From a virus (lineage: Duplodnaviria; Caudoviricetes): DNA of 42,075 nucleotides. Made by a program: the position numbers and the translations under genes. Shown here in pieces: positions 1 through 42,075 of this stretch. Each line of letters starts with the position of its first letter. The first letter of the stretch is position 1. The stretch spans positions 1 through 42,075 of the IMG/VR virus record IMGVR_UViG_3300048670_000359; one strand, given 5' to 3'. The notes beneath the pieces were generated by a model. The model was not told the origin of the DNA. It saw only the letters and a program-made list of their open reading frames with translations, and made no database searches.

Positions 1-1337
1 GCTGTTGGATAAATGTGTTGGTGATCAGCGCGAGCTGCAAATGTACTTAGCCCCACAACGGCACTTGTAGTCAGCGCAGCGGGGGCAGTGGTAGCAATCC
101 CAGCAATTTGCAAAGTTGAAAGCGCGCCAATTTGCGCTGCTGTTGGGAAAATGTGTTGATGATCTGCTCTTGCAGCAGAAGTTGATACACCAACAACGGC
201 AGTTGATGACAAAGCGGCTGGCGCAGTTGTCGCCAAAGGTGCGCCCCCAGATGCCGCAATAGATGACAGAGCGGTTACTTGGCCTTGAGCATTGATGGAC
301 AGCACAGGAATTTCTGTTGCACTGCCAATGTTGCTCTGGGCAGTGGTAAGCGAAGCCAACGCAATTGTGCCGCTGCCTGTAATTGTGCCACCGTCAAGTC
401 CAGTTCCGGCAGTGATGCTGGTCACTGTGCCGCCTGCTGTGCCGCTAATTGGAGCAGAGCCAAGTGCGGTGACACGGCCTTTGGCGTCGATGCTTAGCAC
501 GGGCACAACAGTGCTGCTGCCCACGTTGTTCTGAGCAGTTGTAATTGCTGCCAGCGTGCCAGTAACAGTTCCAGGCCCAGTGGCCGTAACGTCACCAGTA
601 AGCCCTGACAGTGCGCCCACCTGAGTTGCCGTTGGATAAGCGTGCTGATGATCTGCGCGAGCGGCAAACGTAGATGTGCCAACCGTTCCAGAAGCAGCAA
701 GTGCAGATGCGGCAGTGGAAGACAAGCCAGCAATCTGGGCTGTCGTAAGAGCTGGATTGGCTGCTGTGGCCAACGAAGTCACTCGACCCTTGTTGTCAAT
801 GCTGATGACAGGGATAACAGTCGATGATCCAATGTTCGACTGCGCAGATGTAATCGGAGTCAGCGAAGGATTAGGGTAATTCCCCATAAGATCCCCGCTG
901 GCTGCTGCTGTAGCTGCCAGTGCGCCAACATTGGCAGCAGTAGGATAGGGATGCTGATGGTCGGCTCGAGCTGCAAATGTGGATGTCCCAGCAACGCCAG
1001 ATGCAGCAAGAGCAGATGCTGCCGTCGATGACAGGCCGGCAATCTGGTTTGTAGTAAGCGCAGGATTGGCTACTGTGGTCAGGTTTGTGACGCGGCCTTT
1101 GGCGTCAACCGTAAGCACGGGAATTGCAGCCCCAGATCCAATGCCAGTCTGTGCAGTGGTAACAGATGCCAGCGTTGGGTTTGGGTAAGTTCCCGTAAGA
1201 TCGCCACCAGCAACTCCGGCTGGATTGCGAAGAATAAGGCCGGTTACCTTCTTGGTAGCGCCACCCTGGACGATTGGAATGAGTTCCGTTCCGTCTACGC
1301 TGGTTGCCGCTGGAAGTGCAGAGATTTTGTCGCCCAT
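1..1337 (-). CDS. 5' part of the long tail fibre gene (duplicate of 38882-40218), truncated by the window edge
   Basis: Identical to the N-terminal part of the 949-aa ORF 37369..40218. Confidence 0.9.
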   Translation of the reverse strand, partial: MGDKISALPAATSVDGTELIPIVQGGATKKVTGLILRNPAGVAGGDLTGTYPNPTLASVTTAQTGIGSGAAIPVLTVDAKGRVTNLTTVANPALTTNQIAGLSSTAASALAASGVAGTSTFAARADHQHPYPTAANVGALAATAAASGDLMGNYPNPSLTPITSAQSNIGSSTVIPVISIDNKGRVTSLATAANPALTTAQIAGLSSTAASALAASGTVGTSTFAARADHQHAYPTATQVGALSGLTGDVTATGPGTVTGTLAAITTAQNNVGSSTVVPVLSIDAKGRVTALGSAPISGTAGGTVTSITAGTGLDGGTITGSGTIALASLTTAQSNIGSATEIPVLSINAQGQVTALSSIAASGGAPLATTAPAALSSTAVVGVSTSAARADHQHIFPTAAQIGALSTLQIAGIATTAPAALTTSAVVGLSTFAARADHQHIYPT

Positions 1338-1338
1338 A

Positions 1339-1542
1339 TTAGCCTGTTATCAAATTAACGCCACTTTCGTTGGTGAGTCTAAATCCAGCTTCGGTTGCCA
1401 GAAAGTCTCCGCCAACTTGTGTAATGGCAATCTTCTTAAACTGGAAGATCTGATTGCTACCAGAAACTTGAATTCTAGCAAAGTTTTTATTAAACGCCTT
1501 TGCAGGATCTTGATTTCGCTTTCTAATGTATTTGGTGATCAT
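1339..1542 (-). CDS. Small putative tail-fibre adaptor protein (67 aa) with C-terminal LxxExGxxLxxExG motif
   Basis: Fills the gap between the adaptor and tail-fibre genes; ends FLATEAGFRLTNESGVNLITG. Confidence 0.65.
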   Translation of the reverse strand: MITKYIRKRNQDPAKAFNKNFARIQVSGSNQIFQFKKIAITQVGGDFLATEAGFRLTNESGVNLITG

Positions 1543-1544
1543 GC

Positions 1545-2741
1545 TTAGTAGGTGTACACCATGTTCATCCGCTGAATCTGGCCCTGCTGGCGAATTAGCA
1601 CATCAATCTGTTGCTGAACAGCAAACTCAGCCATTGCTTCAAGAGAATCAGCTTCTGTACTGCGCCCCTCAGAGCGCATGAAGTCAGCAGACACAGCATT
1701 TACCAAGTATCCCTTAAAGCGGAATGGAATCCCGCTAATTCTCCAGAATGTGCTTGGATTTGCAGGAGCTGTGCCAGCCGTAGTTGTGGTAAAAGTGTTC
1801 CAGAAGTTTCCGGCTACAGGAAGATTCTTGCTGGGCGGGTTGTACGCTGAACTGCCCTGGCCGGGATCGTAGTAGACCTGTGAGCCAGCAGTATAGGCCA
1901 GCGCCGAGTCGTACCGCGTCCCAAAGAGGAAGGGAGCCACTGCCCGCAACAGAACGAACTTCGCGTTGAAGTTTGCAAACCTAAGCACAAACAAATCTTG
2001 GCTCAGAATCTGTGTGGTTGTGGTTATGTTTGTGTCCAAGTCCGGCATGTTCTCCACCGTGTAAGACTCAGCGCGATTGCGTGTTCCGCTGCGTGGATCT
2101 GCTGTCCAACATCCAGTAGCTTGGCCAGAAACCAAGGCAATTGCTTGCCGGTTGTGCACAAACTCAAGGGTAGATCCGCTAATGGCAGTCCATTGAGGAG
2201 TTCCCCATGGGGCCTGAATAGTAATCTCCGTAATGTACGGGTCCGTAGTCGCGTCACCAACAGAATACTCAAACGTGTATTGCTGTGCAGCAGAAGAAAC
2301 CAACTCGCTATCCTCATTCAAAATGAAGAATGGGTTAATGATGTTTACGTTTGATTCACCAATCGTACCTTTTTGCCAAGCCTGTTCGGTAAAATCCCTG
2401 AGGTATATACGCGGATAGTTTGGATCAAGCGTAATAACTACAGGAATGGTATTTTCTGCATTCTGAAAATACAGAGATTCTCCATTTTCCTGAAGCAACT
2501 CATTGCCATTTTCCAACAACACAGGAATCGGAGCAGCAACTACATTGGAAATGCGCGTGCCAGGCCATAGTTGCTGCACTTCTTGAATATCGGGCCAGTC
2601 TTCCCGATCCCAGATCATGCTTAGCCGGCGGTTCGTGAAGTCACGAATGGCTGCAAATGCCTTGTCATTTAGCGTATTCCGATCCAAGCCAATAAGCTGG
2701 CATGACTCTGCTAGAATTGCGCTAAATGGTACTGTCTTCAT
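1545..2741 (-). CDS. Putative head-tail adaptor / tail tubular protein A-like (398 aa) with inserted beta-rich domains
   Basis: Helical N-terminus (FSAILAESCQLIG...NRRLSMIWDREDWP) and C-terminus (IPFRFKGYLVNAVSADF) resemble podovirus adaptors; lies between capsid and fibre genes. Confidence 0.6.
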   Translation of the reverse strand: MKTVPFSAILAESCQLIGLDRNTLNDKAFAAIRDFTNRRLSMIWDREDWPDIQEVQQLWPGTRISNVVAAPIPVLLENGNELLQENGESLYFQNAENTIPVVITLDPNYPRIYLRDFTEQAWQKGTIGESNVNIINPFFILNEDSELVSSAAQQYTFEYSVGDATTDPYITEITIQAPWGTPQWTAISGSTLEFVHNRQAIALVSGQATGCWTADPRSGTRNRAESYTVENMPDLDTNITTTTQILSQDLFVLRFANFNAKFVLLRAVAPFLFGTRYDSALAYTAGSQVYYDPGQGSSAYNPPSKNLPVAGNFWNTFTTTTAGTAPANPSTFWRISGIPFRFKGYLVNAVSADFMRSEGRSTEADSLEAMAEFAVQQQIDVLIRQQGQIQRMNMVYTY

Positions 2742-3061
2742 TTACTTGGAGGTGTCCACCCTACACTGATTTCCTTAACGCCGCCACTATTAACCTTGCA
2801 CTCTGGATTGTCACGCAAGAACTCATCCATAAATGCTTTGTCATTCCAGCATCCATATCCGAGTTTCTGGCCCCAAAAGTGGTAAGCGGTGCCCGGAATG
2901 GTGGCTATCTTCTGCCCCAAACCCTCCACAGATTTATGCCGCTCATTATTGAACTTTGCGATCTGCTTGGCCTCGACTCTTGCTTGCACCTTGTTGCGTT
3001 CCCAGCCTTTGCGCAGTTCAGCCTCAAGCTGGCCAACCATGTTTTCTGGAATGCTAATCAT
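2738..3061 (-). CDS. Conserved hypothetical protein downstream of capsid (107 aa), allele A
   Basis: ATGA overlaps at both ends; the second allele (41619..41939) differs mostly at synonymous sites, which indicates coding constraint. Confidence 0.85.
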   Translation of the reverse strand: MISIPENMVGQLEAELRKGWERNKVQARVEAKQIAKFNNERHKSVEGLGQKIATIPGTAYHFWGQKLGYGCWNDKAFMDEFLRDNPECKVNSGGVKEISVGWTPPSK

Positions 3062-3294
3062 ACTTTTGCAATGAAAGTTGTGCCAGCCCCAGGAATCCTT
3101 GGCAACCGTCCCTGTGCATCATAAATGCCACTGTAAGGGTTGATCTTGCTTGGCGGCATCGCTGACCCATCTGTGCCCTCAGGGCCGCTGCTGGCCGGCT
3201 TTCTGTTGGATAGTGCCACTAAGTTGGCAGGGGCTTGCACGCCTGTGTATCGGTGAATCAATTCAGGAATAATAGGAATTGGAAGTACAGTCAT
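3058..3294 (-). CDS. Optional Pro/Gly-rich hypothetical protein (78 aa), absent from the second haplotype
   Basis: The ORF coincides almost exactly with the 231-bp segment missing at 41940-41948; its stop overlaps the next start codon (ATGA). Confidence 0.7.
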   Translation of the reverse strand: MTVLPIPIIPELIHRYTGVQAPANLVALSNRKPASSGPEGTDGSAMPPSKINPYSGIYDAQGRLPRIPGAGTTFIAKV

Positions 3295-3319
3295 AAAAAG
3301 TGACTGCTTACGGCAGTCA
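3295..3319 (-). terminator. Rho-independent terminator-like hairpin downstream of the capsid gene
   Basis: Minus strand reads TGACTGC-CGTAA-GCAGTCA-CTTTTT (7-bp stem followed by a U tract). Confidence 0.7.
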
Positions 3320-3371
3320 ATCGGAATCTAGTTGGTTAAAGACTCAATGTTCTTCGTCTTGATGAAATGCC

Positions 3372-3531
3372 CCCAGTCTCTCCTGAGTGTCACACCATTC
3401 GTGGTTGCAATCCACGCACTATTTGGCTAATGGCCGTGTCTGTGGCAGGTGTCGCAGAAAATGTGCCGTCTCTCCGGCTGTCACACCACTTTCTCAGCAC
3501 CACTTATTGTGCCACAGAACGCAGGTGTCGC
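3372..3531 (-). ncRNA. Tandem two-unit structured RNA motif in the capsid 3' region (units 3465-3531 and 3372-3455)
   Basis: Each unit reads GCGACACCUGC-[variable hairpins]-UGGUGUGACA-[stem/GAGAGA/stem]. The terminal stems differ but both pair (GCCG/CGGC versus CUCAG/CUGGG). Confidence 0.65.
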
Positions 3532-3539
3532 GCAAACTA

Positions 3540-4616
3540 CTAAGCAGCGTTGTAGTCGAACTTGCCGAGACCCAGCGGGTTCCCAACAACCAGACCAGCA
3601 ACAGCTTCAACCAAACGGCCAGGCCCGCCACCGTTGTCCTGAAGCGCAGTGACCTGAGCCACATTGCCACCATAACGGACTTCGATGAGGTTCATGTCAA
3701 GCACAAGACCCTTGAACGCGGTAGGCGTATAGGTCGTGCCAGACACAGTCCCGATGAAGGTCGTGGGATGCAAGCGGACAGTGCCGAAGTCACCCTGGAA
3801 CACGTCCAGCGACTGGATGTAGGTGTCAGCAGCGGCATCACGCTGGAAGGTCTGCACCTTCGTTGCGCCTGCGCCAGTTACGCCTACAGTCGAAGTGGTC
3901 GTCAAGGAGGTAGTTCCAAGCAGGCCGGTGAAGGCGCGCTTGAGGTCCGTCCCAACGATGCAGTCGAAGGAAGTGTAGTGACCAGTCTGATCAAAGATCG
4001 ACTTAAGCAGACCCTGCACAACAGAGTCCGTCAGGGAAGTTCCAAGCGCAGTGCCCGTTCCAACGATGGAAGTCGTAGGAGTACGGAAAATGGAGGGAAT
4101 GTCACCAGGAGTCGGAGTGCCAGTGCCGGCATTGCTGATCCAGGTCTGCGCGCCAGCGGTCCGGTAAGCAGTGGTCTGGTCACCAGTGTCGAGCTGGGAA
4201 ACCTGATTGGAGGTCATCGTGACTTCCATGTCACGCTTGATGCCAGTGATCGCCTTGGCTACGTTGTCGGCCAGTTCATCGCGCACGCCAGCAACATCAG
4301 CGATGTCCTGAGTGAGCTTGGAAACACGGACTGCGCGCCGGTAGATCTGAGCGTAGTTGGCCAACTCAGAACGGTAGCCAACAACGTAGTTGCTGACGCC
4401 AGTCGTGAGGTTGACATCCAAGCCGTCCGGTGTGCCACCAACCTGAGGGGTCGGAAGGCTGTCGGACTGCCAACGGAAGTACATATTGCCAGGCTTGGAG
4501 CCCTTTTTTGCCATCGACGTGAAGGGTGTGTCCTTGGCGTCAACCAAGGCAATCATGTCCATCAAGTCTTCGCGCTTACCGCGCCCCGAGAGATTAGGTT
4601 CAGTTAGAGAAGCCAT
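3540..4616 (-). CDS. Major capsid protein, DUF5309/SU10-MCP-like (358 aa)
   Basis: N-terminal REDLMDMIALVDAKDTPFTSM, FRWQSDSL, NYAQIYRRAVRVS, KRDME and DFGTV motifs; follows the scaffold gene; ends with tandem TAG TAG. Confidence 0.88.
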   Translation of the reverse strand: MASLTEPNLSGRGKREDLMDMIALVDAKDTPFTSMAKKGSKPGNMYFRWQSDSLPTPQVGGTPDGLDVNLTTGVSNYVVGYRSELANYAQIYRRAVRVSKLTQDIADVAGVRDELADNVAKAITGIKRDMEVTMTSNQVSQLDTGDQTTAYRTAGAQTWISNAGTGTPTPGDIPSIFRTPTTSIVGTGTALGTSLTDSVVQGLLKSIFDQTGHYTSFDCIVGTDLKRAFTGLLGTTSLTTTSTVGVTGAGATKVQTFQRDAAADTYIQSLDVFQGDFGTVRLHPTTFIGTVSGTTYTPTAFKGLVLDMNLIEVRYGGNVAQVTALQDNGGGPGRLVEAVAGLVVGNPLGLGKFDYNAA

Positions 4617-4651
4617 AAGATTAATAGAGTTACTGCGTTTTACTGCGTGAA

Positions 4652-5635
4652 CTAAACAAAGTTCATTGCTTTTACCAAGTCGGTTAACCCATCACGACTG
4701 CCACCAGTTTTTGCAAACTGCTGTTTAGCCTTTGTCTGATCCCCGTTAGATTCGCGCATTGGTGGAGCTTTTGTAACACCTGGCTGGGTTGGTGCTCTGC
4801 GAATCGGCTGGCTTTGGGCTTTGCCCTTTGCCTTAGATTCTGCATAAGCTTTTGCTCCCAAAACCATAAGTCCAATAACGTGCTTCCAATCTGCTCTGCG
4901 CTTTCTTAGCTCTGGAAAATCACGGGCAATTTGATGAGCAACTTGATACTCTTCAGTTTCTCGTTTTGTCATCCAAGGAAAATCAGCAAATACCTGCGCG
5001 TCTGCCTGCTCCTGCTGTTGCAGGTAGTTTAGACGAGTAGGAAGCTCAACTTCCTTGCGCTTTATTGCCGTGCGCTTCATTGCTCTGACATCTTTGTCTG
5101 AAAGTTCGTGTTCCGTGCCGTCTGGCAACGTAATCACTCCTCCATCCATGTTGTCTTCGCACCACAACAAGACTTCTACTGCTTTATCGTATTCACTTTT
5201 AACCTGTTCAAAGGAATTAAGTGAATCCGCAAAGTCACTTGGGTCTTGATGCTTTATTGGAACTGCATTCCTTGCGGTCTGCAATTCGTTATGAAGCTGA
5301 GCCAATTGCGCTTTTTGCGCTTCTAATTCGGATTGAGCGGCCTTCTTCGCGGCAACTAATTTGTTGATGCGCTTCTGGACACCCTTAGTCAAAGAACTGT
5401 TATCGTGCTGGTCGGAATCGTCATCAGCCTGCTGATCGTCCTCTGAAGAGGAATCCACTGCTTCTGACTCTCCCTGCTCCTGTGTGGCCGGAGCTGCTGC
5501 TTCCCCCTCGTCAAGGAAGCTGGTCTTCAAGAGATGGCTAAGATCTCTCTCGTCCATTAAGCCGAGTTTTTGAGCAACGGTATTTGATACTGCCTCCTGA
5601 TTACCGGAATCAGGCTGTGCTTCGTTTTCGTTCAT
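4652..5635 (-). CDS. Capsid scaffolding protein (327 aa)
   Basis: Acidic low-complexity N-terminus, GVQKRINKLVA coiled coil, basic Pro-rich C-terminal tail; lies between portal and capsid. Confidence 0.8.
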   Translation of the reverse strand: MNENEAQPDSGNQEAVSNTVAQKLGLMDERDLSHLLKTSFLDEGEAAAPATQEQGESEAVDSSSEDDQQADDDSDQHDNSSLTKGVQKRINKLVAAKKAAQSELEAQKAQLAQLHNELQTARNAVPIKHQDPSDFADSLNSFEQVKSEYDKAVEVLLWCEDNMDGGVITLPDGTEHELSDKDVRAMKRTAIKRKEVELPTRLNYLQQQEQADAQVFADFPWMTKRETEEYQVAHQIARDFPELRKRRADWKHVIGLMVLGAKAYAESKAKGKAQSQPIRRAPTQPGVTKAPPMRESNGDQTKAKQQFAKTGGSRDGLTDLVKAMNFV

Positions 5636-5693
5636 GCGGTTAAGGTCGCAAGTTCCTTATTGATACAATCCAGTAACGCTGGAAGGCCCGTTA
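5635..5693 (-). promoter_or_regulatory. Two tandem hairpin/pseudoknot-like elements in the scaffold 5' UTR
   Basis: TAACG..TCCAG-CGTTA-CTGGA and TAAGG..TGCG-ACCTTAAC-CGCA(TG); each loop is complementary to a 5-mer just upstream. Confidence 0.5.
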
Positions 5694-5699
5694 TTAGCG

Positions 5700-5951
5700 T
5701 TATGCCAAATCTTTTTCTTCAGTCAAGCCATTTAGTTTTAATGCTTCTTGTCTTAATGTTAAAAGTGTTGAGTAAACTAGATTGACGCCATCAGCCTGGC
5801 CACAAGAGTGAACACGATCTTCCCCCTTGTTGTTATTGCCAACCGCTGACATCCAAAGCTGTTCCTGCATCTGTTGGATCGTCTCGATGATCTGATCCCA
5901 CATGTGATTCTTGCCGACAAAGCCGTAAGCTGCGCGTTCTTTTGGAGTCAT
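5700..5951 (-). CDS. Hypothetical protein between portal and scaffold (83 aa)
   Basis: ATG ORF abutting the portal stop codon; helical; occupies a position typical of podovirus head modules. Confidence 0.75.
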   Translation of the reverse strand: MTPKERAAYGFVGKNHMWDQIIETIQQMQEQLWMSAVGNNNKGEDRVHSCGQADGVNLVYSTLLTLRQEALKLNGLTEEKDLA

Positions 5952-5952
5952 A

Positions 5953-8070
5953 TTACTGCCCAGGTTGCTGCTGTATTGGCGTTACTCCTAGCCGTCCAAT
6001 TTGAGCATTTTGCTGCTGGGTAATGCTCATCTGCAAGTTCTTCACATAGTTTTGGAAGAGTTGCTGGAAGTTAGGATCAGATTGCAGAGCCTGCTGAGCT
6101 TTGGGATTATTTTGTATGACCTGCTGGGCAAACTGCATTTTGGTTTGAGCCGCTGGATCTTTTTCCTGATACAAGGCCTCGTTCCCCAGCAACATCATGC
6201 CAATGTCAGTTTGCACATCCTTAAACATTTTCTGAGATGCCTGCTCCTGATTAAGGATAAGCTCACTTGCCATTTCGGGAGCAATGGCCTGAATAAGCAT
6301 TTCAGTAATGCGGTTTGCATTTAGCACGCCACCCGTGTCCATCTGCTTGATCTTGGTTAGAAAATCCACCTTTTGAGCGATGTATTCCTTGTCCATGTTC
6401 ATCACATCAAACCGGACATTGATGTCAAATTCGTTGTGAATCTCAGACAGACTTTGCGGCAGTTGTCCTCCAGTAATGCGCTGAATCTCATCTGCTGGCA
6501 TGTACTGGCAGCACAAGGAGAACATCTGTCGGAACACAGAACGCCATGACAGCAGCCATGAGTTAACCAGTGCCTGCTGAAGCATCTGAGTGACCATGGG
6601 CGGCACTAGCGCGTTAGTAGTGCCAAAGTAAGCCGCGTGCTGCTGCTCGACGCGCTGGATCAGATTAAATGCCACCGTGGGTTCACGGGCCGGTGGCTCC
6701 ATGAACGTGTAATCGTTCTGGTTGGTCACCGGAAGCGATACGCCTGGCCCAATCTTGTTGATTGCACCCACACGCTTGACTACCTTGATCGGAGGCAGCG
6801 TCGAGAATGCGGTGTGGTCGCGAATAGAGTCATGCTGGGCTTTGATCTCATCTTGATCCGTAACTGCCAGCTCTGGAATGCTGCGAGTGTCAGTGATTGC
6901 CCGTCGAAGCTGTTCCCGTCTAAACTCAACAAACGGATACTCCCCATGAGCATAATCAAGCCGTTCATGGATTGCCCAAGAAGAAGAATCTTCCTGTCGA
7001 TTTGATGCCGCCTGTGGGCAGATGACAGTGTAAAAGATTGCTGGAGCGTCTCCATCAAGGCTTTTGGTGTAGCAGTAAACAATCTCCACCATGTTTTGGT
7101 AGTTTACACCGTTGTAAACCATCATGGTGGTGGTCGGCAGCAAGTTGATATTGTAGTAAGTGGTAGATTTGCCAAGCTGTTGCAAAGCACGTTCTACCCA
7201 GTCTGGGTTCCAGCCTTCTGTTGTGATTTTTTCACGCAACTCCACCTCAGACATCCAAGTACGGCGAAAAATTACGCGGGAACGCTGCAAATCTGCTGTT
7301 TCTGGAGGAAAAATAATCTCATCCCAAGGCTTGAGAGCTACAATTTCAGGCAAATTCCTACTGACGTACTCCTCGTCCTTGGTTGTCCTGCCGGTGGCGG
7401 CAAGTTCGCGAACCATGCGCTTAGCATCAGAAGCCTTGAAATCCGGCATGGCTGCTTGCATGATTTCAGCAGCTTGATCAGGGGCACTGACAATAAGCTG
7501 CGGCAACTCCATGAGCACCTGGCTTCCTGACTGCTGTGCCAAACCCATAATCTCCTCCATGGAAATCTCCTGAGTGCGCTTGCTGATGTTTTGCTGCCAG
7601 CCTACAAAGAAGGCACTCCAGCCATACTGAAAAGCGTACTGTGCTGCCAAGGTAGCCTCTTTGTAAAGTTGCTGTGGCATCTTGCAGTCACGAATCCAAC
7701 GAAGAAGCGTAGTGCCAATTTGGCTAACCGGCATATCACTAAGCTCTACTCCAACGGCTTTAATTTCAGCCTTTTGAAAGGCCCCCACAAGCAGAGCGGT
7801 AAGCTCGTTACAGGTAGAGTCAATCAACCTGGCACGGACGTCAGAAGCCCCCTCAAACGGCCAAGCTGGATCTCCTTCTGAACGGTTTTCAGAGTGCTTC
7901 TTGCCGTCATCAGTTTGGCCAGGCCACCGGCAGAAACGAATATTGTCAAACTTGGTGACCAGATTTCCCTGACTGGAGTTGATCATGGCGCGATTATACT
8001 CGCTCAAAAGCTCCCCAACGTGCGGGTTTTTTGACGCAATCGCTAAAACGTCCGTGTTCGTATTGAGCAT
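5953..8070 (-). CDS. Portal protein (705 aa)
   Basis: Directly after terL; AWPFEGASD motif, HGEYPFVEF, Gln-rich C-terminal barrel reminiscent of P22-like portals. Confidence 0.85.
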   Translation of the reverse strand: MLNTNTDVLAIASKNPHVGELLSEYNRAMINSSQGNLVTKFDNIRFCRWPGQTDDGKKHSENRSEGDPAWPFEGASDVRARLIDSTCNELTALLVGAFQKAEIKAVGVELSDMPVSQIGTTLLRWIRDCKMPQQLYKEATLAAQYAFQYGWSAFFVGWQQNISKRTQEISMEEIMGLAQQSGSQVLMELPQLIVSAPDQAAEIMQAAMPDFKASDAKRMVRELAATGRTTKDEEYVSRNLPEIVALKPWDEIIFPPETADLQRSRVIFRRTWMSEVELREKITTEGWNPDWVERALQQLGKSTTYYNINLLPTTTMMVYNGVNYQNMVEIVYCYTKSLDGDAPAIFYTVICPQAASNRQEDSSSWAIHERLDYAHGEYPFVEFRREQLRRAITDTRSIPELAVTDQDEIKAQHDSIRDHTAFSTLPPIKVVKRVGAINKIGPGVSLPVTNQNDYTFMEPPAREPTVAFNLIQRVEQQHAAYFGTTNALVPPMVTQMLQQALVNSWLLSWRSVFRQMFSLCCQYMPADEIQRITGGQLPQSLSEIHNEFDINVRFDVMNMDKEYIAQKVDFLTKIKQMDTGGVLNANRITEMLIQAIAPEMASELILNQEQASQKMFKDVQTDIGMMLLGNEALYQEKDPAAQTKMQFAQQVIQNNPKAQQALQSDPNFQQLFQNYVKNLQMSITQQQNAQIGRLGVTPIQQQPGQ

Positions 8071-8075
8071 ATCCT

Positions 8076-9797
8076 TTAATAGCTACCGCACTTATTAAAC
8101 TTTTGCCACTCTTTGTTTAGTGCTCCTGTGTGGCTAGGTTGCATTACCACAAGGTAGCCAAGGGCGTCAATTGGATCTTTGCAAGCCCCTTTCTGCCCAT
8201 CGTGTCCGGTCCATTCCCTTAATGAGTAAATAAGGTTCTGGCAGCTTTCATGTACCATCAGCCGTGGATGGTTTTTCTCAATGTCTACGTCTGCTTCCCT
8301 ATTATAGCACAGCAGGTCGTTAATAATTAAAACACGCTCATCCACCGAAACGCTGGCGCTAGGCAAGAAATAAAGAGGTTCACTAGCATCCAAAAGCAGA
8401 TCCAGAAGCGTGACACCGCCTTCCTTGCTTGTTGTTTCTGTGCCGGCACTGCGCGGATCAATGTAGCGTTCTGCGATGTCTTCGCGTTTGTCATTGTGTG
8501 TTTCTAGTGACCAAACAAGTTCAGTGTATTCGTTGATTCCTTTGCCTGCCCCACTTCTCTGTGCGGGGCCTGGGCGACCATCAGCCTTATCACTTGGCAA
8601 GGACCATTCCCCATAGCTTTGATCCGGCCATTCTCTGTACACCCAGACTGTGCCGTGTTTGTCCACTCTGGCCCAGAGCATGAACCAGTTTCGGGCTCCG
8701 GCAGGATCAGCTACCATGTAGTTTGTCCCCTCAGGGCATCTATCGGTGACACTATCGGTGAACACGTTCCGATCACCAAACATGGGGAACTGACTGCCAG
8801 CAGTTTGTTCTGCCCAACCATAAGCTCGAATCTTGATGTCATGCGTGCTGCGTCCCTTTAGGGTTTGCTGCATCCGTTCCCAGTTATTGTAAGGGTTGAG
8901 CTTGGAGTGAAACCAGATGCAACTGTGCTTTCCATACACGCCTTCTGCTGTGTAGGGCATGTGCCCCTTGGGTACGCCTATGACGTTGTTGTTTGGTAGC
9001 AGCTCGCTTTCCTTCCAAGTCTTAATGCGGCTAGTCGAGATAAACTCCTTTACGGTCTGCGTGTAGCCAAGGATTGGCGTGAAGGTGACCAGTAGCTTTC
9101 CGTTACGGGTAATCAAACGGTACTTTAACGTCTCCAACCAATCTGCCGGCACAAGCTCATCGCACCAGACAAAATCCACCTCGCCGCCTTCGACAACCTT
9201 GATGTCCTGACTGTAGTTGAGGAACCAGATCTGGTTGCCATTGTAGACCGCAGTATTGTCCGAGAACCCGTTCTTCTGGGTCCAGCTTACCTGGGTGTGC
9301 TTGGTGCGCTTGGCTTCCTTAAGCTCAGTGGGCAGATACTTGTGGAAGACATTTTGCTGCATGGACACGCTCGTCATGTTGGTCGTGTGCAAGCACCAGA
9401 TGTTAAGCCCACGCTTCTTAAACTTCTCCTTGATCCATTCAGGGGCAAAGCCATTTAGGTCAGCTCCCACAAAAGCCTGGGCAATCCTCTTGGCTGCGTA
9501 CTCAGTCTTACCGGCTCGATTGCCACCTAGAATGAGTAGTTCCGAGTGAGCGTTGAGTAAATTGTCGGCATCCTTCCAAGATTCCAGTTCCGTGCCGTAC
9601 CTATGTGGGTCAGATTGCTCTGCCCTGACACGCTGCTCTCGCATAAGAAAGAGGCGCATAACTTCCTCCGGCCCTACGTTGTTGATCATCACCTGCCGCT
9701 GCTCTAGATCAGGAGCCGGCATCAGGGGATGCTCAATCAGCGGGTAGTTCAGAATCTTGTGGATGAGCTTACTTTTCTGTTCTTCAGAAGTTGACAT
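8076..9797 (-). CDS. terL: Terminase large subunit (573 aa)
   Basis: Walker A GGNRAGKT, Walker B FVWCDE, coupling motif TFTP, RNase H-like nuclease residues (VADPAG, YIDP, DPIDALGY). Confidence 0.93.
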   Translation of the reverse strand: MSTSEEQKSKLIHKILNYPLIEHPLMPAPDLEQRQVMINNVGPEEVMRLFLMREQRVRAEQSDPHRYGTELESWKDADNLLNAHSELLILGGNRAGKTEYAAKRIAQAFVGADLNGFAPEWIKEKFKKRGLNIWCLHTTNMTSVSMQQNVFHKYLPTELKEAKRTKHTQVSWTQKNGFSDNTAVYNGNQIWFLNYSQDIKVVEGGEVDFVWCDELVPADWLETLKYRLITRNGKLLVTFTPILGYTQTVKEFISTSRIKTWKESELLPNNNVIGVPKGHMPYTAEGVYGKHSCIWFHSKLNPYNNWERMQQTLKGRSTHDIKIRAYGWAEQTAGSQFPMFGDRNVFTDSVTDRCPEGTNYMVADPAGARNWFMLWARVDKHGTVWVYREWPDQSYGEWSLPSDKADGRPGPAQRSGAGKGINEYTELVWSLETHNDKREDIAERYIDPRSAGTETTSKEGGVTLLDLLLDASEPLYFLPSASVSVDERVLIINDLLCYNREADVDIEKNHPRLMVHESCQNLIYSLREWTGHDGQKGACKDPIDALGYLVVMQPSHTGALNKEWQKFNKCGSY

Positions 9798-9811
9798 GGT
9801 GGGTTGTTTTT

Positions 9812-10224
9812 GGGAGAGTGATCCCGCTCTCTAAGATAAGAGGGCCGCGTAGCCTCTGGTCAACCTGAAAGACGGACCCACAGGATGAAGACATGGTTCT
9901 GGGTATTCCTCTTGGCCCAGATTAAAGATCGCTGATGTTCAAGAATCAGTGAGTGCTGCATAGTCACCTGCGATAAAGGTAATGCTTGGCTGAACGGGTA
10001 GCCATGGGCAAAGACTATGATATGCGACGCGACGGTGACACTTATACAGAAGTGCAACGGCTTCTTCTCTGAGCACTACCCCCAATTCTAGGTGGCTAAC
10101 ACTCAGTCTTGGGGGTACTATGCTCAGACTCCGGACTCTAGCTTACCAGAAGTGATTAGGCTTTCGTCGGTGAGGGCTGCGCTTCGCAGCGCGAACAACC
10201 TTAAGGTAGCTACTGTAGCTACCT
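9812..10224 (+). ncRNA. Putative large structured non-coding element upstream of terL
   Basis: About 440 bp without a convincing ORF, containing at least 8 stems; G-U pairs favour the plus strand; TTGACA at 9791-9796. Confidence 0.45.
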
Positions 10225-10242
10225 ATACTGGTTAAGACGTCC

Positions 10243-10749
10243 TTAGTGAATAGGTACGCTTGTTGGCTTGCTTAAAAACAAAACGCCATCTTTCACGTTT
10301 ATAATTTGGTTCACCTTGATTTGGTGACCTTTCTCTCCCACAAAGACGCGGCCCAGCGTGTCCGTCTCTACAAACCGCTGGTTAGCGTGCTTCTTAACGA
10401 CCCGGGCTGCTTTAACGCTGCCATCCAGGCTGGCCGGCCTAATTATAATCGGCGGCATATTCTGCTTATGTTCCACTAAGCTGGGATCAACCACGCTTAA
10501 AGCGATATGATCGTCGCTTAAGTCATTAAGATCGCTCTTAAGCGGATTCTTAACGCTAAGATCTTCGTTTAAGTCGAGGATATCGGCCCTAAACATAAAC
10601 TTAACGCCCTTAAACGCCCGTCTTGCGACGTAGTCCGTGTCTTTACGGTAACAAGCCAAGTTATAATGTGTGCCATCACGCGCTTTAACGGCCTTCTCTG
10701 GGATGTTAAACTTCATACGCTTAATTGTCCTTCGACTTAAAGTGTTCAA
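10243..10749 (-). CDS. Hypothetical basic protein (up to 168 aa) whose DNA carries a dense TTAA cluster
   Basis: Long ORF in the genome's dominant orientation; no family recognised; start uncertain. Confidence 0.6.
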   Translation of the reverse strand: MNTLSRRTIKRMKFNIPEKAVKARDGTHYNLACYRKDTDYVARRAFKGVKFMFRADILDLNEDLSVKNPLKSDLNDLSDDHIALSVVDPSLVEHKQNMPPIIIRPASLDGSVKAARVVKKHANQRFVETDTLGRVFVGEKGHQIKVNQIINVKDGVLFLSKPTSVPIH

Positions 10750-10994
10750 TTTTTATACACACCTGACGCACAGAAAGGACGCCCAGCCTACCCAGGTAGA
10801 CCGGCTGTGCACTAAGCCACTGGCACTCCCGTCAAGAAGTAAGCAGCAGCCTCGCACACAGGGGCAATATGCCCGCGTCCTTTTCCGAACAACAGTTCAC
10901 CAGCATGTGTAGCGGCGTTGTGTAGTGGCGTCAAGTAGTGTGTGTGCGCGTGTGGCTAACCGGCCAAACACAGAGAGGACGGGCCATTTGCGGA

Positions 10995-11440
10995 TAAAAA
11001 ATTCAGGTGGGGGGATGAGTTGTAGGCTTAAGATAAGAGAGGGCCTGGACCCCCTCCCCCCCCTTTGGTTTGGGCCGGCTTGGCTGTGTTTGTCTGCCGC
11101 CTGGCTGCACTCGAGCCAACCGGCTGTCGCACCCTGTTTACAGAGGCAACTCCACATTACAGGTGTTGTGTGGCGTTATTAAATGCGCAAAATGGGCCGC
11201 TGTGTACGGGGTGGGAGGGGAGGCGAAGGGGTGCCGGAAGCGAACTGCCGGGCGCGTCGCGTTGCTAAATGCGCGAAGGGGTGGGAACGCATTAAAGCAC
11301 AGCCTAGCCTAGCAATGTTAGCCTTGCCTAACTTTACCCCCACACACCCGCACCCGCTCTCTACCTTCGCTACGCTGCACCCTGCACCCTCGCACTTGGC
11401 ACACCCTCGCACCTGGTCCGCTGCACCCCTAAAAAAACTT
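10995..11440. other. Non-coding control / putative genome-end region with C-runs, G-runs and GCACCC repeats
   Basis: AAAAATT..GGGGG..CCCCTCCCCCCCC (10997-11063), a G-rich tract (11207-11232) and repeated GCACCC/GCACC (11340-11430); lies between divergent transcription units. Confidence 0.5.
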
Positions 11441-11450
11441 TATTTATTTG

Positions 11451-11480
11451 TTGGCATTCTTTCCTGTTCTTGCTCACATT
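11451..11480 (+). promoter_or_regulatory. Candidate sigma70-like promoter for the plus-strand cassette
   Basis: A/T-rich UP-like tract (aaaaaaactttatttattt), then TTGGCA, a spacer and CACATT; about 45 nt before the ATG at 11526. Spacing and -10 match are imperfect. Confidence 0.4.
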
Positions 11481-11525
11481 GCCCCAGCGCGAGCAATTCG
11501 CCCGCGTCTAACAACTAAACACCCT

Positions 11526-11951
11526 ATGAAAAACACCGTAACTAACTACGCCCCTGAATCGCGATCCTTGGGTTCTTATCGCAAAGAACAACACGGCTTA
11601 TACAAGCAATATACAATCTTGGACCTAGGTGCAGAAGCGTACCCTTGCGCCTATACCGGCATGCCTACTCATCCCGCAGTTGCTACTGTCCGCGTCTACT
11701 GGCCAGCCTCCACAGCTTACGCCTGTGTTTGGCTTAACTTTTCCGATTCTTACTCAGTCGGCAAAGGGAAAGCGGGCGGATATGGGTATGACAAGGAAAG
11801 TGCCGCCATTGAAGAGGCCTTGCGTTCGGCTGGCATAACACTTGAGCACAGCATACACGGGGTAGGTGAGCAGGCCATCAAAGGCGCTCTAGTGGCGCTT
11901 GCTAGGTTTGCCGGATTAAACAACTACACTGTCACAATCGCGCACGCTTAA
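11526..11951 (+). CDS. Putative early hypothetical protein (141 aa) with GxAGGYGYDKxSAA motif
   Basis: ATG at 11526 follows an A/C-rich leader; first gene of the only plus-strand unit. Confidence 0.8.
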   Translation: MKNTVTNYAPESRSLGSYRKEQHGLYKQYTILDLGAEAYPCAYTGMPTHPAVATVRVYWPASTAYACVWLNFSDSYSVGKGKAGGYGYDKESAAIEEALRSAGITLEHSIHGVGEQAIKGALVALARFAGLNNYTVTIAHA

Positions 11952-11952
11952 T

Positions 11953-12129
11953 ATGAACACCCGCAAACATTCCGCCTTTATCCGCCTTGCCTCCCTTGCC
12001 CTTGTGGGCGTGGATGCTTGGCTTCTCGCTCGCTTCCCATCGGTTGCCGTTGCATTCCTTGTTTGGCTGCTGGGCTCGTTTGCCCTGGTTGTCGCCATTG
12101 CCCCGGTTAAAAGCAGGTTCACACTGTGA
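11953..12129 (+). CDS. Small membrane protein (58 aa, two predicted TM helices)
   Basis: Translated by hand: MNTRKHSAFIRLASLALVGVDAWLLARFPSVAVAFLVWLLGSFALVVAIAPVKSRFTL; starts immediately after the previous stop codon. Confidence 0.7.
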   Translation: MNTRKHSAFIRLASLALVGVDAWLLARFPSVAVAFLVWLLGSFALVVAIAPVKSRFTL

Positions 12130-12197
12130 GCACGCAAACTCTGTTTGAGGCGATGGCCTTATACCTAATTCTGTCTATGGTATTCGGTAAAGACTAA
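12126..12197 (+). CDS. Tiny hydrophobic peptide (23 aa)
   Basis: GTGA overlap with the upstream stop; MSTQTLFEAMALYLILSMVFGKD; ends just before the terminator. Confidence 0.45.
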   Translation: MSTQTLFEAMALYLILSMVFGKD

Positions 12198-12213
12198 GCA
12201 ACCCGCGACAAAC

Positions 12214-12248
12214 AAAGGGGCACTCTCAGCAATGGGAGTGCCCTTTTT
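12214..12248 (+). terminator. Rho-independent terminator (possibly bidirectional)
   Basis: GGGCACTCTCA-GCAA-TGGGAGTGCCC-TTTTT with a GNRA loop and an upstream A tract. Confidence 0.88.
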
Positions 12249-12433
12249 GCTGCCCTAATTCTGCCCCCTTTGCCCCCTTTGCCCCTCGCTTCCGCCCAGG
12301 CCTGCACCCTCTACGCTCTGCCTTGCCGGCCTAAGCGCACCCAAACACGGAGCTGGCCAGCCTAGGCACGGGAGGCCGGCAGCGCCCAGGGCAGCCCCTC
12401 AGCGGTAGGGGGCCACCTTCCAATTAGAATGGA

Positions 12434-12468
12434 CAAATTTGATTTTGAATTAGCAAATTTGATTTTGA
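12434..12468. repeat. 15-bp direct repeat CAAATTTGATTTTGA x2 (20-bp period)
   Basis: Copies at 12434-12448 and 12454-12468, followed by TTTTCAGTTTT. Confidence 0.85.
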
Positions 12469-12479
12469 TTTTCAGTTTT

Positions 12480-12692
12480 CTATTCGTCTTCCTCCTCCAC
12501 CTCTACATCCCCAGGATCTTCACTCCAGTTCATTGCCTGGTACATGCGCGCAAATAAGCTGCCTGAGCCGGCCTCGAATGTCTGGTAACTGTCCGTATCG
12601 CTGTCGTGAGTAAGGATCTGGACACAATCAAAGTGCTCGCCAATCTCTCTTGCCATCCGCTCAATGTATGCCTGCTTTTCAGCAACAGTCAT
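12480..12692 (-). CDS. Hypothetical protein (70 aa, acidic C-terminus)
   Basis: ATGA-coupled to the upstream gene; EHFDCVQIL..GSGSLFAR. Confidence 0.75.
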   Translation of the reverse strand: MTVAEKQAYIERMAREIGEHFDCVQILTHDSDTDSYQTFEAGSGSLFARMYQAMNWSEDPGDVEVEEEDE

Positions 12693-12907
12693 AGTTTGCC
12701 TGTGTAATAATGGTTAGCCAATATGAGTTTGCCGTCCTTAGTGCAAGTTCGGTACTTTTTGCACTTCCAGTTTTTGCGCTCAATTAAGTTTTCAATAACT
12801 GCTCTTTTGACTCCTACCTTTTCCACAAGTTCGGTCGTGGTGTACCAACCTTCCGGCGGCAATTCGCCTATCACTTCATCCCTAAGTAGTTCTAATGCAG
12901 TCTTCAT
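12689..12907 (-). CDS. Small putative winged-HTH protein (72 aa)
   Basis: PPEGWYTTTELVEKVGVKRAVI pattern; ATGA-coupled on both sides. Confidence 0.65.
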   Translation of the reverse strand: MKTALELLRDEVIGELPPEGWYTTTELVEKVGVKRAVIENLIERKNWKCKKYRTCTKDGKLILANHYYTGKL

Positions 12908-13650
12908 ACTGGAAAGCGAAAATCACCGGCTTTAGTTTCCTTCACCAACCACACCACTGTTTCGTTCGAGCAAAATTCTCCTATCGCTAGGCCACGTGAC
13001 CAACTAGTGGTCGCCCTGCGGTTTGCCGCGTACCCCATGGCCTCCTTATCCCCCAGCCAGCCTACACAGTAACCTGTTGGATGTGAGCGGTTTCGGCCTT
13101 CTGCTTGGGTAACTCTGTGCAAGTGGGCAATAATCACCTTATTGGCCGTACCCCCACATACGGCTTCAGCGTGATCGCGTACAGCCTGCTCATTGTACAT
13201 ATAGCCATGCCCCAGCAGACAGTCCCCAATTTGCCGCCATCCGTTCTGGAAGTTGTAGTCCACAACCTCACATTTCATCCGCTTAGCCTGGTCTTGAATT
13301 TGGCTCATCACTCGAGCGGCCAACGCGCTAACTATAGCTTTGGGCGACTCCATAAGCGTGTTTAGCCTGGCTTCATGGTTGCCTAGAAAATAAGTCTGAG
13401 GCTCAAGCTGATGCAGAAAAGACAGCCCATCCTGTAGGTCGCCTTCAGGGTTAGCTGCCTCGTCCGCACTGCCCCCTGCTCCCTGGCGAAGACAGGCCAA
13501 GTCTATAGCATCCCCCAAATGAATTGTCGTGTGCGGCTTCCACCGTGACTTAAACGCCAGCACTCGCCGGAGTAATGCTTGGTCGGCGTGATGTCCGTGG
13601 GAGCAACCCACAGCAAGAAACTTCTTCCATGACCGGACGACGTTAGCCAT
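12904..13650 (-). CDS. Calcineurin-like metallophosphoesterase (248 aa)
   Basis: GCSHG (DxH variant), LGDAID, GNHE, GHG and AHLH motifs. Confidence 0.85.
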   Translation of the reverse strand: MANVVRSWKKFLAVGCSHGHHADQALLRRVLAFKSRWKPHTTIHLGDAIDLACLRQGAGGSADEAANPEGDLQDGLSFLHQLEPQTYFLGNHEARLNTLMESPKAIVSALAARVMSQIQDQAKRMKCEVVDYNFQNGWRQIGDCLLGHGYMYNEQAVRDHAEAVCGGTANKVIIAHLHRVTQAEGRNRSHPTGYCVGWLGDKEAMGYAANRRATTSWSRGLAIGEFCSNETVVWLVKETKAGDFRFPV

Positions 13651-13870
13651 TCATCGTGATGGTATCTCTCCAGGTTTTGACAATTTCAACTCTAATCTCA
13701 TCAGGGCAACCCATTAGCCGGACCTCACGCCAGTCCTGACTTGGGTGCTTTTCTCCCACATGGCTTGTAAGCCGCTGCTTGTTAGGCAGTTCAGCCACAC
13801 GATGCACTACACATGTGCCATCACGGCTGGTCTGCGCTATGTAACCATCTTGTTCAAATATAATTTTCAT
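13643..13870 (-). CDS. Hypothetical protein (75 aa; start reassigned to ATG 13870)
   Basis: Starting at MKIIFEQDG removes the overlap with the upstream gene. Confidence 0.6.
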   Translation of the reverse strand: MKIIFEQDGYIAQTSRDGTCVVHRVAELPNKQRLTSHVGEKHPSQDWREVRLMGCPDEIRVEIVKTWRDTITMNG

Positions 13871-13899
13871 TTTCCAAATTAAATGCAAAACGTGTGGAC

Positions 13900-14577
13900 T
13901 CACAAAAAGGTTAGTTGCTGTTTGTCTGGTTGTTTGCACGCATGAGAGGTCAACAGTGATGTGGTAGGCTGTGCTTTGGACCTTGCCCAAGTTTCTAAAC
14001 CATAGGTTTGTGTTTTGTCTCCACGGTTCCAGCCTGTCCCATCACAGGACTCTACTCCGAGCTGCTCCAACCAGTTTAGTTTTGTGGGTGAATTTACCCG
14101 CAGCACATGCACTCGCGGAAACTCCTTAGCCCACATTTCAACGGTTGCCCACTTCCACTCAGTAGTTCCACCCACACAGATGACATCCGGTTCCAGTTCT
14201 CTCGCCTGCGCAACGCCCATACCATTCTGAACGGCTAGAGCTTTTTGAAATGGAACTTCATCTTTGAATTGATACCACCGCTCAATGGTACGCTCGCCAC
14301 TGCCGATCCAGTCTGGCACGATAGCCCACTGTGGCTTCTGTGTATTTGCATCTGCCCACCGGATCATCTTGCGCCATGCTTCTACATCCCACAGATCTTC
14401 TCGCCACACGTTGTCTTGCTGATCCCAAGCAGCAAAAGCCCCGTTGTCGAGTGCGTAATGGAACCAAGGCCACGGGCCACGCTGAGCCCCAGGTGAGAAC
14501 AGATGACCAATGCGCCCAGTTTCGCGAGCAAGACAATGCCAAAACCAACCCGTTGCGTTAGCAGGCATGACAATCAT
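13900..14577 (-). CDS. TGT/DpdA-like (queuine tRNA-ribosyltransferase-like) TIM-barrel protein (225 aa)
   Basis: YALDNGAF, IVPD, LAVQNG, VGG, VHVLRV and SCDGTGW match the LDSGAF..VQG..GG..H..SxDxxxW motif order of TGT-fold proteins. Confidence 0.55.
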   Translation of the reverse strand: MIVMPANATGWFWHCLARETGRIGHLFSPGAQRGPWPWFHYALDNGAFAAWDQQDNVWREDLWDVEAWRKMIRWADANTQKPQWAIVPDWIGSGERTIERWYQFKDEVPFQKALAVQNGMGVAQARELEPDVICVGGTTEWKWATVEMWAKEFPRVHVLRVNSPTKLNWLEQLGVESCDGTGWNRGDKTQTYGLETWARSKAQPTTSLLTSHACKQPDKQQLTFL

Positions 14578-14813
14578 AGCAACAAATCCTCAATCTCATC
14601 GTGCAGTTGCTCGTTCATTGCATCCTGCTCTTCCATGACTTCAACAGCCCTGTCATTGGCATGTTTTTGACTGTATGCGATAATAAGGCCAACTTCAGTG
14701 TCATACACCCAGGCATTACGCCAGTCAGCACGGCAGCGGATGCCTGACGCAGCGTGCTGCCACTGCGGCGTTGCCCAGTTAATAGCTTGAGGTGGTAGTC
14801 TTTTCATCCCCAT
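14574..14813 (-). CDS. Hypothetical protein (about 77-79 aa)
   Basis: Overlap-coupled to both neighbours. Confidence 0.65.
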   Translation of the reverse strand: MGMKRLPPQAINWATPQWQHAASGIRCRADWRNAWVYDTEVGLIIAYSQKHANDRAVEVMEEQDAMNEQLHDEIEDLLL

Positions 14814-15358
14814 TGTTCTGCCATTGCTTCAGCAATGCCCTTGTAAGTTTCTGAGCGTATCTTCCAGCGGTCTGCACTTGGAGGCAACTTCCACATGCGA
14901 GGCTTTCTGCCATCTACAATGTTTGTGGGATTAAGTTTAGATAGGTTTTTAAGCCACAAGCAGGTTGCCTTTACCTCTCCATGCCCATACTGCCAAGGTT
15001 GCACTGTTTGATCTGGTTTGCGGATTTGAGTCGAAATACACCCAATCGGATTTTCCAAAGCAATCTTTGCTATGTTTGCCTCCAAAAGAAGCTGCACAAA
15101 CTCCAAGGCCTCTTCAGTCTTCGCTGCCCGCTCTGGCCGGCGCTTGTTCCAGTGCAATCCACTGCTGCACAGGTAAGTGCAAGGCGGGTGTGCGATCATT
15201 AGATCCCAGCCATCATTCAGGATATCCCTGACATCACCTTGATAGTGCGGTCCTGGCACATCAGTTGGCAACAAGTCACAAGACATGGCATCGTGTCCGC
15301 GACGAATAAAAGCGTCCCGCACCGTACCGCTATACTCACAGGCAATTAAGATTTTCAT
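14804..15358 (-). CDS. Short phage DNA cytosine-C5 methyltransferase-like protein (184 aa)
   Basis: KILIACEYSG (motif I variant), SCDL, DLMIAHPPCT (catalytic PC) and ENP motif VI. Confidence 0.8.
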   Translation of the reverse strand: MKILIACEYSGTVRDAFIRRGHDAMSCDLLPTDVPGPHYQGDVRDILNDGWDLMIAHPPCTYLCSSGLHWNKRRPERAAKTEEALEFVQLLLEANIAKIALENPIGCISTQIRKPDQTVQPWQYGHGEVKATCLWLKNLSKLNPTNIVDGRKPRMWKLPPSADRWKIRSETYKGIAEAMAEQWG

Positions 15359-15915
15359 TTTGGCTTCATTGCTGCCATGAAAGCATCCCCCACTTCCGCA
15401 GTGGTATGCACATGTACATGTTGATGTAAGCTGTCCACGCTCCGGTTGCGGTCCATTGCGGTCAGCTTGTCTGTGGCTATGCCCAGGGCAATGACACTAT
15501 CCTTGGCTGACATCTCTGGCATCAGCTCAATGACACGGTCAGCCGCACCGTCAGCTACTTTCTGGAGCTTCTCTTTCAAGCCAGCAGCGTACATCTTTTC
15601 CCTGAACTGGGAGTCGTGATCCAGGCCGTGCATCTTAATCTCCTGCACTACGGACTTGCTTATGCCGGTACGCTCCTCAATTGCGCGCACTGACAAGCCC
15701 TGGCAGTACAGATCGATGATCTGTTTCTTCATGTCATCTGACACGCTGGCCCCTTGGCCCTTGCCATTGACCTTCTCGATGCCAGTGCCCATGACGTAGT
15801 CCTCGATGCGCACACAGGCCAGCCCTGAAAGCTGCCTGGCTCGAGACTCTGCACTTTTGTATACCCGCTTCTTTTTAGGCTTCTCTGGTTTCATATTTGA
15901 ATTTGAGCACTTCAA
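15355..15915 (-). CDS. HTH protein, candidate terminase small subunit (about 180 aa)
   Basis: HTH (IIDLYCQGLSVRAIEERTGISKSVV), then helical hairpin ending IALGIATDK and a beta-like tail HQHVHVH; this layout is TerS-like. Confidence 0.5.
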   Translation of the reverse strand: MKCSNSNMKPEKPKKKRVYKSAESRARQLSGLACVRIEDYVMGTGIEKVNGKGQGASVSDDMKKQIIDLYCQGLSVRAIEERTGISKSVVQEIKMHGLDHDSQFREKMYAAGLKEKLQKVADGAADRVIELMPEMSAKDSVIALGIATDKLTAMDRNRSVDSLHQHVHVHTTAEVGDAFMAAMKPK

Positions 15916-16222
15916 TGTCCAAGTCTGGAATGTTCAGTGTGATTGGAGCGTTTTCTCCGTACGAATCGCCGGTCAGCAAACCGCTGCCTGCAAACTTCAC
16001 AATGCGCTTGTTGTAAGTGACTTGGAAGCCAGTGGGATGCTGCTTCAAGAAGCCCTCATCATCCACAAAAATAATGTGGTGCTTGTCTACGCGGATCGTG
16101 TCCACCAGATCCACGTTCATCAATTTAAGCAGCGTATCTAACTCGCCATCATACTGCACCAAGCGAACAATCTCTTTGTTTGCGTCAAACAGCAGTGCTG
16201 TGTCTGTTGCCATTGCTATCAT
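15875..16222 (-). CDS. DUF3846-like hypothetical protein (115 aa)
   Basis: IFVDDEGFLK...FAGSGLLTG motif. Confidence 0.65.
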   Translation of the reverse strand: MIAMATDTALLFDANKEIVRLVQYDGELDTLLKLMNVDLVDTIRVDKHHIIFVDDEGFLKQHPTGFQVTYNKRIVKFAGSGLLTGDSYGENAPITLNIPDLDIEVLKFKYETREA

Positions 16223-16376
16223 TTTGCTCCTTTATAATTTGTTCCAAATGTTTGATTTTGTTTGTTAGCCTGATGATCGTGTCCTCGTATTCGGGCACTA
16301 GAATTTCGCAAAGAAGGCACTGGCAAGGGCTTTTATCCGGTTCCATAATGTCGGTTGTGTGGTTTTTTTGCTCCAA
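16185..16376 (-). CDS. Hypothetical protein (up to 63 aa; Cys cluster and coiled coil)
   Basis: Fills the gap; overlaps both neighbours, so the start is uncertain. Confidence 0.45.
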   Translation of the reverse strand: MEQKNHTTDIMEPDKSPCQCLLCEILVPEYEDTIIRLTNKIKHLEQIIKEQNDSNGNRHSTAV

Positions 16377-16543
16377 TGTGGCTTGTTGTGAACTGGGTTG
16401 TTGCGCTTTACCTGCTCAACCTCACCAACACTGTAATACTTGCGCCGGCCAATCTTGATGGCAGTCAGCTCGCCTTTCTTCTCCCTATACAGTAGGGTTT
16501 GCCAATGGCATTCCAGTCGTTCCCCCGCCTGCTGCCAAGTCAT
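16298..16543 (-). CDS. Excisionase/MerR-like HTH DNA-binding protein (81 aa)
   Basis: MTWQQAGERLECHWQTLLYREKKGELTAIKIGRRKYY is an HTH_17-like pattern. Confidence 0.7.
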   Translation of the reverse strand: MTWQQAGERLECHWQTLLYREKKGELTAIKIGRRKYYSVGEVEQVKRNNPVHNKPHWSKKTTQPTLWNRIKALASAFFAKF

Positions 16544-17003
16544 CAGCGCGCTGAGCTTTTCTGTTTGCCCTCCATTCGCGGGCTTTAAGCCGGATTGACT
16601 CTTTTTGTTCTGGAGTAAGGTTGTCTCTCCACTTTTTGGAGCGTGCCCGTGCTTCTGCGTTTTTCTTGATGCGATACAGTCGATTGTTTTCTTTTTTTCT
16701 CTGTCTTCTTTCTTCTTTGGTGAACTGTGGCCTGCGCCCTGGCTTCATGCGCACATGTAACACTTGCACTGGTCGGTCACTGACAGGCTCAGTTTTAGTG
16801 CTTTCTTTTGCTGCCTCATTTTTCTTGGCACGGTTCTCGATAAACCGGCCCTTAAAGCCAAATGACAGCCCGCGCTTTTTTTCCCACGCTTTAAGGGCAT
16901 CCATGATGCTGGACATCTTGTTGTCCATGTTTGGGTAATACACGCTGCCATCTGCCGGCAACATATCTTGAAGGTGTATGGTTCTCTGTGCCGCAAATCT
17001 CAT
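16485..17003 (-). CDS. Hypothetical Lys/Arg-rich protein (up to 172 aa)
   Basis: Long ORF abutting the dnaB-C stop codon; very basic helical C-terminal half. Confidence 0.6.
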   Translation of the reverse strand: MRFAAQRTIHLQDMLPADGSVYYPNMDNKMSSIMDALKAWEKKRGLSFGFKGRFIENRAKKNEAAKESTKTEPVSDRPVQVLHVRMKPGRRPQFTKEERRQRKKENNRLYRIKKNAEARARSKKWRDNLTPEQKESIRLKAREWRANRKAQRADDLAAGGGTTGMPLANPTV

Positions 17004-17004
17004 A

Positions 17005-17583
17005 TTAACTGTTTAGAAATGATGCTGTTCTGCCGTTAAAGCGCATGTGCGTGCTGACTCCACATGGGCCGTTTCGCTGAAAAGGTATACTCACCTTTCT
17101 GCTTTCTTCGCCATCTATTTCGATAGCCATCACGCAAGTAGCGTCCTGCTGAATTGCCCGCGACTCACGGGCTTTTCCTTGCTCGTTGAGTTGAGTGATT
17201 CCAATTACCAAGCAACCCAGCTCTAAGCCCAGCAGGCGCAGCGAGCGAGACACCTCTGCTACCTCACGTTCTCTGGTGCTATCTTTAAGCTCACACCTGA
17301 TGAGTTGAATGTAATCTACAAACATGACGCCCAAGCCCATCGTGCTCTTGCTCATGGCACGCGCCACTGAACAGATAGCCTGGATGTCATAGAGGTCATC
17401 CCTAATGATGAGATTGGAGCGATGCAGCACGTTAAGGGCACGTTGCATTCCGTTCAGTTCATGTTCGGTTTTCACACCTTCGGCCAAGGACCGCAGTGAC
17501 ACGTTGCCAAGGCGTGCCACCAAGCGGTCAATGATTTGGCTGGCTGGCATTTCAAGGCTGATGATCAAGACGCCCTTTTTCAT
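17005..17583 (-). CDS. dnaB: DnaB-like helicase, C-terminal part (H1a to H4) encoded as a separate gene (192 aa)
   Basis: VLIISLEM (H1a), FVDYIQL (Walker B/H2), VSRSLR..ITQLN (H3), RESRAIQQDA (H4) and QRNGP arginine finger; no Walker A. Confidence 0.9.
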   Translation of the reverse strand: MKKGVLIISLEMPASQIIDRLVARLGNVSLRSLAEGVKTEHELNGMQRALNVLHRSNLIIRDDLYDIQAICSVARAMSKSTMGLGVMFVDYIQLIRCELKDSTREREVAEVSRSLRLLGLELGCLVIGITQLNEQGKARESRAIQQDATCVMAIEIDGEESRKVSIPFQRNGPCGVSTHMRFNGRTASFLNS

Positions 17584-17840
17584 TTCTTGAACCTCTTTCC
17601 GTTGTCCTTGCGGATCTCCTGTGAGTTATGTGTCTTATGGCCTTTGTAAACTGTCACCAAAAAGTCCACGAAGACTTCCTCTGTAGACATGTGCATAGGC
17701 TGCGTAGCCAACTCATCAATGAGACTCTGACAGTTTTCCTTGCTCCCGATAAGCAGGACTTCCTGCACGATCTTTGGCCTAGGCAGGTGCTCGTAGCCGT
17801 CATTGGTGATGCTGCGCCGGAGTGCAACGTACTCCCTCAT
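17580..17840 (-). CDS. Hypothetical protein (86 aa)
   Basis: ATGA-coupled on both sides; GAGGAGG Shine-Dalgarno upstream. Confidence 0.75.
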   Translation of the reverse strand: MREYVALRRSITNDGYEHLPRPKIVQEVLLIGSKENCQSLIDELATQPMHMSTEEVFVDFLVTVYKGHKTHNSQEIRKDNGKRFKK

Positions 17841-18016
17841 TCCAGTGCCTCCTCTCGTATTGGCTCACGCCTTGCAGTTGCTAAACCTTCCACAAGCTCA
17901 ATCCGTTCACTGTCCACAATAACAGTACAGTGAGGATGACAATTGTTATGGAGCCACTGCATAAGCGGCATCGCGGCTTCTCTAAGAGCTATAATTTGAT
18001 CTGGTGTAATTATCAT
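17837..18016 (-). CDS. Hypothetical phage protein (59 aa; below the ORF track cutoff)
   Basis: Translated by hand: MIITPDQIIALREAAMPLMQWLHNNCHPHCTVIVDSERIELVEGLATARREPIREEALE; GGAGGAGG upstream. Confidence 0.75.
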   Translation of the reverse strand: MIITPDQIIALREAAMPLMQWLHNNCHPHCTVIVDSERIELVEGLATARREPIREEALE

Positions 18017-18047
18017 TCCCCCTCCTCCATTTGTTCGTTAGTCATAG

Positions 18048-18812
18048 CTAGTACCTCGGCAGGATAAGCTTGAACTCCGGCAATCCAGGCCACGCCTGCG
18101 CAGTCTGACACCGCTTGAAGTAAGCCAGCTCCTCCTCGATTTTGGCGTTGGCATTCTCAAGGATCTCGCTGCCGGCACGCATGAACTGCGCCAGATGCGG
18201 AGCCTCAGTGTCCACCACAAGGAACCAGAAGCCTGGAGCCTCGCTCAGGCCGGCTGCTTGCTGGAAGCCGTACTGATACCAAGCGGCTTGCACATCGTAC
18301 CGAAAACGGTGAAAGCTGCTGTCAAAGTTGCGGATGTCATTGGTAGTCTTGAGGTCCACTAAACAGATCTCGCCATTGATGGTGGCGATCATGTCAGGCC
18401 GGCCCTTACACTTGATGCCGTCCCGTTCCCAGAAGAGGCTCGTCTCAATGTTGTCATCTTCATAGGCGCAGTGCTCCATAAGCGGTTCACATGCCGCAGA
18501 GCAGCCGGTAATTACAGCAGCCTCGTCCCTGGTCACGATGATCTTTCCAAGGTTTTCCTCGCAGAAGAGCGCCCACTCTTCCTTGCCGGCCTTAGTGCGC
18601 TTGTCCACATCAGGCCCAATGGCAAAGTCTGTGCGCCCCTCAAGCACTAACGAGTGAATGAGCGTGCCCATCTCCATGGAGCGGGATGGCTTCCACTCCT
18701 GCGCCTTGCGGTGCAGGTAGTAGGATGGAGCAACCGCAAAGTTGTCCAGTTCGTGTTTGCTGAGCCCGTCCATCTGGCGGTACTCGGTCATGGGTGTGTT
18801 TCGTAGGATCAT
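18048..18812 (-). CDS. PD-(D/E)xK exonuclease, RecE/ExoVIII (DUF3799)-like (254 aa)
   Basis: LSKHELD, MGTLIHSLVLE, DKRTKAGKE, KGRPD, VDLKTT and YDVQAAWY motifs. Confidence 0.88.
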   Translation of the reverse strand: MILRNTPMTEYRQMDGLSKHELDNFAVAPSYYLHRKAQEWKPSRSMEMGTLIHSLVLEGRTDFAIGPDVDKRTKAGKEEWALFCEENLGKIIVTRDEAAVITGCSAACEPLMEHCAYEDDNIETSLFWERDGIKCKGRPDMIATINGEICLVDLKTTNDIRNFDSSFHRFRYDVQAAWYQYGFQQAAGLSEAPGFWFLVVDTEAPHLAQFMRAGSEILENANAKIEEELAYFKRCQTAQAWPGLPEFKLILPRY

Positions 18813-19276
18813 TTGATTAGGTTTCTGATTTTGTTGTGTAGGTCTTCGATGGTGCCATCGTTGACTACCTCTATATCGGCAGCTACCTCACACTGCTTTA
18901 GCTCAGATTCGTGATTTTCTGCGATTTGTTCAGGCCGGACGATTCGGACGATGATGCCACCCTTGCTGCGGACGTAGTCAGCTTCGTTCTGGAAGCGGAC
19001 ATCTGTGTAGACAATGCCATCTCTAAGTCTGTCTCGCACAAGCTGCTTGTTTAAGTACTGAATCCAAAATCTGGGATTGTAGCGCCTAGCTGCCATTCCC
19101 AAGTCTTGCAGCAGCCTTCTTCCAGCTTCGTCTTTTTCTCCATCCCAGCCAAAGTAAAAAGCCAAAGATTTAAGCTCATCAGCAAAAGCAGCTCTGCGAT
19201 AACCACATTTTACAAGCCCTTTTGCAGCCGTGTCCTTGCCGGAACCTGCCAGCCCAATGAGTCCGATGTGCTTCAT
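18809..19276 (-). CDS. Deoxynucleoside monophosphate kinase (155 aa)
   Basis: IGLIGLAGSGKDT P-loop, AFADELK, RRLLQDLG, DVRFQNE and HESE motifs. Confidence 0.88.
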   Translation of the reverse strand: MKHIGLIGLAGSGKDTAAKGLVKCGYRRAAFADELKSLAFYFGWDGEKDEAGRRLLQDLGMAARRYNPRFWIQYLNKQLVRDRLRDGIVYTDVRFQNEADYVRSKGGIIVRIVRPEQIAENHESELKQCEVAADIEVVNDGTIEDLHNKIRNLIK

Positions 19277-19584
19277 GGGTTCACCTCCAGTGCGCCACAG
19301 GCCACCACAGAACCATGTTCATTGCGTATCAGCTTTGCTGGACTGGCAACGTCCTTGCGGTTTGGCACATGAATTCGCACCAATCCGGCAACGATGAACA
19401 TGGTATCAGGCTGAGCCTCTGGCAGGTTACTAATGCCAAGCGTCTTGCTGGACATAAGCGGAACGCCATTAGCAGACCCAACCTGGGACATCTGCGTGTT
19501 AACCCTGGCGATGTAGCCGGATGGCTCAATTGAGTCATGTCCGCTGATTTTTATTGTGTGAGGAGTAAGATTAATGAGTTTCAT
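19273..19584 (-). CDS. Conserved hypothetical phage protein of the INLTPH type (103 aa)
   Basis: MKLINLTPH..EPSGYIARV..LPE..IV..RKDV.SP..RNEHG.V motif pattern. Confidence 0.8.
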   Translation of the reverse strand: MKLINLTPHTIKISGHDSIEPSGYIARVNTQMSQVGSANGVPLMSSKTLGISNLPEAQPDTMFIVAGLVRIHVPNRKDVASPAKLIRNEHGSVVACGALEVNP

Positions 19585-20239
19585 TAAGAATATTTGCGAT
19601 AACGTTAAGTGCTAACATGGTTTTTCCTGATTTTTCTGGCCCACCGATAACAAGGAAATCCCCGTACCGGATGGGCGTTAGGTTATCCAGCTTGTCGTAG
19701 CCTGTCCGAATTCTTTGTGTAAGATCATCACCCTCTTGGTAGCGAGTGATCGCGTTCATAATAAGTGCCTGAGTGTCTAGCTTAGCCGGCGGACTCATCT
19801 CTCCTCGAATCCGCTCGATGCCCGTGGATAGGCCGTTCACCAGCTCAGCAGTGGAAACGTCCGCTGAATCAGCGCACTGCATCCCTTCTGCCAGCATCTT
19901 GATAACCGCTCGCCGCTTGCAGGCAGCTTTGACGATGTCCATCAATTCGCGGCAGGCGTTAGCCACCGGCATCAGCGTGTAAAGATCGGTCAGTTCGTGA
20001 AACTGAACCTTCTCATTGCGCTCACGCAACCGCTCAAAGATGACGCGCACATCACAAACAGCACGCCTGGACACTTGATCCAAGACTACCTCAACTACGT
20101 TCCTGCTTAAGCCGTCAAAGATGAACGATGGATTAAATCCAGCGTCACTCATCGAGTTAAGAACTAACTCAGGATGGTTTAATGTGATTGAGGCTAGACC
20201 GCGTTCGGATTCAACAGGGGTGGGAACCTTCATTACCAA
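19571..20239 (-). CDS. dnaB: DnaB-like helicase, N-terminal part (N-domain, linker and Walker A; 222 aa)
   Basis: PTPVESERGL (DnaB N-terminus), IRTGYDKLDNLT, GDFLVIGGPEKSGKTMLALNV; stops one helix after Walker A. Confidence 0.9.
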   Translation of the reverse strand: MVMKVPTPVESERGLASITLNHPELVLNSMSDAGFNPSFIFDGLSRNVVEVVLDQVSRRAVCDVRVIFERLRERNEKVQFHELTDLYTLMPVANACRELMDIVKAACKRRAVIKMLAEGMQCADSADVSTAELVNGLSTGIERIRGEMSPPAKLDTQALIMNAITRYQEGDDLTQRIRTGYDKLDNLTPIRYGDFLVIGGPEKSGKTMLALNVIANILNETH

Positions 20240-20904
20240 CCCTGCTGGGAAGTGTTGGCAGAATCAAGCAGTGAACCAGGCCGGCCTTTAAGCGGCTGAC
20301 GCTTTTCACCCTGCGCACGGCACAGCCAGGCGTTGAGAAATCGTCCCATTCCGCGACGAGTCTTGCGCTTGGTCGGATTGCTCTTAATCCACAGGCAAGC
20401 CAGCGTCAACTCACGGTCCACCATTGTCTGACCAAAGGCTGAGCAGAAGTCTGAGTACAGATTTTGCGGTATGGCATACATGCCGTCTTGGCAAGGAAAT
20501 TGGTCACGGTTCTCTTCTCCCCCCTCACCTTCCCCACCCTCTTCCTTCCTTTCCCCCATACCCCCTATCCTACCATCTCCCTCCCCATCCTCACCCACCC
20601 TCTTCTCTCCAGTGGTATCGCACGCGAGAAAATCGGCAAGAAAAGCAGAACCAAGCGTATCTTCAACCATTTCCTCAACTGACGAGTAACGCTTTCCAGT
20701 TGGCTGAAGATCTTCCTTAGTGACCTCATCACCGAAACAATCAACCAGCCCGCTAGCTGCCGGAACGGCCGATTCTGATGCCACTTGTGGTTCGACAGGG
20801 GTCACCGGAGCGGACGGCATAGAAACGGCAGTAGAATCGCCCATGGGAATGCTGACCTCGGTGATGGTGCCTGAGATGTGTGTAATTTTTATAGTTATGT
20901 TCAC
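20233..20904 (-). CDS. Replication initiator / replisome-organiser-like protein (223 aa)
   Basis: Immediately upstream of dnaB-N; central G/E-rich linker; C-terminal WIKSNPTKRKTRRGMGRFLNAWL as seen in phage O-like proteins. Confidence 0.6.
   Translation of the reverse strand: MNITIKITHISGTITEVSIPMGDSTAVSMPSAPVTPVEPQVASESAVPAASGLVDCFGDEVTKEDLQPTGKRYSSVEEMVEDTLGSAFLADFLACDTTGEKRVGEDGEGDGRIGGMGERKEEGGEGEGGEENRDQFPCQDGMYAIPQNLYSDFCSAFGQTMVDRELTLACLWIKSNPTKRKTRRGMGRFLNAWLCRAQGEKRQPLKGRPGSLLDSANTSQQGW
20510..20611. other. G-free polypyrimidine tract inside the initiator gene; candidate replication origin element
   Basis: 102 nt with no G on the plus strand. Confidence 0.5.
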
Positions 20905-20973
20905 TGTTGGTTTATGGTTGGTCTGCGTGTTTGTCAGATGCGCAGCCCCTGGTCGGCCTTTCCCGACTGTCCC

Positions 20974-21309
20974 CTAGGATTTCTTGAAGCAATCCATGCC
21001 TTCACGGAGAAGCTGGAAGAAAGTCCCCGCATCCATGGTCACCTTCCAATGTTTGCGGTCCTTCTTGTGAGCTACAATCCAAGCCTTCTTGCCTGCATCT
21101 CGCTCAGCTTGTTCGCAAGCCCTGTCAAGGTTAAGAGACTGCACGCACTTCACTTCAAAGTGAATGCCGGCAAGCTCCTCGCAGATAACGTCAGGCGAGT
21201 CTGTGCCCCCAGCGAACTGCTGGCCCCTGCGTGCAGTAAAGCCAGCTTCGCGGAGTTCATCACGCCAGAGACGCTCTCCTCGAGCACCCTTAGCGCGACT
21301 GTTTACCAT
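20974..21309 (-). CDS. Holliday junction resolvase, Hjc-like (111 aa)
   Basis: NSRAKGARGER, ARRGQQF, SPDV and HFEVK (E..PD..ExK nuclease motif). Confidence 0.85.
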   Translation of the reverse strand: MVNSRAKGARGERLWRDELREAGFTARRGQQFAGGTDSPDVICEELAGIHFEVKCVQSLNLDRACEQAERDAGKKAWIVAHKKDRKHWKVTMDAGTFFQLLREGMDCFKKS

Positions 21310-21974
21310 CCGGCTTCAGCCTCCAGTTCGTCGATCACCTTGCCCATGGGGATCTCATCAGGCACTTCCACCGGCTTGGCAGCAGTGGTTGGAAAGCAGT
21401 TGTAAAGGTTGGCCCTGTCTGCACTAATGAAGATCGAGGCCCGAATAGCTTGGATCTCATCGGTGCCCGTAATGCCGGCTTCCTGCGCCGCCCACTTGGC
21501 TGCTGCTGCACACTGCACATAGAGCTGGGCGCGCTGGAATACGAGACGCTTAGCATCAGCCGGAGTGCCTGCGCCCTGACCGGAAGCCAGTGAGGCGTTG
21601 GTTTTCACGGCGGCAGTGTACTGCTGCTCTGCGCCCTTCATGCTATCTATGATCGCAGCCTTTTCGCTGACGTTCAGCTCGTTGGAGTCTGAGTGCTTCG
21701 AGTACTTTACCGACAAGCCCTGCAAGCCCTTGTTGGTGGGCTGGGACTTGATCGTGATCGTCTGCCCAATCAAGTCCTTGATCTCGTCGTTAGTCCAGAA
21801 GGACGCACGCACTTCGCCGGTGCTGTCTTTCAAGATGGCAGAGACTACGCGCCAGGGTCCAAACTTGCCCTCGCCGGTCTTAGCGGGAAAGGCGGCTTTA
21901 ACTTGCACAGACATCTCCCCAATTATGGAGCCGTCAGCAAGGTTTGTTAGATCAGCAATTTTTGCAACTTTCAT
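21303..21974 (-). CDS. Single-stranded DNA-binding protein with RPA-like OB fold (223 aa)
   Basis: KIADL..VQVK..AILKDSTGEVRASFW OB-fold signature; acidic C-terminal tail ending in an aromatic residue (DELEAEAGW). Confidence 0.7.
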   Translation of the reverse strand: MKVAKIADLTNLADGSIIGEMSVQVKAAFPAKTGEGKFGPWRVVSAILKDSTGEVRASFWTNDEIKDLIGQTITIKSQPTNKGLQGLSVKYSKHSDSNELNVSEKAAIIDSMKGAEQQYTAAVKTNASLASGQGAGTPADAKRLVFQRAQLYVQCAAAAKWAAQEAGITGTDEIQAIRASIFISADRANLYNCFPTTAAKPVEVPDEIPMGKVIDELEAEAGW

Positions 21975-21993
21975 GTTTTCGTGTTTTTGTCTT

Positions 21994-22079
21994 CAGCCGT
22001 GGGCAGAGGCGACTGCCTCCGCATCAACCACCGCTGGTTGGCAGACAACAAGGTATTCGGCCAGACTTCAAGAAGTCTT
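21994..22079 (-). promoter_or_regulatory. Palindrome and long leader hairpin upstream of the replication operon
   Basis: AGACTTC-TT-GAAGTCT inverted repeat (about 22063-22078); leader CAGCGGTGG..GCGGAGGC-AGTC-GCCTCTGC-CCACGGCTG. Confidence 0.5.
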
Positions 22080-22225
22080 TAGCGTTTCTTTGCGGCGGGC
22101 TGCTTTCGAGTAGCCTGCTTTTGTGCCGCGTAGGCAGGAGCCTGCTTAGGCGGCTTGCCGGACTTGATCTCGGCCTGGATGCTCTGGACGAACGCTTTCT
22201 CGGCGGGTGAGTGTTTGAGTTGCAT
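22079..22225 (-). CDS. Small basic protein (48 aa)
   Basis: Translated by hand: MQLKHSPAEKAFVQSIQAEIKSGKPPKQAPAYAAQKQATRKQPAAKKR; resembles the common phage MPLKK..EIKAGKPxKQA peptides. Confidence 0.65.
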   Translation of the reverse strand: MQLKHSPAEKAFVQSIQAEIKSGKPPKQAPAYAAQKQATRKQPAAKKR

Positions 22226-22229
22226 AGAG

Positions 22230-25200
22230 TTATTTGGTTTTGCGTGCTTTTAGAATTTCAATATCAGCGGCTTGGCTGGCTTTTTCTGGAGTGTCGTAGA
22301 TACCAAGCAGCTTTCCGGCAGGAGAGAAGACTTTGAACTTTTTGTTGTCTTTGCTGATAACACGGAAGCCGCTTTCACGATCTGTTATAACGCCACCCTG
22401 ACCAATGGTTTCCATGTCAGAGTTGTTGATGTCAAACGTGTACGGAATGCCATACGTTTTGAGCCAACCGCGGATAGCTGGCATGTTGCCAGGAGTTGTT
22501 TCCAGCAGGGCAATACGCAGCTTCTCTGGATCTGCAATGGCGTCACGGATAGCTGCGTAAGCCTTCTCTTGAATGTCGCCAGACCAGACACGCTGGATCA
22601 TGTCAACCGTATTGCGAATGTAACCTTTTTGACCAGCGTCTTTTACGCTCATTCCACGGGACAGTCGTCCAAGAAAGTTTAGCGCACTAAAATCCATTTG
22701 CTCTTGGATCTGCTCTTCAATGGCCTTCTGAGGTGTGGTCTGGGACATGCCAGCAGTTGCGCGCTTTCTGCGGGAAAGCACTTCAAGCTGCTGTGAAGCT
22801 AGATCTAGATTTTTAAGATCTTGAGAGTATGGCCCAAGAATTTGCTCAATAACACGTCTTTCATTGGTGCCCTTTATAAGCAGTTTTCCTAGCTTTCCAA
22901 GAGTAGTTTCAAGCTCAGCCTTGCTGATTCCATCCGGTACATTTTTACCAGATGCCACGCTTCCTTTGGCGCGAATCTGCTCGTTGATAAATTCACGCAT
23001 GGCATTGCGGATGCCCTGCACTGCTTGGCCAGTAGGATCTTTTGCTGCTGCGTTTAACAGGTCTTCAGCAAGCCTAACGGGATCAATGCTTTTGGAGGAC
23101 AGTATGCCTTGAATTGCATCTTTTGGAGATGTGCCAATAAACCGCTGAGCAACATGTTCAGCGATAGCTTTTTCCTCTGCCTTTAGTGCTTTAAGCGCAG
23201 CGGTTTCAGCAGTCTTTTTTGTCTCTATTGCCATTGTCCGCAAACGATCCGCAATAACCTCTGACCTAGGCGCAGAAGCGGCTTTAACTTCAGCTTCGCC
23301 AGCCGCTGCTGCCAGCCTGTTAAGCTCAAGCCTGGCCAGCATACTTTCCATTTTTGGCTTTGCGCTTGGAAAAACTTTTAGCAATTCCTGAATGTGATCA
23401 TCTGCCAGCCAATTTTCGGCTGAACGAATGCTACCTTCAGTAAGCACATTTTCGGTTTGAGCCACGCCGATGGTTTTGGCCATCTTGCTCATAAACCAGT
23501 CTTCCACAGCACGGAGTCCTGTTGGACTGTCACCAATGACTGCACGGAGCTGCTCTGCTCCAGCCAAGCCTTTAATCTGGCCTGACTTTTTCATGTAGTG
23601 GTCGATGACTGTGTTTGGGTCAATCGAGCCAATGCTGACTTTTTGGCTATCGTTGTTTACAAACGTATCTGTGTAATTTTTCCACGCAGCCCTAAAAGTT
23701 TTTAGCTCAGAGTACTTATCGCTACCAGCCTCAATGTCTTTTTCAAGTCCTTCTCGGATTTTTCCAAGAAGCCTGATTGTGCTTGGACTTTTTTTAATTT
23801 CAGAATCACGCATCAACTCAGCAAGCAGGCCGGCGTCATTCACCGCTTGTTTAATGGAGTCCGCGTGCAGTGCAGTGCCGTCTTCTGCAAACTTTGGTTT
23901 GCGAGCTTTAATCATTGCCCTAACTGGTCCAGGCAATTTCTTAAACTCACTCATGTCTTTTACCGCAGCATTGGCTGCTGAAGTAAAGTTTTCAAACTGA
24001 GTCGTAACGCTTTGCGGTATGTTTACAGCAAGGGCTTTTGCGGCATCATGTGCCACTTCTGAATTTTGTGTAAATACACGCAACACCGTTTCCGCAGCAG
24101 GAGCACGATTTCCTTGGAACTCGTTAATTTGCGCTGCTGCTTCTGCAAAGTTTCGCACAGCTAAAGAGTGTGCCATTTTTGCTGACATCAAGCCGGCGTT
24201 AGCAAGCTCCTGTGAGCGTTGAGCGGCCTGCTGTGCGTTCTGAAGAATACCTTGAGCATATTGATCTCCACGGGCAATAGCGCCTTGATAAGCCTGCTCG
24301 GCTTTAGCTGACATTTGGCCAAGATCATCAACAAAGAAGCGTTCCGTTTGTGCCGGTGACGCGCCTCTAGGTTGCATTTGAGTGTCAACATTTAGAGCAA
24401 TTTGCTCCACGTCTCTTGCTCGCTGTCCACGAAGAACTGGATCACGATTGAAGACGTGCTGTTCTAGGGCAATGAGACCCTCATCGTTAGACAAAGACCC
24501 GGCCCCAAGTTTGACTCCGTTTTGAACCAAATTAGGGCTGTCTGCCAACTCTGCTGCGGCAGATCTAGCATCAGCAGCAAACTGCTGCACGGTAGCATTT
24601 CTGGCTTTTAGTGCGCCAATTTCATTGCGTGCTGCACGGTCATACAGTGATTGTCCAAAACGGCTGGGCTCCAAAAGCATTCCAGACAAGGCTCCCATAG
24701 TTACCCGCTCCATGTCTATGGGCTCACCGGCAACTGCGTTGGCTATTGCAGGAATGCCCCCGCCTAATCCTGCTCCAATTCCAAGGGATGCTATAGATCC
24801 AACGTCTCCAGCTACTGCTTTCCCAAATGTGCCAATGGCTGGTCGCATTGTAGAAAACTGAGGCACAATCTCACCCGCCAATCTAGCATATCGAGTCGCA
24901 GCTTGCTCTTGGTCAAATTGATCTTGGGCAATGTCTTGATCGGTCTTAAATCCAAGCATGGACTCTGCGCCCTGTTGGATAAGGCCGCCAAGCGTGCCTC
25001 CAACTGCGCCTCCAGCCATCATTCCAAGTCCGCCGCCTATCTGTGCTCCAAGTACCATCCCTGGAGGTCCGCCAACCATACCTCCCAAGGCTCCTCCACC
25101 AAGAATGCCAATTGCCTGTCCGGCCATTGAGCCAGGTATTGCTCCAATTGTTGGACCAACCGCACTTTTTGCGCCGCGTAAAAAAGCACCACCCATCGTA

Positions 25201-25643
25201 GACTGCTGCTCTTGCTTGTACGGCTCCCACTGAGAACCAAACGCACCAAAGTCTTGTCCAGCCTGAAAGGAAGGATCAAGAGCACCTTTGGCCACGGCTC
25301 CCGTCAGTGCCTCTCGTGGTGTCTTGCCAAGCGCATACGGGTTTATGCCCGTAATCACGCGGAAGTCGCTCGCAAACTCAGGTGTGATATTTGGTGAATC
25401 TAACGCAACTCGCCCGCTTTCTGATGTCGTAGGAGGACGTTGAGGCAGCCCTCCGCCTTCAACAGGCGTAGCCAACATGCCAGGCTGTTCAAGTGAATCG
25501 GCAGCAACTTGAGGCTGTTGAGTCTTTAGCCTGTCAATCTCACCAAGAATAGCCTGCACATCGGCAATGGCTTGCGTGTTGCCGGATTGTGCCGCAGTGT
25601 CAGCCTGCTGCAAAAGGCCGTAAAGTTCGTTAATGTCAGCCAT
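22230..25643 (-). CDS. Large internal virion / DNA-ejection protein (1137 aa; T7 gp16 / P22 gp16-like position)
   Basis: Ala-rich helical protein with Gly-rich hydrophobic membrane-like segments; last gene of the structural module. Confidence 0.7.
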   Translation of the reverse strand: MADINELYGLLQQADTAAQSGNTQAIADVQAILGEIDRLKTQQPQVAADSLEQPGMLATPVEGGGLPQRPPTTSESGRVALDSPNITPEFASDFRVITGINPYALGKTPREALTGAVAKGALDPSFQAGQDFGAFGSQWEPYKQEQQSTMGGAFLRGAKSAVGPTIGAIPGSMAGQAIGILGGGALGGMVGGPPGMVLGAQIGGGLGMMAGGAVGGTLGGLIQQGAESMLGFKTDQDIAQDQFDQEQAATRYARLAGEIVPQFSTMRPAIGTFGKAVAGDVGSIASLGIGAGLGGGIPAIANAVAGEPIDMERVTMGALSGMLLEPSRFGQSLYDRAARNEIGALKARNATVQQFAADARSAAAELADSPNLVQNGVKLGAGSLSNDEGLIALEQHVFNRDPVLRGQRARDVEQIALNVDTQMQPRGASPAQTERFFVDDLGQMSAKAEQAYQGAIARGDQYAQGILQNAQQAAQRSQELANAGLMSAKMAHSLAVRNFAEAAAQINEFQGNRAPAAETVLRVFTQNSEVAHDAAKALAVNIPQSVTTQFENFTSAANAAVKDMSEFKKLPGPVRAMIKARKPKFAEDGTALHADSIKQAVNDAGLLAELMRDSEIKKSPSTIRLLGKIREGLEKDIEAGSDKYSELKTFRAAWKNYTDTFVNNDSQKVSIGSIDPNTVIDHYMKKSGQIKGLAGAEQLRAVIGDSPTGLRAVEDWFMSKMAKTIGVAQTENVLTEGSIRSAENWLADDHIQELLKVFPSAKPKMESMLARLELNRLAAAAGEAEVKAASAPRSEVIADRLRTMAIETKKTAETAALKALKAEEKAIAEHVAQRFIGTSPKDAIQGILSSKSIDPVRLAEDLLNAAAKDPTGQAVQGIRNAMREFINEQIRAKGSVASGKNVPDGISKAELETTLGKLGKLLIKGTNERRVIEQILGPYSQDLKNLDLASQQLEVLSRRKRATAGMSQTTPQKAIEEQIQEQMDFSALNFLGRLSRGMSVKDAGQKGYIRNTVDMIQRVWSGDIQEKAYAAIRDAIADPEKLRIALLETTPGNMPAIRGWLKTYGIPYTFDINNSDMETIGQGGVITDRESGFRVISKDNKKFKVFSPAGKLLGIYDTPEKASQAADIEILKARKTK

Positions 25644-25645
25644 GA

Positions 25646-26791
25646 TTATTGTTTGTAGCCTGATTGGTAACGCTTTCGGATAGCGTCAATGTCAACCGCT
25701 GGGGCAGCCTGCTGTGGAGCAGCTTGTGGAGCAGCCTGCTGCATGGGTTGAGCTTGATAGCCACCTCCACTAATAGGGATAAGCAAATCCTGAGGTGAAC
25801 GTTCCTTGATGCGCTTGCCAGCAATGCCTTCGTCCAAAGTTGCAAACGGATTTGCGCCCCACTTTTCAGCGGTGGCTGGACTAGTCACGTTTTCAACAAG
25901 GTTCTTGATTTGATTGTTGTGAACATCAGAAAGACTATTTGCAATTCTGGTAGCGTTTACCAAAAACGTGCCGGGGTCAGGCGACATTACTTTTTGCAGA
26001 ATCTTGTCCTTAAAGGAAAGCTGCTCATCCTTGGGGGCGCTCAAGAACTTATTGGTCAAAGCCCTTACATTCCACATTCCAGATTTCTCAAGTTGAGCAA
26101 CTTCAGGCCCGCTTAAAAGCTGTGGATACCTGACCAACATTTCGCTTAGGTTTACCGCGTCTGCTGAAATGACAGAGTTCATGGTTTTAAGCATGAATGT
26201 CTTCATAAAATCAGCAGATTCACGATAACGCTGCTGAGACATGTCCTTCATGCCCTTCATTTCAAACTCAGCGCCTTCGTTGTAAATTGACTGAGCCTTT
26301 TGAATTTCGGACATTAGGTTCTCAATGGGATTGCGCTGCTTGCGAAGCTGCTCCCAGTTCTTTGAGCCAATGCTGTACTGCTCTAGCTTTTCAAAAGGAG
26401 CAAGAGCTTGTCCGTACCGCTCTTCAATTTCCTTATCCTTGTTTTTAAGCATCCGCTCAGCCACATCTTTGGGTTGCCCGTAAGCCTCAAACATGGCTGC
26501 TTTCCTGTCAAATTCAGCATCAATAAGCGCAGCCCTGCGATCTAGTTCATGCTGGACTTCTGGATATCCAAGTAAATTGCGGTCAATCTGTTTTGACTCT
26601 TCTTGGAACTGCGCCTTTTTAAGTAACCTCTGTTCTTCTATAGCAGCCTTTTGTTGCTCGACCTGTTGCATGGCCTGTGCTTGACGCTCAGCCTGCTTGC
26701 TCCTCAGAGATTCAACTGTTGAGCGCATACTTTCAGGCGCAAAGCTCAGCGTGCTTGCGTATGATTGTGGCAGTTGAAGTGTTTCGTTCAT
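25646..26791 (-). CDS. Internal virion / ejection protein (381 aa)
   Basis: Q/E/K-rich coiled coil; lies directly before the large ejection protein. Confidence 0.6.
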   Translation of the reverse strand: MNETLQLPQSYASTLSFAPESMRSTVESLRSKQAERQAQAMQQVEQQKAAIEEQRLLKKAQFQEESKQIDRNLLGYPEVQHELDRRAALIDAEFDRKAAMFEAYGQPKDVAERMLKNKDKEIEERYGQALAPFEKLEQYSIGSKNWEQLRKQRNPIENLMSEIQKAQSIYNEGAEFEMKGMKDMSQQRYRESADFMKTFMLKTMNSVISADAVNLSEMLVRYPQLLSGPEVAQLEKSGMWNVRALTNKFLSAPKDEQLSFKDKILQKVMSPDPGTFLVNATRIANSLSDVHNNQIKNLVENVTSPATAEKWGANPFATLDEGIAGKRIKERSPQDLLIPISGGGYQAQPMQQAAPQAAPQQAAPAVDIDAIRKRYQSGYKQ

Positions 26792-27432
26792 TATCTGCCT
26801 TTGCGTCCAAATTGATTTTTGAATTGTTCCTGTAGCGCACTGGGCTGTGAGGGCGGGGGCGCTATTCCAAAGGATTGCGGTTGAAATACATTAGATGCTC
26901 CCCCTGGGCTGCCATACAATGACTCAGCCTCTGCCCGCTGATACGGAGCCATAGCTTGAGCATCAAGCTGCCGGCCTAGCCTTTTATTCTGCTCCACATC
27001 GCTCGCTGCCTGTTGCGCCATACGGGCATCCAGCTCTGCCTTTTGCTTTTGCATCTGGAATGCGTGGCCAGTTGCGCTACCAATAAAACCTTTAGCCTGA
27101 TCCCAAAAAGCCTTCCTGTCAGCCAGCGACGTAGCCACGTTTGAGCCCATAGACTCAAGCTGAGAATCAAAAGCAAATTGAAGCTCTTTTGGCAGGAAGC
27201 TCTTTATTGTTTCGTATGCCTTTTCAGATGCTGTTACAGCAGACTTTGTGTCCTTGTAATTGGCGTACTCGTTAAGCGCAGTGTTTACGCCACCCATAAT
27301 CCCCTTGGACATGGACTCGCTACCCTTCATGCCAATGTCCGCTATGTTTGCGCCGGCCTGAGCAAGCCCTTGTCCCATTGCCGCCATAGACATTGGGGCC
27401 TGGCTATGATAAAGATTAATTGATTTTGCCAT
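26791..27432 (-). CDS. Internal virion / ejection protein (213 aa)
   Basis: G/A/M/Q-rich amphipathic N-terminus (MGQGLAQAGANIA); TAATG-coupled to the next gene. Confidence 0.6.
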   Translation of the reverse strand: MAKSINLYHSQAPMSMAAMGQGLAQAGANIADIGMKGSESMSKGIMGGVNTALNEYANYKDTKSAVTASEKAYETIKSFLPKELQFAFDSQLESMGSNVATSLADRKAFWDQAKGFIGSATGHAFQMQKQKAELDARMAQQAASDVEQNKRLGRQLDAQAMAPYQRAEAESLYGSPGGASNVFQPQSFGIAPPPSQPSALQEQFKNQFGRKGR

Positions 27433-27706
27433 AAAGTGATCTCCTAGCTTCTAAACAAAGTGGACTTCCTGCCTTAAACTGACTGCAAGCCTGTGGACGG
27501 TTTTGGTAAATTGTACACGAAACTGATTTGCCAACAACTCCAGACAATGCAGCACACCTGTTGTTGCATGTTTTAAGCAGTGGGTAATCATCTCGAATGA
27601 GTTCTGGTGGTATTCCTGCGGCGTCAGACCTGTCCCGGCGAAGCACCGGCCAGCTCCACTTGTGACTGCAACAAGCCCCGCAAGTCCTGCAATCCAGATC
27701 GGACAT
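27416..27706 (-). CDS. YkgJ/FliB-like CxxCxxCC Fe-S/Zn cluster protein (96 aa; start reassigned to ATG 27706)
   Basis: DCRTCGACC...RCAAL...CTIYQNRPQACSQF...C signature. Confidence 0.85.
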   Translation of the reverse strand: MSDLDCRTCGACCSHKWSWPVLRRDRSDAAGIPPELIRDDYPLLKTCNNRCAALSGVVGKSVSCTIYQNRPQACSQFKAGSPLCLEARRSLYGKIN

Positions 27707-28463
27707 TACAGTAGTCAAGGACGGGCTGCTCATGGAGGACATGCTCATGCAGGTTCTCTACTTGAATCCTGAGCTTGGGGCAATCCACAAACTTCCCAAG
27801 TCGCTTGTCTACACAGTTAAAGCAGGCATGAACATAGTCAGAGTTCATGTGTTTGTTTGGCTTGCTGGCCACATCCTCGTCATAGCGATTCCTATCAAAA
27901 GGAACGTGGTTGCTTTTTAGATACGAAGCCACATCAGCATCAGTCCAGTTCCTGAGCGGAAACCACATTTCAGTATTTGGGCCAAGAATCTTTTTGTCCA
28001 CTTCAAGCGGAATAGCCCCGGTAAGCGGATCTTCGTCACTGCTCTTGTGGCCACACAGTAAGACATCAAAGTCAGACACAATATGTCCCTTTGGGCGACT
28101 CAGCCACTCTTTGCCGCAAACCCAGTGATTTGCCGGGTCAAATGGTTCAGTGCCTCGCATGACCTTGATATGTCCATCCCCAAGCGAGTATGTCTCACAG
28201 ACATCTAAGCGTCCATTCCCGTGCGTTAGTGCCACAGACACAGGAACCCAGTCATGGACCGTCATGTTGTACAGCTCTTGAATCCTGTGGTGGAAGGCGT
28301 ACTTGTGCGACAGGAACGGCAGCTTGAAGTGAATCACCTCAATATCCGGGCGTACCCTTCTGGCCATGTCGAGCAGCACAGTACTGTCTTTCCCGCCGCT
28401 CCAAAGAACGGCAGGACGTTTTGCGCGATTAAGGGCCAGCCAAATTACAGATTGAGCCTTCAT
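27624..28463 (-). CDS. PP-loop adenine-nucleotide alpha-hydrolase, PAPS-reductase-like (279 aa)
   Basis: VLWSGGKDS PP-loop, FPLRNWTDADV and C-terminal ACFNC..CPK; lacks the C-terminal ECGLH motif of CysH. Confidence 0.8.
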   Translation of the reverse strand: MKAQSVIWLALNRAKRPAVLWSGGKDSTVLLDMARRVRPDIEVIHFKLPFLSHKYAFHHRIQELYNMTVHDWVPVSVALTHGNGRLDVCETYSLGDGHIKVMRGTEPFDPANHWVCGKEWLSRPKGHIVSDFDVLLCGHKSSDEDPLTGAIPLEVDKKILGPNTEMWFPLRNWTDADVASYLKSNHVPFDRNRYDEDVASKPNKHMNSDYVHACFNCVDKRLGKFVDCPKLRIQVENLHEHVLHEQPVLDYCNVRSGLQDLRGLLQSQVELAGASPGQV

Positions 28464-30709
28464 TAGAATACAGCAGCAGCACCTATTGCCGCGCCACCAA
28501 GAGATCCTAGCATTCCTGATTGACTAGAAGATTTAGCAGCATTCGCCTGAGCTTGAGCAGCAGCAAGGCCCATCTGCGCGTTGTAGGCCCCGTAGATACT
28601 GCCCATGCCAGTCTGCGACTCTGGGTTAAAATACTGAGGACCAGCGTTCTGCTGCATTGCCAGCCCCATCTGCTGTGATTGACCTTCAACTCCCTGAAGG
28701 ATTGGCTGTTTGTAGAACGCTTGCAAGATCGGAGCCTGAGCCTGCTGCAATTGCGACATTGCGCCAGCTCCCAACTGAGCCTGAGCGGCCTGGGCCTGGG
28801 TGCTTGCCATGTAGGCCTGCTGTTCTGCTGAGCCACGCTGCAAGGCCTGATTGAATGCGGCCTGCTGAGTACCAGCACCAAGTTGTTCGCGGCCCATGGC
28901 TTGATTGTAGGCCTGTTCCTGAGCACCCTGCATAAGCTGCTGTTGGCCCATCAATTGGCCATAACGCTGCTGCTGAATTTGCTGGCCAAGGTTTTCTCTG
29001 CCCATAGCCTGCTCAAACCCAGCTCCTTGCGTACCCATGGCCTGAGCGTACCGCTGAGCCTGTGTCTGTTGCCCAAATACATCTTGAGTTTGAGCCTGGC
29101 CAAAGCCTGCGCCTTGCGTGCCCATTGCTTGCTGATAACGCTGAGCCTGAAGCTCTTGAGCCATTGTATCTTTGGCCTGAGCCTGACCAAAACCAGCGCC
29201 CTGAGTTCCCATGGCTTGCTGGTAACGCTGCGCTTGAAGCTGCTGCGCCATTGTATCTTGAGCTTGAGCTTGGCTAAACCCAGCGCCTTGAGTCCCCATA
29301 GCTTGCTGGTAGCGTTGAGCCTGAAGCTGTTGGTTCATTACATCCCGTGTCTGGGCTTGGCCAAAAGCTTGCTGCTGGAGTCCTAGTCCGTAGTCAATTC
29401 CAAGCTGCTGACGCTGCAATGATTGCTGAAGTGCCGGCTGGTAAATGCCCTGAATCGTGCCAGCAGCTTGAGCGGCATTTTGCAGGCGTTGCTGATATCG
29501 CTGATTTGCAACATCCGCTCGATTTAAGATTTCAGCATTTACTGCCTGACCTCCGAGCGCAGTGCCTCTAGCAGCATAAGCAGCCCTAGCAGATTGATCT
29601 GCCATGCGCTGCTCTTCAGGCGTGAGGCTTTTTCCAGCAGAAAGCTCAGCCTGTGACTGCTGTGCCAGCATGTCTGCGTATTGCCCCATGCCAGGCATTG
29701 CGGCAATGTACTGATTTACGGAATTTTGATCAAGATTCTGAATATTTGAGGCCAGCTTGGGGCCGGCCACTTTGCCCATGTTTGAAGCAATTGGAACTGC
29801 CCCAGCGATTTGAGCGGCAGCTGCTGCTGTTTGAGCAGCATTCATTTGCTGGGCAGTTGGCACTGCTCCGGCGGTTTTTGCTGCTGCTGCTGCCGTCTGG
29901 GCAGTTGCCATGTTTTTAGCAGTGGGCACTGCTCCAGCAGTTGCGGCAGCAGCCGCTGCCGTCTGGGCAGCGCTCATCTGCTGAGCGCCTGGCACTGCTC
30001 CCGCTGTTGCAGCAGCCGCTTGAGCTGTTTGAGCATTCTGCAAATAACCAGCTTCCTGCGGCATTCCGGCTCCATACGCCACATTCGTGGGATTGAATCC
30101 CTGAACTGCGTTAACGTATCCACCAGCAGGAGTTTCCTGCAACCCAGAGTAGGGCTGCTGCGGAGCCATCTGTTGCTGACCTTGCATTCTTTGCCGCATC
30201 TGGCCAAAGAAATTGCCGCCGCCTTGCTGCTGCGCAGGCATCTGTTGCTGCTGCGCAGGCCTCTGTGCACCATAAGGATCTCTTACGCCCACTTGGTAGG
30301 AGTTAAATTCAGGCCGATTCATTGACTGCGCCATTGCGGTCTTGGCCAACTGGCCGGCAGATCCTACAGCTTCAGCGTATCCAGGAGTCAGGGCATTAAA
30401 GGCCTGCTGGTACTGCGGCAGGGCTGTCTGAAGCTGCCCTAGCTCAGCCTGTCTGTTGGCTTGATTGTAGGCAGCTTCTATTTCGGCAATCTGAGGATAG
30501 CCCTTCTTGGCCATATCCAAAGACTGCTGGGCCTGATAGGCCTGCTGCTGAGCTTGAAGTTGATTGTAAAGCGGTTGGTATTTGGCTTCAGACTCGTAAA
30601 CCTGAGGAGCCATGTCCACCTGAGCCTGAAGAATGCTCTTCATCGACTCCTGGTAACTTGGAGCCGCTGGTGCCTGAATAGTTGTAGATCCTCCTCCGTA
30701 TGATCCCAT
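28463..30709 (-). CDS. Gln/Ala-rich pilot / DNA-ejection protein (748 aa) with internal tandem repeats
   Basis: MGSYGGG N-terminus, coiled-coil Q/A composition, hydrophobic Gly-rich C-terminus GMLGSLGGAAIGAAAVF; first ejection-type gene after the nozzle. Confidence 0.65.
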   Translation of the reverse strand: MGSYGGGSTTIQAPAAPSYQESMKSILQAQVDMAPQVYESEAKYQPLYNQLQAQQQAYQAQQSLDMAKKGYPQIAEIEAAYNQANRQAELGQLQTALPQYQQAFNALTPGYAEAVGSAGQLAKTAMAQSMNRPEFNSYQVGVRDPYGAQRPAQQQQMPAQQQGGGNFFGQMRQRMQGQQQMAPQQPYSGLQETPAGGYVNAVQGFNPTNVAYGAGMPQEAGYLQNAQTAQAAAATAGAVPGAQQMSAAQTAAAAAATAGAVPTAKNMATAQTAAAAAKTAGAVPTAQQMNAAQTAAAAAQIAGAVPIASNMGKVAGPKLASNIQNLDQNSVNQYIAAMPGMGQYADMLAQQSQAELSAGKSLTPEEQRMADQSARAAYAARGTALGGQAVNAEILNRADVANQRYQQRLQNAAQAAGTIQGIYQPALQQSLQRQQLGIDYGLGLQQQAFGQAQTRDVMNQQLQAQRYQQAMGTQGAGFSQAQAQDTMAQQLQAQRYQQAMGTQGAGFGQAQAKDTMAQELQAQRYQQAMGTQGAGFGQAQTQDVFGQQTQAQRYAQAMGTQGAGFEQAMGRENLGQQIQQQRYGQLMGQQQLMQGAQEQAYNQAMGREQLGAGTQQAAFNQALQRGSAEQQAYMASTQAQAAQAQLGAGAMSQLQQAQAPILQAFYKQPILQGVEGQSQQMGLAMQQNAGPQYFNPESQTGMGSIYGAYNAQMGLAAAQAQANAAKSSSQSGMLGSLGGAAIGAAAVF
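28955..29375 (-). repeat. 87-bp (29-aa) tandem repeat, about 5 copies
   Basis: QQLQAQRYQQAMGTQGAGFxQAQxxDxMx units recur at 29041, 29128, 29215 and 29302, with a degenerate fifth copy. Confidence 0.9.
29780..30036 (-). repeat. 66-bp (22-aa) tandem repeat, 4 copies
   Basis: AQTAAAAAATAGAVPTAxxMxA units at 29795, 29861, 29927 and 29993. Confidence 0.9.
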
Positions 30710-30712
30710 AAA

Positions 30713-31147
30713 TTACTCCTTATCGTATTTCCTGACTTGATCTATGGCTCGCATATGCGCCCATCCTCCAATTAAAAAAGCTACATGAGAGTATATTGCA
30801 AAGTCACTGCACTTCAAGACAGAAGAGTGGCCCTTGCCTTGTGCAGCCGCCTCCTCGCCTGTTACCCATCCATGACAGGCATTTAGAATAAGCGGAAGTA
30901 AACTTGTTTTGTGTTGTTGGAAAAATAAGTTGCAGGAAATTGTTTCAATAAACAAAAACAACTCCCTAGAAACCTCATCCAAAAGCACCGGCTGATCTCT
31001 GTCAACAAGATCGTCTATAATGTGGCAAAAGTTCCAGCATCTCCATAAGAAGCTAAAGGCTTGCTCGTTCCCATTTGCAATAAACAGCATGATGCTTTTT
31101 GCATTTGGGTTCTTGGCTATTTCTTCTGGCTTGTTGCAATAATCCAT
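30713..31147 (-). CDS. Small helical DDxxD protein, isoprenoid-synthase/prenyltransferase-like (144 aa)
   Basis: HIIDDLVDRD resembles the first aspartate-rich motif of class I isoprenoid synthases (HxxxLxxDDxxD..D); all-helical pattern. Confidence 0.5.
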   Translation of the reverse strand: MDYCNKPEEIAKNPNAKSIMLFIANGNEQAFSFLWRCWNFCHIIDDLVDRDQPVLLDEVSRELFLFIETISCNLFFQQHKTSLLPLILNACHGWVTGEEAAAQGKGHSSVLKCSDFAIYSHVAFLIGGWAHMRAIDQVRKYDKE

Positions 31148-31929
31148 TATTTCTCGTATAAAAATTCTGATATTTTAATCGGAGCAAACGGCACTTCATT
31201 TTTATGAAAATTACCAAGTCCGTTATTAACTAAATTGATCCAAGTATCAAAGTCCAAAATTGCATTCATGTTTGGATTACACTCAATAATCTTGAATCCG
31301 GCATTTGCGGCAGCCTTTAAGTGATACCAAGTTGGGTAACACATGTAGTGCCAAACATCCTGCAACTCTTTAATTTGACGTGCCTGCTGTGGGTCTAGGT
31401 CATCAACAGCGCACATGTCTGAAATTAACAACCTGCCACCTGGCTTTAGCACCCTGTATACCTCGCTTAAAACATCTACAAGCGGCCTATATCCGATGCT
31501 TTGGTAAAAGTACACAAAGTCAAACAGGTCATTGCCAAATGGCATCTCATCGTATGACCCTACGGAAAAAGCGCAATTTATTGGTGCGCTGGCTTTAGCA
31601 ATTTCAACTTGTTCTGGAGAAATGGTTAAGCCAGTAAATGCTGCTTCAGGATGCTTTTTGCCAAAGAAGTTTGTTACATGGCCAATGCCACATCCTGCAT
31701 CCAGAACCCTCTTTGCTCCATCCTGCCAATGTCTGCAATTTAGTATTTCAAGATGCTCTTCAAAGTTGTTTGAAAACAACCCAGACTGAAAAACTGGATA
31801 GTTGTTATCAACATAAATTGATGTACAGCCGTCCCAATACTCTTTAAGCAGATCGTTGTTTTTGCATTTGTTTTTATAATAAATTGAATGAGCTAAAAAA
31901 TCTGAGAATTTTGATATGTTTTGTTTCAT
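31147..31929 (-). CDS. Class I SAM-dependent small-molecule methyltransferase (260 aa), AT-rich
   Basis: VLDAGCGIG, GLTISPEQ, MPFGNDLFDFV and EVYRVLKPGGRLLISD; no DNA-methyltransferase catalytic motif. Confidence 0.9.
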   Translation of the reverse strand: MKQNISKFSDFLAHSIYYKNKCKNNDLLKEYWDGCTSIYVDNNYPVFQSGLFSNNFEEHLEILNCRHWQDGAKRVLDAGCGIGHVTNFFGKKHPEAAFTGLTISPEQVEIAKASAPINCAFSVGSYDEMPFGNDLFDFVYFYQSIGYRPLVDVLSEVYRVLKPGGRLLISDMCAVDDLDPQQARQIKELQDVWHYMCYPTWYHLKAAANAGFKIIECNPNMNAILDFDTWINLVNNGLGNFHKNEVPFAPIKISEFLYEK

Positions 31930-31940
31930 TAAACTATTTG

Positions 31941-34079
31941 CTACTCCTGCGAGATCATCTGTCGATCTGTGGTTATTCCAGTAACGCTTACCGTTTTAAC
32001 TGAAGGAGAACCAGACAAGATTTGCACTTCAATATCAATCGCTGAGCCCCGCAGTGCAACTCTGGGCCGCAAGGTTGTGTGAGTTCCGCCTTCAAAAGTA
32101 TAATCAAGAATCATCTCTTGAGCATCAGGATCGTAGGCGCTGGCTGTGATCTGAATCCTGTCTGCGGCAATGTTGCTCGTTTGAACTTGAGCGCGGGTAA
32201 ATCTTTTCTCCCCCAAAGAGTCAAACATGTACTCCCTAGTTTTTATTAAGCCGTTAATTGGAGACGACTGGATGACGTAATTTGGATCTTGGTAAACATA
32301 CGACCACTGGTCAAGACCTTCAACCTCCTCAAACAAAGCAACCCCTGGGCTTAGCGCAGGGTTGCCTGCATCAGTGTCTTCAAAAATTCCTGCCCAAATT
32401 CGACATCCCGCCATTAGTCTTCGCTCATTTCCATAAGCGCAGGCGAAAAACTCATCCACATACATGTCTGTCTGATAAGAGTCAATAGACTCCCACTGTT
32501 GGTTAAGCGTGTTGTAAACGGCTAAACGGTTGTTGTACACGCTACCATTCCACGGAATGCTGATGTAAAAACGATTATTGTAATAGGCCGCACATGAGTG
32601 AAAAGCTGTGGTGTAATTAATCGCGTCAAAGAAGTCAGCAATTGGTTCGCTAAGCGGCTGCGTGTTGCCAATCAGCTTGAGGTCGAGCTGGGGAGTAAGC
32701 ATGTGCACTCCCTTGGGGGACAAGAAGAACACAAACTGGCCGGCATTAACAATAGTGCGGCGGGCCAAGCATCCCACCTCGTTGGTGACCACTGTGATGC
32801 TGCTTTTTGCACCTGGAGGACCGGTAAGGTAATTGGTTGTTTCAATAAATGCTATGTAAATAGCACGCCGCATAAAAACCAAAAACTGGCTTTCAATCCA
32901 TGGAAGGAATCCAATAATATCATCACCACTTCCAAGGTTAATGTTAAAGTTGTTAAGCTGCATATCAAACGTGTCGCTTAATATGTCGCTTGCAGCAATA
33001 AAGTGATTTGATGTCTTAAGAATCAAACGATTCTGAAAATACAATCCAAAATCAGCAGGAGGCACATTTGCCGTTGTGCCGGTCATTACATTTACCTGAT
33101 TTACAGGCGAGGCAGTAGCGGATACACCATCCCACACAATCGGGCTTTTGGCCTGCAACGCGGTCATTCCGGTTTGATTTGTGTGAACGCCTATATTTGT
33201 TCCAGTATTATTAAAATGATGAAGAACTACATTTCCAGTTGTAAGAATTGTAGCAGGATTCTGAATAGGATAAGTGCCGTTAAAGCGCGAATCGTGAGTG
33301 CTTTGAATAATTAATTCAGTGCCATACACATCAGTGTACAGCATGAATGAAATATTGCCTGGAGTTGATGGCAGTAACCCATTGTAATTAACAACTATTG
33401 TTGTGTTTGTTATTGCAGTAATTGTTGTAGAAAACTGCACCGGAGAAAATACTTCCAGCACATCTCCAATAACAAATCCATGATCCCTTGGAATGGTAAT
33501 TGTTACAGTTCCTGCGCCTACATTTGTGACATATGGCAATGCCAAGAACTTTCTCCAAGGAAATCCAATAACAGTAAAAGTTCCCCAAGTGCTTGGGGCA
33601 ATAGCAGTATTTGTGAACGTAACTGCTGCCGCTGGTGTAGTGGCCGATCCCCTTAAGATGTACACCTTGTCCAGTGCCTGAATGGCCTGTGTCTCCGTGC
33701 CTATGTTAATGATTGGATAGGCTGCCGTGGAGGGATTGACGTTCGCTGAGTAGGTGAAGTCAATGTACTTGTAGACCGTGCCATCCTGATAGCACAGCAA
33801 CATGCCGCCGCCAAGCACCATCAAGATGAAGTCTTCCCCGGTGTCTGGGTCAGTGTACACCGTTGTGCTACGCAGGTCCGCAATACGGTTGTCTTGAACA
33901 AAACCGTTGAGCCTTTTTGCGCCTTTGCGAATAGTCGCAGTCCCCCGTTGCAGCCTCATGTTCTGTGAGGCTTGCAGCATCTTCTCAGGCAGATTGCCTG
34001 GGTCCAGCCGGCTTGCGAAGCCTAGGAACCAGTCATCTCCGTCCTTAATCTGCTGGGGGAGCGTGTCGTTAGTCGCCAT
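31941..34079 (-). CDS. Tail tubular protein B / nozzle (P22 gp10 / T7 gp12-like; 712 aa)
   Basis: N-terminal FLGFASRLDP..SQNMRL..RKG, beta-propeller-like repeats, GCLARRTI, FFLSPKGV and C-terminal IKTREY. Confidence 0.75.
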   Translation of the reverse strand: MATNDTLPQQIKDGDDWFLGFASRLDPGNLPEKMLQASQNMRLQRGTATIRKGAKRLNGFVQDNRIADLRSTTVYTDPDTGEDFILMVLGGGMLLCYQDGTVYKYIDFTYSANVNPSTAAYPIINIGTETQAIQALDKVYILRGSATTPAAAVTFTNTAIAPSTWGTFTVIGFPWRKFLALPYVTNVGAGTVTITIPRDHGFVIGDVLEVFSPVQFSTTITAITNTTIVVNYNGLLPSTPGNISFMLYTDVYGTELIIQSTHDSRFNGTYPIQNPATILTTGNVVLHHFNNTGTNIGVHTNQTGMTALQAKSPIVWDGVSATASPVNQVNVMTGTTANVPPADFGLYFQNRLILKTSNHFIAASDILSDTFDMQLNNFNINLGSGDDIIGFLPWIESQFLVFMRRAIYIAFIETTNYLTGPPGAKSSITVVTNEVGCLARRTIVNAGQFVFFLSPKGVHMLTPQLDLKLIGNTQPLSEPIADFFDAINYTTAFHSCAAYYNNRFYISIPWNGSVYNNRLAVYNTLNQQWESIDSYQTDMYVDEFFACAYGNERRLMAGCRIWAGIFEDTDAGNPALSPGVALFEEVEGLDQWSYVYQDPNYVIQSSPINGLIKTREYMFDSLGEKRFTRAQVQTSNIAADRIQITASAYDPDAQEMILDYTFEGGTHTTLRPRVALRGSAIDIEVQILSGSPSVKTVSVTGITTDRQMISQE

Positions 34080-34311
34080 TTACAATCAATCGGTCAAGCT
34101 TCTCCATTACACGCTGAAGATCGTTCTTAATATCGACAAGGGCCTGCATCTCCACTCCTTCATGCATGTCATCCTCGCCATCATCCTCGTTCTCACCGTA
34201 GCCACACTCAGGGCAAGTGCCATTAGACTTCATGTCGCAGCCACAGTCAGGGCAGTAGTCCTTGCTGCCTCCACCCATCAGGGAACCAAGTGCAATAGTT
34301 AGCTTGCTCAT
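34069..34311 (-). CDS. Small zinc-ribbon protein with acidic tail (80 aa)
   Basis: CPDCG..CPECG. Confidence 0.7.
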   Translation of the reverse strand: MSKLTIALGSLMGGGSKDYCPDCGCDMKSNGTCPECGYGENEDDGEDDMHEGVEMQALVDIKNDLQRVMEKLDRLIVNGD

Positions 34312-34850
34312 GCGATGTACTTCTTAAGGTTTTCTAGCCGATTTTCCCAGCCATTGCTGAAGGTTTTTTGAGTTGAGTCCAGCTTCGCAAGCAGCTCATA
34401 AAAGCCATCGCGCTGCTGAATGATGTTGGCACAGATGGCATCAACTCCGATGTCGTTAATTTTAGCCTCCATGGCTATGATAGTCTTGGCCCCAACTGCG
34501 CCATCATCCTTGCTGCCAACTGCCCGCTGAAGGAACTTGCCGGCCTGCCCAACGCCCGTGTTTACGCAACCATCAAAGTGTACCGCACAGAGCGGCCAAG
34601 GCATCTTGAAGCACTTTCCGAGCACCCAGTAGTCGTTGTAGTAAATGTCCTCAACTTCCTCGTCCGAGATTTCCTTCACTGGGCGACGATCTTCCTGCCG
34701 GTTATCACGATATTTGTCGTACTCCCGTTGAAGAATGCCTTTATTGGTCTTGCCGCCACGGTCATGCTTATCGTCGCTAAAGCCACCTTCAGCGTCTAGC
34801 ACGAACTCCAGCGACCGCTCAAAGTTAGGGTTGGCTGGAACGGTGCTCAT
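34308..34850 (-). CDS. Endolysin, glycoside hydrolase family 108 with peptidoglycan-binding C-terminus (180 aa; start reassigned to ATG 34850)
   Basis: EGGFSDDKHDRGGKTNKGI catalytic motif, FDGCVNTG, LQRAVG..DG.VG.KT and GWENRL. Confidence 0.92.
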   Translation of the reverse strand: MSTVPANPNFERSLEFVLDAEGGFSDDKHDRGGKTNKGILQREYDKYRDNRQEDRRPVKEISDEEVEDIYYNDYWVLGKCFKMPWPLCAVHFDGCVNTGVGQAGKFLQRAVGSKDDGAVGAKTIIAMEAKINDIGVDAICANIIQQRDGFYELLAKLDSTQKTFSNGWENRLENLKKYIA

Positions 34851-35001
34851 TTCGGACAACGTCAACAAGGCCAAAGACCGCAATGATAGCCGTAGAGATA
34901 GCGCCACCAAGGCCCGTCGAATAGATGCCAGCAGCAGCGCCAAGTTTCGCAAGGCCAAGCCAGGTGGAAGGTTGCTTGAGGTAGGTTTTGAAGATGCTCA
35001 T
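34825..35001 (-). CDS. Putative holin (58 aa, about two TM segments)
   Basis: Translated by hand: MSIFKTYLKQPSTWLGLAKLGAAAGIYSTGLGGAISTAIIAVFGLVDVVRNEHRSSQP; LKxPSTWxG motif; directly upstream of the endolysin. Confidence 0.7.
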   Translation of the reverse strand: MSIFKTYLKQPSTWLGLAKLGAAAGIYSTGLGGAISTAIIAVFGLVDVVRNEHRSSQP

Positions 35002-35162
35002 TTTGATTCTGTGTGTTCGATTAACCGCTCCCAGAGTGCTTTGCGATCAGCTTCACACTCCTTAATTTTACCGTACAAATACCAGACAGCCACAATGGTG
35101 AAGGCCATAGACAAGCCCTGTCCAGCAGCTTGCTCAATGATGTGGTTGATGAATGGTTCCAT
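34998..35162 (-). CDS. Putative single-TM holin-like protein (54 aa)
   Basis: Translated by hand: MEPFINHIIEQAAGQGLSMAFTIVAVWYLYGKIKECEADRKALWERLIEHTESK; ATGA-coupled to the next gene. Confidence 0.65.
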   Translation of the reverse strand: MEPFINHIIEQAAGQGLSMAFTIVAVWYLYGKIKECEADRKALWERLIEHTESK

Positions 35163-35172
35163 AAAATTATCA

Positions 35173-36996
35173 TTAGAACGTAGTCAATAGCACTCGTTTC
35201 CACACGTTTGTAGCCGTGCACACATATAACCAACTACCTGCGTTATCTACCGCAATTTGACCAACCTGACCCGTGGATGTCGCAGTGGCAGGAATGGCAA
35301 CGTGATTTGTGTTGGTTGTTCGAACTCCTGCTGCGTTTGTTAGGTACATCTGATCGTTAAACCACTCAATTGCGTGAGCTTGTGTGGCTGTCATTAACGC
35401 TGCTCCCGCTTGAAAAAATAACGGAGCCTGATTTGCGCTGGCACCATTTGCCCTAAAAGTTTGATAGCCGGTAAATAAATTGATGGAAGTTGTTGCGTTG
35501 GCGAGCCTTGAATTAACTCGCACCACCTGAATTGCCGTTGTGCCAACGGTGATGTCGGCATTTCCGCCCGAGTTGTTAAAAAATGCCATGACATAACCAC
35601 CTTGGGTTGCGCCAAAGCGAGTCATGTACATTCCGTTTCTGACAACGCCAGTAAACCAAGCTGGGCGTGTAAAAACGGCAGATACACCCACAGCACCCAC
35701 AGTTGTGACTTCCCAAAACCCGTTCTGAACGGATGTGCCGCCGCCCTGAAGCGCAAACGCAATTATGTCCCCCAAAACTGGAGTGTAGCCATCTGCCGTA
35801 AACACTCCTGTTGCGGTGACAGTAAACACGTTACCAACCATTGTGCCGGTAATGCTTGCGTTAGTTTGCGTCTCAACCATGCGCATACCTACGCCGAGGT
35901 TGGAGATAGCAGACTGAGCAGTTGTTGCATTAGTGCCTCCATTGGCAATTGCAAGCGTTCCTCCAAGACTTACTGCGCCAGTTGTAGCAGTTGCTGGCGT
36001 TAGACCAGTTGTTCCAGCATTAAATGAGGAAACGCCGCCTGCTCCAGTGGCATCAATTGTAATTGTGCCTGGACCATTGGTGATCGTGACGTTAGCTCCA
36101 GCCGTCAGGGTAGCCTTAGACAGCGTGTTGCCAGTTGTGTTCCCAATAAGAAGCTGGCCATCCGTGTAGGAAGTCTGACCGGAACCTCCATTGGCAACAG
36201 CTACAGTCCCAGTGACGTTAGCCGCAGTGCCGGTAGTGTTCTGGTTTAGTGTTGGCACATCGGATGCCTGAATAGCAGACATCACAACATTGGTTCCGTT
36301 GCCTCTAAGAAACTGAGCGGATGTTGTTGCTCCAGCTAGTGCGTTAATAGCGGCTTGTTGAGTAGCTGCTCCTGTGCCGCCTCGATTAATGGCAACAGCG
36401 TTGCCATTCCACGTTGCACTGGTAATTGAACCAGGATAATCCAGCGTGTTGGTGGACCAAGTGACGTTGGAAGGAGCCTGCTCATGGCGCTCCCATGAAC
36501 CTGCTGCCGTAGAGTTATCCAGCAAAGATACTACTGTGAATCCTCCTGATGGAATTGAGGCAACAAGCGTGTTGGAGTTGTTATTTACGCTGATTGCTCC
36601 AGACGACTGATTGTTGTTAAACCTATAAACAACGCCATTCTGAAGTGTGGTAGCATCAGGTAGCTTGATTACTTGTCCACCTGATCCAGTAACCAGATAG
36701 CTGGGTGCAGAGGCAACTGTCAGCACGATCTGTGTGCCAGATGCAGTGACAGATGCAAATCCTTCTATTGCAGAATTTACAGAGATATTCTGGCTGGCAT
36801 CACGAAGCACCACTGAGCTTGCTCCCGTAGACACAGTTACTCCCGTGCCACCGTTGGCCACAGGCAGCGTGCCGGTTGGCGCATTAACAAGGCTGCGAGC
36901 AGCCTGCTTGGTTACTCCAGCTTGGTTGAGAACAACAACGTCAGCGTCATTGACGACTGTTGCTACTGGCAGTTCGGAGATCTTAATGTTGGCCAT
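35173..36996 (-). CDS. Tail fibre protein 2 (607 aa)
   Basis: KISELP N-terminus, repeated (L/V)xVANGGTG motifs, T/G/A-rich, C-terminal WLYVCTATNVWKR. Confidence 0.8.
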   Translation of the reverse strand: MANIKISELPVATVVNDADVVVLNQAGVTKQAARSLVNAPTGTLPVANGGTGVTVSTGASSVVLRDASQNISVNSAIEGFASVTASGTQIVLTVASAPSYLVTGSGGQVIKLPDATTLQNGVVYRFNNNQSSGAISVNNNSNTLVASIPSGGFTVVSLLDNSTAAGSWERHEQAPSNVTWSTNTLDYPGSITSATWNGNAVAINRGGTGAATQQAAINALAGATTSAQFLRGNGTNVVMSAIQASDVPTLNQNTTGTAANVTGTVAVANGGSGQTSYTDGQLLIGNTTGNTLSKATLTAGANVTITNGPGTITIDATGAGGVSSFNAGTTGLTPATATTGAVSLGGTLAIANGGTNATTAQSAISNLGVGMRMVETQTNASITGTMVGNVFTVTATGVFTADGYTPVLGDIIAFALQGGGTSVQNGFWEVTTVGAVGVSAVFTRPAWFTGVVRNGMYMTRFGATQGGYVMAFFNNSGGNADITVGTTAIQVVRVNSRLANATTSINLFTGYQTFRANGASANQAPLFFQAGAALMTATQAHAIEWFNDQMYLTNAAGVRTTNTNHVAIPATATSTGQVGQIAVDNAGSWLYVCTATNVWKRVLLTTF

Positions 36997-36999
36997 AAA

Positions 37000-37365
37000 T
37001 TAGTTCTGTTCAACCCAGCTCAACGTAGCTTCATCCCAAGTGTAGGTCTTCCCATCCGTTGGACACTCAACAGGGGCCTTCCAGATCCAGTCTGGCGCAG
37101 AGATTGTCCACGAAGGAAAAGGCTGCGGAGCGTAGAAAACGTCATTTGCAGCATCGTATGTGTAGCCGATTCCAGCGTAGTTGGCCCGCAACGCTATACC
37201 ACCATCTGGCTGACCGTCGGGTCCGTAGTGCACGCCGCCATGAGTATTGTAACTGGTCTGTAGCCATGTGCCTGGTGAGTTGTCTACAAACGACTCAAAA
37301 AACTCAGGATTAGCAACAATTACGTTGTCTACTTTTCCATCAACAATTTTTGCGTAGTGTCCCAT
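37000..37365 (-). CDS. Conserved tail-fibre-associated protein (121 aa)
   Basis: MGHYAKI..VIVA..WLQTSYN..RANYAGIGYTYD..PQPFPSW pattern, which typically follows glycine-rich fibre tips. Confidence 0.75.
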   Translation of the reverse strand: MGHYAKIVDGKVDNVIVANPEFFESFVDNSPGTWLQTSYNTHGGVHYGPDGQPDGGIALRANYAGIGYTYDAANDVFYAPQPFPSWTISAPDWIWKAPVECPTDGKTYTWDEATLSWVEQN

Positions 37366-37368
37366 AAA

Positions 37369-40218
37369 TTAAGCAACGTAAGTTCCAGATGCAGTAAATT
37401 TAAGAATGGTATTCGATCCAGAGGTTGTAACAGTAGGCGATCCAGTAACAGTGCCCGTGTAATTTGCAGTTGGAAGCGAAAGAATAATAACTCCAGATCC
37501 ACCACTTCCACCTGTTCCACTAGCACCTCCAACCGCACCGCCGCCGCCGCCTGTATTTGCAGTTCCAGAAATGGCATTTGCGTTAATTGCTCCATTTCCG
37601 CCACCTCCGAGTCCACCTGTTCCCGCTGCTCCACCAGCGCATGATCCACCGCCTCCACCAGCGTAATAAACAGCAGTCCCTGTAATGCTGGATTGAAGTC
37701 CAATTCCACCATTTCCTCCAATTGCAATAGCACTTGGATAAGTTCCATCTCCTCCTACGCTTCCAGCACCACCACCACCACCAGTTGGAGACGAAGCCAA
37801 ACCAGGAGTAGCTCCTCCAGCATTTCCTTGGCCAAAAGTTCCAGCACCACCTGAAACATTATTGAATGTAGCATTTCCATTTGCGCCAGCTCCACCTCCG
37901 CTTCCTCCGCTTGTTCCTGGTGTTCCATCTGGACTTGAGCTTATTCCAGATTTTCCTCCACCAATACAAGTAATTGTAGTGATTGTTGTGGAAGAAATTG
38001 AAGAATTAGATCCAGAAACTGCCGCACCTGGGCCTGTGTTTCCGGCTCCTCCTGCTCCAATTGTAATTGTATATGTTGCTCCTTGAAGTAAATTGATTGC
38101 TCCAGTCCGCATCCCTCCAGCACCGCCGCCGCCTGAGCTTGCGCCACCACCGCCAGCAACAATTAACGCAGTAGCTGGGGTAAATCCAATTAGTGGAGCA
38201 GCAGCCGCAGCTACAGATGAAAGTGCTGTTACTCTGCCTTTGGCATCTATGCTTAGCACTGGAATTTGTGTACTGCTTCCAACATTTGTTTGAGCCGTAG
38301 TAATAGCTGCAAATGTGGGATTTGGATAACTTCCGGTCAGATCGCCTCCAGCAGTAGCAGTTGCACCAAGCGCACCAATCTGTGCTGCTGTTGGATAAAT
38401 GTGTTGGTGATCAGCGCGAGCTGCAAATGTACTTAGCCCCACAACGGCACTTGTGGTAAGTGCGGCTGGCGCAGTTGTAGAAAGTCCAGCAATCTGATTT
38501 GTGGTAAGGGCAGAAAATGCAGTTGTAGATAAACTTGTAACCCTGCCTTTAGCATCAATGCTAAGCACTGGAATAGCAGACGCACTTCCTACATTTGTTT
38601 GCGCAGTTGTAATTGCTGCTAATGCAGATGATGCCGCACCTGGGCCTGTTGCCGTTACATCTCCAGTTAAAGACGTAATTGCAGTCGTAGTCGTTGCTGC
38701 AATAGCAGTTGTTGTAAGAGATGTTACTCGTCCTTTTGCATCAATGCTTAAAACAGGAATTACAGATCCACTTCCCACATTGCTCTGAGCTGTAGTAATT
38801 GCGGTCAATGTTGGATTGGGATAATTTCCTGCAAGGTCTCCACTTGCTGCCGCAGTAGCCGCAAGCGCACCAACATTTGCTGCTGTTGGATAAATGTGTT
38901 GGTGATCAGCGCGAGCTGCAAATGTACTTAGCCCCACAACGGCACTTGTAGTCAGCGCAGCGGGGGCAGTGGTAGCAATCCCAGCAATTTGCAAAGTTGA
39001 AAGCGCGCCAATTTGCGCTGCTGTTGGGAAAATGTGTTGATGATCTGCTCTTGCAGCAGAAGTTGATACACCAACAACGGCAGTTGATGACAAAGCGGCT
39101 GGCGCAGTTGTCGCCAAAGGTGCGCCCCCAGATGCCGCAATAGATGACAGAGCGGTTACTTGGCCTTGAGCATTGATGGACAGCACAGGAATTTCTGTTG
39201 CACTGCCAATGTTGCTCTGGGCAGTGGTAAGCGAAGCCAACGCAATTGTGCCGCTGCCTGTAATTGTGCCACCGTCAAGTCCAGTTCCGGCAGTGATGCT
39301 GGTCACTGTGCCGCCTGCTGTGCCGCTAATTGGAGCAGAGCCAAGTGCGGTGACACGGCCTTTGGCGTCGATGCTTAGCACGGGCACAACAGTGCTGCTG
39401 CCCACGTTGTTCTGAGCAGTTGTAATTGCTGCCAGCGTGCCAGTAACAGTTCCAGGCCCAGTGGCCGTAACGTCACCAGTAAGCCCTGACAGTGCGCCCA
39501 CCTGAGTTGCCGTTGGATAAGCGTGCTGATGATCTGCGCGAGCGGCAAACGTAGATGTGCCAACCGTTCCAGAAGCAGCAAGTGCAGATGCGGCAGTGGA
39601 AGACAAGCCAGCAATCTGGGCTGTCGTAAGAGCTGGATTGGCTGCTGTGGCCAACGAAGTCACTCGACCCTTGTTGTCAATGCTGATGACAGGGATAACA
39701 GTCGATGATCCAATGTTCGACTGCGCAGATGTAATCGGAGTCAGCGAAGGATTAGGGTAATTCCCCATAAGATCCCCGCTGGCTGCTGCTGTAGCTGCCA
39801 GTGCGCCAACATTGGCAGCAGTAGGATAGGGATGCTGATGGTCGGCTCGAGCTGCAAATGTGGATGTCCCAGCAACGCCAGATGCAGCAAGAGCAGATGC
39901 TGCCGTCGATGACAGGCCGGCAATCTGGTTTGTAGTAAGCGCAGGATTGGCTACTGTGGTCAGGTTTGTGACGCGGCCTTTGGCGTCAACCGTAAGCACG
40001 GGAATTGCAGCCCCAGATCCAATGCCAGTCTGTGCAGTGGTAACAGATGCCAGCGTTGGGTTTGGGTAAGTTCCCGTAAGATCGCCACCAGCAACTCCGG
40101 CTGGATTGCGAAGAATAAGGCCGGTTACCTTCTTGGTAGCGCCACCCTGGACGATTGGAATGAGTTCCGTTCCGTCTACGCTGGTTGCCGCTGGAAGTGC
40201 AGAGATTTTGTCGCCCAT
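37369..40218 (-). CDS. Long tail fibre with modular repeats and C-terminal glycine-rich domain (949 aa)
   Basis: KISALP N-terminus; 7x IPVLSIDAKGRVT-type and 5x ARADHQH repeats; GDLxGxYPNP; C-terminal LIVAGGGG..GGSGVII domain. Confidence 0.85.
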   Translation of the reverse strand: MGDKISALPAATSVDGTELIPIVQGGATKKVTGLILRNPAGVAGGDLTGTYPNPTLASVTTAQTGIGSGAAIPVLTVDAKGRVTNLTTVANPALTTNQIAGLSSTAASALAASGVAGTSTFAARADHQHPYPTAANVGALAATAAASGDLMGNYPNPSLTPITSAQSNIGSSTVIPVISIDNKGRVTSLATAANPALTTAQIAGLSSTAASALAASGTVGTSTFAARADHQHAYPTATQVGALSGLTGDVTATGPGTVTGTLAAITTAQNNVGSSTVVPVLSIDAKGRVTALGSAPISGTAGGTVTSITAGTGLDGGTITGSGTIALASLTTAQSNIGSATEIPVLSINAQGQVTALSSIAASGGAPLATTAPAALSSTAVVGVSTSAARADHQHIFPTAAQIGALSTLQIAGIATTAPAALTTSAVVGLSTFAARADHQHIYPTAANVGALAATAAASGDLAGNYPNPTLTAITTAQSNVGSGSVIPVLSIDAKGRVTSLTTTAIAATTTTAITSLTGDVTATGPGAASSALAAITTAQTNVGSASAIPVLSIDAKGRVTSLSTTAFSALTTNQIAGLSTTAPAALTTSAVVGLSTFAARADHQHIYPTAAQIGALGATATAGGDLTGSYPNPTFAAITTAQTNVGSSTQIPVLSIDAKGRVTALSSVAAAAAPLIGFTPATALIVAGGGGASSGGGGAGGMRTGAINLLQGATYTITIGAGGAGNTGPGAAVSGSNSSISSTTITTITCIGGGKSGISSSPDGTPGTSGGSGGGAGANGNATFNNVSGGAGTFGQGNAGGATPGLASSPTGGGGGAGSVGGDGTYPSAIAIGGNGGIGLQSSITGTAVYYAGGGGGSCAGGAAGTGGLGGGGNGAINANAISGTANTGGGGGAVGGASGTGGSGGSGVIILSLPTANYTGTVTGSPTVTTSGSNTILKFTASGTYVA
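38383..38949. repeat. Exact 72-bp direct repeat within the tail fibre gene (38383-38454 and 38878-38949)
   Basis: tgctgctgttggataaatgtg...cggcacttgt is identical in both copies, 495 bp apart. Confidence 0.85.
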
Positions 40219-41621
40219 ATTAGCCTGTTATCAAATTAACGCCACTTTCGTTGGTGAGTCTAAATCCAGCTTCGGTTGCCAGAAAGTCTCCGCCAACTTG
40301 TGTAATGGCAATCTTCTTAAACTGGAAGATCTGATTGCTACCAGAAACTTGAATTCTAGCAAAGTTTTTATTAAACGCCTTTGCAGGATCTTGATTTCGC
40401 TTTCTAATGTATTTGGTGATCATGCTTAGTAGGTGTACACCATGTTCATCCGCTGAATCTGGCCCTGCTGGCGAATTAGCACATCAATCTGTTGCTGAAC
40501 AGCAAACTCAGCCATTGCTTCAAGAGAATCAGCTTCTGTACTGCGCCCCTCAGAGCGCATGAAGTCAGCAGACACAGCATTTACCAAGTATCCCTTAAAG
40601 CGGAATGGAATCCCGCTAATTCTCCAGAATGTGCTTGGATTTGCAGGAGCTGTGCCAGCCGTAGTTGTGGTAAAAGTGTTCCAGAAGTTTCCGGCTACAG
40701 GAAGATTCTTGCTGGGCGGGTTGTACGCTGAACTGCCCTGGCCGGGATCGTAGTAGACCTGTGAGCCAGCAGTATAGGCCAGCGCCGAGTCGTACCGCGT
40801 CCCAAAGAGGAAGGGAGCCACTGCCCGCAACAGAACGAACTTCGCGTTGAAGTTTGCAAACCTAAGCACAAACAAATCTTGGCTCAGAATCTGTGTGGTT
40901 GTGGTTATGTTTGTGTCCAAGTCCGGCATGTTCTCCACCGTGTAAGACTCAGCGCGATTGCGTGTTCCGCTGCGTGGATCTGCTGTCCAACATCCAGTAG
41001 CTTGGCCAGAAACCAAGGCAATTGCTTGCCGGTTGTGCACAAACTCAAGGGTAGATCCGCTAATGGCAGTCCATTGAGGAGTTCCCCATGGGGCCTGAAT
41101 AGTAATCTCCGTAATGTACGGGTCCGTAGTCGCGTCACCAACAGAATACTCAAACGTGTATTGCTGTGCAGCAGAAGAAACCAACTCGCTATCCTCATTC
41201 AAAATGAAGAATGGGTTAATGATGTTTACGTTTGATTCACCAATCGTACCTTTTTGCCAAGCCTGTTCGGTAAAATCCCTGAGGTATATACGCGGATAGT
41301 TTGGATCAAGCGTAATAACTACAGGAATGGTATTTTCTGCATTCTGAAAATACAGAGATTCTCCATTTTCCTGAAGCAACTCATTGCCATTTTCCAACAA
41401 CACAGGAATCGGAGCAGCAACTACATTGGAAATGCGCGTGCCAGGCCATAGTTGCTGCACTTCTTGAATATCGGGCCAGTCTTCCCGATCCCAGATCATG
41501 CTTAGCCGGCGGTTCGTGAAGTCACGAATGGCTGCAAATGCCTTGTCATTTAGCGTATTCCGATCCAGGCCAATAAGCTGGCATGACTCTGCTAGAATTG
41601 CGCTAAATGGTACTGTCTTCA
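38882..41621. repeat. Terminal overlap copy 2
   Basis: Same sequence as 1-2740. Confidence 0.97.
40220..40423 (-). CDS. Duplicate of the 67-aa LxxExG protein
   Basis: Identical translation to 1339..1542. Confidence 0.65.
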   Translation of the reverse strand: MITKYIRKRNQDPAKAFNKNFARIQVSGSNQIFQFKKIAITQVGGDFLATEAGFRLTNESGVNLITG

Positions 41622-41622
41622 T
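40426..41622 (-). CDS. Duplicate of the 398-aa adaptor protein
   Basis: Identical translation to 1545..2741. Confidence 0.6.
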   Translation of the reverse strand: MKTVPFSAILAESCQLIGLDRNTLNDKAFAAIRDFTNRRLSMIWDREDWPDIQEVQQLWPGTRISNVVAAPIPVLLENGNELLQENGESLYFQNAENTIPVVITLDPNYPRIYLRDFTEQAWQKGTIGESNVNIINPFFILNEDSELVSSAAQQYTFEYSVGDATTDPYITEITIQAPWGTPQWTAISGSTLEFVHNRQAIALVSGQATGCWTADPRSGTRNRAESYTVENMPDLDTNITTTTQILSQDLFVLRFANFNAKFVLLRAVAPFLFGTRYDSALAYTAGSQVYYDPGQGSSAYNPPSKNLPVAGNFWNTFTTTTAGTAPANPSTFWRISGIPFRFKGYLVNAVSADFMRSEGRSTEADSLEAMAEFAVQQQIDVLIRQQGQIQRMNMVYTY

Positions 41623-41939
41623 TTGCTAGGTGTCCACCCTACACTGATTTCTTTAACGCCGCCACTATTAACCCTGCACTCTGGATTGTCACGCAAGAAC
41701 TCATCCATGAATGCTTTGTCATTCCAGCATCCATATCCGAGCTTCTGGCCCCAAAAGTGGTAAGCAGTGCCTGGGATAGTGGCTATCTTTTGCCCAAGTC
41801 CCTCAACAGATTTGTGCCGTTCTTTATTGAACTTAGCAATCTGCTTTGCCTCGACCCTTGCCTGTACTTTGTTTCGCTCCCAGCCCTTGCGAAGCTCAGC
41901 CTCAAGCTGTCCAACCATGTTTTCAGGAATGCTAATCAT
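41619..41939 (-). CDS. Conserved hypothetical protein, allele B (106 aa)
   Basis: Differs from allele A by N>K, K>R and a one-residue deletion, despite many nucleotide changes. Confidence 0.85.
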   Translation of the reverse strand: MISIPENMVGQLEAELRKGWERNKVQARVEAKQIAKFNKERHKSVEGLGQKIATIPGTAYHFWGQKLGYGCWNDKAFMDEFLRDNPECRVNSGGVKEISVGWTPSK

Positions 41940-42075
41940 GTTTTTGGAATAAAAAGTGACTGCTTACGGCAGTCAATCGGAATCTAGTTGGTTAAAGACT
42001 CAATGTTCTTCGTCTTGATGAAATGCCCCCAGTCTCTCCTGAGTGTCACACCATTCGTGGTTGCAATCCACGCAC

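Follow-up and report, generated by a model that had tools for sequence, protein, structure and literature searches.

The DnaB helicase of the phage studied here is encoded by two separate genes, and the sequence evidence makes it highly probable that their products would associate into an active, intein-free two-chain protomer. In the window, by which we mean the whole 42,075-nt stretch of DNA that was analysed, with a circular phage genome of ~38.9 kb, DnaB is present only as two open reading frames (ORFs), N and C, both on the minus strand. A profile built from 121 intact DnaB proteins, searched against all six frames, matched these two ORFs only, and no further helicase was found in the window by Pfam, PHROG or this profile. 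The N chain (19571..20233, minus strand, 220 aa), recognised by Pfam, phrog_19, TIGR00665 and alignment to the intact relative P0123 (28% over 214 aa), holds the N-terminal collar domain, the linker, strand beta1 (19643-19660), the Walker A motif GPEKSGKT (19619-19642), the P-loop helix and a four-residue tail, and it terminates after that helix in GKTMLALNVIANILNETH with the stop at 19571. An earlier, sequence-only reading had placed this gene at 19571..20239; its stop stands, while translation likely begins at 20233, with an ATG that overlaps the preceding stop codon (TAATG) and is favoured over the TTG at 20239 that would give 222 aa. The C chain (17005..17583, minus strand, 192 aa), recognised by Pfam, phrog_19, its motifs and alignment to P0123, opens with MKKGVLIISLEM at 17583, in an ATGA overlap and ahead of the catalytic Glu. 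It carries all the tested motifs, in agreement with the catalytic Glu, Walker B, H3, H4 and arginine finger first noticed there: SLEM with the catalytic Glu (17548-17559), Walker B (17311-17328), the REREV loop (17260-17274), TQLN (17185-17196), RESRAIQQDA (17140-17169) and the arginine finger QRNG (17068-17079), all on the minus strand.

The two chains sum to 412 aa, close to the previous estimate of about 414 aa, and their genes are separated by 1987 nt. As had been proposed, the halves are co-linear with DnaB and together span it with neither gap nor overlap: N and C cover positions 2-45 and 49-254 of PF03796, 163-378 and 381-578 of phrog_19, 37-222 and 224-432 of the 435 positions of TIGR00665, and 3-215 and 220-411 of P0123. 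The collar and linker are evident from the TIGR00665, phrog_19 and P0123 alignments; PF00772 gave no match to the N chain at E 0.01. The cut falls within the loop that follows the P-loop helix, and the active-site residues are divided between the two ORFs. From GKT to SLEM the spacing across the split is 20 residues plus the tail, and in intact relatives it is 18-24 residues (38/40 matched by the pattern).

The identical cut was found in all 87 contigs that contain both full halves in our enlarged set, as it was in 82/82 such contigs among the 88 examined earlier, with N identity going down to 39% and the distance between the halves ranging from 1.3 to 3.8 kb. Rather than relaxed selection beside intact close relatives, we observed a clade-wide split in which strong purifying selection acts on each half, with median dN/dS of 0.050 for N (388 pairs) and 0.040 for C (759 pairs), compared with 0.046 for RecE and 0.081 for an SSB-like gene. 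The P-loop part is the slowest-evolving part of N (0.027). Walker A is intact in 87/87 and the six C motifs in 94/94, and no internal stops occur in the halves of the relatives. The C chains lack the Lys of the usual K-x-R finger and have Phe/Tyr/Trp/Ile-Q-R instead; this Lys is likewise missing in the intact relatives P0123, P0125 and P0126. The separate, ATGA-coupled start reported for the C half is conserved as well: position 1 of C is ATG in 87/87 contigs, in 72 of them this ATG abuts or overlaps a preceding stop codon, and the C chain has no extension in this set. Among 50,697 cultured phage records none is close, the best match to C being 35% and N having no match.

The window has five genes between the halves, as the sequence-only reading stated, of which three form a core that is fixed in 87/87 contigs, so that the spacer is not random and the description 'five unrelated genes' falls short. 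These are the INLTPH ORF (19273..19584, 103 aa), whose start overlaps the end of N; a RecE/exonuclease VIII-like PD-(D/E)xK nuclease (18048..18812; PF12684, phrog_412, NF007259); and an 86-aa ORF (17580..17840), whose stop overlaps the C start (ATGA) in the window and which has no Pfam, PHROG or NCBIfam match. The dNMP kinase (18809..19276; PF21448, phrog_139) is accessory (30/87), and a 59-aa ORF (17837..18016; phrog_4621) lies between the halves in this window only (1/87), its relatives sitting outside the N-C spacer. The kinase and nuclease assignments thus agree with those made at first sight. All of these genes are on the minus strand, as is a 223-aa ORF (20233..20904) that is coupled to the N start and lies upstream of it in 81/82 loci; its Atlas matches are to unnamed clusters, with DUF7833 as a weak lead, and its position hints at a possible replication initiator. 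The gene preceding C differs between lineages. With 29 of the 48 accessory-ORF representatives scanned, no free-standing homing endonuclease was found in the core spacer, and an HNH gene occurs in 1/87 spacers (L085). Promoter and terminator scans gave results at chance level.

By its profile, the INLTPH protein is a homologue of the Crn4 ring nucleases, matching Crn4b (PDB 9r7b) with E 1e-11 over positions 2-99, that is, full length. The equivalents of the catalytic Thr, His and Arg are present in 90/90, 82/90 and 90/90 Crn4-like proteins, respectively, the His being replaced in eight, and all three are found in the protein of the window. Unlike Crn4 (Chi 2025, PMC12830947), it lacks in the alignment the Ser-Arg ligand contacts (S91/R92 of Crn4a), with an invariant Arg three residues after that position, and it sits in a phage replication module. 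Crn4 was reported in 11 of 28,137 phage genomes (Chi 2025, PMC12830947), whereas here a Crn4-like gene is fixed throughout an uncultured clade, which offers a sizeable viral family of such proteins as candidate anti-CRISPR or anti-CBASS nucleases.

Within the clade, all motifs are found on one chain only in the protein records P0296 and P0345, a natural single-chain form with a five-residue linker at the cut. The C part of P0296 is 92-94% identical to the C chain of the split P0343; the 80 loci retained of 102 do not include the DNA of P0296. This form probably arose by re-fusion in one lineage, a scenario that the C tree favours (AU p = 0.0225) and the N tree does not (p = 0.45). The protein record P0124 (226 aa, beginning MNILIVSLEM), sister to the clade in the tree, may be a deeper split member. 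Downstream of an intact P0123-type gene at the start of contig L205, none of the spacer genes was seen. Across 18 loci the N-C distance correlation was 0.70, the highest of 15 gene pairs, with 0.35 each for N-RecE and RecE-C although the RecE gene sits between N and C. We regard this co-evolution signal as suggestive, since the correlation was -0.03 among the seven closest relatives and the supported tree splits, with 0 N-C conflicts, gave 0 also for four other pairs. An AlphaFold2 model of C alone had a mean pLDDT of 75, falling to 40-59 after residue 133, and Foldseek matched it best to DnaB (TM 0.67, rmsd about 12 A), a pattern that the lack of a central strand would explain. In the control, fused P0296 with only two alignment rows for its N part, the prediction did not fold that part (pLDDT 50), and we draw no conclusion from these models.

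We propose that the N and C chains are made from one coupled operon and fold together, unspliced, into one subunit of a 6+6 ring, which we infer would form a hexamer and unwind DNA at the expense of ATP. In such a subunit the collar and linker, together with the strand and helix of Walker A, would come from the N chain. The DnaB sheet has the strand order 2-3-4-1-5, and the N strand would be inserted centrally in the sheet of the C chain; because of this position each ATP site would be shared, with Lys204 contributed by N, Glu11 and Asp90 by C, and Arg170 by the neighbouring C. No added tails would be required for assembly. The split probably arose once, when the three-gene block (Crn4-like, RecE-like, 86-aa ORF) came to occupy the surface loop, and was probably undone in the one re-fused lineage. 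It is doubtful, if conceivable, that the split is adaptive, with a 12-chain helicase that assembles around DNA only when both chains are present, allowing loader-free or timed activation or evasion of host sensors, and with an anti-defence hotspot (Crn4-like, Tad2-like, Mom, Lar) inside the helicase gene.

A very unlikely alternative is that the halves are joined into one chain by RNA splicing, ribosome bypass, DNA excision or a novel protein ligation, conceivably through an intron that is packed with genes and highly diverged. A fused protein would have a normal length, a GAA codon occurs both near the N end and just ahead of the C start in the window, and introns and inteins often strike phage helicases near Walker A (PMC2677866). 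Against this, an intein would need extra residues, and compared with P0123 there are none at the cut, nor did any intein family match; no Rfam family, those of group I and II introns included, matched at E <= 1, and the junction DNA is not conserved. The absence of intein motifs and intron hallmarks noted from the sequence was thus borne out. Matched codons for bypass occurred in 35 of the 60 distinct junction pairs, against 35.2 on random re-pairing, and no codon was shared across the pairs. N tails beyond the P-loop helix vary from 0 to 26 aa (0 aa in 7/87) and are unconserved, the frame from N to the next gene varies (62/23/2 of 87 contigs), and the longest junction word in common is in frame in 19/87. 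The pre-C gene is lineage-dependent and the C-start ATG invariant, and conservation of synonymous sites is only marginally raised at the junctions (0.68 v 0.65; 0.74 v 0.68). AATGAAA does stand at both junctions in the window, where joining would be out of frame, as noted before; both copies occur in only 2/87 contigs, and it was rejected as a recombination site.

That the halves act separately or with a host enzyme, N poisoning or recruiting the host DnaB or primase and C having another role, is also quite unlikely. Host DnaB can be sequestered by phage proteins such as lambda P, and close relatives exchange N and C freely, but the invariant and slowly evolving Walker A would be useless without Walker B, C keeps all its catalytic motifs without a P-loop, the clade includes the fused form, and the window encodes no other detected helicase. 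The 86-aa ORF and the Crn4-like gene lie between the halves in every contig while others come and go, and the former belongs to no known family, so one of them could be a third subunit or chaperone of the split helicase. This remains unlikely, as RecE is equally fixed, so that conserved gene order alone explains the constancy of the spacer, the Crn4-like protein has catalytic residues of its own, and the two halves lack nothing. Hardly any weight can be given to the view that dnaB is dead and decaying here or that the split is an artefact of assembly. The terminal overlap of the contig is messy, and no single contig among those listed in four runs spans the whole stretch; however, the low dN/dS and the 87-contig conservation of the cut refute this reading. 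Misassembly is rejected because independent contigs repeat the layout, because in run X5, which comes from another study, contigs extend across the N stop and, from within the spacer, up to the C start, and because no 19571-to-17583 joint was found among the contigs listed in the four runs. The junctions questioned at the outset are therefore supported. The naturally two-chain RecA-fold ATPase suggested by the sequence-only reading is the best explanation, given that the cut is kept throughout the clade, that N and C both evolve under purifying selection and retain all tested motifs, that the separate start of C is conserved, that the search for splicing and recoding signals found none, and that the clade includes a fused form.

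If the chains assemble, they would make a P-loop ATPase in which one polypeptide bears Walker A and the other the catalytic Glu, Walker B and arginine finger, and, with neither ligation nor docking tails, a natural fragment complementation in a ring motor. Collar and motor mutations could then be mixed per subunit and helicase loading by assembly, raised as a possibility in the sequence-only reading, would be directly testable, with the near-identical fused form as a ready control. In the literature searched, mostly openly readable papers, we found no intein-free split DnaB. The domain order and motifs are those of DnaB/SF4 helicases (E. coli DnaB 6kza, SPP1 G40P 3bh0, TIGR00665), but the solved relatives listed are single-chain, whereas the present helicase is encoded by two genes and has another residue in place of the finger Lys. 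The fractured gp41 helicase (Dassa 2009, PMC2677866) is likewise a phage replicative helicase in two genes with an intervening gene and under purifying selection; there, split inteins ligate the two parts into one chain and a homing endonuclease is mostly present as well, and neither feature is found here. T4 topoisomerase 39/60 (mobA) and gp43A/gp43B of Aeromonas phage 25/44RR are intein-free split replication enzymes, 43A and 43B being active and co-purifying, though they have other folds, homing endonucleases or an untranslated spacer, and no cut between Walker A and B (PMC2988022). In NrdA-a/NrdA-b of Aeromonas phage Aeh1, an essential phage enzyme is divided into two genes, with the active site on both chains and without splicing, and its activity depends on non-covalent assembly; it was split by a homing endonuclease (mobE) and its new tails are essential (Friedrich 2007; Crona 2010, PMC3045599). 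The present case differs from it in being a ring helicase with no homing endonuclease in the core spacer, with unconserved tails of 0-26 aa, and with a cut that is kept clade-wide.

The two DnaB genes proposed by the sequence-only reading were both recovered on the minus strand: DnaB N at 20233-19571 (220 aa, counted from the ATG overlapping the upstream stop) and DnaB C at 17583-17005 (192 aa). Their claimed co-linearity with DnaB was borne out by the Pfam alignment, with N covering positions 2-45 of PF03796 and C positions 49-254. They also tiled phrog_19 (N 163-378, C 381-578), TIGR00665 (N 37-222, C 224-432) and the intact single-chain relative P0123 (N residues 3-215, C residues 220-411). 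The GKT-to-LEM distance was 20 residues in the shortest N plus C, compared with 18-24 in intact relatives (the pattern matched 38 of 40), and a profile built from 121 intact relatives detected no further DnaB-like sequence in the window beyond N and C. Most relatives have an additional Gly following Walker B, which C of the window lacks at position 17286 (192 vs 193 aa); the extra codon is present in sequencing run X5.

The split is real and conserved. The contigs examined, 88 in number, comprised the top 80 among 379 C matches together with N-based matches. Both halves were present in 82, each of them showing the split at the identical place; in the other six, one half was missing from the stretch available. 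A distant group (L249-L255; N ~40%, C 63% identical) showed the identical split. In an enlarged set, all 87 contigs with both full halves were split alike across gaps of 1303-3785 nt holding varying passenger genes, as had been looked for; many are near-copies, with 60 distinct junction pairs and 23 rows at <90% identity. In trees with 40 intact relatives, split N formed one group (support 95) and split C one group (support 90). The split is a clade trait. Two protein records sister to this clade, P0124/P0276, are C-type DnaB of 226 aa starting MNILIVSLEM, perhaps a deeper or independent split. As to misassembly, contigs of run X1, perhaps the source of the window, and of X5, from another study, bridge the N stop. 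One X5 contig reaches RecE starting in C, and a joint skipping the spacer was listed in none of 4 runs.

Both halves are maintained: internal stops were absent from 81 N and 81 C sequences, and N had a median dN/dS of 0.050 (0.027 in its stretch from linker to P-loop) and C one of 0.040, with neighbour genes at 0.046-0.081 (pairs in all these comparisons are not independent). Walker A reads G[EP][TE]KSGKT in 87/87 N, and six C motifs are kept in 94/94 C; the K-x-R finger of split C has another residue in place of its Lys, and so does that of intact relatives. The two-gene DnaB is probably functional. Co-inheritance of N and C is suggestive only. Among 18 dereplicated loci their distance correlation (0.70) was the top of 15 gene pairs, with N-RecE and RecE-C at 0.35, and it ranked first in 897 of 1000 subsamples; supported tree splits did not set N-C apart from other gene pairs, and the seven closest relatives gave no signal (-0.03).

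Could the halves be joined into one chain? There is no room between N and C for an intein, whose absence had been claimed, and an Rfam search for an intron or RNA element gave no match. The N tail past the P-loop helix varies from 0 to 26 residues, as does its frame relative to the next gene, the gene preceding C differs among contigs, and junction codons are conserved barely above the rest. Matched pairs of bypass codons were no commoner than chance. The AATGAAA noted at both junctions is there in the window, but as a shared feature it failed, occurring so in only 2 of 87 contigs. The C start is an ATG at the same position in 87/87. Taken together, the lack of intein room and of an Rfam match, the variable junctions, the chance-level bypass codons and the invariant ATG are most simply explained by C being made from its own start as an independent protein.

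A search of longer proteins retrieved a natural fused form, the protein records P0296 and P0345 (431 aa, one of the two on a 40,139-bp contig), in which the linker AGGAT joins the P-loop helix to the next strand. In its C part it shares 71% identity with C of the window and 92-94% with P0343, which has 196 aa, starts MKKG as split C chains do and would be one of them; in its N part it shares 44% with N of the window and 62-66% with the closest split N. No other fused cluster fell within the clade in searches giving 51 and 80 matches. The fused form may possibly be a relict of the ancestral form, and the AU test did not reject a split-only clade for N (p = 0.45). The test rejected such a clade for C (p = 0.0225), and both N and C trees place the fused form among split forms (support 99); re-fusion is therefore likely. 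Under either history, N and C are parts of one enzyme.

The DnaB sheet has the order 2-3-4-1-5, with the arginine finger and the linker working on the adjacent subunit. The cut would leave strand 1, the P-loop and the P-loop helix on N and the remainder on C. Because strand 1 would lie on N and the other strands on C, N would have to insert its strand into the sheet of C, giving a putative non-covalent N-C protomer and, in turn, a predicted 6+6 ring. This sheet order is given for P-loop folds of type II in 10.64898/2026.08.08.743454.

The window represents a phage genome, circular and ~38.9 kb long, with bases 1-2686 repeated at 38882. Comparing 1-3419 with 38882-42075, the overlap is identical over those 2686 bases, ~90% alike beyond, and followed by a 127-base match at a 225-base offset; two variants seem to be present at the contig ends. 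The phage encodes a terminase along with a capsid and a portal of SU10 type, all on the minus strand. Genes at 13900-15358, 27624-28463 and 31147-31929 (queuine tRNA-ribosyltransferase-like, a weak match; DNA methyltransferase; PAPS-reductase-like; SAM methyltransferase) may possibly serve DNA or surface modification, and 28893-30035 holds tandem coding repeats of 87 and 66 nt within a Gln/Ala-rich 748-aa protein. Runs containing at least half of the stretch are freshwater metagenomes. No close relative was found among cultured phage records; in the 53 of 64 parts scanned of a bacterial genome collection, the sole close match was the phage-like contig L125 in a Pedosphaera (Verrucomicrobiota) bin, a weak hint of the host.

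Regarding the intervening genes listed by the sequence-only reading, the INLTPH ORF, RecE and the 86-aa ORF (17580-17840, minus strand; no known family, conserved RR..LPRPK motif) recur in 87/87 spacers, but the dNMP kinase only in 30/87 and the 59-aa ORF in 1/87. Accessory genes, from 29 of 48 representatives scanned, include Tad2-like (weak; L071:6321-6725), Mom (L055:7267-8001), Lar (L125:2663-2968), Thy1 (L125:2827-3633) and one HNH gene (L085:6382-6801); an ORF of 428 aa that belongs to no Pfam family (L066:5444-6727) occurs in 16 loci. The INLTPH ORF (19273-19584, minus strand), fixed in the phage clade, is a homologue of the Crn4 ring nuclease, its profile matching Crn4b (9r7b) at E 1e-11. 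Chi et al. (PMC12830947) show a His and an Arg to be essential to Crn4 and name phage copies as possible anti-CRISPRs; the INLTPH ORF has His9 (82/90) and Arg87 (90/90) as counterparts. The Crn4 contacts S91/R92 are not retained, so its substrate may not be that of Crn4. Atlas clusters resembling this ORF have 430, 216 and 66 members, mostly viral, making it a candidate anti-CRISPR or anti-CBASS family that would be far larger than the published Crn4 count.

In its intein-free splitting, the window's DnaB resembles Aeh1 NrdA (PMC3045599) and T4 topoisomerase and phage 25 gp43 (PMC2988022). It differs from the split helicases of PMC2677866, which carry inteins, and searches of an open-access library listed no DnaB split without an intein. 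The two-gene DnaB is a case of genes-in-pieces in which the cut, unusually, runs through the P-loop active site.
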